A DNA stretch of 64,000 nucleotides from a virus (IMGVR_UViG_3300037247_001890:1-64000); one strand, 5' to 3'; counted from the first letter of the stretch, positions 1-64,000 are shown. The notes: generated by a model not told the origin, from the letters alone. Numbers and translations: made by a program.

Positions 1-1366
1 CTATGGAAGCTATTTCCAATTTCAAAAGCATGTTGGATAGAGATGAGGACGATATGGATACAGTTTTTGCTCTTGTAACAGCAGTTTTAGATCCGTTCGC
101 TGAAATTTGTGGGATGAAAATAGAACGAATTGGTCCTTGCGATGAAAATACAGGAAAAGTGGAGAAAACCCTTGATAAAATTCGAGGAACAATTGATTAT
201 AAGAGGGTAAAAAGAACTTCATTAGGAGTTAAATAATTGTTTCTATTGGAGTTATGAGGTTTATAAGGCAGGTAAAAAATTCCAAAAAATCTACTATATA
301 CCTGCCTTTCTATAGGAGGAATAATGATAGACCTCCCTGTAGAGACCCGTTTTTGGATTTATGTAGTAGTACATATCTTGTTGCTATATATAGGAGGATA
401 TACAAGATGAATTTTAAAAATGCGATTAACATAGTTCATGACACAATTATTACACTCTTCATGGTATTTAGCGTATATATGCTATTTAACGCAGAGCCAC
501 TTGGCGCTGTTATAATGCTATTAGCTATGATTGAGGATAACGTATACAAAAGGAGATGATTATGATTATACAAGTGAAAGTGCCTGCACGTGAAAAATCA
601 ATTAATGAAGGAGAGTGCTGTCGAGGTTGCACTATGTTTTTTGTGCGACCGCACGGTCACAAGGTCTGGTGCCGCCACTGTTGGCCGAGGTTGTCATATA
701 AGAAGAAGCAGTCAAACTGGCATCACTTGGCGACTCTCCCAACATTGGGTGAATTAAGATGATATAGGGGAGGGTGACGTATGTTGCCCTCTTTTTTTAG
801 CTATAAACCTTCGTTTTTTGTATGTAGCAGTGTACCATACGGTACACTACACTCTAGATATAAAACCTACGAGGTTGTATGTGTAGTGTACATGCGTACA
901 CCACTTAAATACAACAAACATAGGGGTATGAGTATGACAATTTTGTCATACTCTCAGCCATTATGTCCCATAAGGTGACATACGTCGCCTATTGTCATGC
1001 ATATGTAAAACAACAAACACAGGGTTGACGTGAACGCGCGAAAAACCCCGATATTTACTACTACTGCTCCCTAATCCATACTTTACCAATATCGAATATA
1101 GCAGTTGGAGTATCAGTTATCGTCTTCTTAAACACAACCAACCCATTTTCCTCATACTTAATAACATCTGCCTCGATAACAACATCTATAGCAGCATTAC
1201 TATCATATGATTTTACGCTAAATTTCTTCATTTTATTTGTTCCTTTCTTTTAAATTTCATTTGCACTATCGCTGTGCACACATATCACGGAAACCACATT
1301 CAAAGCAAAAGCCTTCCAGCCAACACTCTACTGTAATCTCTTCTATTTCGTCTATTTCTTCTAGTT

Positions 1367-2128
1367 CTAATTCCATACACACTCATGATGTAACAACATA
1401 GATCTAACATTACTATCAGCAATACCTCTATGAAACCAACGTGAGCCCTCTGAAAACATGTATTCATCCAATGTAGAGCCAAAATCAATGTATGTATTCT
1501 TATTATTCACTCCATGCAACTGGTGTATAAGCATTTCAGACAATGGGCCACAACACACTAAAAACATGTACCCAATAGGATTAGTCTCCTTTAAATACTT
1601 TTTTACCGTGTCAATAACACCATATTGACTCTTCCATGCGTTATTGCCCCTAATTGAGAAAAATACCTCGGGCACAAAGGGTAAATTCTTTACATTTGCC
1701 TCTGAGTGTGCAATTAATATAATCTTATTGTCTTTCAACAGAGGTATTATCTCATTTTGTGCTCGTAAATAGTTCTTATTCATGAATACACTCGCAAAAG
1801 TAAGATTTGAATCAGATTGACCAGACAAATCACGCAATAACTCATGACCGCCATGTTTAAAATCTTTAAGACAATGACAATTCGTCATGATCCCTACATA
1901 ATAATTATCATCCTTATACTGCAAAGCATCAATAAAACAATCTCTCAAATAATTATCACCGACATTATCTGGATCATATTTCCACTCACCATGACACTTT
2001 TGACGGATATCTATGAATCTCTTGCTTATGATATACCATTCACCATCATGAAAGCGGACCAAAGAGAATGACTCGTGCTCCTTTATCTTATTTAAGAAGA
2101 AATCAAACTCTTCGTTAAAATGCTTCAC
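1367..2128 (-). CDS. GT-D-fold (DUF1792-like) glycosyltransferase-related protein
   Basis: Motifs FSLVRFHDGE, CCGPLSE and IDFGSTLD resemble the GT-D fold; lies at the end of the sugar operon. Confidence 0.55.
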   Translation of the reverse strand: MKHFNEEFDFFLNKIKEHESFSLVRFHDGEWYIISKRFIDIRQKCHGEWKYDPDNVGDNYLRDCFIDALQYKDDNYYVGIMTNCHCLKDFKHGGHELLRDLSGQSDSNLTFASVFMNKNYLRAQNEIIPLLKDNKIILIAHSEANVKNLPFVPEVFFSIRGNNAWKSQYGVIDTVKKYLKETNPIGYMFLVCCGPLSEMLIHQLHGVNNKNTYIDFGSTLDEYMFSEGSRWFHRGIADSNVRSMLLHHECVWN

Positions 2129-3581
2129 TCTTAAAATAACACTCTAATCAATGCCTCATTCTCTTGCAGTGATTTCAAAGATTCTGTATTTTTTCCTTTT
2201 TTATATTTGAATGACCAATCTATTTCCCAATCACGACTGCCACACCCTCCACCAGTATCAAATGTAATTCCAAATTCAAACAGCTTAGAAGCAGCATTAT
2301 GGACAAGGTCCACTTGCTCTTTAGTTGGAAATAGCTCCACATGTCTCCATTTTTCAACTGGTAAACACTTTGGTGGATGGTATTTTTCAACTGTGTCCTG
2401 ATATTCTCCTTTACTTACTCTTCTTGGGATAACCATTTCTACCTTCACCCCAGATTTTTTGAGCTCTTCCAGAACTCCCATAGCACAATCATATGCTTTT
2501 TCTACTTGTGTCATCTTTTACTCCTCATTTTAAAAAACTCGCCACACTGACGAATTCAGTTGTTTCTAACCTATATACTGCCAAATCATAATGATTTCCA
2601 TGATTGAACAAGAAATAACTATTTCGCATCCCATCATCCTCTTGTCTACGCCAAGTAATGCTATCTTGCTTCCATAATGAATCGGCCCTGAGATACATGC
2701 GTCCAGGGCTTAAGTAAATCCACCTACCATAAGTCTCAGTGTATTCTAAAACCCATCTAACACCACCTAAAACACTTTTTTCTTTTTGATTGAACCAAAC
2801 ACATAATTTCCAAGGACACTCACTCATAGTCGTATCATCATAAAACAGATACTCTGGTGGATACAAACGAAGATCAAGTTCTACATAATGATTAGAATCA
2901 GGATCCATGTAGCCTTGTGTTTTATAAACTCTGTACCACTCAGACAAATCATAACGTTGAGAGCCTAGCGACCCGAGCAAAATCAATACAAACAGTATAA
3001 TTAGTTTTTTCATTGTCTTTAATCACGTAATATATTTTTCCATCGCTTCTGATATTCTTTAAGATTCTTCTTACGTAATTTTTTTAATTGTTTTTTTGTC
3101 TGTGTGCCCTTCTTAAAATATTTCATTGCCATTTACCTAGCCCGACCCATTATAGCACCTCTTTTGAGTATGGCGATTAAAGATATCATAATAGGAAGCA
3201 ATTTATACATATGCCCTAAAGCCCAATCTACATCTTCTTTAAAACCATCACCATTCTTAGGCTCTGTTTTGTCATCAGGTCTAGGCTGTGGTCTTTCTGA
3301 TGAAATAACTGGTGGTCTACTTCTCTCCAATCTACCAGGTACTCTACGTTCTTCTACAGCTGTAGTAGTAGCTTTCGTATCCACTTTAGCCTCATAAAGC
3401 AATGGTTCAGCAATTAACCACACTGATATTGCAATTGGCATAAGAACTAGTATCCACCAAACCCAAGACCTGTGTTTTCTCTTTTTAGTATTTGTTCTCC
3501 TGTTATAGATCGGAGTTCTAGTCTTGGTCTTCGGTCTAGGTTTAGGTGTTGTTGTCTTACTTGGCATTTCTTTTCCTTTAT

Positions 3582-4337
3582 TTATAAATTATCCATCACT
3601 ATTTGTAATATAATAGGACCACGAGCATTTGTCAAATTGATGGTCTCTGGAATGTATAATCCGTGAGATTCACCACCTGACCTCGAGCTAGTCAAAACTT
3701 TCAATAATCCTGGAAATCCATTCGCAATAGCCAACGATGCAGAATAAAACCCCACGTATGCTTTGGCCTTGCTAATAAGACTAGCAAGATCCAAGAAATC
3801 TATCCCTAATTGATCATGATCTCTGGCAAAAATTGCTCCATCATGTATTGAGCCTGCCTGAATAGTTTTTATAGGACAATTATTAATAAAATATGCGTAT
3901 GCCTCCCTTAAATCAGAACTTGTATGGTTACCGCAATGTGCGACCACTATGTATGGCTCATCACTATATGTTTTATCCGGAAATTCATATTGTGGATCTG
4001 GAATATCTTCTAATCCAATCTGTGCAGCTATATATTTATGCAGCGGTCCAGAGGGAAAATACTCAAATCCTAGTTGATATATCTTTTCATATTCTGTGGG
4101 TACATTCATATACCATGGCTGTACTCCTTGGTTATAATGCACCATTTTGTAACCTTTGGAGACTATGAAATCATTTACATATCTCTGATATCTGAATAGG
4201 TTTTCTGTTGATCTACATATTTCACTAGTATAAATATCAGCTACAGCATCATCACGCTCACATATAAATTTGACAGTTGGCAATATATAAAAGAGATCAC
4301 CAATTTTACCTGGATGTGCAAACGCATATTTAAGCAT
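3582..4337 (-). CDS. GT9/heptosyltransferase-like glycosyltransferase
   Basis: N-terminal GKIGDL and C-terminal LISKAKAYVGFYSASLAIA motifs; start taken at MLKYAF. Confidence 0.55.
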   Translation of the reverse strand: MLKYAFAHPGKIGDLFYILPTVKFICERDDAVADIYTSEICRSTENLFRYQRYVNDFIVSKGYKMVHYNQGVQPWYMNVPTEYEKIYQLGFEYFPSGPLHKYIAAQIGLEDIPDPQYEFPDKTYSDEPYIVVAHCGNHTSSDLREAYAYFINNCPIKTIQAGSIHDGAIFARDHDQLGIDFLDLASLISKAKAYVGFYSASLAIANGFPGLLKVLTSSRSGGESHGLYIPETINLTNARGPIILQIVMDNL

Positions 4338-4578
4338 ATGTTTTCTCCAATGGTGTATTTGTCTCACCTAAACGTGCATCTATAGCTCGTATAAGTTCAT
4401 TTCTTCGTGCATTTGTTATTTGTGCCATTTTGGCAGCTTTTGCCACTTTGTCAGGGTCAATTTCTTTCATCACATCTTCCTGTGCATACCAGCATTTCAT
4501 ACTTGTTGTAATCAGCTCATCTATAAGCGTAGCTGTTGATTTTTTTGTTATATCACTCATATTTATTTTTTTATCCAA
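4330..4578 (-). CDS. small helical protein (DUF4254-like)
   Basis: LIDEL...W.AQE...N.RRNELI.AID pattern. Confidence 0.4.
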   Translation of the reverse strand: MDKKINMSDITKKSTATLIDELITTSMKCWYAQEDVMKEIDPDKVAKAAKMAQITNARRNELIRAIDARLGETNTPLEKTYA

Positions 4579-5180
4579 TATTCATTATATTCTATTGTAT
4601 TTACTAATTTATATCCTTTACTAATACAAAATTCTCTCAATTCTTTTATATATGGATTATGCCATACGTCATTCCAAGGCAGATTTTCTACAGACATAAC
4701 AGTTGGATCATATTTTTCAAAGTCTAATCCTTGCAATACTTTCAATTCTGAATATTCTACATCTATATCAAGTACGTCTATATGTTCTACCTCAGAATGA
4801 ATATCTGATAAAATTGTAGTTAGGGTATATGCTTTTACTTTTATTGGGGTTATTTCATAATTTATTCTGGATTGTGGATCCAAAACTTTAAATGCAGAAC
4901 CACCTAGTCCTCCCGCATAACCACAAACTTCAAAATCCACTTCACCTTCATCTTTATCCGAACAAGCATATTGTATAATTGGATATCCTTTAGCTCTAAA
5001 TGCATCACACATATTCGGCTGAGGCTCAATCGCTATTATCTTCCATCCCAAACTACGAAATTGAAAAGAATTTGAAAAACTCTCCGGATATCCGGCCCCA
5101 ACATCTACATAAACCCCTTTAAAATCACGAGGAAAGTGAGATGTCACAAATTTATAAAATACACCTTGTTGCTGTGGCAT
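4563..5180 (-). CDS. FkbM-family methyltransferase
   Basis: YVDVGA, IAIEP, IDVLDIDVEYSELKVLQG. Confidence 0.85.
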   Translation of the reverse strand: MPQQQGVFYKFVTSHFPRDFKGVYVDVGAGYPESFSNSFQFRSLGWKIIAIEPQPNMCDAFRAKGYPIIQYACSDKDEGEVDFEVCGYAGGLGGSAFKVLDPQSRINYEITPIKVKAYTLTTILSDIHSEVEHIDVLDIDVEYSELKVLQGLDFEKYDPTVMSVENLPWNDVWHNPYIKELREFCISKGYKLVNTIEYNEYWIKK

Positions 5181-5806
5181 TATATGCTCCTCCTAAATGA
5201 CATTCCCACAAAACAGTAGTCTATGCCCTCCCATTGGAAGTCTAGATCCTCATCCGTTATATTCCATTGAGGTATTCCAACTAATTCACAATTATTAGCT
5301 TTTACTACTTCAGCTAACTGTTCTAGTCTTTTCTCTGTATAAAATCTAATACATGTAGCTGGCAAACGATCGCCGACCACATACCCTGGCTTAAAATCAC
5401 ACGTTATAAAAGCCTTTCCTCCAGGCTTCAACATATTACATATATCTTCTATAAATTGTTCATCATCTTGCACATGCTCAATGACTGATGTGGAAAATAT
5501 AACATCAAATCGTATACCAGGATGCATGCCTCTATACGCATTTAAGTCTACATTAACAACAGGGTCCACACCTGTTACATTATAACCCATATTCTGCAAT
5601 GCTTCCGTTGGCATATCATCATATGATCCGGCACTCAATATTAAACTATTTTTCGTTGCATATTTCATTATGTAATGCAATATTTGTGCACTCTGATGTA
5701 GAGAACTAAATATTTTTCTTTTCATCATTTCATTAGCATAGCCCTCCATATGTGCAAACTCTTTTTGATATATGTCGTTATCACTTGCTCTTATAAGTCT
5801 ATTCAT
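5180..5806 (-). CDS. class I SAM-dependent methyltransferase
   Basis: FDVIFSTSVIEHV and LKPGG motifs. Confidence 0.8.
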   Translation of the reverse strand: MNRLIRASDNDIYQKEFAHMEGYANEMMKRKIFSSLHQSAQILHYIMKYATKNSLILSAGSYDDMPTEALQNMGYNVTGVDPVVNVDLNAYRGMHPGIRFDVIFSTSVIEHVQDDEQFIEDICNMLKPGGKAFITCDFKPGYVVGDRLPATCIRFYTEKRLEQLAEVVKANNCELVGIPQWNITDEDLDFQWEGIDYCFVGMSFRRSI

Positions 5807-5812
5807 TACTTC

Positions 5813-7138
5813 CTACATAAATTGGTGTGATATTTTAAAAAATTCTTCTATTGGAAGCTCAGTTAAAAGAGGTGCTCTTCTATAACTTTCAATATTAGGA
5901 TTGATGTCCATTAATATACGATCATACTCATCTACAGGTAATCCGCGTTCTTTGGCAATATCATAGTACTCAGTGCCTGGAAATACAGCTGCAATATATG
6001 TTAATGGAACAAATGCTGGGGATCCGTGATATTCCCTAATAAATGCTAAAGTTTCTTCTAAATCTTCTCGTGTTTCTGTCGGATTACCAATTAAAAAACT
6101 AGCCATTATAAGAATACCATATTTCTCTGCTAATGCTATCAAATTTCTATGATCTTGCACTGTAGTAGTATCTTTTTTTATATATTTGATCATCTTCTGG
6201 GATGCACTTTCAAATCCAGCACCAATAACTACAACATTCATGTCTTTCAATGCTTTCATAACCTCGTCATCCGTATTATCGCTTCTTGACAGCACCATTA
6301 ATTGTACGCGTTTGTTTAAACCCTTTTCTACCATGAGATCACGTATTTTAAACATTCTTTTCTTATTTGCAGTGAATAAATCATCAAATAATTCAACAAC
6401 CTCTGCACCATATGTGTCTACTAATAATTCTAGTTCTTCTACAACACGCTCTGCTGAATGTGCTCTAAATCTACTCCAATGGACTTTAGTACTACAAAAT
6501 CTACATGTAAATGGACAACCACGTGAAGATAACATTGACAACGTTCTCCCTGGATGTCCCGGTACTACCAATCTAGATGCAACATAATGGTCCAAATTCA
6601 AACTTTCTCTGTCTGGTATTGGAAACTCATCTAGATTCTTAACTAATAGCCGAGGTACTGTAAACTTTAGATTTCTGTTCTCATCTCTATAGCAAATTCC
6701 GGGAACTTTTTTTAACTCTTCAATAGAGAAATTAGGAAGCATCACTAACTCCAACATAGTGACCTCTCCCTCACCCACTACTCCTACATCGAATGGTTCA
6801 GGCATTTTGTGAGATGTGGACATGTGCACACCACCAAATACTAATAATGTATCTGGATGTCTTGCCTTCACAAATCTGGCAAAATTTGCTGCAGTCACAG
6901 AACTTTGTGTAACAGCCGTTACACCGACGATATCTGCATGTATGTATTTCTGATTAATATTTTCACAGTTAGAATCCAATGTTTCTATATTACTAACTCC
7001 ATGCAACTTCAAATAAGCAGACAGAGACGCTATTCCTAGTGGCATCATACCTGCAAAAAATGGATCAGGAGGATTAACAAGAGATATCTTCCGTTGCTTA
7101 TACTGAGTGTATTCAGATTTTAAATACTCTTTAAGCAT
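5813..7138 (-). CDS. cobalamin-binding radical SAM protein (class B methyltransferase-like)
   Basis: PLGIASLSAYL, GGVH and GEGE B12-domain motifs; SRGCPFTCRFC CxxxCxxC motif. Confidence 0.9.
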   Translation of the reverse strand: MLKEYLKSEYTQYKQRKISLVNPPDPFFAGMMPLGIASLSAYLKLHGVSNIETLDSNCENINQKYIHADIVGVTAVTQSSVTAANFARFVKARHPDTLLVFGGVHMSTSHKMPEPFDVGVVGEGEVTMLELVMLPNFSIEELKKVPGICYRDENRNLKFTVPRLLVKNLDEFPIPDRESLNLDHYVASRLVVPGHPGRTLSMLSSRGCPFTCRFCSTKVHWSRFRAHSAERVVEELELLVDTYGAEVVELFDDLFTANKKRMFKIRDLMVEKGLNKRVQLMVLSRSDNTDDEVMKALKDMNVVVIGAGFESASQKMIKYIKKDTTTVQDHRNLIALAEKYGILIMASFLIGNPTETREDLEETLAFIREYHGSPAFVPLTYIAAVFPGTEYYDIAKERGLPVDEYDRILMDINPNIESYRRAPLLTELPIEEFFKISHQFM

Positions 7139-8077
7139 TTATATTATATTCGTTATAATGTCATCATATGTTTTTACTAACTGATCTTCTGACCATCTAT
7201 CATAATATTGCTGTAAAGGTACTAGTCCATTATTTATAATCTGTTTTAACGTCATGTCCCCTATAAATATAGAAGGATTAGCATCATGAAGGTGTCTAAA
7301 CATATAAGATTTCGTTAATGCTATAGGTCTACGAGCAGAAAGAGCATAATCAAGAACACCAGAATTTCCCCTTCCCGGGAACAAATCATGAAGAAAAGCA
7401 TTTAAAGTATTTTGAGCCAACCATTCAATAAGTTGATCAATATCCATGAAATCATGTCCAATTTCTAAGGTTACATTTGGTTTATATCTTAATTTCCTAC
7501 ATTCTTCTGCTATTCCTCTAGCCATTACTCCAGAAGCATCCCCAAAGGTAGCATATGATATGTGAAGTTTTATATGAGCAACGTCAAATTCTAATTGGAC
7601 TAATTCAATTAGTTTCTGGAAACCCTTCCCGGGTAATCCAAACCCAAAACTTCCTATCACTGGTATTTCATTCTCCTGATATATGTTTTGGTAGTCTAAA
7701 ATAAGCCTGCCGGAATTAAATAAAGTCTTTGTCTCTTGTATATTTGGATCTTGGCTGATCACTGCTGCCAAATTTGGGGGTAAAGGCTGACTAGGTTCAT
7801 GATGAATGGCTAGCTGTTTTACGCCCTGCAATTCAGAAGATACAGTAGATATCCATCCTAGTACAGTTGAATGATAATTATAAATTATGGCAATTGGGAT
7901 ATATTTCTCTATATAGTCATATAATTCCTGCTGATTAGAACATAGTGCATGTATAAATTTATATCTTTTTGATTTTTTAGATAAAACACTTATTATGTTA
8001 TATCCATGTTGATAAACTCCACACTGTTTATCTTTGTGTGTTACAAAAAGCACATTCGCTATAGTGGTACTGAACAT
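7139..8077 (-). CDS. putative GT-B glycosyltransferase
   Basis: CGVYQHG, IGSFGFG..KG, SGVLDYALSA.RP. Confidence 0.55.
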   Translation of the reverse strand: MFSTTIANVLFVTHKDKQCGVYQHGYNIISVLSKKSKRYKFIHALCSNQQELYDYIEKYIPIAIIYNYHSTVLGWISTVSSELQGVKQLAIHHEPSQPLPPNLAAVISQDPNIQETKTLFNSGRLILDYQNIYQENEIPVIGSFGFGLPGKGFQKLIELVQLEFDVAHIKLHISYATFGDASGVMARGIAEECRKLRYKPNVTLEIGHDFMDIDQLIEWLAQNTLNAFLHDLFPGRGNSGVLDYALSARRPIALTKSYMFRHLHDANPSIFIGDMTLKQIINNGLVPLQQYYDRWSEDQLVKTYDDIITNII

Positions 8078-9306
8078 AATTTATTATCCTTGTATCCATA
8101 GATGGTAGGAATAGGCATTGGAACTACAAGTTTTCCACCTTTTTTCATATACGGTTCATGTATTTTTAATAAAGTATCAATAAAATGCCATGGCAACACT
8201 ACAAAATAATCCGGATTCAGCATTAATGCCGAAGATTCACTAATAATAGGAATATTGGTCGCCACTGTTTTCTTGCCAAATTTGTCTCTATTTACCTCTG
8301 CAGCATAAGGAATGCGTTCATCCGTAATATTAAAATATTGTAACAATGTATTTCCTTTAGTTGATGCACCCATAGCAAAAATCTCTTTATTTTGAGCTTT
8401 TGCCTCATCAAAGAACTTCATTACCGTTTCTCTGATATGTTCTACTCTTTCAGCAAATGCCTCGAATGGGTCTTCAAAAGAGTTCATATAATCGCGTTCT
8501 TCTTTCTCTAAAGCATCAACTGCAGGAGAGATGTGACGCTGATCTTTCCATCCAATATACATACGAATGCTACCACCATTAACGCTGTTAGTAGACACAT
8601 CAAATACCTCCAAATCATGTTGCTCAAATAAATTACGTAACACTTTAAAGGAATAGTATTCTAGATGTTCATGACATATATTATCAAATGCATTTATTTT
8701 GAGCATCGAGAGAAGATCAGTAAATTGTACTACCCAAATACCATCTTTTAAAAGAGATTCCTTTATAAGCTCAATAAATGTATGGGGATCTTCTAAATCA
8801 TAAAACATCGCGATAGACGTAATTGCCTTTGCTTTCGGTGTTTTAATAGATATGTCTCCAAAGTACGTATTATGAAACAAAGTACAATATCTTTTTGCTT
8901 TGTTTGCTAAGTTGAGAGCAGGATCAAATCCTATTTTATATAGATCTGGTATATTGTATTGACCGAGCATCGTGCCATCATTGCATCCTATGTCTATTAC
9001 AACATCACCAGGGTGCAAATCTGCTCTTGCCTCAACGTTATCTACCACATCTTGAAGAGCTTTGACCATACTCTTATTAAGGCTAGACAAATACCAATAT
9101 TGTCTATATAGAAGGTCTAAATCTGGTGTATGCTTTAGTTGCACAAGTTCACAGCGTTTACACTTAACAAGTGTAAGAGGTGCTGATTTAATACTCTGAC
9201 CCTCATCCACAAAATCATTTAAGTAAATATCTCCTAAATCAAGTACTGTTTCTAATTCAGATCCACAAAGGCGACATGTTATTCTTTCTTTATATATTTT
9301 CTTCAT
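8059..9306 (-). CDS. NDP-hexose C-methyltransferase (Zn-binding N-terminal domain, C-methyltransferase C-terminus)
   Basis: CRLCGS...C..C.LVQL, IDIGCNDG, FDNICHEHLEYYS, GASTKGNTLL. Confidence 0.9.
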   Translation of the reverse strand: MKKIYKERITCRLCGSELETVLDLGDIYLNDFVDEGQSIKSAPLTLVKCKRCELVQLKHTPDLDLLYRQYWYLSSLNKSMVKALQDVVDNVEARADLHPGDVVIDIGCNDGTMLGQYNIPDLYKIGFDPALNLANKAKRYCTLFHNTYFGDISIKTPKAKAITSIAMFYDLEDPHTFIELIKESLLKDGIWVVQFTDLLSMLKINAFDNICHEHLEYYSFKVLRNLFEQHDLEVFDVSTNSVNGGSIRMYIGWKDQRHISPAVDALEKEERDYMNSFEDPFEAFAERVEHIRETVMKFFDEAKAQNKEIFAMGASTKGNTLLQYFNITDERIPYAAEVNRDKFGKKTVATNIPIISESSALMLNPDYFVVLPWHFIDTLLKIHEPYMKKGGKLVVPMPIPTIYGYKDNKLCSVPL

Positions 9307-9308
9307 AT

Positions 9309-10271
9309 TTATTTTTTTAGTAAGTTAATATCATTTTTAACCATCCGTTTAATAATTTCTGCAAATCTCACTTTTGGTTCCCAACCAAGTATTTTCTTAG
9401 CTTTGCTTGCATCTCCTCTTAGATGATCTACTTCAACAGGGCGTATGAATCTAGGATCCTCAATTATGTGATCTTGCCAACAATCTATACCGATGACCTC
9501 GAATGATTCTCTAACAAAATCCTCTACAGAATGTGATTCACCTGTCGCGAATATAAAATCCTCAGGGTTGTCCAACTGCAGCATTCCCCATATCCCCTCA
9601 ACAACATCCGGAGCATAAGACCAGTCACGACGAGGCTGTAAATTCCCAAGACGAATATTATCATCTAAATCCAAATGGATTTTTGCTACACCATTGGTTA
9701 TTTTTCTAGTTACAAATTGAATACCTCTACGTTCTGATTCATGATTAAATGAAATAGCACAACATGCAAACAGATCATATGATTCTCTATAATTCTGCAT
9801 AGTATGGTGTGCAAATATTTTTGCAACTGCGTATGGATTACGCGGATGAAACTGAGAATTCTCATTTGCAATATCGGTTTCCAGTTTACCAAACATTTCA
9901 CTTGAAGAAGCCTGAACTAGTTTTATTTTTGAATCAAACGTTCTAATTGCTTCTAATAGTCTTAGTACACCTAAGCCAGTTATATTTGCGGTATGCTCCG
10001 GCAATGTCCAGCTATCACCTACGAAGCTCTGAGCGGCAAAACTATAAACTTCATCAGGCTGAGAAATTTCTAGAGCCCTTTGAAGAGAATTAATGTCAGA
10101 TAAATCTCCTTTAATGAGTTCGATTTTGTCTACGATATGCTCTATATTCTTTCGATTGAGTTCGCTCCGGTGCCTCTCAAGCCCATACACTTCATAATTT
10201 TTTGACAAGAGTAAATCTGCCATATAAGACCCGTCTTGACCTAATATTCCTGTAATTAAAGCTCTTTTCAT
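9309..10271 (-). CDS. gmd: GDP-mannose 4,6-dehydratase
   Basis: ALITGILGQDGSY, QASSSEMFG, PYAVAK, FNHESERRG, FVTRKIT. Confidence 0.95.
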   Translation of the reverse strand: MKRALITGILGQDGSYMADLLLSKNYEVYGLERHRSELNRKNIEHIVDKIELIKGDLSDINSLQRALEISQPDEVYSFAAQSFVGDSWTLPEHTANITGLGVLRLLEAIRTFDSKIKLVQASSSEMFGKLETDIANENSQFHPRNPYAVAKIFAHHTMQNYRESYDLFACCAISFNHESERRGIQFVTRKITNGVAKIHLDLDDNIRLGNLQPRRDWSYAPDVVEGIWGMLQLDNPEDFIFATGESHSVEDFVRESFEVIGIDCWQDHIIEDPRFIRPVEVDHLRGDASKAKKILGWEPKVRFAEIIKRMVKNDINLLKK

Positions 10272-10296
10272 ATTTTTTTATTGGTTATAATTTGTT

Positions 10297-10932
10297 TTAC
10301 CATAATCCACCATTTATATCTATTGATGCACCCGTTACATAATCTGCTTCAATAAGAAATTTAATAGCTGTGGCTATATTCTCAATAGCTCCAAAAGTAT
10401 TCAAAGGTATTGAGATCTTAATTTTTTCTAACATATCATTATCAATTGTATCTTTCATTCCTGCATCCATGTATCCTAGTCTCAACGTATTAATTCTTAT
10501 ATTTTTTCTTGCATTCTCCATAGCCGCTACACGTACGAGAGTTTCTGTAAAAGCTTTCGTAGCGGAGTATATCCCTGTTCCCATAACTACATTCTTCGAT
10601 AACACTGATGACAGAAATATGATGTTGCCACGGTTATTGTTCCTCATTATGGGAATTGCTGCCTTCAGCAGATTTGCTGATCCTACAGCATTAATATGTA
10701 CTTGTTTTATCATCTCACCATAAGATATTTTATGTAAAAATCCATTTAAATTAATGCCTGCTGTATTAATAATTACATCTGGAATGCTCTCTGCTAAATA
10801 CGAAGACATCTGATGAGGACTATTTAAATTAAACACTTTAGATCCTACTGATTCCACTTCGTGTTCTTCGGACAACATTGGTACCAATTTGGTGCCAATA
10901 CCGCCTGTACCACCTACTACTAATATTTTCAT
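10297..10932 (-). CDS. short-chain dehydrogenase/reductase (FabG-like)
   Basis: GGTGGIG, YSATK, YVTGASIDINGG. Confidence 0.9.
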   Translation of the reverse strand: MKILVVGGTGGIGTKLVPMLSEEHEVESVGSKVFNLNSPHQMSSYLAESIPDVIINTAGINLNGFLHKISYGEMIKQVHINAVGSANLLKAAIPIMRNNNRGNIIFLSSVLSKNVVMGTGIYSATKAFTETLVRVAAMENARKNIRINTLRLGYMDAGMKDTIDNDMLEKIKISIPLNTFGAIENIATAIKFLIEADYVTGASIDINGGLW

Positions 10933-11543
10933 ATAGAATGCTCCAAAATTTTAAATTGCTCAACTGGACGAAAATTTCTTTTGAAACTTGGAAGATGTAT
11001 GTGAGAAGCGTTCAAATATTCTTCACTTGTATACTTCTTATTCTGCGATACTATAGCCTTCATACGCAAGGTTTTGTCTTTTTCAGTTTCTTTAATATCT
11101 ACAAACAAATTTGGATACCATGAACTCATGGTGCTTGGAGAACGATATTCTATAACGGATATCTTTCTGGCTCTTGCTAAAGCAAATCCTACCTTGTTTA
11201 TAATTAAGTGTTCTTGATGGGAATCAACAGATGTCGGAATAAAGACACCCTGGAAATCATCATCAAAAGTCTTTTCAATCACTGTAATCCACTCCCTAAT
11301 AGGTTGATCAGCAATATAAATCCCCAAGAGTCTTAAATCGACGTTACCAACACCTTTCCAGAAATTCTCACATTCCTTAAAACGGTTATGACTTGATGTA
11401 GGATTGCCTTTTGATCCTATGCTACACACTATGCTTGTAAATTGAGTACCTGAACAGCGTAGCATCGTTCCCGCCATAGATATTTCAATATCATCAGGAT
11501 GTGGTGACAAACATAATACTTTATTCATTTCTAAAAGCTTCAT
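10929..11543 (-). CDS. PIG-L/LmbE-family deacetylase
   Basis: SPHPDD and DSHQEH motifs. Confidence 0.85.
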   Translation of the reverse strand: MKLLEMNKVLCLSPHPDDIEISMAGTMLRCSGTQFTSIVCSIGSKGNPTSSHNRFKECENFWKGVGNVDLRLLGIYIADQPIREWITVIEKTFDDDFQGVFIPTSVDSHQEHLIINKVGFALARARKISVIEYRSPSTMSSWYPNLFVDIKETEKDKTLRMKAIVSQNKKYTSEEYLNASHIHLPSFKRNFRPVEQFKILEHSI

Positions 11544-11545
11544 AA

Positions 11546-12370
11546 TTAAAATCCCATGTCTGTATAAACACGAATTCCGTATCGTCGTAAATGGTCTCTA
11601 AATCTAATAGTGACCTCATCCTCTTCTCCAGAAAACTCACAAGTTAACAAATTAACTGTAAAATGATTGATTTCAACTACTGGAAATATGTAATCGAAGA
11701 AAGCCGGATAACTATTCTCTTCTGTAGCACGTTGTAAATATGTTTGTATAATATCTTCTGCTAAAACATGCTGTTCATCCTTGGTTGGTGGCACAATATT
11801 TCTTATGAATCGGGCTGGATTTCCTGCATATATCTTATTTGATTCCATTTTACAGCCCTTTGATACCACAGAGGCAGCTCCAATTACCACATTATCTGGT
11901 ATAGTTACTCCAGGAAGAAGCATAGCTCCTTGTCCAACAATAACATTATTTCCTAAAGAAACTGGTTTATATACTGTCGGATATCCCTCTAAACAAGAGC
12001 CCCAAAAACCATGTGTTATTATTTTTACATCAGGAGATAGGCCTACATCATCTCCCATATTCACAGGTCGTGCTGGATTTATATAATTATTATGCACAAC
12101 ACAGCGATCTCCGATTGTTACATTAGCATCTGTGAATTGACTTCCGCCCCCTCCAATCTTTAGGCCAGGAATACTGTGGAAAAAATGATCTCCTATTGTT
12201 AAATTCTCGACTGTTATCTCTACTCCATCTCCAAACCGGGCATTTTTACCAATTCTGCAATTCTTTCTTGCAATAATATGAACATCTTTCCCAACGGAAA
12301 AATTTTCTCCCAGTTCAATGTGCTCAGTCTCTATATAAGAGTTGTAAAGAATATTATAATATTGTCTCAT
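11546..12370 (-). CDS. hexapeptide-repeat acyltransferase
   Basis: Left-handed beta-helix repeats; LPGVTIPDNVVIGAASVV, YAGNPARFIR. Confidence 0.85.
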   Translation of the reverse strand: MRQYYNILYNSYIETEHIELGENFSVGKDVHIIARKNCRIGKNARFGDGVEITVENLTIGDHFFHSIPGLKIGGGGSQFTDANVTIGDRCVVHNNYINPARPVNMGDDVGLSPDVKIITHGFWGSCLEGYPTVYKPVSLGNNVIVGQGAMLLPGVTIPDNVVIGAASVVSKGCKMESNKIYAGNPARFIRNIVPPTKDEQHVLAEDIIQTYLQRATEENSYPAFFDYIFPVVEINHFTVNLLTCEFSGEEDEVTIRFRDHLRRYGIRVYTDMGF

Positions 12371-13083
12371 CCTTTTCTCCTATAGTATTCTTTTATCACG
12401 TCTGCCAACCAATATTTGAGACTAGATGGTGCAGTTGCGTTTTTGTGATAATGAGCAATCTCATCATCTATAATTATAGACAATTTAGTTGGATCTGCTG
12501 AAGGCTCCAGAACAAGATGAAAAGGCAAGTGTAGTCCCGTATATGGGCGTGTTCTCATATTCCCATTAACAGCAATAGGTACTCCTGGTTTATAAACCGC
12601 AAACGATGTAGCCACTGAATACTCCATATATTCACCTTCTGGCCCAACTTTGCCCCAAGTAACCATAAGTCCTTGTTCAGGATTATCTTTTGGGCATAAA
12701 CGCTCCACATGTGCATATGCATAATTTTCTTTAGGAACTCTAGATAGATCATAACTAAGTCCGCATTTAGGAAGTGTCGGCCATCGAACAAATCCTTCTA
12801 ATAAGGCTTCCGGCCAGTCATCCGGTACCATTGATAGATCATAATCTGAATCACTAAAAACAAAAGGTTCCTTTTCGTTTAGGCAGTGTTTCGCATAATT
12901 CACCCACGGTCCCTTATTTTCTAGTCGTCTGACTTCAAAAGGACAACTCGCATACCAATCTAAAAGCGGTTCCCATGTAGAAGCATTGTCCAAAAAGATG
13001 ACCTCATGCCCTTGATTAGACAAAACCTCCGCCATGGCGCTTGGCCAGGTTACATAGTCTCTATTATTTATAAATATTTTCAT
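12367..13083 (-). CDS. GT2-like glycosyltransferase
   Basis: IFINNRD, IFLDNAST, VFSDSD (DxD). Confidence 0.6.
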   Translation of the reverse strand: MKIFINNRDYVTWPSAMAEVLSNQGHEVIFLDNASTWEPLLDWYASCPFEVRRLENKGPWVNYAKHCLNEKEPFVFSDSDYDLSMVPDDWPEALLEGFVRWPTLPKCGLSYDLSRVPKENYAYAHVERLCPKDNPEQGLMVTWGKVGPEGEYMEYSVATSFAVYKPGVPIAVNGNMRTRPYTGLHLPFHLVLEPSADPTKLSIIIDDEIAHYHKNATAPSSLKYWLADVIKEYYRRKG

Positions 13084-13090
13084 AGTCTCC

Positions 13091-13762
13091 TTAAGGCCAC
13101 ACTATACAGCCTTGTATTGAATTTTTGTGCCACCTATGCACGTTGGTTACCTTATCAGTTGCCTTATACATTGGCCAATATTTATTTATTTTGTTCCACA
13201 TCACTGCGTCAGCTGCTCCCCTGTGTGCAATGTCAGTTTCCCAATAGCCTACTTTATCAATCACTTCACGCCTGTGTGCCACTTGATTTTGATCCAGTTG
13301 ACACGCTGCTTGCAGGACTACATCCCCAGGTTTCCTTATAAACTCTACCCACTCCACTCCGTTATCATCATTATACTTAGTCTGTCTTTGTGGCGCATAT
13401 GCTGCCATCCAGTCAAGATGTTCTTCGAAGGCTCTCATAATTTCCGATATGTGTCCCTGCAAATAATAATCATCATCTACTAAATAGAATATAACATCCC
13501 CGGTGGACAACTTGATACACTCGTTTATATTCTCCGCGTACTCTGTGCATTTAAGCCTGTCCTCATCTTTGCGATCGGATTGATAATAAATAATACCATG
13601 CTCTTTCTCATATTTTTCACACAAATCTCTAGTTTCTTTATCAGAGCCATCATCACCTACCAGTATTTCTTTATCTTCGTAATCTTGCATTAATGCGGAT
13701 TCAATAGACTGCTCTAGCAATTTAGGCCTGTTGTAACTAGTTATAATCACGCTTGCTTTCAT
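13091..13762 (-). CDS. GT2 glycosyltransferase
   Basis: SVIITSYNR, LVGDDGS, YLVDDD. Confidence 0.9.
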   Translation of the reverse strand: MKASVIITSYNRPKLLEQSIESALMQDYEDKEILVGDDGSDKETRDLCEKYEKEHGIIYYQSDRKDEDRLKCTEYAENINECIKLSTGDVIFYLVDDDYYLQGHISEIMRAFEEHLDWMAAYAPQRQTKYNDDNGVEWVEFIRKPGDVVLQAACQLDQNQVAHRREVIDKVGYWETDIAHRGAADAVMWNKINKYWPMYKATDKVTNVHRWHKNSIQGCIVWP

Positions 13763-13768
13763 GCATTA

Positions 13769-13797
13769 AATTTACGACAATTTTTGGAATAATACAA
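13769..13797 (-). promoter_or_regulatory. sigma70-type promoter, probably leaderless, for the sugar operon
   Basis: TTGTAT-17 nt-TAAATT; ATG 6 nt after the -10 box. Confidence 0.6.
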
Positions 13798-14444
13798 GTA
13801 TAACTTAGGAGATTTATTATGAAAATAAACATCTTAAAAATGCAATTTGTTGATAGGAGAACATGCTTTATGGATTCCTTAGTAGACCAAATATTTGATG
13901 GCAAACGTACACATGTTATAATAAACTATAGAGGAATAATGCCCGCAGATTTGACGTATCTTACCAGCAGAATACGAGACAAAAAACTTAAGCACAAGCA
14001 TCGTCCAATCCCAGTCATAATAAGGAATAAGAAGAATGTTAATCAACTTTAGGAGGTCATCATGAATAATATATTATTTTTACTCAAGTATTATTTCAAA
14101 CGGATGCTGCGTAGTATCATAAAAACAGATTTGTATCATAATACTGAAACGGTATGCCGTACACTTCGCTTTTGTTGGCAAAGATTTATTGTCATATGGA
14201 TTTTAACAATTTTTAAGTATCCAAAATTCAAAGCACGTATGATTAGGAGACGCTGGGAAAGTTTGAATAACTACCAGGTGAAATTAGAAATCAAAGATAT
14301 GGAAAATCTTCGAAAATTATTGGCCTTGCATCCTGAACCAATGCCGGGAATGAATTTTTCGAGAAATTAAATAACCCCCTTAAACCTTCCTTAAACCCCT
14401 CGCAATTGCGCCTACCTTGAGTGAGTGTGTAGAAGTGAATAATG

Positions 14445-14472
14445 TACCCCGGGTTTACTCGGGGTATTTTTT
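14445..14472 (+). terminator. intrinsic terminator
   Basis: taccccggg-ttta-ctcggggta hairpin followed by a T run. Confidence 0.6.
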
Positions 14473-15164
14473 ATGAAAGGATTTAACTATGAACAAAATT
14501 TTAGGTTGGTTAACATGCCATATCTTGCAAAGTCACGACTTGACATGCAAAGCCAATGAAGGAATTAAGCCTGATCCACCATTAGGAGAAGGCATGGATT
14601 TAATTATGGCAGATTTTCATGAATATACTAAAATGTATTGTAAACGATGGAGATGCACATATGTCTATCATGACAGAATATGATAAGTTTAAACAATTCT
14701 TTAATAAATATGGCGTAGAATATGAGGCGGGAGAATGGTTTAAGTCTGACGATAAACAGTTGTCCAAAGAAAAACAGTTCATAGAAGTTCTCGGAATGAC
14801 ATTTGAATTCAGAGATGGAGTATTTTCACACCTTTATGAACCAGAATTTGACACAAAGATAGAAAGGTTACCTGATGGAAAATGATTTTGAAAAACTTTT
14901 AGAAATAGCTAAAAAAGCCGCTAATGAAGCGCGCAAAGAAGAAGGTTCCGAAGATGTTCTCCAAACTGCACGTCATGCCAGTCATATTCTAGATCTTTTA
15001 GAAAAAGAAGAGGAATTAGACATCATACTCGATTTTGATGAGTCTACACATGAACAGTTTGTGATATCCCGTGAAGCACAATATGCATGTGTGTCCGGTG
15101 GTGCTTTGAATCACCATTATTTATTCACCGAGGATTTTAAAGAATTTCAGGCTATTATAACGTC

Positions 15165-18100
15165 ATGAAAGTACACTTTATTGATTTATGGATATTAGAC
15201 ACACCAGAAAGTTTCATGAATTTAAACGCTGTAATACGTAGAAAAGAAGCCCTACTACTCACTGATTCTCTTCTATACACACTAATTTTAGTAAAAGATC
15301 CAAAGGTGGTCGCAGAATGAAAGTAGATTTCATAACACAACCTTTTTTGGTGCATGTAGGTGATATTGACCTATTTAAAGGTAAAGCATTACTAGAACCT
15401 TTTACAACGCTGCATCGTGGACAATCAATTTTGACCAATATAATAGCAATTAACAAAATCACAGCTCTTTGTAAGGAAGGCGGTGCATATGTGGTGGAAT
15501 TATGAAAGTTAAATTTATACATTATTATTTCTTATTAAATATCAATGATGTGCCTGCAATATTGGAAAAACTAACTCCTCCACCAATACCATTCACAATA
15601 TATAAATATGGGAAAAACTATATGGTATTGCATGCTATAAAAAAACGTCTTACGATAATATATCTAGACAATATTTTACATGTACCTCTCGTAGGTACAA
15701 AGTCAGGACAGGTGATAGTATAATGAAAGTAATATTCTTCGAACAACAGTATTTTTTGCTTGTTGCTAATGTTGTCCATGGTATTTCAAGTTTTCGATAT
15801 CTCAAAGTATTCTGTTCTAGGCCCGTACATGAAACGTCAATAGTAGCTGTGAGTAGAATTGTTGGTTATAATAACTGGTCTGATTCATACGAGGTTGGGA
15901 GATGAAGGTATATATCTTTAAACAACCATTCTTGATTTATGCAGGTGATCTGGTGCCATCTATATACAATGATAAAAAGCAAAGGAAGAATTTCAAGGAG
16001 TTGAATGGCAAAGACTGGGGTGCTTCTATAATAGCTGTGGGTAGAATTACACGCGCTGTGAATATAGTAGCACATATGGCACGACCACTAATGGAATATG
16101 GAGTAGAAAAATGAAAGTAAAATTGATTGATCTGCCTTATTTGTTAGATGCAAATAGTCTGTCTGAAAAATCTAAACAAAAGATGTATCCTGTTATATTA
16201 ATAAGTATGATGTCCCAAAAGCGTGCTCATGTGATGGTTAAAGGATACAGACTAGTAGCAAACAACAAATACGAGGTAACAACATGACAGTAAGATTCAC
16301 ATGCAATCAAATCATGGTACCATACATGCGAGTAAAAGTACAATATAGATATCTCTGCGATACATTATTTAATATTGGGGTTGGAAAAGGCCAAGAAATA
16401 TTTGTAATGATATCTCGTTACACACAAGCGGAGTACAATTAATTATGAAAAAAGTTCTTATAACAGCTTGTTGTATGTTTTGTCCAATAAATGAATTAAT
16501 CGAAAACCAAATGGCAGCATATAAACCATACCTTCTGTATGAATCTGATCACATAATTATAATAGCTGTAGAAAGGTTCACTCACAAACCATGAAAGTAA
16601 GATTCTTTGATGCTCAATTCATGATTTACGACGGTGAAGTAGACATGATAATAGATACCGGGCAAACAAGTTCAACAAATTATCTGCGTATACCTATGAA
16701 GAAAAATGTACTTGACGCCAATAATTGGCTTGATATAGCATTTATACATTCGCTACGCCGTAATAACCGAGGTAATTATGAGGTGAAAACATGAAAGTTC
16801 TATTTACTCCTGCACAGTACTTGTTATCTTTGGAGGATCTTCCTCCAGATTTCATTGATAAGAAGGTAACTGTTCTACGAAAAATAGGAAAACTTGCTAA
16901 AACAACTCAATACGGACTAGTTCTTATTAGTTTCCTGATGGAGTATCCATGCGAGTAAACTTTACAAATAATCAAATTTTAATACAATACTACAAAGTAA
17001 AACTTCATGAAAGGTGTAAAAATGTGGTATTCTTTAATGTAGGTGCTTTTGATGAAGATTTAGTATTTGTATTGATACATCAGTACACCAAGAAGGAGGC
17101 GAATGACCGATGAAAACTAAATTTATTGATTTTCATTTCCTCTTGGATCCGGATGATGTGTCTAGGGTAGAACATGAATATTTGCATCGTTATACTTTTG
17201 ACGATGGTATGAGATGTCGTATATTTCATATTGAATATCCAAAAGAAGACCTCTTGGAATATATAATATATGCTCCCCGAGCAGAAAGGAACTGTGACAG
17301 TTAAATTCTTTAGTCAACCTTTTTTGACATCCGAAAATGACATAGACTATTATGGATGTGATAATGGTGAATTTCTCCATTTAGAAAATTATGAATGGGA
17401 TAACTCTTTAAAACTCATGAAAGTCCCCATAATGTATGTGTTTATTAGTGGTTTTGAAAAATTTGGTAGTATGATTGGAGGCTTGCATGAAAGTTAAATT
17501 CTTTAATCAACCCTATCTGTTGTATGTATATGAAATTGAAAAAGTACACGGATCACGTGATGACTACCTGTTATTAATCTATGATACTCCGAAGACAATA
17601 GAAGAGATGGTAATGGTAGGCAAGATAAAAAAAGAAAATTATAACCTTATCACATATACGGAGGTATTCCTTGAAAGTTAAAATAATAACACAACCCTAT
17701 TTGTTGTTTGTAGGCAATATTAACAGCATATCAGGATCACTAGATGATTATCCTCTAGTGAAAGAAGCAACCGAGACACATAGATTTGATGACATAATGG
17801 TAGGAACAATATGGAATTTCAATGGTGAATGTAAGGTATACCCATGAAAGTTAATTTCCTTAAGCAATCTTTTTTGATGGGTGCATACTCAATAAATAGT
17901 CCATTGCAACAAATAACTTCTGGGAAGGTAAAAATGATCAATGATGGTGGACCCACACTGATACTAGTAGAAAAATTTAAAAAAAAACCAAGCGACAATC
18001 CATCACTAACTGAATATGAGGTAATATGAAAGTTAAATTCTTTAGTGAATCCTTCGTGTCGTACATTTTCCATCATGGATTTGTCGTCGCAGGAGGAAAC

Positions 18101-20532
18101 AAATACAAACTGTTGTATACTCCTAAAGGACACGAAGTATTTGGAAGAACTATAATAGCAATAGATAAGGTACCAAAATGCAAGTAAATTTCTTCAGCGA
18201 ACCCTATTTGTTGTATGTGAATTCAATTAACAGAGTTCATGGATTCTCGCAGGGCTATAGAACAATGAAGGAGCATACTAAAACTGGGTGGTGGCAAGTA
18301 GTATTTGTAGGTAAAATTAAAAGAATACCATACGGCCCTATAATAAAAATGGAGGTATTTCTTGAAAGTTAATTTCTTTAAACAATCTTTTTTGTTATAT
18401 GCGTTCTCAATATTAAAACCACAGATACACATAAAATCTGGGAAAGTAAAAATGGTTGGTATGAGTGGTATGAGTGGACCTACAATGGTACTAGCAGAAA
18501 AACTTAGAACAACACCAGAATATAATACAGCATTAAATGAATATGAGGTAATATGAAAGTTAATTTCTTTAGTGAACCCTATTTGTTGTATGAAGGCAGT
18601 TTAAAGACAAACGCACTCATCATAATGGAAACCTGCATAGGATTTGTGTATAGTGACAGACATAGTCTGTCATTCCCTGTATTCATCTATGATTGCCTGC
18701 ATGAATATGATAAGGATTGGATATGACAGTAAAATTCTTTGATCAACCCTATTTGTTGTATGCAAGCGAGATATCTTTTACTGGCAGACCTTACTACCTT
18801 CACATAGTAGAACGAAAGAAATGGGTATGGAAAAAAGCAATAGTAATACTAGGATGGAACCATTGATATGACAGTAAAATTCTTTGATCAACCCTATTTG
18901 TTGTATTATAATGAATACAGACTTGGAGGAGACATATTCAAAAATGACTTTTATGTAATACAACGTACCGTAGGATGGCCTAAATTTTCAAGTGAATCAG
19001 TGGTCATAATATATACAAGAATACAAACGGAGATGTTAAATGGAGGTAAATTTCTTTAAGGATCCCTATGTGTTGTTTGCAATAGACGCGAACACTAGTT
19101 ACAAATTAATAGGATTCGCCAGAGACAACTCGAACCATCCTGGAAATCATGCATTTATGAATCCGGTGGTTATACTATGCTAAAAGTTAACTTCTTTAGT
19201 AAACCCTACGTGTTGTTTGAAGGTGATGCGATTGGAAGAAGTGGTTACAAAGTAATAGGAGTTGCCAGAAATTCATCATATTCTAAATATCATCACCAAA
19301 TATATACGGTGGTTATATTATGCTAAAGGTTAGATTCTTCAGTGAACCACATGTGGTTCATTTATATGATTTTCCCAGCACAAAAATAATAAAAGCACAT
19401 ATCATATTTAAACCTACAAAACGCGGTCAAAATCCTAATCCTATAGTTATACTGGATACAATTAAACCGGAGGATAAGTAAATCGGAGATTCACTTATGA
19501 TGAAAGTTAAATATCACAAGAGAATGGTTAATATACACAACACATCGTACGTCGTAAATATTTACAACGTGCATCTGATAAAGCCACGCATATTTGCGTC
19601 AAAGACACATGTCATACACACTTCCCGCAAACCTTTGGGGAGTACTCAGGGAATCGACGATATCGTACTGGTAAATAACTCATGGAAAAAGTAAACATTA
19701 TAGAAGCAAATAGTCTGGTTAGGCAAGGAGAACCTATAGATGGGGAATATTGGTCACCTTATGATCCGGCACACGTAGTATGCCAAGATGGGGGTTTTCG
19801 ATATTTGCTCGTTGTATGGAGGTTCACATAATAATGGAAAAAGTAAATATCAGTAATTTAACATACATAGTACATTTAAAAAATATCGAGTCGGTAGAAT
19901 CTATACGAGAACTCGAAGAGCAAACACAAGTGTTTGCAACGCAAGGGCATATCATAGGGAAACACATTGCATTGGTAAATAACTCATGGAAAGAGTAAGA
20001 TTCACGAATCTCTGTTTCCTTTTCCCTATATCTGATCCAGATGTAAAATGGTCACTAGACTCAAATATAGAATATCATATAATTTATACTGGAGATATGT
20101 GTTATCAAGTAATTTTATTTACAAACGGTTTGGAGTACTTATAATGAAAGTTAGATTTATAGAAGTAAATGCTCTGGTTTCACGAGGAAACCCTATAGAT
20201 GAGACGTACGTCACATATGATTTCTTCCCTGTATACGTAGTATACAAAGACGAAGATTTCCAATATATACTCGTTTCACGCGGTTTTACATATAATGAAA
20301 GTTAAATTCTTTAATCAACCCTATTTGTTGTGTGTATATTGCATAAATGATGGAACTCATAAATTCGTCTTCGTAGATACCTTTTATGCGTTGTATGTAG
20401 ATGGTAGTTAGATTCCTCAGCAAACCCTTCCTGATGGAGATATTTTTCTATAGGGATGATGACGGAGTCATCATAATTAAAGGGGCTATCTTTGTAGATA
20501 AGCCCTCTGAATATGCAAAAGAATATACATAG
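15165..20532 (+). repeat. tandem array of about 32 overlapping 35-75 aa ORFs sharing a degenerate ~36-nt start repeat (ATGAAAGTTAAATTCTTTAATCAACCCTATTTGTTG; MKVKFFxQPYLL)
   Basis: Starts at e.g. 15165, 15317, 15502, 15723, 15902, 16111, 16284, 16591, 16791, 17110, 17294, 17487, 17844, 18026, 18178, 18362, 18553, 18723, 18868, 19040, 19177, 19320, 20143, 20295, 20401; mostly overlapping stop/start junctions. Confidence 0.9.
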
Positions 20533-21118
20533 CAAATTACAATGAATGAGTATATATATATATATTTATACTAATACTATAAAAATATATCTTTATAGAA
20601 CCCTGTGTAGGGAAAAAGTAGGGCTCAAACTACGTTTGAGTCCTTAAAAACTTGTTTTACATACTCTTACACCCAGGAAACCTCAAACCAATAAAAACAA
20701 TGACTTACGAGAAATACCTAAAAAAGGTCATATAATTTCAATTTAATATTATAATAATATATTAATACACCTCCATTATATAATTTGGAGTTAATAGTTG
20801 AATAATATAGTTTAGGGTATGCATAAATATACAAGATATTGCATAATTATGCATTATATTAGGAGGTGAGAATGAAAGTCAAAGTTATTATGGGGGACCA
20901 TGATGTAATTGTCCAAATGTCAAAGGGCGAATACTATGACATTAAACGCGCTCTTAGGCATTATAATAATGCCTACACACTCGATTTACTTAAAAAGTTA
21001 GAGAAGGAGGAGAAATGATAATAAACATATTCACAGAACCATACATAATAGATACACTCAAAGAAGAGGAGTGTCTTCCTCACTGTCTAAGACGAGACAT
21101 TGGTACCAATCCTAAAAA

Positions 21119-24100
21119 TTGGAACCTTATATTCATTTTTTCGAAAGAGAGGTTGAAATGAAACTAAAAGCTAAAGCTAATGAAGGTTGGGAAGACGGTA
21201 AATTGATAACAATACTACAAATAGAGGGGGATCCTCTAAACCTGGAAGGCTCGGGAGCCTTTGACTTGGACATCGTTGTCCAAATCACCAATGATCAAAT
21301 TCAAAAATCACTGGAGCCTGATACCAGAACCGATGCCGAGCGAAAACACGCACATGCAGCTAAACACAACATAAAGTGGGCTCTTCTTACATGTATGAAG
21401 GATCTGGCACCCTGTCTCGGTCCAGATTGTGTAACCTGGCTGGGGTTGACGTACGTCGACTGCCCGCATGTAAAGAGTTCTATTCCAAAACAAAAGGGGG
21501 CAATATGAAAAAATGGATTCAAACCTGGGCTAACTATTACAGCCATCTTACCCGTAATTTGTCCGCGGAGCAGACACACAAGCTATTGAGCGAGGAACGC
21601 GTTGCAAATGAGAACATCATAACCCGGGCGAAAGAGCGTATACAAGGCGTAGCCTTGTATTATGATCAAAGCCATTTGAGCGATCCAACCCCTCCGGGTA
21701 AAAAAGTAAGGGACACCAGTGCCCCTTCCAACGACATAAAAATGCACACCAGAGAAATCTCAGATCGGGAGATATAAATGAAAACAATACTTTCTAATCC
21801 TGTTAAACAAAGATTTAGTACATGGGAGAAGGCACTTAGAGCCGCAGAAATACATTATATGTCGTATGGCTGGTTTATGAGGGCATTTGGCGTTGTTATA
21901 ATTAGGCACTGGGTAGATCATAACTATTTCAGTGTAATAAACGCTAAGTCAACAGTTAGAGAAAGGCAGTTCTACTATGACTGATGGAGAATTGATTATG
22001 GACCACATATCTACGTACGTAGATAAGAAATTTGAATTAAACGAGCTTGAATTAAGGCCACCCAAGGATTTTCTTGATCCTGTTGTAATTCCATCTTATT
22101 TTATTGATCGAGCCATAGAAAAGAAGAAAGCAGCCTTAAGAAAAATTATTGAAGTTGAAAGAAACTTCATTGCAGGTTTCTTCGATGACATGCAAGAATA
22201 AGGGGGCGTACGCCTCCTTAGACGGCCGTGGTGAGACGATCGACATACGTCGATCTCAGAACACCCTCAATTCAACCAAGGAGGTCTCATGAAAGCACAA
22301 ATTACCAAAAAAGAATATCATACCGCTATAAGGGATTTAAGGGCGTCATATAAACATGGGGAATTATCAGAACGTACATTCAAAAAATTAGTCAAAACAG
22401 TGGCTTCCGTATATTATGGCCAAAAACTGGACAAAATACTAAAATGAAAAAATTTAAATATAAACGAAAATGCCCAAGATGTAGTCAAAGAAATGTCTTG
22501 AATACATTTGTTAAAAAAGGCAGCATTTACCTTGCCGGCCACCTAGACGGCAATACGAGTGGAATAAAGGCAAAAAGAAATTTGATGTATCGAAGCTGCA
22601 ATACTTGCGGCTATGGTTGGAGAGAGAAGGTTTAAAATGAGCGTACGTGTATGGACATTAGAATATGTGCCATTTGTTATGGGTGGATCGGTTTGGCAAC
22701 CAATATCGACGGACGTCGAGCACCATGGTGAATATGACCTGGGCAAGGGCTACAAAGGACATTTGATTTATGCGCCAAGTGGCAGGACGTACGTCGCGGA
22801 AAGCAGATCCGGCGCGTTCGTTGGACCTACGATAGCCGACGTGCGTCTTGACATCACAAACTGTGAGGACATAAGTCTAATGGAGAAGCAAGTAACAGAT
22901 GCTATTGAAAAATCTAAACAAGCAAGAAGAGTAAAAGCAAAAGAATTTTGGAGGTTATTAAAACAAAATGAAAATACTTAGATCTGGTTTAACCAAGAAA
23001 AGCCGCGTGTGCATGTGGCTGAGTGGCATTGGTGGTGCCATCGGTGGTGCCATTATACTATTCATGTTTATAAATGGGTATAATCGCACTCATGAAGGCA
23101 TATGGCTAATTACAGTTGGTGTGACGGCTTGCATTTTAGCTTATGACTATTCTACGAGAAAAAAATGAAAGAAAAATACCGTAAAATGTTAGAGGACGCT
23201 GAAGAAAAACAATTTAGTTATGGCAGTGCCTGGGTTGCACATCAAGAAGCTGTATGGAATGAAGTTCAACGATTGATAAAAGAGGATGAAGAAAATGAAC
23301 GATAAACCTTATACGATTACCGATAAACGTGGCATGAGTAAAGGGCAAGAACACCCTAAGGAAGTATGTCGCGTATGTGGGTCAAAAGAAGTCCATAGTA
23401 AAAAATACGGAAAACCTACTATGGATTGCATAACATATTTAAAGAATCAAGTCAGCGAATTACAAAAGTATGTTACAGTGGACGAAGCTTATCACGACGA
23501 GACTGGACCAATGTAATGAAGTTAATTGATTACCTGGCAAAACGCCAGCGACACAAAGAACTTCGTCAACAACTGAAAGATGTAAAATACGATATAGGCT
23601 TAAATTGTCAAGTGTATTCTGAAGCGTCGAATAAAAAAATGAAAGAAAGCTGTATTAGAGAATCTATTAAATTAAAAAAACAGCAGCTTTCTTTAGAAGA
23701 AGAACTCAGAGAAGTTTTTAAGGATCAAATTGGTGGGCCAGATTTGAACAGTGGACGCGGTGGACCAGATGACTAATGATTCTTTAATAAGCTTAACTAA
23801 AATGACATTGGCACAGCAGGAGACCATAGAGAAACTATCTCGCCGTTTCCCAATGCTGGACGGGCCTGATATCGACTGGATAACAGCTGAAAAGATCTAT
23901 AAAATATACAGCCAGCTACACGGTACCAGTCAAAGTTTGCAAAGAATAGCAGAAAGAGGCGGATTTGGGTGGGGAGAAGTAAAACTTATGACAGAAAAGG
24001 GTAAAAAATGAGTGATAGCATAGAACTTTTTGAGATCTTAGGAAAGGGAAAGATCTTTAGCATACGCCTATCGAAGCCTTTCTATGAATTATGGTATGTT

Positions 24101-27100
24101 GGGTCAGACAAGGAAAAAGATGTAAAGATTAGTCAATTTATTGGCCTTAATTATGTCAAAACTGAACATACAAACGGGATCCAAATGATAATTTGGGGCC
24201 TTAACATCATGTTTGCATGGGGGAAAGAACGAAATGGACGCAGTTGATAGAAAATATCTATTAGATAGGATAAAAGAACTCATTATAGAGCATGGTCGCG
24301 TTGCTAGGTGGGGATTGTACGTCATGGTTTCTGCTACACTGATTAAAACTTGTATCATGCAGAAAGATATACATCACATTGAACATCAACTCGACAGGAT
24401 AGAAAATCAACTACAACAGGAGGAGACAAAATGAAAATTCATATATCAACTCTTGCGTTATTCTTCTGGGGTTTTATAATACTATTTGCAGGATTAAGTA
24501 ATGATTTTCTTATGACATGTCTTGCTATGGTTGGACTTTGTTTTGCATTGTATTGGCATATCTGGCATTTAAAATCGGAAAAAGAATTTGAAGAGGACCC
24601 TATAGATGTAATGCAGACGTACTATCTGAGGGACGGAACCAAAATACGAGCAGTGCCTGAGAAAGATTTTCATATAATTAGCAAAAGCTTATTTGCCACA
24701 CTTGAACAAGTCGAGAAACTGCAGAAAGAAAAAGCAAGTTCAATAGCCAAGTGGTTCAAAAAAGGCCAGAATTCCGCAAAACGGAAAAACAAAAGCGGAT
24801 GCTGCTGTATTATAAACGACGACGATGAAATTGTAAGTATGTGTGGTGCACATGAAGACCATGTAGAAGAATTAAAAAGTCTAATGCGTGAAGTTTCATC
24901 GGCTGACTGGTTTATCCGATACAACGATGAATTCAACGAACGTTGGAAGAAAGCGTTAGAAAGTTAGTAGGGAGATTAGATGGAAAAACCAACAGAAGGC
25001 TGGAAATGGCTAATGAATGCTGAAAAGTGGCATTATTTCGTTGATAATAAGTCACTGTGTAGTAGATGGGGCACATTCAGTATGAATGCTCTTGAGAAAG
25101 GAATGGACGACTCACCTGATAATTGCAAAATGTGCAGAAGGAAACTTAAATCAAGACAGGCGAAAGGAGAAGTATCATGAGTAACAAAAGAGAAGTGAAA
25201 GTAGCAGTTAAAAAACATGGACGTAATTGGATTAATCATGAACGACCGCCCTATTGTCCGGAGTGCGAAGGAAAGAACATTAAACATTCCATCAGCATGA
25301 TTTATTCAGGAAAAGAAAGGAAATACGCTGCAGAGTGTTTATGCTTAGACTGCGGATGTGAATTTACGCTTGTGCGTATTGAGGAGGAGGAAGATGAAAC
25401 TGACAACTGAGCAGAAGACAGAATTGAGAAAAATTTATGGCCTTACACATAGAGGCATGGCCCATAAGTGGAGATTTACATCAACGGGCCATCCGTGGTT
25501 TGACTCAACACAGCCCTACTTCAGGCACTTTGAACGTAGATTTAAGAAATTGGGTGGAATGACTCCTGAAATAAGCAAATCTATAGGATGGGAGTGAACA
25601 TGAAGCTTAAAAAATTAAAAAAGAAACTTGAGGAAATGTCCCAAGAAGCATGGGACAAAATGGGCTATCCAGGTACGCCGGGCTGGGAAAAACGTGCTAC
25701 AGACGATGAGAAACACCATTGTGGCAGATATCGTGCTTTAGAGGATGTGTTAGATCTTTTAGAGAAAAAGTAAATAAATAAAGGAGGTATTATGTATTTT
25801 TCAATAACAGTGGCAGTATGGGTAATAATCACTACCATACTAACCGTAACACTGATAAGACGAAGCAAGTGGAAACTCTACAATCCCGACTGGGCTGAAA
25901 TAGCAGCGAATAAACATGTTGAAGAAAAACGTCTTAAACGTGACAGACGCAAGAAATTTGATATGGAAATTCATCCGGATAGACGAAAAACATACAGATC
26001 AAAAGTTTAGGGGAACTTATGTTTAATGAAAAAGATGATAAACAGCGAATCAAGAGGATTACTACCATCGAAGGTACTACTGATGATCAGTTTTTAAAAG
26101 AATGCTACGGGCTTGGTGCTTTGGCAGCTAGTCTTGCAGAAATGGAAGAAGCAATCAGTGGTTGTAAATGCGAGGGTGTTGATCTCTCAGATATGAAAAG
26201 GCAATTTCCTGCGGATTACAAAAGGATGATTAAATCTATGAAAAGAGGGGAACTGGATAAAGTTTATGATGAAGTTAAAGCTTATCTGGTAGCATATAAA
26301 ACTGCACACTTGTTAGTTCTGGACGGAGACGATGATGATAGATTGGCATCTGTTTTGAACGGTCCTCTATGTGGGGTTCCTTCCGAAGAAAAGTTATTAC
26401 ACTGATTACAAGGCGACATGTGTCGCCTTTTTATCTTAAAATGGAATAAGATAAGTGTAGAACATTTAACCTTTAGGAGGAATATTATGTTTAATAAATC
26501 ATTGAAATACTCAATCATCATTTTATGTATTGCATTACTCAGTTGTAAACCGGTAGACATAACTAGTCCCATGCCAATGATGCGAACATTGAATGTGACG
26601 TACTATGCCAGCGATGAATTTTATTTTGGATCAACCGGGATTCAGACAGCCATTCCAATGCTAAGGGAAAAGGGCGTCAAGGATGGTGATCTCATTAATA
26701 TTGCTGAAACATCTTTCTTTATTGAAAGACAAGGAATTGACATGAACGATGCTTACATAATCCGTGTAGGTGGGGACTCTGATAGAAATTATATTTTCAG
26801 CGACATAATCGAGATCAAAGAAGATGATATTATTACGTCGTCTACTTATGAGAAGCAAAACATATCCTGCCATGATCCGGTATGGGTTGTTGAATCTCTA
26901 CACCCAGTAAAAATAACAGTGGAGATGAAGATTTACATCGTTAGTAATTAGGTCATAAGACGCAGACTAGTCTGCGTCTTTTTTAGATAAGGATTATGAA
27001 AATGAACCAACTTAAAAAAACTCAAATAATTTTAACCGAGAAGGATTATTCTATAATGGAGAAAGAAATAAGTAGAACAACGGACGCTCTGAAAGAACGT

Positions 27101-28178
27101 AAGAAAGGCACACACTCACAAGAAATAGAACTTGCACTGACACAATTGCAAGAAGCCATACTAAAAGTAGATAAAAATTTTAGTACATTAATATCGGATT
27201 TAACCGGGGATCCCCCAGAAGACCAGATACGCACAGAAAACCAAGACATTATCAAAGAAACTGTTCAAGTACCATTGTTAGTAGTACTACGAGAAACACC
27301 AGACCAATTAATATTCATGACACAAAAACTGATGGAAATAGATAAACGGATAGAATATGTCCGTGGGATGTTGATAGGGAATCTTTGCTAGAAGATAAAA
27401 GCGACATGCGTCGCTTTTTTTACCTTAAAGTGGCATAAGATAGATAATGTACATTATCTAAGGAGAAATTATTATGAGTATTTTCAAGAAGTGGTTTGGT
27501 CGTAGGAAAAGGGATGACTACTACAATGTGCCAGTACAATCCCCTGGACTTGATGATAATTACCTAATTGATTTTCATGTGGGTTTCATGGGACCCGACA
27601 GCCCAATGATCGCAACAGGTAGGGTTGATTCAAAGCCGAAGAAAGTTAAAGTGAAGCCTAAGGATGTCCTTGATGAACTGGGACGTATTCCTTCCATGTG
27701 GTCCCTCGAGCATATCGATGAGAAGATTGATATAATGAAAGACAAGGTGGAACTTCTAAATCAAGAATATGCACAAAAAGAACTCGAGGATTTTATCTCT
27801 CGACTTGAGAATCGAAAGAAACTCCATGATAAAGATAAGGATAAAAGAACCTTCCTGTCGTATTTTCAGCAGTTCGATACAACGACCGATGAAAAAGTCA
27901 AAGTTCTCACAGATAAATATTCCCTTGTGATGAAGGACGCTGACATCTTTGTTCCTGAGTTTCCAATAGAGGCGGTAGAAATAATGAAACTCTTTACCAG
28001 TAAAGTAAAGAAAGTAACAGGAAAAAAACCTATTTACTATGTGATTGCTGAAGAGGGCATGTTTAAAGAAAAATATGCGCGTCGTGATCCTATTTTATTG
28101 GCACAGTCCCCGTTTGGCTTTTATTATCATATCCTCGGAGCATGGGATACAGAGATGGTATACTTGCCAGAATTATAA
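21119..28178 (+). other. run of small phage hypothetical ORFs (several Cys-pair Zn-ribbon and membrane/lipoprotein-like)
   Basis: Co-oriented, overlapping ORFs in the ORF track; no recognisable family. Confidence 0.6.
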
Positions 28179-28189
28179 AAGAAAAAGCC

Positions 28190-28858
28190 CTAAATGTTTA
28201 GGGCTTTTTTAAGTTCTTTCATGGTGAGGTGTTTTACATTAACCTCAAATATGTATGCGTCTTTGGGTATTAACCATCTTTCAAATAGTTGCATATATTT
28301 TGGATTCCATTTAAATTTCCAATAATCTGTGCCCTTTAATTTACCTTGGAGTCCTACTTTTTGATCGTCAGTCCACGCCCAAGTAAAATTATCCTCCTCG
28401 TAACGATCGATACTTTTTTCAAAGTATGCAAATTTAGTTAAGCAATCAGATTTAACCAATACACTAATTTTTCTAGTTTTAATACCAAGTAGGTCAGCAT
28501 GATTTTCTACCTTGTCATTCCAGAAGCGAATCAACGCGTTTCCAATATACTGTGGATGATCATTAGCACTAAGGTCGGCATAACCTAGTTCATTGGCTTT
28601 ACCGAATACATCAGCACGAGCAATGATTGGTTCGACCCGGGCTCCAATAGCCACAGAACCTCTAATAGTTTTAACAGATCTGCCAATGCCACTTTCCAAA
28701 TCTACTACGTCATAAAGTAGCTTTGTCGGTATATGAAATATATCATAAGCATCAGATACTAGATATTCCCAGTTGTCTCCATTGAGCTTGCCTGCGAAGG
28801 GCATACTTAGTATAACTTCTACATTTTCTTTTATAACCTTTTTAAATTTATCTGTCAT
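28190..28858 (-). CDS. putative PD-(D/E)xK restriction-endonuclease-like protein
   Basis: WE...YDVV...SVKT spacing resembles type II REase catalytic motifs. Confidence 0.4.
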   Translation of the reverse strand: MTDKFKKVIKENVEVILSMPFAGKLNGDNWEYLVSDAYDIFHIPTKLLYDVVDLESGIGRSVKTIRGSVAIGARVEPIIARADVFGKANELGYADLSANDHPQYIGNALIRFWNDKVENHADLLGIKTRKISVLVKSDCLTKFAYFEKSIDRYEEDNFTWAWTDDQKVGLQGKLKGTDYWKFKWNPKYMQLFERWLIPKDAYIFEVNVKHLTMKELKKALNI

Positions 28859-28863
28859 GTTCT

Positions 28864-28892
28864 AATTTACAAAAAAATATGGACTTATGCAA
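28864..28892 (-). promoter_or_regulatory. sigma70-type leaderless promoter
   Basis: TTGCAT-17-TAAATT; ATG 5 nt after -10. Confidence 0.6.
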
Positions 28893-28894
28893 GT

Positions 28895-29899
28895 TTAAAT
28901 ACGATAACTAGAGTGAATTTCTCTCAATTTTTCGAGAGGTATTTGCATAAATACATTGAGGATTTCAGAATCGAATTGGCCCTCTTCATTTTTCATAAGC
29001 TGTAGTGCTGGGCCAAATTTCATTTCACTGCGATATTGACGATGGCTCGTCAAGGCATCGAACACATCACAAATAGCCAACATTCTTGATTCGTAAGGGA
29101 TTTCGTCTCCTTTTAAATTATAAGGATAACCGGAGCCATCCATTCGTTCGTGATGTGAAAGCACAATATCAGGTATGTCTTTGAATTCTTTTGGTAGTTT
29201 TGTTTTTTCTAATATTTGTTTGCCAATTATTGTATGTTTTTTAACCTCTACAAACTGCATTTCGTCTAAACGTCCATTTTTTTGTAGTAATCTTTCTGAT
29301 ATACCAATTTTACCTATATCGTGTAAGAGGGATGCATATTTTATTCTCTCACATGTAACACTATCCAAATTTAATAAATGGCATAATTCTAATGCATATA
29401 AGGCAGTTCGTTTAGAGTGGCCACTTGTTACGAAGTCTCGGGAATCTATAGCAGCACTGAGTGTATCTACAAAAGATTCAAAAGTTTCTTTCATTGCCAG
29501 GTGAACTTTAGCATTTTGATATATTGATGCTATGACTTTAGCAGCCTCTCTAAAAATATTTTTTTCTCTCAAAGTTAATTTTTTATTGCGTGTTGTTTGT
29601 ATGACGCCTAAAGTTTCACCGCGATTGGAAGTAAAAGGTAGATACGTTGAACTATTTTTACAAATTTCTTTTTTAAATCTAAAAGCATCATAAAACAGTC
29701 CTAGTCCTCGTGGGATTTCTATGGTTGGTGTTTCACAGCCAACAGAAAAACTGTCAGTTTCTTCATCGTAAATATAAATTATTACATCAGAAGCTTCTCC
29801 AAAAAGTATTTTGAGTTCTTTTACAGATTGCTCTATAACTAAGCAAGGATCTAAAAGATCCATGATATTGTACATTAAAATCCCTATTTCATTCCTCAT
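28895..29899 (-). CDS. GAF + HD-GYP cyclic-dinucleotide phosphodiesterase
   Basis: TSGHS.R, LLHDIGKIG, HHERMDGSGYP, AICDVFDALTS.R.Y. Confidence 0.9.
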   Translation of the reverse strand: MRNEIGILMYNIMDLLDPCLVIEQSVKELKILFGEASDVIIYIYDEETDSFSVGCETPTIEIPRGLGLFYDAFRFKKEICKNSSTYLPFTSNRGETLGVIQTTRNKKLTLREKNIFREAAKVIASIYQNAKVHLAMKETFESFVDTLSAAIDSRDFVTSGHSKRTALYALELCHLLNLDSVTCERIKYASLLHDIGKIGISERLLQKNGRLDEMQFVEVKKHTIIGKQILEKTKLPKEFKDIPDIVLSHHERMDGSGYPYNLKGDEIPYESRMLAICDVFDALTSHRQYRSEMKFGPALQLMKNEEGQFDSEILNVFMQIPLEKLREIHSSYRI

Positions 29900-29904
29900 G
29901 AGTA

Positions 29905-29933
29905 AATATAATTGTCTTTAAATAGAATGTCAA
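29905..29933 (-). promoter_or_regulatory. sigma70-type leaderless promoter
   Basis: TTGACA-17-TATATT; ATG 5 nt after -10. Confidence 0.7.
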
Positions 29934-29990
29934 CTGTAGATTAAAATAGGCATAAGAAACATGTTAACCATATAAATTTAGGAGATTATT

Positions 29991-30860
29991 ATGGATTCAT
30001 CAAAATTACACGAAGCAGCTTCTCTAATGCACAATACTTTTGGGGAAGCATCTCCGATAGCTATGAGGTTATTCGCAATGCGAATAAACAATGAATCGGA
30101 GAAGAGTTTAAATGAATTTTTGGGAACTTCTGTTGCTAGTGGACGATTTCCATTATCGCATCTCGCTGATATTGCAGCACTTTTACAACTAACGGATCAT
30201 AAAAAATCGGCGCAAGACCGTGAACTTAACATGAATACAGAACGCAAACGGGCTACCATTGAGAAAATATTACGTGATCCTGCAATAAGTAGAAAATCGA
30301 ACAATACGATTGCAAAGATGATTCAGGTTGCGCCTGCCACAGTTGCTAAAGTAAGAAAAGAGATGCAAAAGTCTGGAGAATTGCCACGGATGGAAAAAAT
30401 TGAAGTTGAACGTGAGGGAAAAATTTACAAAATGAAGGCAAAACGAAAAAATCCGGAAGAGGAACAACTGGATAGAGCAGTCGAAATAGTAGAAGCCAAG
30501 ATTGAATTCAAACCTTACGGCGCCGGCATGGTACGGATAGAGGGTATTCCTGACAATGGTATTCACCGAGGTCCTATAGTAATAAATGAACATGTGACAT
30601 CCAGAAAGAATAATATAGGACCAAAGCCATCACCTAAATATGAAGTCATTCCTATATTAAATTGTATATTCCATAACAAGGATGTTCATGGTATAGCAAA
30701 TCGAAGCAGATTACAGGAATTTTCTGGATCAATATCAGAATTAAAATTCTTTTCTTCCGATATTAGACACGGAATGGCCAGAAAAAAAATCACAGAGAGA
30801 ATTTTAAGAGTAGCTTACATACTTAATGGGGAATGTGTGGTGGGATTGGCAACCCAGTAA
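29991..30860 (+). CDS. putative HTH DNA-binding protein
   Basis: SNNTIAKMIQVAPATVAKVRK helix-turn-helix-like segment. Confidence 0.5.
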   Translation: MDSSKLHEAASLMHNTFGEASPIAMRLFAMRINNESEKSLNEFLGTSVASGRFPLSHLADIAALLQLTDHKKSAQDRELNMNTERKRATIEKILRDPAISRKSNNTIAKMIQVAPATVAKVRKEMQKSGELPRMEKIEVEREGKIYKMKAKRKNPEEEQLDRAVEIVEAKIEFKPYGAGMVRIEGIPDNGIHRGPIVINEHVTSRKNNIGPKPSPKYEVIPILNCIFHNKDVHGIANRSRLQEFSGSISELKFFSSDIRHGMARKKITERILRVAYILNGECVVGLATQ

Positions 30861-30861
30861 A

Positions 30862-30895
30862 AATAAAAAAGGGCTGACTAAGTCGGCCCTCTTTT
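30862..30895. terminator. bidirectional terminator between convergent genes
   Basis: aaaa-gggctgac-taa-gtcggccc-tctttt. Confidence 0.6.
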
Positions 30896-31025
30896 GTAAG
30901 ATGCGTACGTTATATCCCTTTTAAAATTTTTTTGAATTGTTTGCAATGCTTGCAAGGAGCTTGGATATACAATATAATTTACAAAATTCTGTCCCAAAAA
31001 TCAAATAAAAAAGGGACAAAAGTAT

Positions 31026-32942
31026 CTAGTTTTTCGTTTTTTTCGAGAGTGTCTGTAGTTCGTAAAGCTTTGCTGTCACGATTGTCAGGTTTTCCATTGC
31101 CTCTCTTACGGCCTCTTCAGGCACCGAGTCTAAACCTAGACGTACACTCATTAGAAGCCTAGACAAACCCATAATCACTTCTTCATAAAGTGGGATGGCT
31201 TCGAAAAATTCAGTGACATTTTTTTTATTTAAAAAACGTAAAGAAAGAACAGAGTCAACTGTCAAGTTATCTGTTAATACCGCAGCATGTTTTACCATGT
31301 CTAGCAAACTATCGTCTACTATGTTTGTTGCATCTGCGAGTTTCTCATTCCATTCTTCGACGTATGTCGAAAAAGGTTGAGGACAGGACAATTTAGAAGA
31401 AAAATAATGTTTTTCACCCTCTTTTAAGGCTATTTTTTCCATTTCTGCAGGAGTAACTCCCATTTGAACCATATTCCATCTTGTATCGGCATGACTAAGA
31501 TCGTTCAAACTGTGGCCTAATTTTGCATATTTGTCGAAAGTTATTCCGCCAAATGCATAAACATTGCCATCGATATTCATGACCCAGTCACCGGACGGTG
31601 TATTTTCTGGGAAACTAACTAAATTTTCTTTAATGTGGCCAAGTTTTACAAAATCTGTATCTTTTGGCAAGTAATAAGTACTTATTTCTTCATCATATGT
31701 TGGTTTTTTTATGCCATTCCACATAGAAATGTTAACAACATTCAAGCCATCAAAAGCCTCTATGTCTACAGCACCATTAATATTTGATACTTTTTCCAGA
31801 AAAACAGGCTTAGTGACGCCATTTTCCAACAAAAATACGCCAAAGTCTGCTTTTTTGTATATTTTTTTCTTTTTACTATGTTTACTGTATTTACCATGCT
31901 TCTTATCACACTTAGCTATTTTAATTGAACCATCCGCAGGTGGCTTGGTATTGATTGTATCAACTTTGGTTGTTGTAGATGGCATTTTTGGGGGCATCTT
32001 TATTGCGAATTTACCCGTTGAGGTAGTAATTGTAGTTATCCCGCCTGCCGCCTCTTTTATATTGTAATTATCTTTGTCATCGGAGAACAAAGAGAGACCA
32101 GTCTCTCCACCATCAAAATTAACGATAGGCGCTTCAGAAGTGACCTCGCTTGGTAATGTAAATTCTTTGTATTCTTTCACTGCGGCACTTTTTTCTAATG
32201 TTGTATAAGCTTCCTTTACATTTCCTTCTTCTAATACAACAGAAACTTTATTATCTACATCTGAATTCCCGAGAAATGCAGTATACTCAAATTTACCAGT
32301 CTTTTCTATGGTAAAAATATTTCTTGGCAACATTTTTTCTGCTAACTTTTTATCTGCAACAGCATCATCGCATTTTAATTCAGCGATTTTTTCTATAACG
32401 GAATAAGTTCCATTATTTATGAAACCTTCTTTCAATTCAGGAGTGGATTCTACCTCATCAAGAAAATCCTGTTGGGCTTTTTTGGTTATTCCTCCTGCTA
32501 TAGTTTCTAACACGCTGGAATATTTATCTATACTCCAAGGCACGTGTAAATCTCTGCTGAATAAACGAACAGTTGGATCAACATCATCAAGGGGTACAGC
32601 CCTGGAAAAGGCCGATTCCCGTGTAAAAAGTGCTCCGACAGATTGATCTGTTAATGGTACCAGATTTCCACCTGCAACTGCAACATCCATATTTTTCAGA
32701 TAAAAATCTTGCACGACAACTGGAACAGAAATACCGTTATTTCCAACAGCTATTCCACCTATCGCGTAGCCTTTAGTATCATCTTTCTGCGTAAATGTTA
32801 ACCGTGTTGGTAAATGTGAGAGTTGAGGAAATTCTTCGTGGAAGTAGGAAATAATTTCCTTCGTCCATTGCGTTGTATCTTTACTTAGCGTTTGTGAAGA
32901 AATTTTTTCAAACTCTGGTTGTTTAACAAACAAATTTTCCAT
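31026..32942 (-). CDS. large hypothetical protein, probably virion/head-associated
   Basis: 638-aa ORF co-oriented with the spike gene; recurrent (E/D)KxA/S motifs. Confidence 0.45.
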   Translation of the reverse strand: MENLFVKQPEFEKISSQTLSKDTTQWTKEIISYFHEEFPQLSHLPTRLTFTQKDDTKGYAIGGIAVGNNGISVPVVVQDFYLKNMDVAVAGGNLVPLTDQSVGALFTRESAFSRAVPLDDVDPTVRLFSRDLHVPWSIDKYSSVLETIAGGITKKAQQDFLDEVESTPELKEGFINNGTYSVIEKIAELKCDDAVADKKLAEKMLPRNIFTIEKTGKFEYTAFLGNSDVDNKVSVVLEEGNVKEAYTTLEKSAAVKEYKEFTLPSEVTSEAPIVNFDGGETGLSLFSDDKDNYNIKEAAGGITTITTSTGKFAIKMPPKMPSTTTKVDTINTKPPADGSIKIAKCDKKHGKYSKHSKKKKIYKKADFGVFLLENGVTKPVFLEKVSNINGAVDIEAFDGLNVVNISMWNGIKKPTYDEEISTYYLPKDTDFVKLGHIKENLVSFPENTPSGDWVMNIDGNVYAFGGITFDKYAKLGHSLNDLSHADTRWNMVQMGVTPAEMEKIALKEGEKHYFSSKLSCPQPFSTYVEEWNEKLADATNIVDDSLLDMVKHAAVLTDNLTVDSVLSLRFLNKKNVTEFFEAIPLYEEVIMGLSRLLMSVRLGLDSVPEEAVREAMENLTIVTAKLYELQTLSKKTKN

Positions 32943-32961
32943 TTTTAATTTATCCTATTTT

Positions 32962-33165
32962 TTATTTTTTTGGGAATCTTTTTTGTAAATTTTTTATGAG
33001 GATTTTACCTTCAGGATTAAATCTCAATTGCTTGTCCATATTTTTTAAAATACTATTAGTGGTATCTTCAAAAATCCATGAAGGATCAGATGTATTTCTT
33101 AATCTATTTTTAATGGCGGAAAAAACTTTTTTTTGACTAATTGCCAACTTCTCAAAGTATTTCAT
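32962..33165 (-). CDS. MKYFEK-family small protein
   Basis: N-terminus MKYFEKLA shared with 33718..33936 and 33940..34209. Confidence 0.6.
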   Translation of the reverse strand: MKYFEKLAISQKKVFSAIKNRLRNTSDPSWIFEDTTNSILKNMDKQLRFNPEGKILIKNLQKRFPKK

Positions 33166-33171
33166 TTTGCC

Positions 33172-33714
33172 TTATGTTATTGCCGCCGTTATTGGTGGCG
33201 CCGGCACTGGACCGCTCGGCCCAGGCATCATTCCTGTTATTGTTACCTGTACTGTTTTTGTAAATTTATCCATAGCGTTTGCCCACACGCCTGCGGCCAC
33301 ACTCAAATTTCTTGTTGGTATCAGTGATGCTATTGCTGCGGCTGTTGGTATTCCTGGCGTACTGACAGTTGCTAAAATCTCAGAAATCATTGGAGCTGCT
33401 GGAACAGATGTTTTGAATGTTACCCCAGTCCAAAATACTACTAATGCACTGCCCAATGCATTTCCTAGTTGTATTGCCGCGGTTGCCTCTGTGATTCCTT
33501 TTGTATTTACGCCATCCATGGCGGCTGATAATATTGGCACTGCTGCATTCTTTGCAGGAAATCCTGAAGCTGTATCTGTGCTTATATCTTGTCCTGCACT
33601 GGCATATGTTTCATATACATCAAACAAGTCAGTCGCAAAAGTATTTGCAGAATCTGCGTCATTGCCCAAAAAACTTACTATGTCCGATTTTAAACCTGAT
33701 TTGATCAAAGGCAT
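33172..33714 (-). CDS. Ala/Pro-rich protein, probably baseplate/spike-associated
   Basis: Composition and position downstream of the spike gene. Confidence 0.4.
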   Translation of the reverse strand: MPLIKSGLKSDIVSFLGNDADSANTFATDLFDVYETYASAGQDISTDTASGFPAKNAAVPILSAAMDGVNTKGITEATAAIQLGNALGSALVVFWTGVTFKTSVPAAPMISEILATVSTPGIPTAAAIASLIPTRNLSVAAGVWANAMDKFTKTVQVTITGMMPGPSGPVPAPPITAAIT

Positions 33715-33717
33715 TAT

Positions 33718-33936
33718 TTAAAATAGCCCCTTGGATTTGGCTTTACCAAACATCCTTCGAGAGCTGGCAGTGGCAACATAATGTTTTTCATGGATTACTG
33801 CCGCTTTGTCTTCAGGAACTACTTTGACAGGAGCATTAATCACTTTTTTAATTTTTTTATTTTTTTTAGCAATAGCGGCAGCAACTCTTTTTAGTTCTAT
33901 TAATTCTGCTGCAGCTGTTTTCTCAAAGTATTTCAT
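33718..33936 (-). CDS. MKYFEK-family small protein
   Basis: N-terminus MKYFEKTA. Confidence 0.6.
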   Translation of the reverse strand: MKYFEKTAAAELIELKRVAAAIAKKNKKIKKVINAPVKVVPEDKAAVIHEKHYVATASSRRMFGKAKSKGLF

Positions 33937-33939
33937 TTA

Positions 33940-34209
33940 TTATTTTAACACAAGAGCGCCGCCACCAATAGCTGCAGTAGCGCCAGCTCCCAGCAGTGAA
34001 GCTCGAGCTGCATACTGTGCCTTTTCAGCTTTACCTTCTATCTCCCACGCTTTCATATATCTTTTAGGATTTTTAACTATATCTATTTTACTCCTAGCAC
34101 CTTTTACCTTTTCTAGAGTTTTACCTGTAGCAGCCCCGCCAAATCTGGATACACCTTTAATTGCTTTTTGAAAAATGTTCACATTAGATTGTTTCTCAAA
34201 ATATTTCAT
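33940..34209 (-). CDS. MKYFEK-family small protein with glycine-zipper C-terminus
   Basis: N-terminus MKYFEKQS; C-terminal LLGAGATAAIGGGAL. Confidence 0.6.
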   Translation of the reverse strand: MKYFEKQSNVNIFQKAIKGVSRFGGAATGKTLEKVKGARSKIDIVKNPKRYMKAWEIEGKAEKAQYAARASLLGAGATAAIGGGALVLK

Positions 34210-34222
34210 AATTGTCCCTCTG

Positions 34223-35386
34223 TTAAAATTCTTTTATTGTAAAACTTACTTCCGAAAGAAAATCGGTTTTTACGTAACTTGTGAATGGCGCTGTTGGTGC
34301 ACTACTTGGTCCAGCCGGAGTTGGGTGAAAATGCTGATTGAATGCATCAATCAATTCATTTAATTTAGTTCTCAAGCTTTCACCAAGTGCTAAAGGCTCG
34401 GTATTATCTTCTTTGCCTATATAAATTTTAGGACTTTCGAAAAGCATTTGCTTTTCAGAAAAGATCTTAAAAATACCATCATCTTTTGCAGTTACAGTAA
34501 CAGACCCATTCAGATCTAATTTTAAATTTGTTGAGCCATCATCATGCATTATATCCATGATAACATTTCTAGTGCCATCGGATATTGTCCAGTTATGATA
34601 ATAGCCTTTGTTTATAATATAAGATGATGATCCCGCATTGTCAACATCATTTATTTCCAGCTTAAGTAAATTGTCATCATCATCTCTGGAAAGAGATAAA
34701 TATGTTGTTGCAGACTCAACATCACTGCCTTCTGTATATTGTACTGTATTTATATCGAATACGCACGTATCTGTTTCTGCTTTTTCATTTTCTTTTATTG
34801 TACCAGATCTAATTAGGGTATAATCACTTGGAGTCAAATCTTTGAATTGCTCAAAATTCTTTTGTATTTTCCACTCGAATGAAGAAGGTGTGTCAATATC
34901 CGGAGCATCACCTACCGTTTTCCAAGAGAAGTTACCAGCGGAGTTATTCATGTTTATATGCAAAGCATATAAGTTAAATGTATTTTCAGTCTTACCAATC
35001 AAGGACATTCGCGCTGATATTCCTGCCCAAATTCGCAACTCACCGTCTGTTTGCAGAAGAAAATTTCCGGACGTATGTCTTAATATTGCATCATTGTCTC
35101 CCATCTTAGGTCGTGGATATTTATCATCCAGTATCCACCCATTCACTGAACCTGGATGGGTTACATTGTAGTAACCTAATATCCAGAAATCATTAGAGAC
35201 ATCTTCCATGACCAGGCAAGGTGTGCCAACTGGAGCCAGTGAATGTAATCCACCACCTAGTGGATCACATGCTACTGCACTAAGAAATTTAGCTGTCTCG
35301 TCACTTCTTCCAGAATTGTCGAAGTTTACTAAAACTTCGTATGTTTTTTCATTTCTATCAGCTACTGTACACTTGTGAAATTTCAT
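34223..35386 (-). CDS. baseplate central spike (gpV/gp5-like)
   Basis: N-terminal OB-like P.VG..CLV...WILG, beta-rich middle and C-terminal FNQHFHPTPAGPS (HxH) tip; start taken at MKFHKC. Confidence 0.7.
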   Translation of the reverse strand: MKFHKCTVADRNEKTYEVLVNFDNSGRSDETAKFLSAVACDPLGGGLHSLAPVGTPCLVMEDVSNDFWILGYYNVTHPGSVNGWILDDKYPRPKMGDNDAILRHTSGNFLLQTDGELRIWAGISARMSLIGKTENTFNLYALHINMNNSAGNFSWKTVGDAPDIDTPSSFEWKIQKNFEQFKDLTPSDYTLIRSGTIKENEKAETDTCVFDINTVQYTEGSDVESATTYLSLSRDDDDNLLKLEINDVDNAGSSSYIINKGYYHNWTISDGTRNVIMDIMHDDGSTNLKLDLNGSVTVTAKDDGIFKIFSEKQMLFESPKIYIGKEDNTEPLALGESLRTKLNELIDAFNQHFHPTPAGPSSAPTAPFTSYVKTDFLSEVSFTIKEF

Positions 35387-35396
35387 AAGTACTTTA

Positions 35397-35425
35397 AATA
35401 TACAAAAAACTATTATGCAAGTCAA
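35397..35425 (-). promoter_or_regulatory. sigma70-type promoter
   Basis: TTGACT-17-TATATT, 10 nt before the ATG at 35386. Confidence 0.55.
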
Positions 35426-35504
35426 CGAAATTTCGGGAATAAGAAAATTGTATATGTCAAGAGATTTATCTTGATTAATAACCAAATATTTCATAAATTA
35501 CAGT

Positions 35505-36089
35505 ATGAATAAAGTTTGTACTAAATGTGGAAAGAGTAACCCTTTAGAAGATTATTATAAGCATTCATTAGCAAAAGATGGTAGAGCATCAAAATGTAAA
35601 AGTTGCCATAAATTAGCACAAGCTAAATATGCTAAATCTGATAAAGGTAGATTAGTAAATGTCAAAGCACATGTTAAATATGATAAAACTGAAAAAGGTA
35701 AAGCAACAACAGCTAAATATTTTAAAACTGATAAAGGTAAATTAGCAATAGCTAAATATAATAAAACCAGTAGAGGTAAACTAACAAAAGCTAGGACAAA
35801 TCACAATAGAAGAATTAATATAGCAAACACAAAAAATAATTTTACAATCAAAGAAAGCAAATTAATCCTATTCCTGCAAAACTATCAATGTGCAAATCCG
35901 AATTGCGAGTGTGGTAGATTCTTTGATATGGTAGAACCCACACTTGACCATATTGTTCCTGTAGAATTAAGCGGGGATTTAATTAAAGAAAACGTACAAT
36001 ATCTATGTCAGTCGTGCAACAGTTCAAAAGGCATAAAATACATAGATTATAGATCAGAAACTCACAAACAAATGATAGAAAGGATATAA
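35505..36089 (+). CDS. HNH homing endonuclease with N-terminal Zn finger
   Basis: CTKC...CKSC; TLDHIVP...NVQYLCQSCNSSKG. Confidence 0.85.
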   Translation: MNKVCTKCGKSNPLEDYYKHSLAKDGRASKCKSCHKLAQAKYAKSDKGRLVNVKAHVKYDKTEKGKATTAKYFKTDKGKLAIAKYNKTSRGKLTKARTNHNRRINIANTKNNFTIKESKLILFLQNYQCANPNCECGRFFDMVEPTLDHIVPVELSGDLIKENVQYLCQSCNSSKGIKYIDYRSETHKQMIERI

Positions 36090-36250
36090 ATGTTACATCC
36101 ACGTTTTGCATTAATTGGTGTGATAGCGTTACCAGCTATTGTTGCCTTTTCAACGCAAGAACCAATAGCACCTGTGATTACGCTATTAGTTTCAGTAGCA
36201 ATTTTTATTTTCTACGGAAAATATTACGATAAGAATAAAAATTAATTTAT

Positions 36251-36596
36251 GGGGCTGAATGATTCGACGGATATTCAAAGTTAATATACTTCACTCCGGC
36301 ACTATAGTAGTATGGCCGTAAAGCAAACTGCAAGCTAATTAATAATTGGCAATAGTTATAGACTAGCTGCATAAGCAGCTCGACTCGCATATCAGCCACG
36401 ATATGCAAGAGTCGTTAATGCAGGCTCGGCAATCTGATTTGGCCAATCAGTGCGCCTAAAACTAGGCCAGGCGAGCATGCAGGCCTTATTCGTTTGCAAA
36501 GCATGCCAACGCTAGTGATACCTAAACGAATAAGAGTGTAAAAAAGAATATTAATTAGATTGTTCGGACCCGGTTTCGATACCGGCAGCTCCACTA
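36251..36596 (+). ncRNA. ssrA: tmRNA; predicted tag (A)GNSYRLAA
   Basis: 5' GGGGCTGA..GATTCGAC; 3' GACCCGGTTTCGATACCGGCAGCTCCA with G3-U70; resume context ATAATT-GGC...GCT GCA TAA. Confidence 0.92.
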
Positions 36597-36598
36597 GA

Positions 36599-36627
36599 GG
36601 CAGGGTGAAGAACTCACCCTGCTTTTG
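36599..36627 (+). terminator. terminator after tmRNA
   Basis: gcagggtga-agaac-tcaccctgc followed by tttt. Confidence 0.7.
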
Positions 36628-36653
36628 TTGTATTTTTATCGAAGGAGAAAATT

Positions 36654-37265
36654 ATGAATATTAAACTATTGTTTTTTATCGTGGCAAGCCTAGTCTTATC
36701 TTCGTGTCACGTTCGTTATGTTTACGTCTATACTGACGAACCCGTCGATGAAGTTTACGTTTATGATGTTAGCTATGTTTACGCTAGTCTCTGGTATGAC
36801 GATTTTTACTGGAGATATAATACTAATTACTATTATACATTTGGTTTATTTTATCACACGCCAAGGTACTCAGGGTATTCTTACTACCATAATTATAAAC
36901 CATACTACAGACATCACCGCAAACCAAAATTTAAAAGACACTGGTTTGATAGACGCCAACATAATATTGTCAAAAAACATCGTAGTAGACGTTCAACAAT
37001 GGATAGGCCCAACATTGAGTATAGAAAAAAATCTAAACTAGGACTAAAATACGAACAGCGTGTCCCAACAAAATTTAAAAATCGACGCAAGCTCAATAGG
37101 GGGACCAAAAGCAGAGACCAAAAGGTGACTAAGCAGAAAAGGAATACCTCAAAAAAAAGAACTATTACTCGTCAAAAACAACGAAACAATAGTTCAAAAA
37201 AGTCAACTCGAAGTTCAAAACATTCCAAAAAAGTAAAACGTTCCACGAAAAAACCAAAAAAATAA
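36654..37265 (+). CDS. putative lipoprotein, Tyr-rich with a very basic tail
   Basis: Signal peptide with LSSC lipobox; K/R-rich C-terminus. Confidence 0.55.
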   Translation: MNIKLLFFIVASLVLSSCHVRYVYVYTDEPVDEVYVYDVSYVYASLWYDDFYWRYNTNYYYTFGLFYHTPRYSGYSYYHNYKPYYRHHRKPKFKRHWFDRRQHNIVKKHRSRRSTMDRPNIEYRKKSKLGLKYEQRVPTKFKNRRKLNRGTKSRDQKVTKQKRNTSKKRTITRQKQRNNSSKKSTRSSKHSKKVKRSTKKPKK

Positions 37266-37270
37266 AAATA

Positions 37271-37299
37271 TTGCAATTTTAATAAAAAAGTGTTATATT
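37271..37299 (+). promoter_or_regulatory. sigma70 promoter of the tRNA island
   Basis: TTGCAA-17-TATATT; ATG 6 nt downstream. Confidence 0.7.
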
Positions 37300-37305
37300 A
37301 GAGCT

Positions 37306-37392
37306 ATGAAACGTACTACTATAAATATGTGGTCCTCATTATGTGATGGACAAGTACATCCAAGATTTAATGGTGGGAGTCCCATTATGTAA
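37306..37392 (+). CDS. leaderless 28-aa leader peptide (MKRTTINMWSSLCDGQVHPRFNGGSPIM)
   Basis: Directly after the promoter and before an attenuator-like hairpin. Confidence 0.5.
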   Translation: MKRTTINMWSSLCDGQVHPRFNGGSPIM

Positions 37393-37395
37393 TAA

Positions 37396-37474
37396 GCGGT
37401 TTCATTTCTCGCTTTCATTTTCTCTTTTTCTCTATAGAGGGAACCGCCATTAAAAAGCAGTTTCCTCTTTTTTT
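37396..37474 (+). terminator. attenuator: terminator 37436-37474 with competing antiterminator strand 37396-37403
   Basis: agagggaaccgc/gcagtttcctct + T run; upstream gcggtttc is complementary to ggaaccgc. Confidence 0.6.
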
Positions 37475-37504
37475 ATTTAGTATGTAAATCACAGATTTGC
37501 ATAC

Positions 37505-37516
37505 TGATCTTTGACA
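37505..37516 (+). promoter_or_regulatory. boxA-like antitermination element
   Basis: TGATCTTTGACA versus rrn boxA TGCTCTTTAACA. Confidence 0.5.
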
Positions 37517-37722
37517 GTTAGGAGTTTGTGGGGCATCGCGATAGTGACGAGCTAGCGTTTACGCCTTATACATTCAGATTTGGAAGGATAGTTGTGACGT
37601 GGTAGTCAGATATAGGCAAGATACTCTCTGCTGGATACGCGTTCTGGTGGAAGGGAACAAAAGCTGAATCCCGATGCAGGGGCGTTGCATGATACTAAAT
37701 GCCGACTATCTTTCCATAATAC

Positions 37723-37797
37723 TCACGAGTAACTCAGCCTGGCCAGAGTTTCCGGCCGTTAACCGGACAGTCGAAGGTTCGAATCCTTCCTCGTGAG
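37723..37797 (+). tRNA. tRNA-Asn(GTT)
   Basis: Cloverleaf; tccgg-ccGTTaa-ccgga; GGTTCGAATCC. Confidence 0.9.
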
Positions 37798-37818
37798 CAA
37801 TAAATAGGAGAAATAAAT

Positions 37819-38355
37819 ATGAAATTATTTTATATATTTATTTTATCATTATTTATTGGATGCGTCTTAGAACCAGATGTAAAAACTGTATATAAAGACA
37901 GAATAGTAAATGTTGGCATCATTATAGGAGATGTGCCATTAGAATATTCTTATACTAATATGTGGGAAGCTCAATCTTATTGGAAGGATGACTATGGTAT
38001 GTTACTTTGGGTAGTGGCACAAAATTTATCAGATACGAATTGGTATGGTCATCCTGAACTGCGAATTTATACTACTGATGAACCGATGGACGAAGATAGT
38101 TATTTAACTGAATATGATTTAATATCAACAGGGATTGGTGTACTTACTACCGAAATTGGCTACAATTATGTGCCAGTAGATACTGCTGATTTTATTCCGA
38201 GTCCAGGATTCAGGCATTCCCTGACTTTTGCAAGAATCGATTATAGTGCTTTAAAACAATATTATTATGGTTTATGGAGATTTGTACCTGCCAATACCCC
38301 TACTCTATCAAAGATTGCCCCATTAAGTTATGATCAAATAAAATGGCAAGAATAA
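37819..38355 (+). CDS. putative lipoprotein
   Basis: Signal peptide with FIGC lipobox; SD AGGAG. Confidence 0.55.
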   Translation: MKLFYIFILSLFIGCVLEPDVKTVYKDRIVNVGIIIGDVPLEYSYTNMWEAQSYWKDDYGMLLWVVAQNLSDTNWYGHPELRIYTTDEPMDEDSYLTEYDLISTGIGVLTTEIGYNYVPVDTADFIPSPGFRHSLTFARIDYSALKQYYYGLWRFVPANTPTLSKIAPLSYDQIKWQE

Positions 38356-38362
38356 TAACCCT

Positions 38363-38843
38363 ATAAATAAGAAAGCACGCTGCAGTCGGCTAGACTGCGT
38401 AACCCGTTGTAACTTATTTATTATGGGTAGAAAAGCACGTTGTGACCGTACTCTAGGAAATGTAATCCGTTGTAATCTATCCATCCTACAGACAGAAAGC
38501 ACGCTGTGATCCAATAACAATCCATTGGATTGTTAATAACCGGGTTCACCCGGGTGATTGCGTAACCCGTTGTAACTGTTTGTAGAAAATAGTAGAGAAG
38601 CACGCTGTAACTCGAGGTCTGTTAGGGCCGCGAGGTCCATAAGGGCCGCGAGGTCCATAGGGGCCGAGTTGGGTTATGTAACCCGTTGTAATCTACCAGG
38701 GTGGAAAGCACGTTGTAATGCCCTTTAGAAGACATACGCGTAATCCGTGTACTCCACCCATTTAAGTTGTGCGGGAAAGCTCGTTATGATCTACGCGAAT
38801 GATTGTACATTCTAGAACATGTAATCCGAGTGACTACCGCAAT
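38363..38843 (+). ncRNA. six tandem structured RNA modules (stem-AAGCACGYTG...GTAAYCCGTTGTAA-stem)
   Basis: Conserved motif pair in each unit, unit-specific closing stems and a compensatory change in unit 6. Confidence 0.75.
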
Positions 38844-39050
38844 TAAAGTAAGGAGATTTAATATAGCATCAATAATGTGGGAAGCTGGTGGATTTGGAAA
38901 ACCAAAAATTCGCAGATTTCTGCAAGAGTGCAAATATGAAAATTTTATAACAGAATGGTCAGAGACAAAAATTAGCATTTTCACAAGCACTTTTGAGATT
39001 AATGGAGAAGAAGAAAAATTAGAATTTATGAGTGAATATTTGAGGAAGCA

Positions 39051-39500
39051 ATGCAATCCAGAAAACCAGGCAAAATAGTAAGGAATAATCTCTATATACA
39101 CAGGGATTATCTTGACACAACAGAAATTCCGGAATATCTTTACACTACTCGATATGATCGAATGATAGGAAAAAATATGCCAGGAGTAGATATTTTAAAA
39201 CATGATCGAACTCACGGTACAGTATCTTTAATTAAATGCTTTGACTTCGATGGAGAAGATGAACCAATCATACAAATGGTATCGACAAGACTAAAAGAAA
39301 TAAATTACACTCGGCCAACAGGTCCAATATATCATCATAAATGGATGATGGTAGGAGATGACTATATGGGATTCAACATTGACGCCAGTAAGCAGCGTAG
39401 TGAACGAATTAAGCAAATAATGCGGGAAAATCCCGGCATTGCACCATATCTAATAGGTAATCAAGTCTATTGGAAAGCTAGAGTTTTACCCTTACTGTAA
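39051..39500 (+). CDS. protein resembling the non-catalytic domain of DNA-phosphorothioation-associated putative methyltransferases
   Basis: GK.V..NLYIH..YL, VSLI...DFD..DEP, IYHHKWMMV. Confidence 0.45.
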   Translation: MQSRKPGKIVRNNLYIHRDYLDTTEIPEYLYTTRYDRMIGKNMPGVDILKHDRTHGTVSLIKCFDFDGEDEPIIQMVSTRLKEINYTRPTGPIYHHKWMMVGDDYMGFNIDASKQRSERIKQIMRENPGIAPYLIGNQVYWKARVLPLL

Positions 39501-39504
39501 TAAC

Positions 39505-39580
39505 TGGCCGGTGGTGAAGCTTGGTCAAACACAGCGGGCCTTGGACCCGTTATTCGTAGGTTCAAATCCTACCCGGCTAA
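39505..39580 (+). tRNA. tRNA-Gln(TTG)
   Basis: U1-A72; gcggg-ccTTGga-cccgt. Confidence 0.85.
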
Positions 39581-40057
39581 CGCAAGACCTAATAAAATTA
39601 ACCAAGAAACAGAGGAAAGAAAGATGAAAAGGATTTATTATTTATACGATGAGGGCAATCAGCCTATCGTCACTGTGGGTATTTTTAAAGATGAAAAAGG
39701 ATTTTCTTTTGCACGCACACTGTCTATTTATGGAGAAGGCGAAACCCTCCCACTGAATAAAGGACAAGCACGTAATATCGTAGATTCTCGTTTTGAGAAT
39801 GCTGCAAGTATTCTGGATAGATCAACATATACCAATGAAATCTATCCTCGACGTGTAAAAAATTTATTTTGTCGTTTAATATCTATAAAAAACAACAATA
39901 GATGCGTCAATGATCTCTTTGGGAATGCTGAAAAATCACTCCTTAAGATTGATTTAAACGCCGAACCAACTGATTTCGAAAAATATCTGCTTAGGATTGA
40001 TGCAAAAAAGTAATCAAGTAGCCTTGTGGTGAAAATTACAGGGCTACTTATATTCTT

Positions 40058-40134
40058 CCGCCCGTATCTCCTCCGTCTGATAAGCGGTAGAAAGAGTAGT
40101 CGGTTACAGATTGGTTCAATTCCAATAGGGCGGA
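40058..40134 (+). tRNA. atypical tRNA-Ile(GAT)-like RNA with rearranged arms
   Basis: Acceptor ccgccc/gggcgg; ccgt-ctGATaa-gcgg arm precedes a D-like agtagtcggtta; T arm attgg-ttcaatt-ccaat. Confidence 0.6.
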
Positions 40135-40814
40135 CATGAAAGCAAAATTTATACAAGAAAACGTAATATTGAGTGAACATGAGGGCCCTTATGGATTGGA
40201 TCCTCACGATGACTGGACGGACACAGTAATAGAAGAATATCGTAAAAAATATTCAAATGGAAGAATATTTACTTCTACCAAAGAAAGCAGAATTCGCAAG
40301 GTGGGTGATTGGGCTCAATATTATTATATAATAGGCAAGGCAAAAGATGCGAGTTAAAATTACTAATTTTACGACATTGATGCAAAATGACAAGACATAT
40401 AATATTCAACAAAGATATTTCTTTAAGGCAACTTTAAGGTATGATGGCGGTTATGTTTATCGTTGTAAAGACGGCCACAGGTTTTATTTGTTTGCCTTAG
40501 ATCAAGCAGATTTAATTCATATAGGAATTTTAGGAAAGTTATATGGTACGGAAGAAAACAAGGTGGCATTATGATAAAAATTTATAAAATATGGATGGAA
40601 GGATATGCAGCTACCGGTGAAAAGAGTACCGCACAGTATGTTGGATCTGTAAAAGCTAAATCCTTCAAAGAAGCTTGCATAAAATTTTCCAAAACAAAAG
40701 AGGGAATAGAGAAACAATGGGATGAATTTTTTGAACCACAAAATCTTTCGTTCTGGGGATGCAAACTATTTGATAACGAAATAGATGCTCGTAGAGCATT
40801 TGGATAATGTTTAA

Positions 40815-40888
40815 TGGCCCGTAGTTCAGCCTGGTAGAACGGCACACTCATAATGTGAGAATCGATGGTTCAAATCCATTCGGGCCAA
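40815..40888 (+). tRNA. tRNA-Met/Ile2(CAT)
   Basis: caca-ctCATaa-tgtg; GGTTCAAATCC. Confidence 0.85.
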
Positions 40889-41032
40889 CTATGAAAGTTA
40901 GAATATTACCATCGGTGTTAGGCACTACTTGGAGGGGCGATTTTGATTCGTTTGGACTTCCAAAACGAATACTCAACACATCAAACAAATACTGGAAACA
41001 TATAGGATTGTATGATTTAACCATAGAAAAAC

Positions 41033-41458
41033 TTGCCGAATTGGCGAACAGCAGTGACAAGAAAAAAGGTTTCAAGACCTACAGAGATTTTAAACAATCT
41101 GGGTTTACTAAAAAATAAATCAATATTGGATTATGGCTGTGGAAAATCCATAGACTATATTCACATAGCAGATATGGATCGATTTGATCCTTATTTCTAT
41201 CCGGAAATAAAAAATAAAAAATATGAAGTTATTCTTTGTCATTATGTTATAAATGTAGTTAGCAAAGAAGAACAAAAACAAATAATAGAACATATTAAGA
41301 GCCTTCTGGCACCAGGAGGAAAAGCTTACTTCACAGTAAGGAGAGACATAAAAGAAGACATCCATTATAAAGACTATTCTCAAAGAGTTGTATATCTACC
41401 TTTTAAAACAATAAAAAAACACGCGGACTTTGAAATTTATGAATGGAGTGAGAGATGA
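41033..41458 (+). CDS. SAM-dependent methyltransferase (phosphorothioation-associated MTase-like catalytic domain)
   Basis: RTAVTRKKVSRP, ILDYGCGK, FDPYFYP, ILCHYVINVV; TTG start uncertain. Confidence 0.7.
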   Translation: MPNWRTAVTRKKVSRPTEILNNLGLLKNKSILDYGCGKSIDYIHIADMDRFDPYFYPEIKNKKYEVILCHYVINVVSKEEQKQIIEHIKSLLAPGGKAYFTVRRDIKEDIHYKDYSQRVVYLPFKTIKKHADFEIYEWSER

Positions 41459-41652
41459 ACAAAATTAAAGAACTTTGTATGAAGTTTAATAGGTTTTGGG
41501 ATGCTATTCCGGAACCTAAGCGTTTTATATATTTTGTAATAGCCGCTGCTTTTTGGTCCTGGGCACTATTATTAGAACCATTTGTGGCCATATTTATCGC
41601 AGCAATAGCATTATACATACGTTTCCAACGTTACGATACATAATGAATCAAC

Positions 41653-41728
41653 GGGGTATTAGAATAGTCCGGTTCAATTCGCCACCCTGTCAAGGTGGAA
41701 AACATGGGTTCAAATCCCGTATGCCCCG
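41653..41728 (+). tRNA. tRNA-Asp(GTC)
   Basis: ccacc-ctGTCaa-ggtgg; G73. Confidence 0.9.
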
Positions 41729-42293
41729 CTATGAAAACAACATTTATAAAAGAAAACATTTTATGTACTCTAACAAGAGCAGAGATAGGATATCTAAATT
41801 ATCTTCTAAAAACCTATGACGAAACAGATCTTGAAAAAGGTGAGTATATTTTACAAGTAATGAAAGAAAATAATTATTTTTATAAAATTGATGGTATACA
41901 TTATCAAGTATTAAAAATCAAAGGAGACTTAGAAGAAAAATTATGAAAGTAGTATGTATTGATGTTAGCATCGATTCAACAAATGATAGAAAAGAAACCT
42001 TGGACGAAATAAAACGCCGGCTCCAGGAATGCTTGAAAGACATGAAGGGGGCTAAATTAATTAAGAGATATAAAAATGTTTACATTAGTATGTGGGAATT
42101 AATATGAAACAAAAAAAAGCAAAAATAGTTTGTGGGAATGTATTAGCAGACATTTCAAAAGAAAAATTAGGAAAAATAATCGAGGAAGTAGTGCAAGAAG
42201 GTATGGATTCTTTAGACAAAACTTTAGAAAAATTTAATACCTTGGTATTTTTAGATTATGCCGGTAAACATGAATCTCGATATGTAGAAATTA

Positions 42294-42384
42294 GGAGGGT
42301 CTGACCTCATCGGCTGCGGGGCCTGGTCCTGAAAACCAGTGGCCGTCGCAAGGCGGTTTCAGAGTTCGAATCTCTGACCCTCTT
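42294..42384 (+). tRNA. tRNA-Ser(TGA)
   Basis: ctggt-ccTGAaa-accag; long variable arm. Confidence 0.85.
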
Positions 42385-42562
42385 CAATGAAAGTACAAAT
42401 AAAAACAACAATGTGGATTATCGAAAGAAATCCAAATATATCAAATGCAAGTTATGAGCTTCCAATAACATTAATTTTTAGAAGACATGAAAATCATTTA
42501 GGGTGGATCGACATAACCAATTTGATGGATGCAAAAGAAATATTTTTAACAGAAGGGCATAA

Positions 42563-43087
42563 ATGAAAGCAACTGGATACCAGTTAAGAGAAGCACTACG
42601 CCACTGGCGTAGTGTATTAGAAGGTCTTGCTATTGACCTAAAAGGATCTTTATATTACTTTGATCAGAAAGAAAAAATTAATCCTTTAACAGTAGCAGAA
42701 GACTACAGGGCAGCAGAAGATGCTGTATCAAGGATTGAAGAAGCACAACAAAAATATAATCTGCGTATAAATTTAACAATCGCAGATGAACCACAAACTC
42801 TGACTTATGCAATCAAAGCATTAGGAATGGCCGGTCGCTATGCTGCGATTTGGAAAGCAGTGGCAAGTGATAAACAAAGTGCTCGCGGATGGGGCGGCGA
42901 TAGATTAGAACGTGTAAGAAATAAAGATGATGTTCATGCGAAAAGATCTATCAGTAAAGAAGCGGCATCAAAGATGCGTACTGCTGCAAACAAGCATGCA
43001 TCTGATTTGAGACAAGCAATTGCATTAGCCAATGCAAGTAAACTAGAAATAGACATTCCTGAAAACCTGATTAATTTCGGGCGATAG
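42563..43087 (+). CDS. helical protein, DIP1984-like
   Basis: LREAL...IEEAQQKYN...TLTYAI...LRQAIALAN pattern. Confidence 0.4.
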   Translation: MKATGYQLREALRHWRSVLEGLAIDLKGSLYYFDQKEKINPLTVAEDYRAAEDAVSRIEEAQQKYNLRINLTIADEPQTLTYAIKALGMAGRYAAIWKAVASDKQSARGWGGDRLERVRNKDDVHAKRSISKEAASKMRTAANKHASDLRQAIALANASKLEIDIPENLINFGR

Positions 43088-43476
43088 GGAATGCCGAAGA
43101 GGCGGTGACCGTATCTGTTTGGTATTACAACCTGGCAGGGGAACTATGAAGGCTGGAAATTGCTAGAAGCTTAAAGCCTATACCAATACTTACCATAGGC
43201 AAGTACTCAAATCCACTTCAAGTATAACCATAGCTATTAGCTGTATACTGCCTCTTTTTAACTTAATTAACGCCGGCATAAACGTAACTCCGTGGTGAAG
43301 CTTCCTGAGGCGGGGTGTAGTGAGCTCCTCCAAGATACCGTCGAGGGTCAAATCTGGGATCTACACAGTCCCCAGCTAAGTCCCCTAAAGAGGTTTGTAT
43401 TCTAGAGGTGAGAGCTGTCTGTGATGAATACAAGCGTGAAATATCGGAAAAAGGAATACTCCGGCGTTAATTTTAT

Positions 43477-43562
43477 GGGGATATGGTGAAATGGCAGACA
43501 CATGGGACTTAAGATCCCATGGGGGAGACCCCGTGAAGGTTCAAGTCCTTCTATCCCCACCA
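43477..43562 (+). tRNA. tRNA-Leu(TAA) with encoded CCA
   Basis: tggga-ctTAAga-tccca; class II arm. Confidence 0.9.
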
Positions 43563-43785
43563 TGAAAAGCGTAAAATTTGTAAAACAATCAGTTCTCGTA
43601 AAAAAGAACAAAATAGAAGATGCTATGAATACTATAGCCCATGCACTGAAAACCGATCCTAGCTATAGAATAGGATGGTATGCGAATTTAACATTTAATA
43701 TATATGATAACAGCAAAGGTAGAATAAGCCAAGATACAGCGGGTAACATAGCAGACGTAATATTAAGAAACTTTTTTAAAGCTTA

Positions 43786-43870
43786 GGGCAAGTGGCGAAA
43801 GTGGCAAACGCGTTGTCTTCAAAAGGCAATCCTACAAAATAGGGTGTAGGTTCAAGTCCTACCTTGCCTA
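43786..43870 (+). tRNA. tRNA-Leu(CAA)
   Basis: ttgtc-ttCAAaa-ggcaa; class II arm; A73. Confidence 0.85.
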
Positions 43871-44158
43871 CTATGAAAAAAAGAACTGTCAACATGTCAG
43901 AAGAAGTTGTGTTTGACGACATAACAGAAAAAGTCGAGACAGAAAAAATAATTGGAGATCTCACAAAAAAGTGGAAAAATAAAGACTTTTCGATAAAAGT
44001 TTATTTTAATAAAAGAATTACTAAAATACAGAACGCGGCTAGTCAAGGTACAATAGACTTTATCAGAGCTTACAAACCAAAATAAACGGGCTGCTCAGGA
44101 CAAGCAAGGTTCGATTCCTTCTCCAAGACGTTGGAGCCTCGGTGGGGGCAGCCGGTAT

Positions 44159-44242
44159 GCGAGTGTGGCGAAGTTGGTAGACGCGCTAGATTTAGGATCT
44201 AGTGGGGGAAACCCCGGGAAGGTTCAAATCCTTTCACTCGTA
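44159..44242 (+). tRNA. tRNA-Leu(TAG)
   Basis: ctaga-ttTAGga-tctag; class II arm. Confidence 0.9.
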
Positions 44243-44467
44243 CTATTAGGAGGATTATGAAAGTAAAATTTACAAGCAACCCATACATTAAAGCATCTTG
44301 GCACGAAGCAACTGCCAAGTTAACAAAATTAACTAATGAATATTTGGATGAGGCAGGGAGTAGTGGTGATTTATTAAAAAAAGCAGAAGACGTTCTATAT
44401 AGACTAGGATGGACTTTAGAAGAATATCAAGAATTAAATAGACCGCCAACAAAGCGACATAAATAAT

Positions 44468-44540
44468 GGGCCTGTAGCTCAGACGGTAGAGCGATGGACT
44501 GAAAATCCATGCGCCGGTGATTCAACTTCACCTGGGCCCA
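44468..44540 (+). tRNA. tRNA-Phe(GAA)
   Basis: atgga-ctGAAaa-tccat. Confidence 0.9.
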
Positions 44541-44770
44541 CAAATCATAGGAGATATTATGACAGTAAATTTTATTGAACATAACACATTAAATTGGATA
44601 TTAATCAGAGAAGAAAGAATAGCTAAAAAAAGTGGTAGTTTTAGTGGTACTACTTACACAGATCCGCACGTTATTCTTAAAAGATCAATAACTCTTGATG
44701 AGTCCACAACTGCTATGGATGGAGCCGAAACAAAGAGATATTCACCTGGAATATATCGAGCAACAAAAAA

Positions 44771-44854
44771 GGAAGGATGGCAGAGAGGCTAATTGCAACG
44801 GTTTGCTAAATCGTCGTCCTCCGGGACACGTGGGTTCGAATCCCACTCCTTCCT
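44771..44854 (+). tRNA. tRNA-Ser(GCT)
   Basis: acggt-ttGCTaa-atcgt; class II arm. Confidence 0.9.
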
Positions 44855-45072
44855 CACTAAAAATGGCATAAGATAAATATGATAACGTTAAAGGAATACT
44901 TTAAAGAATTAAAGATCATAGAAAAAAGTCTCAATAAATCAAAAGATCCGGCTAATACATATGCCTGGGTCTGTGCTTTGGAGTCAAAACTTCATTCACT
45001 TGACAGTTTTTTAGATAACCAAAAAAATATTTACTACAAAGCAATGGTAAGAAACAAATTAGATAAAACATA

Positions 45073-45418
45073 ATCTTCGATTCGTGGCTCATAGTTTCTG
45101 TGGTAGTAATTAGATACGATCCATAAATTAACTACACTCGGGAGCGTCCAGTTCTATGGTGAAAACCCCATAACCAATGAATAGCTGTGGGTCATTGAAA
45201 CGAGAATGCGGGTGGAGAATCGGGAGTCCCGCCAGAACATGAGAGGAAACTCAGGACATCACTGCTAACGGTGGGAGAATTAAGTGTTGCAGCACTTAAA
45301 TCCAATACCACTTAGGATGCGACTCAAAATAGCTTAGAGGGAAAGCAGCTCTATAATAGCAAGGTAGAGGCCAATAGACAGATCACGAAATAATACAGAA
45401 TCCTGGTTATAAGAAGAT
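45073..45418 (+). ncRNA. rnpB: RNase P RNA with reduced specificity domain
   Basis: P1 atcttc/gaagat, P2 ttcgtgg/tcacgaa, P3 ctcat/atgag; GAGGAAACTCAGGAC and ACAGAATCCTGGTTAT match the P4 signatures. Confidence 0.8.
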
Positions 45419-45542
45419 AAACGCGCGACACGTCGTTCAGGGGACTAGGCATGTGTTGTTGGGCAGGCCATATGTTTGAATTTTCCGGATAGACCAACAG
45501 CCGGAAAAAGAGAGACTGTCCCCCGACGTGTACTTAAAAATA

Positions 45543-45571
45543 TTGACAAACAGCAGTAGATGTTGTAAATT
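45543..45571 (+). promoter_or_regulatory. sigma70 promoter
   Basis: TTGACA-17-TAAATT; SD AGGAGG before the ATG at 45597. Confidence 0.7.
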
Positions 45572-45596
45572 ACATAATATTTTAGGAGGTATTGAA

Positions 45597-46214
45597 ATGA
45601 AGAACGTAATTATATATTGTTTAGTAATGGCATGGCTTATTACCGCTGGTTGGTACACGGGGTATGTGATAAAAATAGAAGGCCAGTTGAAGTTTGCCGA
45701 ACGAAAATCCTTGTACCATGAAAAAATGCATGAAACCTATGAAAATGAATCAAAGGAACTTTATACTAAAGTAACCAAAATCAAATCATACATTGATGAT
45801 CTTTACCATGGGCAATCGTATTTGGTGACTTTGACAGGATATCATCCGGTAGTGGAACAATGTGACAGTACTCCCGACATTACAGCAGATGGGACTAAAA
45901 TTATCGTTGATCGAGCACGTAATTATCGTATAGCAGCATTAAGCAGAGATATGCTAAAACGATGGGGAGGCCCATTTAAATATGGGGATCTGATCCTAGT
46001 AAAAGGCACAAGAGACGGAGTGTACGATGGCATTTATCAAATTAGAGATACAATGCATCAAAGACATGAAAATTGGATAGATGTATTACTAACGCCTGGA
46101 GACAAGTCAACAAAACAGGATAACATTTTAATCTACAAACTCGAAGATGATTATCAGGGTATTTTCACCTTTTATAAAAATTATTCGGATGAATTTTATA
46201 GTTTATTAAATTAA
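45597..46214 (+). CDS. membrane-anchored 3D-domain (lytic transglycosylase-like) protein
   Basis: N-terminal TM helix; TGY...ITADG...AALSRD...RDTM...IDV. Confidence 0.75.
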   Translation: MKNVIIYCLVMAWLITAGWYTGYVIKIEGQLKFAERKSLYHEKMHETYENESKELYTKVTKIKSYIDDLYHGQSYLVTLTGYHPVVEQCDSTPDITADGTKIIVDRARNYRIAALSRDMLKRWGGPFKYGDLILVKGTRDGVYDGIYQIRDTMHQRHENWIDVLLTPGDKSTKQDNILIYKLEDDYQGIFTFYKNYSDEFYSLLN

Positions 46215-46222
46215 ACTCATAA

Positions 46223-46295
46223 CGCGGGGTGGTAGCAGTGGTAGCTCGCCTGGCTCATAACCAGGAGGTCGCCGGTTCAAATCCGGCCCCCGCTA
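46223..46295 (+). tRNA. tRNA-fMet-like (CAT)
   Basis: CGCGGGG start with 1:72 mismatch; cctgg-ctCATaa-ccagg. Confidence 0.85.
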
Positions 46296-46304
46296 CAATT
46301 ATAT

Positions 46305-46376
46305 CGCGCGGTAGGGCAGTGGTAGCCCGGGAGACTCATAACCTCCAGGTCGCCGGTTCAAATCCGGCCCGCGCTA
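46305..46376 (+). tRNA. second tRNA-fMet-like (CAT)
   Basis: CGCGCGG start with 1:72 mismatch; ctCATaa loop. Confidence 0.8.
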
Positions 46377-46702
46377 CTACATAGAAAGGAGGAGACAGGA
46401 CGCCTAGCGACCTGTGTAGTGCACCTCTTCCTTTCTTAGATTTCACATTTCACATTTAACCAATAAAAAATTATGGGCTTTGCAACATGTGAATACACTG
46501 GAGACACCGCTACAAGTGGATCCGTAAGAATTCATATTCCAGAAACAATTAATGCAACTACAGAGTCAGACGATAGTACATGGCTTAAACCAAAAGGGGT
46601 ATTCGAAAGGGTCTGTAAAAAATGCGGATCACCTTTTGATTCACTAAAAAGAAAAGCACAGGTATGTCTAGAGTGCAAACAAGAGAAAAAGCAAGTAGCA
46701 AC

Positions 46703-46775
46703 GGGTCGGTAGTGTTAGTGGTAGCACGCGAGATTGTGGCTCTCGTAGGGCGGGATTCGAATTCCTCACGACCCT
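46703..46775 (+). tRNA. tRNA-His(GTG)
   Basis: cgaga-ttGTGgc-tctcg. Confidence 0.8.
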
Positions 46776-47026
46776 CAACGGAGGTTTAAGAGATGAAGAT
46801 CCATATTTCAAAAGGCACCGGCATTAATAGATTAAGTAGAAGAATTAAACTAAAACCGGATACAAAAGAAGTGATCAGAGGACAATTAAGAGAAAATAAG
46901 ATCTTAAGAATGGATATTCAAGAAAATGGTAAATATGCTGCCGATGCTAATGACTTCTACGCAGATGTATTTTTTATATTTAATTTTCCACAAAGAAAAA
47001 TTCATAAAGCGTTAAAAGATTTTATA

Positions 47027-47101
47027 GGTCCCTTCGTCTAGCTTGGTTAGGACCCCGGCCCTTCAAGCCGATAACGGTGGGTTCGAATCCCCCAGGGATC
47101 A
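47027..47101 (+). tRNA. tRNA-Glu(TTC)
   Basis: cggc-ccTTCaa-gccg. Confidence 0.85.
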
Positions 47102-47651
47102 CTATGAAAACACGTATAGTAAACAAGAATGCTTTAAGAGAAGAAGGCGATGATCACGCCTGGACAGATGATCATCCTATAGTCATAGGAAAAATAGGAA
47201 CGGGCGCTTATTTTCCAATTACTTCTGGATCAGCTTTTATTACGCTTGAAGTATATTTATTCTATAAGGATTTTAAAAATGCAAGCTAATATTTTTCCAG
47301 GCTCAATAATATCAACAACAATAATGTGGGTGAGTATTACTCAAGCTGAAACAAGATTTTGGCCAGAGCACAGAAAACGCATAGGAGATATTATAGTAAC
47401 ATTTTCTAAGGATCATGCCACGACTACTTATAATGCAGAGGTAATAATAACAGATGAAACATGTGAATATTATTCGGGCAGCCAGATTAGTCCTTAAAGG
47501 CGGCCTTGATGTAACGCCAGAAGAAGAATTATATGGCATAATGATAGGCAAAGGGCTATACTATGAAGAAACTTTTGATGAAGATGGTATAGGCCATGCC
47601 TGGACAGATGACATCTACTTAGTTGATGATGAATATGAACCAGACTTTAAC

Positions 47652-47723
47652 GCGCCCATAGCCAAGTGGTAAGGCACTGGCCTCCAAAACCAGCATTCCA
47701 AAGTTCGAATCTTTGTGGGCGTG
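47652..47723 (+). tRNA. tRNA-Trp(CCA)
   Basis: ctgg-c-ctCCAaa-a-ccag; G73. Confidence 0.85.
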
Positions 47724-48019
47724 CAAAAAGGAGAGGATATTATGAAAGTCAAGTTTAGAGATAACCACTTAATATTCAGAACCTCAGTAGAAAAATTGAT
47801 ATACATCATCATGTCAGTAGCAACAAGAGATGGCGATGAGGAAGAAGCCATAGAAATACTACAAACTATGGGATGGACCGGCGAAGAACTTACAAGATTT
47901 GATAATGAATGGGCTGAATATTCGGAAAATTTAGAAATAGAAATAGGAAATGAGGCTGAATTATATAAAGAAGTAAAAAAGCGTATAAATCTTGAACAAT
48001 ATTGGTGTATGAAATAAAA

Positions 48020-48093
48020 GCCCCGGTAGCTCAACTGGATAGAGCAACGCCCTTCTAAGGCGTAGGTTTGGGATTCAAATTCCTGGCGGGGTA
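48020..48093 (+). tRNA. tRNA-Arg(TCT)
   Basis: acgcc-ctTCTaa-ggcgt. Confidence 0.9.
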
Positions 48094-48571
48094 CTAGAAA
48101 GGAGAAAAAAAATGGAAGACGAATATTTATCAATAGAACAATGTGAGCATAATAGTTTATATAAAATAGATGGCCGCAATTTTTCCCTTGGGGTATACAA
48201 TAAAAGAGAACAAGGTTTTGTAGGAATTCGCTTAAAATTCACAACGGAATTTCTTGATCTTGAGTATCATTGGGATACAGGACCTCCTAATGGAACAGTG
48301 AAACCTATTGAACTTCTTGAAAAATGTCCTATGGATGCGAACGATGAGAGCAAGGAATTATTTAAGTGGTTAAAAGAAAGACGCGAATATTATTTATGAA
48401 AGTTAAAATCGTAACAGGCACAAAAATAGACGAGATCAAACATGAGATTGGCGCAATCAAAAGGATGGATCAAGAAGGAATTATTTGGACACCCGCAGCA
48501 AGGATTCTGAGAAATTGGAAGCTTGCACAAGATATAAAATTCTCTTACTATAGGATATCAAAATGGAACAA

Positions 48572-48645
48572 GCCCCGTTAGCTCAGTGGATTAGAGCATC
48601 ACGCTACGGACGTGAGGGTCAAAGGTTCAAATCCTTTACGGGGTT
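48572..48645 (+). tRNA. tRNA-Arg(ACG)
   Basis: tcacg-ctACGga-cgtga. Confidence 0.9.
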
Positions 48646-49133
48646 CTATAAAAAATAGATAGAAGAAATTATGAAAAAATTAACATACATATTGGCATTC
48701 TTTATTACAAGTTGTATTTTTTGGCCGCCACCAACACAAAAATATTACACTAAAGATGTATGGAAATTTTTTAAGGATGATGCTGTAAATAATGTTGTTG
48801 TACATAAGATGCTCAAATATGATGAGGAAAAAGATGTATCTACTATTAAGTTAAAGTTTATAAACAACAATGATTCATTATATGTATTTATAAAATATCG
48901 ATTGTATATTATTTTTTATGAAGATAAGGAAAGTGAGTTTTATCGTAGAAAAAAAGGGGCTGTCTTGGGAAGTACGGAGAGAGAAGACAAAAATTTTCAC
49001 ATTAAACTTCGGCCTTACGGTTTTGCTATATCAACTGCTACTATGGATAGTATGCGAATAAGAAAAATATCTTTTTATTCGTATGAAGCAAAAAAATGGT
49101 TCAACACATTGCTTATTGAGTGAAATCATTAAA

Positions 49134-49205
49134 ACCCCTATAGTCTAGCGATAAGGCGTCCGGCTTACATCCGGAAGATCGGTGGTTCGAATCCATCTGG
49201 GGGTA
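49134..49205 (+). tRNA. tRNA-Val(TAC)
   Basis: tccgg-ctTACat-ccgga. Confidence 0.85.
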
Positions 49206-49392
49206 CTATGAAGACAAAGATAGTAGAAGCAGAAACTGTAGTTGTAGTAGAGTATCCATATGGTTTAAGAGAAAGAATCGCTATAGAAGATGTTATTTAC
49301 AAAAGATATTTTCAGGATTTTAGAAATAATCAAGAAATGACGCTGCTATATAAATTAGTAGGTTTTGAACAAAGAGAAGATTGGTAATAAAT

Positions 49393-49464
49393 GCCCCCTT
49401 GGTCTAGCGACATGGCGCCCGGGTTACATCCGGGAGAGCGGTGGTTTGAATCCATCAGGGGGCA
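49393..49464 (+). tRNA. second tRNA-Val(TAC), divergent
   Basis: cccgg-gtTACat-ccggg; T loop TTTGAAT instead of TTCGAAT. Confidence 0.7.
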
Positions 49465-49469
49465 CACAT

Positions 49470-49549
49470 GGGCTGTGGGACTGCTTTGGGGTGGTCACCT
49501 CGCTTGCACCGAGGACATCAGCAGGGTTCGAATCCCTGACGGTCCACCA
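49470..49549 (+). tRNA. tRNA-Ala(TGC) with encoded CCA
   Basis: cctcg-ctTGCac-cgagg; G3-U70. Confidence 0.9.
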
Positions 49550-49644
49550 CACGTGGTAGATTAACGAGAACTGGATGATGCCAGTAATGAGATCGCTGTA
49601 ACCTTCAGGGGTGCAGAAATGAGGTTCGAGTCCTCTCCGCGTGG
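49550..49644 (+). ncRNA. aberrant tRNA-like RNA (expanded D and anticodon loops)
   Basis: Acceptor cacgtgg/ccgcgtg; T arm gagg-ttcgagt-cctc; 11-nt anticodon-position loop accttcagggg. Confidence 0.5.
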
Positions 49645-50067
49645 CCTTATAAAACAAAATATGGACTCTTGTGATCAGTGTTGGTTCGACCCCAACCTCT
49701 CGGCTTATAAACCAGTGTAAAAGGATGGCATGAAGCGTAAGAGTGATCTTATAGTGACGGATGTTCTGTAACAAGAGTCCACTTTTCATAGAAAAAGGAA
49801 AATTTATGCTAGATGGTAATTATTATTTTGAATGTATTTGTGGCTGTGATGAGCACACTATAAGATTTACACTAGATAAAGAAGAAAAAGAAATTTACAC
49901 TTCGATATTCTTGGCTAGCCATCGGAACTTTTTCATACGAATTTGGCTGGGAATCAAGTATATTTTCGGTGGAAAAAGTCGGTATGGGCAATTTGGTAAT
50001 TGGTCATTAAATGTGCATGATGCCAATAGATTGGAAGACATGTTAAATATGCTAAAGGAGTTTAAAG

Positions 50068-51174
50068 ATGGGACCTCATAAAATATATGCAGAATATGCA
50101 GAAGGCGCTGCTTTAGATCAATTTTATGAAGCAATGAAACATGATACCGTTGTGCAAGGTGCTTTAATGCCTGACGCGCACAAAGGTTATTCATTGCCAA
50201 TAGGGGCTGTGATAGCAATGAAGGATGTTATATGGCCTGCCGCAGTAGGATACGATATTGGATGCGGTATGTGTGCTATGCCTACTTCATTTGAGAAAGC
50301 CCATGTGGAAGCACAAAAAGATCTTATTTTTGATAGGATATATGAACAAATTCCTGTTGGATTTAACTGGAACAAAAAGCGTGTTAATTTTCATGTGACA
50401 GGTGAACTAGAAAAAGAACCAATTACTCCCCATTTTAAAAAAATCTATAATGAAAGAGGAGTATTACAAATCGGTTCTCTTGGTGGAGGTAATCACTTCA
50501 TCGAAATAGGTTATGATGAAACAGATAAGGTCTGGATTATAATTCATTCCGGATCCAGAAATCTTGGACATAATATTGCCACTTATTACATGAAACTTGC
50601 ATCTGGTGATGGCAAAGCACGAGAAGGTTATTATGTATTGGATTTTCAAGGTATAGATGGCGCGAATTATGTGACAGATCTTAATTTTGCATTAGAATTT
50701 GCCTTGTTAAATCGTGGTGAAATAATAAAAAGAGTAGAAAAAATATTAAGTAAAGTTGCTAAAGGCCATGGTAACTGGGATGGGTTAATCAATCGCAATC
50801 ATAATCATGCTGAATTGAAAGATGGGCTATGGATACATCGCAAAGGTGCAACACATGCCGAAAAAGGTATGGAGGGAGTTATTCCTGGAAATATGCGTGA
50901 TGGTTCTTTTATTGTGAAAGGTAAAGGAGATCCTGAATCATTAAATTCCTCGGCACATGGTGCTGGTCGAGTATTAGGACGTCGTGCCGCTAAAGAAACC
51001 TTAAAGATGGAAGATTTTAAAAAATCCATGAAGGGAATTAAGGCAAAAGTAGGCACAGATACTATAGATGAATCTCCAGGTGCATATAAAAATATTTTTG
51101 ATGTGATGGAACAACAGAAAGATTTAGTCGAAGTCATGCATCATGTTAAACCTATTATTAATATAAAAGGATAA
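50068..51174 (+). CDS. rtcB: RtcB RNA ligase
   Basis: MPDAH.GY.LPIG, VGYDIGCGM, GSLGGGNHFIE, IHSGSR, HNHA, HRKGAT, SAHGAGR, DESP.AYK. Confidence 0.97.
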   Translation: MGPHKIYAEYAEGAALDQFYEAMKHDTVVQGALMPDAHKGYSLPIGAVIAMKDVIWPAAVGYDIGCGMCAMPTSFEKAHVEAQKDLIFDRIYEQIPVGFNWNKKRVNFHVTGELEKEPITPHFKKIYNERGVLQIGSLGGGNHFIEIGYDETDKVWIIIHSGSRNLGHNIATYYMKLASGDGKAREGYYVLDFQGIDGANYVTDLNFALEFALLNRGEIIKRVEKILSKVAKGHGNWDGLINRNHNHAELKDGLWIHRKGATHAEKGMEGVIPGNMRDGSFIVKGKGDPESLNSSAHGAGRVLGRRAAKETLKMEDFKKSMKGIKAKVGTDTIDESPGAYKNIFDVMEQQKDLVEVMHHVKPIINIKG

Positions 51175-51475
51175 TAATGAGTAACTTTAAAAAACCGGAT
51201 TTTGATCCATTCGGTAAAAAGAAAGAAGACTATATTCGTGATTATGGTCGTTTTTCAATAGCAAAAATCCATAGCGTTCATGAAGATTTAGGTTTAGTTA
51301 TTGGTGAATTAGATGAAAATGTTATGGGTGCCATTCCCATTAATTGGTTTACGAAAGTTAAAAAAAATACTTGGAGACCAAACGGACTAGCATGTCCTTA
51401 TATCTATATGGATGATTTTCGTCAGCTAGCAATTGATACGTATAATACAATTAAAGATCAAATAAAGGATCGCGT

Positions 51476-52390
51476 ATGATAGACAAAGAATTTAAAGTCT
51501 TAGACAAAGGATTTATACGTCTTGTGGACTATATGGGTTCTGACCAGGCTATAGTTCAAGCGGCCCGTGTTTCATATGGCAAGGGTACAAAAACGAAACG
51601 TGAAGACGAAGGACTTATTCGGTATCTCATGAGACATAGACACACGACACCCTTTGAGCAATGTGAACTAAAATTCCATGTTAAAGTACCCATGGATTGC
51701 TGGCGACAATGGATACGGCATCGCACAGCCAGTGTAAATGAATATTCTACTAGGTATTCAGAAGCTATTGACGACAAACAAGAAACCAGTGAATTTGACT
51801 GGCGCAAACAAGATACAACAAAAAATACACAGGGCAGTAGTGGCCTTTATCTTCCTGCTGAAGAAATAGGCGATGATGGACATCCCAGTGCAATTGGTAA
51901 GTGGCACACTATTCAGGAAAGAGCATTGCATAAAACAGCAGAAACAGTCTATAAAAATAGATTAAAAGCTGGTATCGCTCGCGAACAAGCACGTAAAGAT
52001 TTACCTTTGTCGACGTATACTATGGCCTACTGGAAAATTGATTTGCACAATCTGTTTCATTTCTTAGGATTGAGAATGGACAGTCATGCTCAATTAGAAA
52101 TTAGAAAATACGCCAATATCATTGGTTACGAGATTGTGGCAAAGATATTTCCTTTGGCATGGGGCGCATTTCTAGATTATCGATTGAATGCGATGACGTT
52201 GTCAGCAAGAGATATCCATATTATACAGCAAAAAATTATATATGGAGATAAATATCTAGAAAATTCAGATGATTATAATCCTTTTAATTGGTTGGAAAAG
52301 CGTGACGACGGAACATTAAAAGACAATCTCGAGCGGAAGGAATTCGAAGAAAAAGCAAAAGTGTTAGGAATAAAAGTTCCTTGGATATAA
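51476..52390 (+). CDS. thyX: FAD-dependent thymidylate synthase
   Basis: AARVSY, HTTPFE, RQWIRHRTASVNEYSTRYS, AREQAR, LR.DSHAQ.EIR. Confidence 0.97.
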   Translation: MIDKEFKVLDKGFIRLVDYMGSDQAIVQAARVSYGKGTKTKREDEGLIRYLMRHRHTTPFEQCELKFHVKVPMDCWRQWIRHRTASVNEYSTRYSEAIDDKQETSEFDWRKQDTTKNTQGSSGLYLPAEEIGDDGHPSAIGKWHTIQERALHKTAETVYKNRLKAGIAREQARKDLPLSTYTMAYWKIDLHNLFHFLGLRMDSHAQLEIRKYANIIGYEIVAKIFPLAWGAFLDYRLNAMTLSARDIHIIQQKIIYGDKYLENSDDYNPFNWLEKRDDGTLKDNLERKEFEEKAKVLGIKVPWI

Positions 52391-52394
52391 CTTC

Positions 52395-52468
52395 GGGTCC
52401 GTAGCTTAGCTGGTGAAGCATCCGCCTTTTAAGCGGAAGAGTGGCAGGTTCAAGTCCTCCCGGGCCTA
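52395..52468 (+). tRNA. tRNA-Lys(TTT)
   Basis: tccgc-ctTTTaa-gcgga. Confidence 0.9.
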
Positions 52469-53147
52469 CAAACAATAGTGTGGTTGGTTGAGCATAAAAC
52501 TTGAGCCTGTAATCCCGAACGAAAATAGACGAGAATGATCAATCTAAAAGATGACATGCCTCTATTTTTGGCCACACTATAAATAATTAAATACAGGAGG
52601 TTTATAATGGCAGCAGCAAAGAAATGCATTATAACTGGCAGAAACCGACTTACCGGTATTTTTTATATGTTGAATAAAAATACCAACACCATGAAAACAA
52701 TTTGGTGGACTTCTGGCAAGGAACCAAAAGTACGCAAAGAAACTGAACGTAAGATCTTTGGGTCTGGTTCGGAAGCAAAAACATTCCTAAGGTATTTAAG
52801 ACGCGAGCCAAGTGTTTTTGATATCAGATGGTTTTTGGAATACATTTAATAACCAATAGAAATAAATGGCAGATAAACAAAAGATCTTTGACGATGTCAA
52901 AGAAGAAAGAAAATATCAAGACAAAAAATGGGGATTAGAATTCGACAAGAATAATACAGCGAATGATTGGTCCTCATATATCATGACATATTTGGCAAAT
53001 GCTATAGCAATGCCAACTGGTTCTGACGAATACAGGCGATTGATGATCAAAGTAGCAGCCTTATCGTTTGCAGCAATAGAACTGCATGATGATAAATTAA
53101 TGCCAAACCGACATTACGAATAAAAAAAGGGACAGCGATGTCCCTAA

Positions 53148-53235
53148 GCTGGGTTCGCATAGTGGCCGATTGCACGGGGTTTGTAACCCTGAGAGTAGCA
53201 ATACTCCGCGTGAGTTCGAATCTCACACCCCAGCT
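53148..53235 (+). tRNA. tRNA-Thr(TGT) with a long variable arm
   Basis: cgggg-ttTGTaa-ccctg; G1-C72/C2-G71; gagt-agcaat-actc arm. Confidence 0.7.
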
Positions 53236-53527
53236 CTATGAATATAAAAACAATAATAGGAAAGAAAGTTGTAGCAATAAAAGGTTACAACTCGAGATGG
53301 AACGATAAGAGAGTAAAGCACCATAATACAGAACCAGAATATATATTATTTGATGATGGAAAAACTTTTATAGAATTGGAAGAACAAGATCACTATTCAT
53401 ATCATGATTGTAGTCTTACCGCCAGAGAAATATTAATCCAAAAAGACAAAGACAAATGGGATTCTATAATGACGAGCAAAATGTATAGTGATGCAACACA
53501 TAATTTATCAATGTACTAAGGTAAAAA

Positions 53528-54229
53528 ATGTTTAATAAATATGAAAAAACATATAGAATACAGACTCCTAATTTGAAAATATCCGGAAAGATGAACATGT
53601 CTAAAAAAGATGTTCAACGGTTATTGACAGGGAAAGTTACTATTGAAGAAAAGATTGACGGAGCTAATGTAGCTATTATAGGCATGGCATCAAACGTATC
53701 TTATTTTCGTCCGCCACGGCCATTTAGATTACAAAAGCGTGGATCATTGATTGATTTTTCTGAACATGAACAATATAATCGATTTAAGGCATGGTCAATG
53801 AAACAATGGAATAATTTGTCTAAGATAGAATACGGAATTTATGTATATGGTGAATTTATGTGGGCTACCCATCATATCTTTTATGATAATTTAACTGATT
53901 GGTTTGTATGTTTTGATATATGGGATGGTCGGAAATTTTACGACAGGCGAGAAAAAGAAAAATATTGTAATGATTTAAACTTCCAAATAATTCCATTGGT
54001 ATATGAAGGTTATATTGACGATATTATACACTTAGAAAGTTTTGTGCATGGCAAATCAGAATATAGTACAGATCATGATCGGGAAGGTATTGTAGTAAAA
54101 AATTACAGAAAACAAATGCGAGGAAAAATAGTAGTACCAGAATTTGTTAAAGAATTAAATGAAGATGGCACTCATTGGATGACTCGCTGGGATCCACGAA
54201 AAGTAAATAAATTAAAAAAGGAAATCTGA
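53528..54229 (+). CDS. ATP-dependent RNA ligase (Rnl2-like nucleotidyltransferase)
   Basis: EEKIDGAN (motif I), YGEF, FDI, EGIVVK. Confidence 0.85.
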   Translation: MFNKYEKTYRIQTPNLKISGKMNMSKKDVQRLLTGKVTIEEKIDGANVAIIGMASNVSYFRPPRPFRLQKRGSLIDFSEHEQYNRFKAWSMKQWNNLSKIEYGIYVYGEFMWATHHIFYDNLTDWFVCFDIWDGRKFYDRREKEKYCNDLNFQIIPLVYEGYIDDIIHLESFVHGKSEYSTDHDREGIVVKNYRKQMRGKIVVPEFVKELNEDGTHWMTRWDPRKVNKLKKEI

Positions 54230-54568
54230 TGGTACAACAAAAGGTCTATCGGAATATAAAAATGAGAGAAAAAAATTTCTTTATTAAAGCATTGGATTGC
54301 CTATTTTATTCTTGGGGAGGAGACACTCCTTCAGAGGTATTTTGGGGATGCAATGATTTACTTGAGTGGTTCGAACAGGAATATAAAGTCAAATTAAATA
54401 TAAGATTTGATGAAGGAAATCCTAATAGTAATTATGATGATGTTATAAAAGCAATAAGGAATGCCTAATTATGAGAATGCTGTGGGTATGGATAAAAGTA
54501 TATTGTATACTTTTAATATTATTTCCCTATTTTTGGTTTAGAGGAATGATAGAAGTAAGGAAAAAGAA

Positions 54569-54642
54569 GCATCATTAGCTCATCGTGGTAGAGCGTCAGA
54601 CTTCCAATCTGAAGGTGGTCAGTTCAAGCCTGACATGGTGCT
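54569..54642 (+). tRNA. tRNA-Gly(TCC)
   Basis: tcaga-ctTCCaa-tctga; U73. Confidence 0.9.
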
Positions 54643-54656
54643 CATGAAAACATAAA

Positions 54657-54728
54657 GCGGGCATAATTCAGTGGTAGAATTTTTCGTTGCCAACGAAATC
54701 GCCGTGAGTTCGAATCTCACTGTCCGCT
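54657..54728 (+). tRNA. tRNA-Gly(GCC)
   Basis: tttcg-ttGCCaa-cgaaa; U73. Confidence 0.9.
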
Positions 54729-55629
54729 CTCATTAAAACAAAAGGAAAATAATGAAAATAGAAGTTGATGAAAATAGGGACATTATATTGAAAGATGTTT
54801 TTAATGGTGTCGGATTTATATCTCCCGACGGCGAAAAATTTAATATATGCATGCGTGATGGCGGCTATGAATTTAGTTATCAAGGAACATGGTTTCGTGC
54901 AGTTGGTGGAATAATGGAAATAATAAATTTAAATCCTATAAAGGACAAAAAATGATATTTTGGATAGCACTAATTTTATTACTTTGGATTATCTCCATAG
55001 TATTTAATGACATAGAAGACTCGCTGGCGCATCATTATAAAAGCACAGTCTTTGACTGGCTGCCGAAGCATACATGGCTATCCTGGTATATGAAGGATCC
55101 GGATACGACTTGGAAAAGAAAGTATATTTGGTTGCCGGCCGGCCGTGATGGTGAAACAAAAGCAGGCAGGAAAAAATTTCTTGGCATAATAATACCAGCA
55201 TTTTTCTTTGATGGTTGGCATGGAGCAAAAATTATAAGACAATTTTTCCAGTATTTAACAATTTACGTGGGCATAAATAGCGGAATAGCAATTCCATTTA
55301 TATTAGGCTTGTTACTATTTATGATCAGTAACCAAATCACTCATTCCCACTTGTTTTATGGTGGAATGTTTCTAAAAAAATGGTGGGAATAATTCCCACT
55401 TTACAGAGAACGGAGGAATAATGGGCAACAGATATTTTTTAACGATCAAATGTCCTAGTTGTGGTTATTTCGACGAGGATGTTTATTATGCTCCCACTTG
55501 TGGTTTTGTAGATTGGAGATGTCCTAAATGCGGTAAGGTTGTAGATTTAGAGGAAGAGACTGGTATTAGTTATGAGGACGCATCTAATCTTGGAGCCATT
55601 AAGAAGCTGTGTTCTAAGTTTGAAAAGAA

Positions 55630-55702
55630 AGGGGATAAGTCTTAACGGTGAGACGGGTGCTTTGGGAGCATCAGGCGGTCGGTTCGATCCCGGCATCCCC
55701 TA
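55630..55702 (+). tRNA. tRNA-Pro(TGG)
   Basis: ggtgc-ttTGGga-gcatc. Confidence 0.85.
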
Positions 55703-55703
55703 C

Positions 55704-56008
55704 AAAAATCGATGGGCTTTCCTCGGAAACACAATGCGTAGTATTGTGGTCAAAACCTGGAATATTATGTAGTGCGATTTGAAGCAGTCCGGAGCGCGTA
55801 TCAAACAGTAAATAGTCGGACCTTGGGACAGCAGTCCGGTAAGGATGTCTTGAATCTCGAACCCCTGCTGTGGTAGCTTTTGTAAATCTTAATGGAGCCT
55901 ACGTGAACGTTTGTAACGTAACCCGTCGTCGACAGTCCCATACGTGGGGCGACTGGCACGCCGTAAGTTCATTTATCCAGTAACGTGAATAATCCCCCAT
56001 CGATTTTT
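55704..56008 (+). ncRNA. ~305-nt orphan structured RNA between tRNA-Pro and tRNA-Cys
   Basis: 13-bp closing stem aaaaatcgatggg/cccatcgattttt; GC-richer, no convincing ORF. Confidence 0.6.
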
Positions 56009-56012
56009 TAAT

Positions 56013-56083
56013 GATTCCGTGGCCGAGTGGCTAGGCGAGAGACTGCAAATCTTTTTACGTCAGTTCAAATCTGACCGGAATCT
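56013..56083 (+). tRNA. tRNA-Cys(GCA)
   Basis: agaga-ctGCAaa-tcttt; U73. Confidence 0.9.
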
Positions 56084-56953
56084 CTATGAGAAGGAAAAAA
56101 TGAAAGAAAAAAGATTTCACATTTTACAAGCAAATAGCCTCAATAAAGAAGATATTATTGTGGGAGGTCTTTACAGATATGATCAAATTGCAACTGTAAG
56201 AAAAAATAAAACCTATGAAGGACAAAAAACATTAAGAGTACAAACTTTAGCGGGTGCACGTTATATGAGACTTACCTATTTTCAAGATAGAAACTTCTAT
56301 ATAAGAATAGAAAGAGAATTGCATCTTTTAGATGGACTACCTATTTCGGGACAAGTAGATTCAAAGTTATATAGAAAAACAGTTGATATAGAAGCATCTC
56401 AAAAGTTTTTAGGATATCTAGATTCTTTGCCAGAAGAAGTGGTAAAACCAAAAACACCTATAGAGCAACTACAAGAGCAAATGTATTGAAAGGACTACAC
56501 ATAATCGAATCAGAAACCCCAGGAATTACAAAAATAAAATTAAAAACTAGCGATAGAAAACCGATGTTTGCCAAAGGTTCTAATTCTGAAAGATCCGATT
56601 GGTCGTCTTATAAAATGTTTAAAAAATATAAAAAATACAAAAACAAAAAAATATTAAAAATGTATCGAAGTTCGTGGAATAGCGATGAATTTTTTATCAA
56701 ACATTTTATGTGAAAGCAAATGCAATGAAAGAATTACACATAATTGAATCAGAAACTCCGGGAGTAACACGAAGTAAAGTAAAGGTGGAAAAAATAATCA
56801 AACATTTTGCAATAGACCTTGATATAGAGCTTGGAGATTTTTCATCATTGGAAATAGAAAAACAGAAAGGTTGGTACAGAGGACACAAAATATTAAGGAT
56901 ATATCGCAGTTCATGGAAAGAAGATGAATATTTCGTTAGGCATTTCATGTGAT

Positions 56954-57037
56954 GGAGCGGTGGCAGAGTTGGTTGATCGCGCGAGGTTGTAGCCCTCGAC
57001 TGTAAAAAGCACGGTGGTTCGAATCCATCCCGCTTCA
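56954..57037 (+). tRNA. tRNA-Tyr(GTA)
   Basis: cgagg-ttGTAgc-cctcg; class II arm. Confidence 0.85.
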
Positions 57038-57299
57038 CAAGAACTTCTTCGGAGGAAGTTAAGGCAAGGTTATAATCCGACTGCAACAACATAAGATTAG
57101 ATTAATAGAGGATAGAAAGATGCTAACCGGTTTAGATGATAATGGTAAATTTCGCTGCATCTTTCAGAAATGAAAAGTAGTCGAGAGTCTACTCCTTTGA
57201 GTCCTTGTGATGCATTCCATCGCTTAGGATTACTTTTCATTTTTCATTTTATTATGGCATAATAGAAGTACAATCAATCTTTATTCTAAGGAGATATTT

Positions 57300-58682
57300 A
57301 TGACTTACGCAAAAACTGATAAAGACGCTTTACAATATGAAAGTTCTGGCAGTCGTTTGGTAGATTTTTTCTCTAAAGCAGCTGTACAAAGAATGCAGGT
57401 ATTGGCAGGTGAAGATGATTTAATACCTCTTTATAAAAGAGCTAAACAAGAGGATCACATATTAGCGACGAAGACAGTATTTTGGTTGCGTGATCCTAGA
57501 GCAGGAGCTGGAGAAAGAGCAGCAGGAATAAAACTACTTAAGCATTTGGCTGATACACAACCAGGCTTTGTATCCGAAAATATGCTACAAATAGCTGAAT
57601 ATGGCAGATGGAAAGATCTGATTGAATTATCGTCAACTCATAAAAACGATGTAATTATTACCTGGGCAAAGGCAATAAAAGAAGGTGATCGCCTGGCATC
57701 TAAATGGGCACCACGCAAGGGAGATTTGGCTCGATCAATTCGAGACGAGTTAGGGATAACCAATGCAGAGTATCGTCATACATTAAAGAAAAATTCTGAA
57801 ACTGTGGAACAAGCAATGTGTTCTAAAGACTGGGGTTCTATTGATTATACGAAAGTGCCATCCGTGGCAATGCGTAAATATAGTCGCGCATTTCGTAAAA
57901 ATGATACCCAGCGTTTTGATGATTTTCTTGGCGATTCGACAAAAAAAATAAATACTGCAGTAAATTATCCTCATGAGGTTGTAAGACACATACGAACAGA
58001 CGTTGATGTTAGTGATAAAATGTGGACAAACTTACCGGAGTTCACACAACCTGGTCAGTATTTTTTGACTGTGGTTGACGTATCAGGATCAATGACTTGT
58101 ACAGCTATCGATAAGGCAGGAAGCCAGCCAATACATGTAGCCCTAGCTTTAGGGTTATACCTTGCAGAAAGAAACGTGGGACCTTTTGCTAATAAAGTGA
58201 TCACCTTTTCTGATATGCCACAGTGGGTTGAAATAGACCCAAAGGAAAAGTTACATCAGAAATTCGTAGATTTGTGCAATATAGACTGGGGTGGCACAAC
58301 CAATATCGAACGAACTTATGAGCTAATTCTGAAATTAGCAAACGCAGCCTCAGTACCACAAGATAAAATGCCATCAACACTGATTATCTTATCGGACATG
58401 CAATTTGATTCATGTACGAGCGGTATGACGCATTTGGATAACATACAAAATAAATATAAAGAATATGGGTATGAAATTCCAAAGCTAGTATTTTGGAACC
58501 TGTCAGGCAGCTACACGGGTAGTCCAATAGATAACAGGGATAATGTAGCCCTGATATCTGGTTTTAGTCCTACTATTTTGAAGGCCGTTCTTCAAAATAA
58601 GGTCATAGACCCTGTCGGCGTTCTAAAAGATGCAGTAGATGGTTATAACATTAATTTTGACCACTTCGATCCCGAAGCATAG
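57300..58682 (+). CDS. DUF2828-type helical-repeat + vWA protein (TROVE/Ro60-like)
   Basis: WLRDPRAGAGER, YGRWKDL, KWAPR, VPSVAM, MIDAS DVSGSM, WGGTTN, ILSDMQFD, VFWNL, SGFSP. Confidence 0.85.
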   Translation: MTYAKTDKDALQYESSGSRLVDFFSKAAVQRMQVLAGEDDLIPLYKRAKQEDHILATKTVFWLRDPRAGAGERAAGIKLLKHLADTQPGFVSENMLQIAEYGRWKDLIELSSTHKNDVIITWAKAIKEGDRLASKWAPRKGDLARSIRDELGITNAEYRHTLKKNSETVEQAMCSKDWGSIDYTKVPSVAMRKYSRAFRKNDTQRFDDFLGDSTKKINTAVNYPHEVVRHIRTDVDVSDKMWTNLPEFTQPGQYFLTVVDVSGSMTCTAIDKAGSQPIHVALALGLYLAERNVGPFANKVITFSDMPQWVEIDPKEKLHQKFVDLCNIDWGGTTNIERTYELILKLANAASVPQDKMPSTLIILSDMQFDSCTSGMTHLDNIQNKYKEYGYEIPKLVFWNLSGSYTGSPIDNRDNVALISGFSPTILKAVLQNKVIDPVGVLKDAVDGYNINFDHFDPEA

Positions 58683-58724
58683 GGCAAGAAGATATTACGC
58701 GACATACGTCACGTTGAATAAAAC

Positions 58725-58753
58725 TTGCATCCTGGTTTAAAATTCGGTATATT
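58725..58753 (+). promoter_or_regulatory. sigma70 promoter for the downstream ncRNA cluster
   Basis: TTGCAT-17-TATATT. Confidence 0.65.
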
Positions 58754-58768
58754 GTGGTACGAGTTTAA

Positions 58769-59216
58769 ACAACTAACAGCACTAACAAAAAAACAGGAAC
58801 AATTGGTCACAGGTTCGAATCCTGTCATCCGCCCATGGTATGAACATGTCACACGGTGGATGTAGCTCAGTGGATAGAGCAATTGTATTTGATCCAAGCA
58901 CAGTTGTCCGCAAGGTTTTAGCTTGGATTTTATAAAAATAAGTTTGAATAGGAACGAAAGAACTCACAGCACCCCAAAATTTGACCTTGAAAATCAAAAA
59001 AAACCAACGTTCTCCGAAAGGTGTTCCTGTTCTAAAAAAAATACACCATACAGCAAACAAATACTGGTTGCTTCTACGCTAAAAGGTGGCGGTGTCCGGA
59101 AGGTTTAAAACTCGGCAGCGTTAGAGGCAGGGTTTCGATACCCAAACAATCAACCCATCAGCACACCATACAAATCAAAGATCAGGGGAGTCGACATGAT
59201 TGGGGTTACCGAAAGG
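58769..59216 (+). ncRNA. four Y-RNA-like modules; unit 1 contains a circularly permuted tRNA-like domain
   Basis: Each unit is stem-CAGCA...stem-CCGNAAGG; unit 1 order is T arm, closed acceptor-like stem, D arm. Confidence 0.75.
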
Positions 59217-61331
59217 TTTGACGACATGTAGGCTGGACCTGAAGCATAATATCTCCTAAACCGAAGGGCGTTGGCACATTAAGATGTATGTCGGCGTCCT
59301 TTTTTTATTAATTTTAGTCGGAGGATGAATGCCAACAATCCAACATGAATTGGCTAAAGTTGGACTTATACGAAAACGCAAGGCAGAATTCTGGGAAAAC
59401 ATAAATACACTTAAACCAGAATATCGTCGAGTATTGAAAGAAAAGGCAGAAGCATTCAATGCTGATCCTGTTACAATAGCTAGAATTGAATTTAGACTTC
59501 AATCAGTTTTAAAACAGATCAAAAGACTTACAAAAGCAGCAAAAGCTGCATAATAATCAAAATAGGGTGGAATTTTAACCCTATTTTTTTTATATTTATC
59601 TGAGGAATATAATATGGCAAAAAATGCAGGAGGAGAAAATACAGCTCTATTTATTTTGATGGGATTCAAAGTATTAGGAAAAGTAGAAAATCTTGATGTG
59701 ACGAAACCACCAGATGATATTAGAAAGATTGTTGATCAATCCATACAAAAAAGATTTGTAAAAAAACCAGGGCAAAGAATATTTATAGATTATAAATTAG
59801 ATGTTTCATCTGACTCAATAGAGATTTTTCCTAAAAATTTGTTTACTGCTTTATCGTTTTTTGGGTATGATATTCCTTTTGCACTAAACACTCCTTTCAA
59901 AGTTTGGAAAGGTTTTATAATTAGTTATGGTCCTTCTTGCACAGGATTTTTCCTGGCATAAGAAACTTGATATATTAACTTTATTTAGGTAAATTATATG
60001 AAAATAGAATATATACATTACGTAAAAGATCAATCCGATTTTGAAGGTGATATTCAAAGGATAAGCGTTGAAAGCGTCATACACCTGGCTAAAACATTGA
60101 CAAAGTTCAAAGCAGAGCATGTCAACTGGGTAGGGGCCATAGACAATATTTTTACTCAACACGCTACAATGTATGCTTTGGTATTTTACCAAGGCGAGTG
60201 GAATTCTACAGAAATTGTAGATAGGCTAATCGAAGATGCGAATACACCGTATTCGGGAGATTATTGGCCGACGCCTTTTTTCCCATTATTGTCAGCAGTC
60301 AATTCTGACAGAACTAAATTTGTCGAGAAATTAAAAGGAGACAACATTATTTAAATGAGTAGAAGTACAAAAGTTAAAATTTCCATACCGGATGATTTTA
60401 GTAGGACTTCAATCGAAGACCAGGAAGAATATCTTTTTAAATATTTAAAAGATATCGGATTTTCGAAGCAGAATTTCAGGCATCCTATAGAGATAGGCGA
60501 GCATGATGAAGCTTTATGGGAATTCTATATAGACAAATTGCCCGAGATCCAGGAAGATATGGAATTAGACAAATTACTAGGTGCTTATTATTTAATACAT
60601 CGAATTAAATCAGGTGTCCTCAGTTATGAGAAATTGGCAGAAATAATATTGGAGGCCAGAGGTGGACTGAGTATTTATTACCATAAACCACAAATGCCAC
60701 GATCTGAAGCATTAGATTTTAAAGACAACCTAAGAGATTGGATAGATATGATTCTAGAAGAATCTGTGGAAGATCTAGATATAGAGGTAAGACGTTCTGA
60801 ATATAGACAATATGTCGTAGCACTCGACAAATTATCTAAAAAAGTAAATAAAAACAGTACAATTTATGTAAGTTTAACGCGCCCTGGCAGTCATGTAAGA
60901 AATGATTTGTCATTGGTTGAGAAAAAATTAACAAAAATACAAAATGAAAGCTAAAAAATGAATAGAATACAGCCGGAAGAATTGATAAAATTACAAGGAA
61001 TACTTCGTAGAGGAACAATTGTCAAAGTTCATAATCAGAAAGACGATATTTTTCTAGAAGCAACTTTTGATGGATTCGCAGACGCCGAATGTCCATACAG
61101 ATATTGTTTACTCCATCCTAAAAATCCTGGAAAACAAAAAGATGTAAAACCCTGTGATGGTTTTATGAGGTGGATTATAAATGATGAGGAGCAAGAATCT
61201 TGTCCTTATTTAGGTGGATTGGAATTTACAGCAGGTGACATGCAAGTTATTACAGAAATTAAAACAAAAAAGAAAAATCCAGAGACAGGCGGTTATGATG
61301 AAACGTGGCTTATCCCAAGTGATTACCTGAA

Positions 61332-61895
61332 ATGAAAATATTAAGAAAAATAAATGTAATAGATATAGAAGCGACATGTTGGGATAATCCTGAAGAGAGG
61401 AAAGACCAACCTAATGAAGCCATAGAAATAGGAATAACTGAGGTTGATCTTTCTAATCTTGAAATAAATAACAGCAAGAGTGTGTACGTAATTCCACGAA
61501 ATAGTTCTATATCAGAATTTTGTACAAAATTAACAGGCATTCCACCAGCATTAATAGCGGGAAGAGGAGTTAGCTTCACTAAAGCTATACGTGTTTTAAA
61601 ACAAACTTTTAGAATACATAACAGGCATTGGATTAGTTGGGGCGACTATGATAAGGACCAATTACAACGTGATTGCGACAGGAATAATTTGGTATATAAT
61701 AAAGTATTCTTCAAAAGACATACCAATTTTAAAACTGTTTTTGCTATGCTATATGGGCTCCCAAAAGAACTGGGCGTAGAAGCGGCATTGACCCATATAG
61801 GTCTGCACTTTGCAGGACAGCTCCATAGCGGAAAAGATGATTCTTTTAATATTGCCCGACTTTATGTCCATACGTTGAAAAAATTTAGGAAATAA
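61332..61895 (+). CDS. DEDDh 3'-5' exonuclease (ERI-1/KapD-like)
   Basis: VIDIEATCW, IEIG, FCTKLTGI, SWGDYD, HSGKDDS. Confidence 0.9.
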   Translation: MKILRKINVIDIEATCWDNPEERKDQPNEAIEIGITEVDLSNLEINNSKSVYVIPRNSSISEFCTKLTGIPPALIAGRGVSFTKAIRVLKQTFRIHNRHWISWGDYDKDQLQRDCDRNNLVYNKVFFKRHTNFKTVFAMLYGLPKELGVEAALTHIGLHFAGQLHSGKDDSFNIARLYVHTLKKFRK

Positions 61896-61896
61896 T

Positions 61897-62361
61897 ATGG
61901 GAAGCGTATATTACCACGGAACAAATGAGCAAAAAGCCAACAAAATACTTTCTGATGGATTTCAATCTGGAACGTACTTTACATGGGATTTACACAGTGC
62001 CTTAGTTATGGGAGGAATGTGGGTTTTTGGAATATACATTAAGGATAAAGGGATTGAAGATTATTGGGAATGGAGAAATTCAGAAGTTATTTTAGCTGAT
62101 AGAATCTTATACCTACGTAAATTCTCGGTTGAATGTATCCACGATAGCGAAAATGAATTAGAAAAAATCAACATCATAAATCATAAAGAAGAATATGGAG
62201 ATCAAATAATTCATTGTAACCATTGTAAGGGTAGGGGTCAAACGAGTCCAGCCAACTTATATGGTGGGTGGCAAACATCGAAACTTATTGTATGTGAAAA
62301 ATGCGGAGGTTTTGGATGCACTCAACTAAATGGAAAATATATTAATGACACAAATGAATAA
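61897..62361 (+). CDS. putative ADP-ribosyltransferase-fold protein with DnaJ-type Zn finger
   Basis: YYHGT...GF..GTYFT; CNHCKGRG...CEKCGGFG. Confidence 0.35.
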   Translation: MGSVYYHGTNEQKANKILSDGFQSGTYFTWDLHSALVMGGMWVFGIYIKDKGIEDYWEWRNSEVILADRILYLRKFSVECIHDSENELEKINIINHKEEYGDQIIHCNHCKGRGQTSPANLYGGWQTSKLIVCEKCGGFGCTQLNGKYINDTNE

Positions 62362-62664
62362 ACTTAGTTGGAATTTTACAAAGGAAATTCCCAAAGATGA
62401 GAGAATCGCAGCATTAAGAATACGTTTCATGAACATTATAGATCTTGACGCAAGTAATGAAATGTATATCAGAATTCCCAACGGAGGTCGATGTGAATAT
62501 TCTCCTTTAGAAAGAATGTTTCATTTATATGACTCCGATGGTGATATGATTAGAAATGTGCAGGCCCCAGAAAACACCGCAGTAGATATTTCTTACATTG
62601 ATATAGAATATTTAGAATTATTAGATTCAACAAACCCCGAATTCCATCGAGATTTACTAAATTA

Positions 62665-62994
62665 ATGACAAAAAAATTATATTTGGATGACATACGCAAT
62701 GCCCCAAAAGGGTGGGATCGTGTGCATACGGCAAAAGAATGTGTTGAAGCTTTAGCAACACAACAATATGATACAATATCACTAGATCACGATCTGGGTG
62801 AAGACCAGGCTACTGGTTATGATGTTCTAGCTTGGCTAGAAGAAACAGTACAACAACATAAAGATTTCAGAATACCGACGATTTTTATCCACACGGATAA
62901 TCCTGTTGGAAGAATACGTATGGTGCAAGCATTACAAAGTATATGGAGGATACGGGATGATAAAAATGCAAATAATGTCGGACCTGCACAATGA
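62665..62994 (+). CDS. cyclic-phosphate-processing receiver-like domain protein
   Basis: LYLDDIR..P.GW, ISLDHDLG, TGYD, IHTDNPVG. Confidence 0.75.
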   Translation: MTKKLYLDDIRNAPKGWDRVHTAKECVEALATQQYDTISLDHDLGEDQATGYDVLAWLEETVQQHKDFRIPTIFIHTDNPVGRIRMVQALQSIWRIRDDKNANNVGPAQ

Positions 62995-63712
62995 GTTTGG
63001 CCTTAAATCAATAGTACGAACTGACGCTGATGTTATTATATTAGCAGGAGATATAGATACCAAAGCATCCGCAGTACCATGGATAATAGATGTCTATAAA
63101 GATACACCTGTTGTTTATATTGCAGGAAATCATGAATATTATTATTCTGACATTTGGGAGATAGATGACCATCTAGAAAAATCATGTAGTAAAACAAATA
63201 TACGATTTTTACAAAATAAAATGAAAGTAATTAACGGTACAAGATTTCTGGGAACAACCTTATGGACAGATTTTCATTATAATGGGCCTGAAATGAGGGA
63301 TTATTATATGAAATACGCGAAAAGAAATATGACTGATTTCTCAGTTATCAAAAATGGTAATAAAAGATTTACTCCTGAGGATAGTTTTGAATTGCATGTA
63401 GATGCCAGAAATTTTTTGAGAGAGCATCTTGCAAAAATGTTTGATGGAAAAACGGTAGTCGTTACACACCATGGTCCATTCCCCCAGGCAATAAGCAGAG
63501 ATTTTGCAAACAGCCCTCTCAACCCTGCTTTTGTTGTGGACATGCAGGATTTGATGTACGACTATGAGCCTGATTTATGGATCTATGGACATACACATGG
63601 GCAATCTATGGACACATTTATAGGAAAAACAAGAGTAGTTTCCAACCCAAGAGGCTATCCACAAGAAAGCGATAGCAGCCCCTTTTTACCAGATTTTACC
63701 GTATCTATATAA
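62957..63712 (+). CDS. calcineurin-like metallophosphoesterase
   Basis: SDLH, LAGD, GNHE, GTTLWTD, THH, GHTH, NPRGY. Confidence 0.9.
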   Translation: MIKMQIMSDLHNEFGLKSIVRTDADVIILAGDIDTKASAVPWIIDVYKDTPVVYIAGNHEYYYSDIWEIDDHLEKSCSKTNIRFLQNKMKVINGTRFLGTTLWTDFHYNGPEMRDYYMKYAKRNMTDFSVIKNGNKRFTPEDSFELHVDARNFLREHLAKMFDGKTVVVTHHGPFPQAISRDFANSPLNPAFVVDMQDLMYDYEPDLWIYGHTHGQSMDTFIGKTRVVSNPRGYPQESDSSPFLPDFTVSI

Positions 63713-64000
63713 TAAGGAATATAATGGAACCACTAATGAATGCTCCCCAATGGTTTTTGGAGAGGGAAGATTCAGTAGAATTGATAGGCTTATTAAAAGA
63801 TAATTATAATGACCCTATTGTAATATTAAACAAATATACCTATAGAAATGGAAGAAGATATCTGGTTATACTTGAAGGTTCTATAGGTGCTTGTATTCGT
63901 ACTTATGATTATCCACAAAAAATAAATAAAGGTAAATTTGTACGAATAAGGTGTATATACGATACACAAAATGATCAATACATATCAATTTAGATAGGAG

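What the first reader, a model, noticed from the sequence alone, without database searches (positions are those of the whole stretch)
15165..20532. Cassette-like array of ~32 microproteins with a conserved start repeat and hypervariable bodies
Seen: every ~110-220 nt a new ORF begins with M-K/T-V-K/N/R-F-F-x-Q/E-P-Y/F-L-L, usually overlapping the previous stop. Conservation is at the DNA level. Units at 18723 and 18868 share 42 identical nt (gatatgacagtaaaattctttgatcaaccctatttgttgtat) and then diverge abruptly, and units 17487 and 20295 differ at only 2 of 44 nt. Some bodies recur as paralog pairs (17487/18178 ending EVFLES; 17844/18362 ending EYEVI; 16284/16949; 19040/19177; 19497/19834; 19682/20143). 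Inference: the repeat acts both as a recombination handle for shuffling or duplicating cassettes and as a constant N-terminal beta-strand tag on variable effector peptides, such as anti-defence or host-takeover proteins. This would be a translated repeat-spacer system unlike CRISPR or integrons.
Basis: partly seen in the sequence, partly recalled or inferred. Interest (0 to 1): 0.88.

Follow-up and report, generated by a model that had tools for sequence, protein, structure and literature searches.

The report
Strain-variable array of 32 phage mini-genes
An uncultured large phage carries 32 back-to-back genes for tiny proteins of one previously unseen family, and related phages gain, lose and swap single genes of this array, which makes it look like a fast-changing host-interaction toolkit, not a new kind of genetic machine.

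Summary
Window 15165-20532 (+) contains 32 tightly packed small genes (38-73 aa). Most begin M-K-V-K/N-F-F-x-Q-P-Y-L-L, 27 overlap the previous stop, and 26 have a Shine-Dalgarno-like site.

The family occurs only in this array within the 169-kb phage record. It has no Pfam, PHROG, PDB or cultured-phage match and only a few dozen relatives, all in metagenomic contigs of the same phage clade.

Three lineages share both flanks of the array but carry 32, 21 and 20-21 units. Nine units are collinear orthologs with one lineage; unit order is permuted in the other. Contigs that are otherwise identical differ by exact one-unit indels and by one swapped unit.

Retained orthologs are under purifying selection (dN/dS 0.42 in bodies, 0.27 in the N-terminus). 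Synonymous divergence in the N-terminus equals that of the body, so the start is conserved mainly at the protein level. However, four codons keep rare synonymous forms.

Best reading: a new, rapidly turning-over tandem multigene family, whose conserved 5' ends serve as substrates for unequal recombination. No integrase, attC-like repeat or template repeat was found, so nothing supports a dedicated repeat-spacer system. Function is unknown; I infer a role in host takeover or anti-defence. The closest known analogue is the T4 internal proteins, which share a capsid-targeting leader.

The parts
14875..15168 (+). Conserved 97-aa gene that forms the upstream boundary of the array; its stop overlaps the start of the first unit
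   Evidence: Orthologs directly precede the array in L020 (78% DNA identity) and in L015, and a 99-aa gene sits there in L022-L026. dN/dS against L020 is 0.17.
15165..20532 (+). The whole array: 32 tandem units of one small-protein family, with coding density above 100%
   Evidence: The family profile hits 32 ORFs, all within 15141-20529, and none elsewhere in the 169-kb genome.
15165..15320 (+). Unit 1 (51 aa)
   Evidence: Ortholog in lineage B (L025:2708, body score 69); absent from L020 and L015.
15317..15505 (+). Unit 2 (62 aa)
   Evidence: Ortholog L020:3952 (score 101) and L015:307.
15502..15723 (+). Unit 3 (73 aa)
   Evidence: Ortholog L025:2315 (score 60); absent from L020 and L015.
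15723..15905 (+). Unit 4 (60 aa)
   Evidence: Ortholog L020:4131 (score 168).
15902..16114 (+). Unit 5 (70 aa)
   Evidence: Ortholog L020:4483 (score 203) and L015:819.
16111..16287 (+). Unit 6 (58 aa)
   Evidence: Orthologs L020:4692 and L025:3051.
16284..16442 (+). Unit 7 (52 aa), paralog of unit 11
   Evidence: Body score 57 against unit 16949.
16445..16594 (+). Unit 8 (49 aa), a variant type with the P-Y-L-L-Y motif in mid-protein
   Evidence: Orthologs L020:5026 and L025:3859.
16591..16794 (+). Unit 9 (67 aa)
   Evidence: Its ortholog is the FIRST unit in lineage B (L025:2118, score 137).
16791..16958 (+). Unit 10 (55 aa)
   Evidence: No ortholog detected in L020 or L025.
16949..17113 (+). 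Unit 11 (54 aa)
   Evidence: Ortholog L025:3221 (score 67).
17110..17304 (+). Unit 12 (64 aa)
   Evidence: Profile hit; no ortholog in L020 or L025.
17294..17497 (+). Unit 13 (67 aa, GTG start)
   Evidence: Ortholog L025:3561 (score 81). It lies at a different place in L016.
17487..17681 (+). Unit 14 (64 aa), the canonical start; this is the protein that was modelled
   Evidence: Ortholog L020:5342 (score 151). AlphaFold model pLDDT 92.4.
17671..17847 (+). Unit 15 (58 aa, TTG start)
   Evidence: Profile hit; absent from L016.
17844..18029 (+). Unit 16 (61 aa), paralog of unit 19
   Evidence: Body score 106 against unit 18362; ortholog L020:5527.
18026..18187 (+). Unit 17 (53 aa)
   Evidence: Profile hit. 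Relatives P0016, P0027 and P0034 occur in other metagenomes.
18178..18372 (+). Unit 18 (64 aa), paralog of unit 14
   Evidence: Body score 75 against unit 17487.
18362..18556 (+). Unit 19 (64 aa, TTG start)
   Evidence: Part of a block duplication: 17845-18063 matches 18363-18590 (families D5 and D7).
18553..18726 (+). Unit 20 (57 aa)
   Evidence: Ortholog L025:4713 (score 121).
18723..18866 (+). Unit 21 (47 aa): the unit missing from the otherwise identical contig L018
   Evidence: L018 equals window 16626-18761 joined to 18865-19215, at 100% identity.
18720..18761 (+). First copy of the 42-nt identical repeat (junction of the one-unit indel)
18865..18906 (+). Second copy of the 42-nt identical repeat
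18868..19059 (+). Unit 22 (63 aa)
   Evidence: Relative P0019 in another metagenome.
19040..19183 (+). Unit 23 (47 aa), paralog of unit 24
   Evidence: Body score 56.
19177..19326 (+). Unit 24 (49 aa)
   Evidence: 88% DNA match in L016.
19320..19481 (+). Unit 25 (53 aa)
   Evidence: Profile hit. 76% DNA match in L017 over 19329-19515.
19497..19694 (+). Unit 26 (65 aa), with a divergent start
   Evidence: Ortholog L020:6073; paralog of unit 28.
19682..19831 (+). Unit 27 (49 aa), paralog of unit 30
   Evidence: Body score 64 against unit 20144.
19834..19998 (+). Unit 28 (54 aa)
   Evidence: Ortholog L020:6940 (score 109).
19986..20144 (+). Unit 29 (52 aa)
   Evidence: Profile hit.
20144..20305 (+). 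Unit 30 (53 aa)
   Evidence: Profile hit.
20295..20411 (+). Unit 31 (38 aa), with a perfect canonical start
20401..20532 (+). Unit 32 (43 aa), the last unit
   Evidence: Profile hit.
20518..20853 (.). Conserved non-coding region that forms the downstream boundary. It contains a hairpin at 20620-20644 and TGCATAATTATGCA-type palindromes.
   Evidence: 78% identical to L020:7487-7822. Part of it is inverted in L022.

Best explanation
The array is a tandem multigene family of at least 32 separately translated genes. It encodes a previously undescribed family of small, beta-rich phage proteins. It lies at the head of a rightward block of small genes in an uncultured large myovirus-like phage. The shared N-terminal motif (M-K-V-K/N-F-F-x-Q-P-Y-L-L) is conserved mainly because the protein needs it; I infer that it is part of the folded core. 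Because these roughly 40 nt are the only stretch that stays similar between units, they act as the substrate for unequal homologous recombination. That recombination duplicates, deletes and reorders whole units. Ordinary homologous recombination between related phages also swaps single units. The result is a repertoire that differs even between otherwise identical strains. Copies that are kept are under purifying selection, while recent duplicates evolve almost neutrally. Shown here: gene structure, restriction of the family to this phage clade, unit turnover with junctions at the start repeat, and selection on retained copies. Inferred: that the proteins act on the host (takeover or counter-defence), and that diversity in host targets drives the turnover.
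For: Gene structure: overlapping stops and starts plus SD-like sites. Single family: the profile built from the units matches relatives over 1-54 of 54 positions. With the 78-sequence family alignment, AlphaFold gives unit 17487 pLDDT 92.4, with five main beta strands and the N-terminus inside the model (first ten residues pLDDT 87). Selection: across 12 ortholog pairs dN/dS is 0.42 in the body and 0.27 in the N-terminus. pS is equal in the N-terminus (0.53), the body (0.49) and the flanking gene (0.51). In paralog pairs pN in the N-terminus is 0.13-0.19 against 0.29-0.41 in the body for four of the six pairs, while recent duplicates show pN about equal to pS in the body. Turnover: both flanks are conserved, yet the three lineages hold 32, 21 and 20-21 units. 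Nine orthologs are collinear with L020, and order is permuted in L025. Junctions: L018 is 100% identical except for loss of one 145-bp unit at the 42-nt repeat. L025 carries one extra 158-bp unit relative to L022 and L024, joined at ATGAAAGTWAA. Block duplications end in start repeats. Unit swap: L022 and L025 show 0 mismatches over about 5 kb except in one unit, which has 29 substitutions with pS 0.48 and pN 0.12, i.e. an imported allele and not hypermutation. No dedicated machinery: no tyrosine or serine recombinase in the record, no attC-like inverted repeats, and no copy of array DNA elsewhere in the genome.
Against: Four start codons keep synonymous forms that are rare in this genome. F5 is TTC in 18 of 24 cases against 24% genome-wide. 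P9 is CCC in 10 of 16 against 9%. L11 and L12 are TTG against 19%. The same holds in the relative L020. Genome-wide FF, LL and PY codon pairs do not show this pattern. Protein-level selection alone does not explain it. Units are related to one another, so the p-values overstate the effect. A body-only profile recognises only 10 of 32 bodies above the 99% shuffle level. A second unit type folded poorly (pLDDT 59), so a common fold for all units is not shown. The L018 deletion could be an assembly collapse across the 42-nt repeat. No expression data could be obtained. Function is entirely inferred.
Confidence: 0.6

Rival explanations
1. The constant N-terminus is an address tag. It would work like the capsid-targeting sequence of T4 internal proteins, delivering a variable set of small effectors to one place (the prohead for injection, or another common partner). 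The array would then be a repertoire of injected counter-defence proteins.
For: The form matches: a short conserved N-terminal peptide on otherwise very diverse small proteins, with a strain-variable repertoire. [quoted passage not shown]
Against: The units are only 38-73 aa, and the confident model covers the N-terminus with high pLDDT, so nothing marks it as a detachable leader. By inspection there is no conserved Glu-ending cleavage motif after the tag. The array lies among small genes far from the structural block. There are no virion data.
Confidence: 0.12
2. The start repeat is kept for a nucleic-acid-level reason, such as efficient re-initiation in a translationally coupled chain, a binding site for a translational regulator, or a promoter of the phage's own RNA polymerase. 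The shared peptide would be partly a by-product.
For: Rare synonymous codons TTC, CCC and TTG-TTG are retained in two lineages whose orthologous genes are only 72-79% identical at the DNA level. Of the 32 starts, 27 overlap the upstream stop, and the SD often lies inside the previous unit's Y-E-V codons.
Against: Pooled synonymous divergence in the first 13 codons equals that of the body and the flanks. RNA folding of the junctions shows no excess structure (mean z 0.02). Rfam finds nothing. Amino-acid change is about twice as constrained in the start as in the body in most paralog pairs.
Confidence: 0.13
3. It is a dedicated diversification system: a translated repeat-spacer or cassette system with its own recombinase that captures, excises or shuffles units.
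For: Whole-unit indels, a unit swap and permuted order occur among relatives.
Against: No integrase or resolvase is present in the 169-kb record, although it is only 85% complete. There are no attC-like inverted repeats at unit ends. No template copy lies elsewhere. The swapped unit has pS 0.48 and pN 0.12, as expected for an allele from a relative. All events can be explained by general homologous recombination, which in T4 works on as little as 6-10 bp (PMC9391042).
Confidence: 0.04
4. The array is largely junk: a selfishly amplified or decaying repeat whose ORFs no longer matter.
For: Recent duplicates show pN about equal to pS. One unit is frameshifted by a 17-nt indel in one strain. Several units are very short (38-47 aa).
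Against: Orthologs kept in lineages with dS about 0.8-0.9 have dN/dS 0.42, and the swapped allele about 0.2. Starts, SD sites and reading frames are preserved in three lineages.
Confidence: 0.08

Closest known systems
T4-type internal proteins (IPI, IPII, IPIII) with the capsid-targeting sequence
   Same: Both have a short conserved N-terminal peptide on otherwise very diverse small phage proteins. In both, the repertoire differs among related phages, and members with known function counter host defence (PMC3012670; PMC9391042).
   Different: There is no sequence similarity and no evident protease cleavage motif. Here there are 32 tandem copies instead of a few genes, the units are much smaller, and the N-terminus is modelled with high confidence along with the rest of the protein. 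Packaging has not been tested.
Segmental amplification ('accordion') of counter-defence genes in T4 (dmd-tifA) and multigene families of large DNA viruses
   Same: Both involve tandem copies made and lost by recombination between short homologies, with copy number varying between strains (PMC9391042).
   Different: Those amplifications are recent identical copies of one gene. Here the copies are old and highly diverged, most have their own orthologs in relatives, and the recombination substrate is a conserved coding motif.
Integron gene-cassette arrays
   Same: Both are a one-directional string of small, variable genes whose content differs between close relatives.
   Different: There is no IntI-type integrase and no attC sites. 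The repeat is translated and lies at the 5' end of each gene, and all units belong to one protein family.
Hyperplastic early regions of large lytic phages (T4-like phages)
   Same: The array is a block of many small genes of unknown function that is poorly conserved among relatives. The genes downstream of the array also differ between lineages.
   Different: Such regions usually hold unrelated ORFans. A 32-member single-family tandem array is unusual.

Membership tests
Integron cassette array | Adjacent IntI-type tyrosine recombinase | tested here: not met
   PF00589 finds nothing in the 169-kb record, while the control genomes all give hits. The record is estimated 85% complete.
Integron cassette array | attC imperfect inverted repeat at each cassette end | tested here: not met
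   Only one inverted repeat of 14 nt or more within 150 nt lies inside a unit (16138/16247), and there is no recurrent one at unit boundaries.
CRISPR array | Non-coding direct repeats of fixed length separated by spacers of near-constant length | tested here: not met
   The repeat is the translated 5' end of each gene, and unit spacing varies from 106 to 230 nt.
CRISPR array | cas genes nearby | not tested
   Flanking genes scanned with Pfam and PHROGs are sugar-modification enzymes and unknowns. No dedicated cas search was run.
Diversity-generating retroelement target | A template repeat elsewhere that matches the variable region | tested here: not met
   No array DNA matches the rest of the genome at E 0.01 or below.
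T4-type internal proteins with capsid-targeting sequence | Short conserved N-terminal leader on otherwise diverse proteins | tested here: met
T4-type internal proteins with capsid-targeting sequence | Leader removed at a Glu-ending prohead-protease site (L/I-x-E; the motif is from my own knowledge) | tested here: inconclusive
   No conserved L/I-x-E follows the motif. Positions 14-17 are only loosely [GNS]-[DES]-[ILV]. The phage's own protease specificity is unknown.
T4-type internal proteins with capsid-targeting sequence | Protein present in the virion and injected | not testable with these tools
   This needs virion proteomics.
Tandem multigene family evolving by unequal crossing-over (birth and death) | Units are homologous genes | tested here: met
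   The profile matches full length and finds 32 of 32 units. The family alignment gives a confident model. The body-only signal is weak: 10 of 32 above the 99% shuffle level.
Tandem multigene family evolving by unequal crossing-over (birth and death) | Copy number and content vary among relatives while the flanks are conserved | tested here: met
   32, 21 and 20-21 units.
Tandem multigene family evolving by unequal crossing-over (birth and death) | Indel junctions lie in the shared homologous segment | tested here: met
   One of the two strain-level cases could be an assembly collapse.
Tandem multigene family evolving by unequal crossing-over (birth and death) | Retained copies are under purifying selection | tested here: met
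   dN/dS is 0.42 in the body and 0.27 in the start.
Any described protein family (Pfam, PHROGs, PDB) | Significant sequence or fold match | tested here: inconclusive
   No PHROG hit, no Pfam hit, no PDB sequence hit and no cultured-phage hit. Foldseek gives E above 0.6, VIA-align a best Z of 2.1 and the Atlas TM below 0.5. A missing match does not prove a new fold.

The most novel reading that the evidence does not exclude
The shared 12-residue N-terminus is a functional address or docking strand. It would route a strain-specific repertoire of dozens of mini-effectors to one common machine (the prohead for injection, or a single host hub). Its DNA would double as the recombination handle that lets phage populations trade effectors. 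That would make the array a natural plug-and-play effector library.
Probability: 0.12. Interest if true: 0.8.

Novelty: new variant of a known kind. Interest (0 to 1): 0.55.

Why it matters
Phage genomes rarely hold dozens of tandem copies of one gene family. In this case the copies are the only differences found between otherwise identical stretches of several kb from wild phage strains, which is the usual signature of genes in an arms race with the host. The family is unknown, small enough to synthesise and screen, and carries a natural conserved handle. If its members turn out to be inhibitors of host defence or other host functions, the array would be a compact library of such inhibitors. 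It would also be a clear natural example of how phages build and trade them.

Tried and rejected
Searches that found nothing:
- Near-identity search of the array against GenBank phages: no match.
- A degenerate start-repeat pattern and two flanking proteins against IMG/VR contigs: no relatives.
- The one metagenome scan: only one confirmed locus, because confirmation used a single unit.
- Word-indexed protein searches: few hits. The exhaustive profile search was the useful one.

So read-level heterogeneity and expression could not be checked, and read laying was not used.
- The homodimer prediction of unit 17487 gave no verdict.
- AlphaFold on the 18553-type unit gave pLDDT 59, which is uninformative.
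- Fold searches (PDB and BFVD by Foldseek, VIA-align wide, Atlas) gave only weak rows, including ADP-ribosyltransferase fragments at TM 0.47 or below, which I do not trust.
- The protein language-model neighbours were unnamed.

Ideas tested and rejected:
- RNA structure at the junctions: mean z 0.02. Rfam: nothing.
- T-run avoidance as the reason for TTC-TTT: rejected, because TTT-TTT is the commonest FF pair genome-wide.
- Ongoing gene conversion within the genome: not supported, because start identity within the window equals that between lineages.
- A DGR or hypermutation origin of the divergent unit: rejected.
- Hit P0011 (1611 aa): a repetitive transposase, i.e. a spurious match.


Full report
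CONTEXT. The window is the first 64 kb of a 169,274-bp IMG/VR virus record estimated to be 85% complete. The record carries 27 tRNA genes at 37.7-57 kb, a baseplate wedge protein, a primase, a ribonucleotide reductase and a family A DNA polymerase. The polymerase is only 28.5% identical to its nearest cultured-phage relative. Most structural proteins have no Pfam match, so this is an uncultured and very divergent large phage. Upstream of the array, on the minus strand, lies a sugar-modification cluster: an epimerase, an SDR, a PIG-L deacetylase, a hexapeptide transferase and a GT2 glycosyltransferase. Transcription direction switches near 13.8-14.4 kb. The array follows three small + strand genes.

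THE OBSERVATION. Thirty-two consecutive + strand ORFs of 38-73 aa fill 15165-20532.
- Twenty-seven overlap the preceding stop codon, 13 of them as ATGA.
- Twenty-six have an SD-like word upstream. This word is often the GAGGT inside the previous unit's C-terminal Y-E-V codons.
- The 18-nt start word with up to three mismatches occurs 20 times in the window, 18 in the array, against 1.64 expected.
- DNA identity between non-orthologous units is at background (0.28) before the ATG. It is 0.62-0.77 over the first 18 nt and 0.45-0.57 up to nt 35, and returns to background from about +45.

ONE FAMILY, CONFINED TO ONE CLADE. A profile of 24 units was searched against 1.84 billion representative proteins. 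It found 36 proteins at E up to 0.001. All but one spurious transposase are 47-70 aa and match over the whole profile. About a third are the window's own units; the rest come from metagenomes. There is no PHROG, Pfam, PDB or cultured-phage match. Within the genome the profile hits exactly the 32 array ORFs and nothing else. Array DNA has no copy elsewhere in the genome.

With a 78-sequence family alignment, AlphaFold gives unit 17487 a confident small beta-rich model: pLDDT 92.4, five main strands, and the first ten residues at pLDDT 87. No library gave a convincing fold match. The alignment shows a shared layout. It starts with the motif, then a hydrophobic stretch with a [GNS]-[DES]-[ILV] turn, a middle strand, a hydrophobic 'V-x-V-G-K-I'-type strand, and often a terminal Y-E-V. 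The body signal is weak, however. A body-only profile built from two other lineages recognises 10 of 32 window bodies above the 99% shuffle level. A second unit type folded poorly. A common fold for all units is therefore likely but not shown.

RELATIVES AND TURNOVER. Contigs from three lineages share the flanks. Upstream these are the GT2 and hexapeptide genes and the 97-aa gene. Downstream it is a conserved spacer. The window has 32 units, L020 has 21, and L025/L022 have 21 and 20.

Body-only alignments give nine collinear orthologs between the window and L020. Between the window and L025 they give seven to nine, but in permuted order: the orthologs of units 16591, 15502 and 15165 come first there. 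Many units have no ortholog in either lineage, yet they do have relatives in other metagenomic contigs. Short contigs L015 and L016 also show missing, extra and displaced units.

STRAIN-LEVEL EVENTS.
- L018, from another sample, is 100% identical to the window over 2.1 kb and over a further 351 bp, but lacks exactly unit 18723 (145 bp). The junction lies inside the 42-nt identical repeat. An assembly collapse cannot be excluded for this case.
- L022, L023, L024, L025 and L026 are independent assemblies of one near-clonal phage. L022 and L025 show 0 mismatches over about 5 kb, with three exceptions. The first is one extra 158-bp unit in L025, joined at ATGAAAGTWAA, with 14 substitutions in the next unit. 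The second is a single unit carrying 29 substitutions and a 3-nt indel. The third is a 17-nt indel that frameshifts one unit.
- The divergent unit has pS 0.48 and pN 0.12, so it is an allele imported from a diverged relative and not local hypermutation.
- Within the window, block duplications (17487-18063 matching 18178-18590, and 19500-19694 matching 19837-19998 with neighbours) begin and end in start repeats.

SELECTION. Across 12 ortholog pairs, synonymous divergence is the same in the first 13 codons (pS 0.53), in the body (0.49) and in the flanking 97-aa gene (0.51). dN/dS is 0.27 in the start, 0.42 in the body and 0.17 in the flank. In four of the six paralog pairs, amino-acid change in the start is about half that in the body. 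Recent duplicates show pN about equal to pS in the body. The genes are therefore real and constrained. The start is conserved mainly at the protein level, and bodies evolve fast after duplication.

One point remains unexplained. Four start codons keep synonymous forms that are rare in this genome: TTC at F5, CCC at P9, and TTG at L11 and L12. This holds both in the window and in L020, and genome-wide dipeptide codon pairs do not share the habit. Start identity within the genome equals that between lineages, so ongoing intragenomic gene conversion is not evident. Junction RNA shows no excess structure. Possible causes are repeated crossover within the repeat spreading one ancestral sequence, or a codon-level or nucleic-acid-level constraint.

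MECHANISM. The best reading is a birth-and-death multigene family. The protein needs its N-terminal motif. The resulting roughly 40 nt of similarity is the only substrate for misaligned homologous recombination between units, and that recombination adds, removes and reorders whole genes. Recombination between co-infecting relatives swaps alleles. T4 does this on 6-10 bp of microhomology and amplifies a counter-defence gene that way (PMC9391042).

No integrase, resolvase, attC-like repeat or template repeat was found. A dedicated cassette system is therefore not supported. The record is incomplete, though, so the absence is not absolute.

The function of the proteins is unknown. I infer a role against the host (takeover or counter-defence), but only from three features. 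The array sits among small genes next to a divergent control region. Its copy number is high. And it is where otherwise identical strains differ.

COMPARISON WITH KNOWN SYSTEMS. The nearest analogue in form is the T-even internal proteins: diverse defence-countering proteins that share only a capsid-targeting leader (PMC3012670). The present family shares the 'constant N-terminus, variable rest' layout. It shows no sequence similarity and no clear cleavage motif, and its N-terminus is modelled with high confidence together with the rest of the protein. Membership is not claimed. The address-tag idea stays open at low probability.

VERDICT. The feature is real and statistically solid. The family is new, the 32-copy tandem organisation is unusual for a phage, and the unit-level strain variation is well documented here. 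The proposed 'translated repeat-spacer system' is not supported; ordinary recombination in a tandem family explains the data. Interest is moderate: 0.55.

EARLIER NOTES OF THIS SCAN. One note on the same genome calls it a large marine phage with a retron-type reverse transcriptase (unchecked here). That enzyme lies about 57 kb from the array, and nothing links the two. A note on another genome, about Met-Cys mini-protein arrays, raised the question of whether 'the protein needs it' or 'the start needs the word'. The pS and dN/dS split was my test of that question for this array.

Noticed in passing
window 20728-20854 and L022:5365-5490: The AT-rich segment just downstream of the array carries TGCATAATTATGCA-type palindromes. 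It is in the opposite orientation in lineage B (78% identity on the minus strand) but co-linear in L020. It could be an invertible or bidirectional control region.
   Followed up: partly
window 13895-14467: A promoter-like site (TTGATG-16-TATAAT with an upstream TG, 13895-13922) is followed about 520 nt later by a strong hairpin plus T-run (14444-14467), just before the first small + strand genes. The stretch is 72% conserved in L020. It may be a leader or a small RNA.
   Followed up: no
window 20866-24700 versus L022:5500-7600: Most small genes downstream of the array are missing or replaced in lineage B. Only patches (22304-22444 and 24713-25773) are shared, so the whole early block is hyperplastic, not just the array.
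   Followed up: partly
L022 about 5043-5126 versus L025:5423-5617: A 17-nt indel frameshifts one unit in L022 and L024 relative to L025. This is a natural knockout of a single unit in an otherwise identical strain.
   Followed up: partly
window 21015-21161: A stray ORF beginning M-I-I-N-I-F-T-E-P-Y-I-I lies about 480 nt beyond the array. It resembles the start motif but does not reach E 0.01 with the family profile.
   Followed up: partly
window 9309-13762 (minus strand): A cluster of sugar-modification genes (nucleotide-sugar epimerase, SDR, PIG-L-type deacetylase, hexapeptide acyltransferase, GT2 glycosyltransferase) is conserved in all three lineages next to the array. It may modify DNA or a surface glycan.
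   Followed up: no
window 16445-16594: One unit type carries the P-Y-L-L-Y motif at residues 27-31, behind a Cys-rich 25-residue extension. This layout is conserved in L020 and L025.
   Followed up: no

Follow-up and report, generated by a model that had tools for sequence, protein, structure and literature searches.

In leaderless mRNAs such as that of lambda cI, transcription begins at the AUG itself. The translation of leaderless mRNAs requires a 5'-proximal AUG and a 5'-phosphate, and a 5'-phosphate is also what the cuts of RNase Z, RNase E and RNase P leave behind. In animal mitochondria, punctuation of the transcript by tRNAs was reportedly described by Ojala, Montoya and Attardi in 1981, and two reviews treat it (PMC3790967, PMC4394434). 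At the 3' end of tRNAs, S. coelicolor cuts those that encode CCA after C74 (PMC4681348). We found no published description in the literature of the phage tRNA-ORF junction reported here.

The junction lies in a window of 64,000 nucleotides, which is the whole stretch of DNA analysed, from the genome of an uncultured phage of about 170 kb (the record has 169 kb). The 27 tRNAs that ARAGORN calls all lie on the + strand within 19 kb, from 37.7 to 57.0 kb, and the rest of the 169-kb record has none. The locus is a phage tRNA array of the kind found in large phages of lytic type, with many tRNAs and interspersed small ORFs; all its genes are on one strand, and RtcB, ThyX and tmRNA genes lie within or beside it. 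The Rfam tRNA model stops at the discriminator, for tRNA-Met at 40815-40888, so that N73 is 40888 and the following nucleotides 40889, 40890 and 40891 are C74, T75 and A76. Numbered in this way, 9 of the 27 tRNAs are followed by an ATG whose A is tRNA position 76. The nine coordinates that the earlier note had given for these ATGs are all correct, each with the sequence N73-C-(T/A/C)-ATG. With a per-position ATG frequency of 0.019 the probability of at least nine in 27 is 1.1e-9, and the same enrichment conditional on A76 has P = 1.6e-6; the junction pattern is real and far from chance. The proposal that all nine are starts of microproteins holds for eight, which open ORFs of 59-93 aa, while the ATG at 56086 after tRNA-Cys opens 5 codons only. 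Likewise, of two ATGs placed one base earlier, the one at 40136 begins a real 73-aa ORF and the one at 54644 a 3-codon remnant, so that ORFs directly adjoining same-strand tRNAs number eight at position 76 and one at position 75. The features are:

40058..40134, + strand: tRNA-Ile-like element with acceptor stem, CTGATAA loop and T arm, in alignment with a canonical tRNA-Ile from L134; called by neither ARAGORN nor Rfam
40136..40357, + strand: 73-aa ORF, beginning one base past the C that follows the Ile-like element
40815..40889, + strand: tRNA-Met(cat) (ARAGORN; Rfam 61.6 bits), N73 = 40888, C74 = 40889
40891..41118, + strand: 75-aa ORF after tRNA-Met, ATG at position 76, without Shine-Dalgarno (SD) site
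41653..41729, + strand: tRNA-Asp(gtc) (ARAGORN, Rfam)
41731..41946, + strand: 71-aa ORF after tRNA-Asp, ATG at position 76, without SD
42294..42385, + strand: tRNA-Ser(tga) (ARAGORN)
42387..42566, + strand: 59-aa ORF after tRNA-Ser(tga), start at position 76 in C-A-ATG, without SD
43477..43562, + strand: tRNA-Leu(taa) (ARAGORN), CCA encoded, A76 being the A of ATG (true CCATG)
43562..43786, + strand: 74-aa ORF after tRNA-Leu(taa), ATG at position 76
43786..43871, + strand: tRNA-Leu(caa) (ARAGORN, Rfam)
43873..44085, + strand: 70-aa ORF after tRNA-Leu(caa), ATG at position 76, without SD
47027..47102, + strand: tRNA-Glu(ttc) (ARAGORN, Rfam)
47104..47289, + strand: 61-aa ORF after tRNA-Glu, ATG at position 76, without SD
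49134..49206, + strand: tRNA-Val(tac) copy 1 (ARAGORN, Rfam)
49208..49387, + strand: 59-aa ORF after tRNA-Val copy 1, ATG at position 76, without SD
53148..53236, + strand: tRNA-Thr(tgt) (ARAGORN), 89 nt with an extra arm, Rfam just 36.5 bits
53238..53519, + strand: 93-aa ORF after tRNA-Thr, ATG at position 76, without SD
54569..54655, + strand: tRNA-Gly(tcc) with the 3-codon ATG remnant at position 75 (ATG 54644)
56013..56103, + strand: tRNA-Cys with a 5-codon ORF at position 76 (ATG 56086) that overlaps the SD and start of the true gene

The position 75 of the ORF at 40136 is assigned by homology with L134, where the orthologue of this conserved ORF starts at position 75 after a canonical tRNA-Ile. 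The true gene after tRNA-Cys, of 129 aa, starts at 56100 with an AAGGA SD ahead. The slot of tRNA-Gly(tcc) holds a 60-aa ORF at position 75 in L159, which marks the copy in the present phage as a deletion remnant. An ATG at the junction with no gene behind it is seen at tRNA-Gly(tcc) and tRNA-Cys in this phage, at tRNA-Leu(tag) in L159 and at tRNA-Ile in G1.

The relatives compared with this phage were G1, L134, L137, L138, L139, L146, L147, L148 and L159. The junction is present in nine further contigs, and it is retained though the array proteins are 35-79% identical among relatives: of 46 junctions in ten contigs, in a tally that scored ATG and left GTG and TTG at these positions outside the count, 39 are at position 76, six at 75 and one at 77. 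The enrichment of the offset in relatives that the earlier note had anticipated is thus strong. T5 has no abutting ORF at any of its 23 tRNAs, T4 has none either, and in unrelated IMG/VR arrays about 1% of 488 tRNAs at 120 loci have an abutting ORF at position 76. The clade has 25 abutting ORFs at 75 tRNAs against 9 at 511 in the controls (Fisher P = 2e-17). Most abutting ORFs are syntenic orthologues, and they are unrelated to one another, so that the common junction was not inherited from a single duplicated module.

The ORF after tRNA-Leu(taa) starts at position 76 in eight lineages and at 75 in L134; its N-terminus is kept from M1 in seven sequences, with residues 1-16 as the best conserved part, and its dN/dS is 0.19-0.29 against nearer relatives and 0.48 against G1. 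The ORF after tRNA-Leu(caa) (dN/dS 0.18-0.23) starts at position 76 in all 8 of the 8 lineages that hold it, and with the ORF after tRNA-Glu (0.26 against L134) these make three families with dN/dS of 0.18-0.29 against nearer relatives. The Met, Asp and Ser ORFs reach 0.66-0.97 in some pairs, which indicates weak constraint. The Met ORF spans this range, and its orthologues are also at position 76 in G1 (43% identity), L134 and L159; those of the Asp ORF (0.75) are so in L134 and L159, and the Ser ORF starts at position 76 in G1, L134 and L138 and at 75 in L137. An in-frame upstream start is impossible for the Ser and Thr ORFs, and many lineages have none for their abutting ORFs. In L159 the slot of the Thr ORF is taken by a 93-aa ORF at position 77 (matched by slot and length), and the N-terminal third of the Val ORF has its match in the ORF at position 76 of tRNA-Arg(acg) in L134 and L159. 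Searches of the small ORFs against Pfam gave no family, and those against PHROGs gave a single weak match, to one of unknown function. As judged from these comparisons, the abutting ORFs are real protein genes that code from their first codon.

The claim that no SD site fits the abutting starts was borne out, as no match of at least 4 nt to the anti-SD complement occurs 3-20 nt upstream of them. Most other array ORFs have AAGGA, AGGAG or AGGAGG 3-8 nt before the start. Starts after tRNAs fall into two classes only, positions 75-77 without SD or position 88 and beyond mostly with SD, and no real ORF among the tRNA-proximal ORFs of the array and its relatives starts at positions 79-87. The first 27 nt past the ATG of abutting ORFs are 56% A against 45% in other array ORFs (P = 0.0009). 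The ATG-only abutting starts, the A-rich first codons and the two start classes fit an initiation that would depend on a 5' end close by. Orthologues can switch between the abutting and the SD-led state, and the indels that separate the two are small (12-15 nt). For the Leu-tag ORF, this phage, L134 and L139 have the SD-led form and G1, L146 and L148 the abutting one, the difference being 12 nt inserted or deleted between TAT repeats. The His ORF has an SD here and abuts its tRNA in G1, and the Phe ORF has an SD here and starts at position 75 in L146.

The best reading, to which we give a probability of about 0.5, is that tRNA 3' processing releases near-leaderless mRNAs. Long tRNA-mRNA precursors would be transcribed from the array (about 40-57 kb), endonucleolytic tRNA 3' maturation at or just past N73 or C74 would leave the downstream RNA with a 5'-monophosphate 0-2 nt ahead of the AUG, and ribosomes would translate the freed RNA by the leaderless route, with no SD. 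That tRNAs and ORFs share transcripts, that a cut is made and where it falls, and that translation is leaderless are inferred from the sequence. Strong hairpins lie at 40016-40049 and near 55.9 kb, and in the interval a pattern scan of the + strand gives weak terminator-like hairpins only. Promoter-like sites are as frequent as expected by chance (73 against 71 in shuffles), and no promoter-like hexamers fit within tRNA 3' halves.

This tRNA-maturation model, put forward in the earlier note, is partly supported: it predicted the offset enrichment and conserved real ORFs that are found among the relatives, but it is at odds with the tRNA tails and with the stops. Every one of the 27 tRNAs of this phage has an encoded C74, C75 is absent from 25 and A76 is present in 22, also in 13 of the 18 non-abutting ones; a cut by RNase Z directly after N73 does not explain this tail composition. 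A cut after C74 of the S. coelicolor type (PMC4681348) would explain the invariant C74 and leave 0-1 nt before the AUG, and the needs of the tRNA tail may in part determine where the ATG lies. As to the stops, most tRNAs have a gap of -22 to +10 nt on their 5' side, and eight ORFs have a stop inside the next tRNA (1-22 nt) or sharing its base, an arrangement kept in G1 where checked. ORF 42104-42304 terminates 11 nt within tRNA-Ser(tga) and the ORF upstream of tRNA-Glu(ttc) 15 nt within that tRNA. Complete tRNA excision would leave such ORFs stopless, their stops being lost at the RNase P cut, and at least some translation therefore seems to proceed from unprocessed RNA; the stops argue against strict punctuation. 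The weak constraint on some abutting ORFs and the junction ATGs without a gene also speak against the model. The ORF after tRNA-Leu(taa) has a stop TAG whose G is the first base of tRNA-Leu(caa), the stop ending at 43786 where the tRNA starts, and the same overlap of coordinates is seen in G1, L134, L138, L146, L147 and L148. By its coordinates this is a stop that excision would leave incomplete, as in punctuation. It is tempting to speculate that the phage clade runs a mitochondrion-like expression, in which tRNA excision would be obligatory to make translatable near-leaderless mRNAs for small proteins and some of these would lose their stops and rely on 3' A-addition or the phage tmRNA, and we offer this only as a tentative possibility. 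If true, it would tie microprotein output to the tRNA-processing capacity of the host.

The translation from unprocessed RNA that the stops suggest could also be the general case. The array would then be shaped by compaction, with SD-independent internal initiation on unprocessed or partly processed precursors, position 76 being the first that spares C74 (and the favoured A76) and the A-rich, unstructured first codons permitting initiation without SD. The overlaps of 1-22 nt with tRNA 5' ends are extreme packing and imply translation before RNase P cleavage, the C-W-A tail is found on non-abutting tRNAs as well, the first codons are indeed A-rich, and some SD-less starts are distant from tRNAs (44879, 46473, 48671). 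However, the stable acceptor/T-arm helix would be 3 nt away from the start codon, within the 30S footprint, and the packing is not absolute, as ten tRNA-proximal ORFs have spacers of 14-25 nt, most with a strong SD. A free SD-independent mode would also allow starts at positions 79-87, which are empty of real ORF starts, and we consider this explanation rather unlikely.

Insertion of cassettes at specific sites at tRNA 3' ends, the alternative first offered, is poorly supported: most abutting ORFs are syntenic orthologues, the changes of state are indels of 12-15 nt, and no repeats flank the ORFs apart from the ends of the tRNAs; integron-like cassettes have flanking recombination sites and a recombinase, and no repeats were found at the ORF 3' ends. 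In a weaker form of the idea, the sequence C-T-ATGAAA, common to the ends of tRNAs and the starts of genes, would serve as microhomology for the swap, insertion and deletion of modules, and the phase would be a by-product of shuffling. Such events can be recognised: in this phage an extra module of a 150-aa ORF and tRNA-Val copy 1 separates tRNA-Arg(acg) from an ORF that directly adjoins this tRNA in L134 and L159, in G1 the ORF next to tRNA-Glu is missing and the position 76 start belongs to the one behind it (orthologue of 47279-47497), deletion remnants retain first codons, and a GIY-YIG/NUMOD3 homing-endonuclease gene lies inside the L134 array. Shuffling as the origin of the phase is nevertheless improbable, since most abutting ORFs are syntenic orthologues across deep divergence, repeats in the array are confined to tRNA arms, junctions and a pair of tandem paralogues, and ORF 3' ends have no cassette-like sites. 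It also leaves the translation of SD-less ORFs unexplained and would complement the other readings, not replace them.

Termination-reinitiation or shunting across the folded tRNA, by which an ATG held close by the acceptor stem would receive the ribosomes that terminate at the tRNA 5' end or within it, is very improbable, because the upstream ORF ends that invite it (24 nt before to 15 nt inside the tRNA for 7 of 8 abutting tRNAs) are equally near at tRNAs preceding SD-led ORFs, so that there is no association, and because about 389 nt of non-coding DNA precede tRNA-Leu(taa), whose ORF, the best conserved abutting one, cannot be explained by reinitiation from an upstream ORF.

Release of near-leaderless messages by tRNA maturation would place this array close to animal mitochondria, where tRNAs likewise flank coding sequences directly and messages lack a leader and SD, as is predicted for the phage. 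ORF 43562-43786, which has a tRNA on either side and a stop whose last base is supplied by the tRNA that follows, resembles the incomplete mitochondrial stops. Unlike mitochondria, this is a bacterial virus with strong SDs at most genes, about one third of its tRNAs take part, the start codon shares tRNA position 76 instead of following the tRNA gene, several stops lie deep within the next tRNA, and the processing is a prediction. Compared with actinobacteria such as S. coelicolor, the phage differs in its DNA of 36% G+C and its strong SDs. The clusters of T5 and T4 are similar in being long one-strand arrays of about 25 tRNAs and small ORFs with homing-endonuclease and RNA-repair genes near, but T5 encodes CCA in 22 of 23 tRNAs, and its nearest ORF starts are SD-led and at least at position 88. 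The abutting ORFs share with the leaderless mRNAs of bacteria and phages the AUG as sole start codon, the lack of an SD and a 5' end predicted 0-2 nt away; in contrast to those of the lambda cI type, this end would be a monophosphate made by RNA processing and not the product of a promoter.

Nine of the 27 tRNAs in the window are followed by an ATG whose A is tRNA nucleotide 76 (N73-C-N-ATG, N73 being the discriminator), as the earlier note had claimed. The Rfam tRNA model stops at the discriminator, while ARAGORN appends C to 25 tRNAs and CCA to 2; in tRNA-Met, which anchors the numbering, 40888 is N73, 40889 is C74 and 40891 is A76. At the ATG frequency of 0.019 per position, nine such ATGs are expected by chance with P = 1.1e-9, and with P = 1.6e-6 given an A at position 76. 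Eight of the nine open ORFs of 59-93 aa. The Cys ATG does hold position 76 but is not a gene start, as it leads into five codons only and overlies the Shine-Dalgarno (SD) site of the real start at 56100. Two further ATGs had been placed one base earlier: that of the Ile-like element leads a 73-aa ORF, whose orthologue in the relative contig L134 starts at position 75 behind a canonical tRNA-Ile, while that after tRNA-Gly-tcc lies at position 75 and opens only three codons. Since the same slot in the relative L159 carries a 60-aa ORF, the Gly-tcc ATG is a deletion remnant. The claim that SD sites are missing also held, with none before a junction start and AAGGA to AGGAGGT at 3-8 nt before most other ORFs of the array. 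Three of the tRNA elements are themselves unusual:

40058-40134, + strand: tRNA-Ile(GAT)-like element with rearranged body (acceptor stem, CTGATAA loop, T arm), uncalled by ARAGORN and Rfam; a canonical tRNA-Ile takes its place in L134 and in the related phage contig G1
53148-53236, + strand: tRNA-Thr of 89 nt with an extra arm (75 nt in G1 and L159)
49478-49549, + strand: tRNA-Ala(tgc), anticodon at position 28 and CCA encoded, so that the D region looks reduced

The virus record (169,274 bp in IMG/VR, about 85% complete, about 36% G+C, the window being its first 64 kb) carries its full set of 27 tRNA genes on the + strand at 37.7-57.0 kb, among about 45 small ORFs and genes for RtcB, ThyX and a DUF2828/DUF7788 protein. 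Megablast found no cultured close relative, and tblastn with a 638-aa phage protein gave no match. The DNA polymerase reaches at best 30% identity, to Listeria phages, and RtcB up to 54%, to Proteus and Cronobacter phages; in Privateer, one of the phages matched by RtcB, the 31 kb surrounding that gene hold just three annotated tRNAs, each followed by an SD-led ORF. A host search by scanning genome contigs with the GDP-mannose dehydratase matched nothing. Other features observed were:

5813-10271, - strand: sugar/cofactor modification cluster (B12-binding radical SAM protein, C-methyltransferase, GDP-mannose 4,6-dehydratase)
43088-43476, 45074-45596, 49550-49805 and 55704-56012, + strand: non-coding stretches of 250-520 nt each in an otherwise tightly packed array
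56486-56713 and 56725-56952, + strand: tandem paralogous ORFs of 75 aa each (phmmer E = 4e-21), the array's sole paralogue pair
57300-58682, + strand: DUF2828/DUF7788 protein
58784-58911, + strand: weak Rfam match to YrlA (Y RNA-like), 34 bits versus a gathering score of 69

With RtcB, encoded 6 kb upstream, the last two recall the bacterial Rsr/Y-RNA/RtcB RNA-repair module. The four non-coding stretches matched no Rfam family at E up to 0.01, and RNase P RNA, considered for 45073-45418, was rejected because none of the Rfam RNase P families matched 45060-45610 even when E values up to 10 were allowed.

Relatives were recruited through homologues of RtcB, DUF2828 and the Leu-taa ORF (ORFs are named by the preceding tRNA), and the offset enrichment that the earlier note expected in them was borne out: 46 tRNA-ORF junctions were tabulated on 10 contigs, with 39 starts at position 76, six at 75 and one at 77.

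tRNA arrays and abutting real ORFs (starts at positions 75-77)
Window: 27 tRNAs and the Ile-like element; 9 abutting ORFs
G1 (156 kb; RtcB 79% identical, same tRNA order): 27 tRNAs; 8 abutting ORFs
L134 (40.6-kb ENA contig): 20 tRNAs seen; 8 abutting ORFs
L159 (38-kb contig): 23 tRNAs; 8 abutting ORFs
L137, L138, L145-L148 (short contigs): few tRNAs each; junctions seen

The Met, Leu-taa, Leu-caa and Glu slots are abutting in all arrays that hold them, and in many lineages an upstream in-frame start is impossible for the junction ATG. Where an ORF beside a tRNA has been lost or gained, the new neighbour again starts at position 76 (Glu in G1; Arg-acg versus Val1). Real ORFs after a tRNA start either at positions 75-77 without SD or at position 88 or later, mostly with a strong SD, and some orthologues occur in both states, which makes them a ready basis for simple reporter designs.

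Orthologous ORFs in two start states
Leu-tag ORF: SD-led in the window, L134 and L139; abutting in G1, L146 and L148
His ORF: SD-led in the window; abutting in G1
Phe ORF: SD-led in the window; abutting in L146 (position 75)

The two states of the Leu-tag ORF differ by a 12-nt indel between TAT repeats. The fraction of A in the first 27 nt is 0.56 in abutting ORFs versus 0.45 in the others (P = 0.0009), and the second codon is AAA in seven of the nine abutting ORFs.

Selection on the encoded proteins is uneven. Against its nearer relatives the Leu-taa ORF has a dN/dS of 0.19-0.29; the Leu-caa ORF has 0.18-0.23 and the Glu ORF 0.26, and constraint is weak on the Met, Asp and Ser ORFs (0.66-0.97 in some pairs); conservation of the Leu-taa protein is highest at residues 1-16. 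Searches of the abutting ORFs against Pfam and PHROG gave no Pfam family, no PHROG of known function and one weak match to a PHROG of unknown function. All-against-all phmmer ruled out that they are paralogues of one another, and the junction is therefore convergent rather than derived from one duplicated unit. Gene callers miss such starts or lengthen the ORF upstream into the tRNA; for two homologues the databases give 98 and 100 aa in place of 74.

Outside this clade the arrangement is sparse. T5, with CCA encoded in 22 of 23 tRNAs, and T4 have no abutting ORFs, and 120 IMG/VR loci with 488 tRNAs, a choice biased in favour of the pattern, gave five ORFs at position 76 (about 1%), so that the high junction density is a trait of the phage clade. 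Large unrelated arrays (21-27 tRNAs) hold none or one such ORF each, and isolated CCATG junctions do exist elsewhere. A generic IMG/VR scan (T-loop, then ATGAAA within 5-35 nt) showed no sharp peak at position 76, which again makes the density clade-specific; a scan with the clade's own junction pattern returned G1 and random non-tRNA matches only.

The tRNA tails follow a pattern of their own. C74 is encoded in 27/27 tRNAs (37723-57038), position 75 is not C in 25, and A76 is present in 22, including 13 of the 18 without an abutting ATG (P = 0.001). The typical tail is thus C-(T/A)-A, close to CCA, and an abutting ATG takes its A; such tails also dominate in G1 and L134 and are common among the 488 tRNAs of unrelated IMG/VR contigs (CAA in 67 and CTA in 47, beside CCA in 214). 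The invariant C74 and avoided C75 hint that the 3' ends of phage tRNAs mature by an unstudied rule. In S. coelicolor, cleavage after C74 has been mapped (PMC4681348); a cut there fits the invariant C74, and the classical RNase Z cut after N73 fits it less well. An invariant C74 would also be compatible with its pairing to RNase P RNA. Among phage-encoded processing enzymes, a CCA-adding enzyme domain (PF01743) was sought and is absent, and one candidate for RNase Z was found:

G000 131488-132237 (L140:1378-2127), + strand: MBL-fold ORF, 249 aa (Lactamase_B_2, 54.8 bits)

We do not take it for an RNase Z, since NCBIfam gives it only weak and partial matches (to RNase Z, PhnP and cyclic-nucleotide phosphodiesterase), with scores far below the cut-offs.

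The simplest reading, to which we assign a probability of about 0.5, is that tRNA 3' maturation would set the mRNA 5' end 0-2 nt ahead of the AUG and that ribosomes would then enter by the leaderless route; both cleavage and translation are what we infer. A 5' end made in this way would explain the exact phase, the missing SD, the ATG-only starts (ATG alone was tallied), the A-rich start and the two states. A scan for promoters inside the tRNAs stayed at chance level. The ORF stops count against a strict punctuation model: eight ORFs run 1-22 nt into the tRNA that follows them, and several of these have the conserved T8-A9-G10 as their TAG.

ORFs ending inside a tRNA
42104-42304
43562-43786 (Leu-taa ORF)
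44559-44792
46473-46712
46793-47041
47454-47672
48396-48581
55421-55645

In G1 the His and Trp overlaps are kept, and the G of the Leu-taa TAG is the first nucleotide of tRNA-Leu-caa in all lineages with the junction seen. Full excision would therefore strip these messages of their stops, so that some translation would have to precede RNase P cleavage, or the stops be repaired by A-addition, or the messages be handled by tmRNA. A phage tmRNA, which could be relevant to such messages, was missed by ARAGORN and is followed by a strong terminator hairpin (36595-36627):

36251-36596, + strand: tmRNA just upstream of the tRNA array (Rfam RF00023, 91.8 bits versus a gathering score of 47)

The same stops keep alive SD-independent internal initiation on unprocessed RNA, which we nevertheless consider unlikely. 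That recombination produced the junction seems more doubtful still; such an origin is compatible with either way of translation and leaves translation itself unexplained. The best conserved abutting ORF cannot be explained by reinitiation from an upstream ORF, since about 389 nt of non-coding sequence precede its tRNA.

Full-text searches of the literature turned up neither start codons on tRNA position 76 nor leaderless mRNAs made by tRNA processing in a phage or bacterium; as far as we found, processing-defined starts are known in organelles and apparently undescribed in bacteria and phages. If tRNA maturation makes leaderless mRNAs in infected bacteria, RNA processing, and not promoters or SD sites, would define a class of starts, for which tRNA punctuation in mitochondria is the closest known system.
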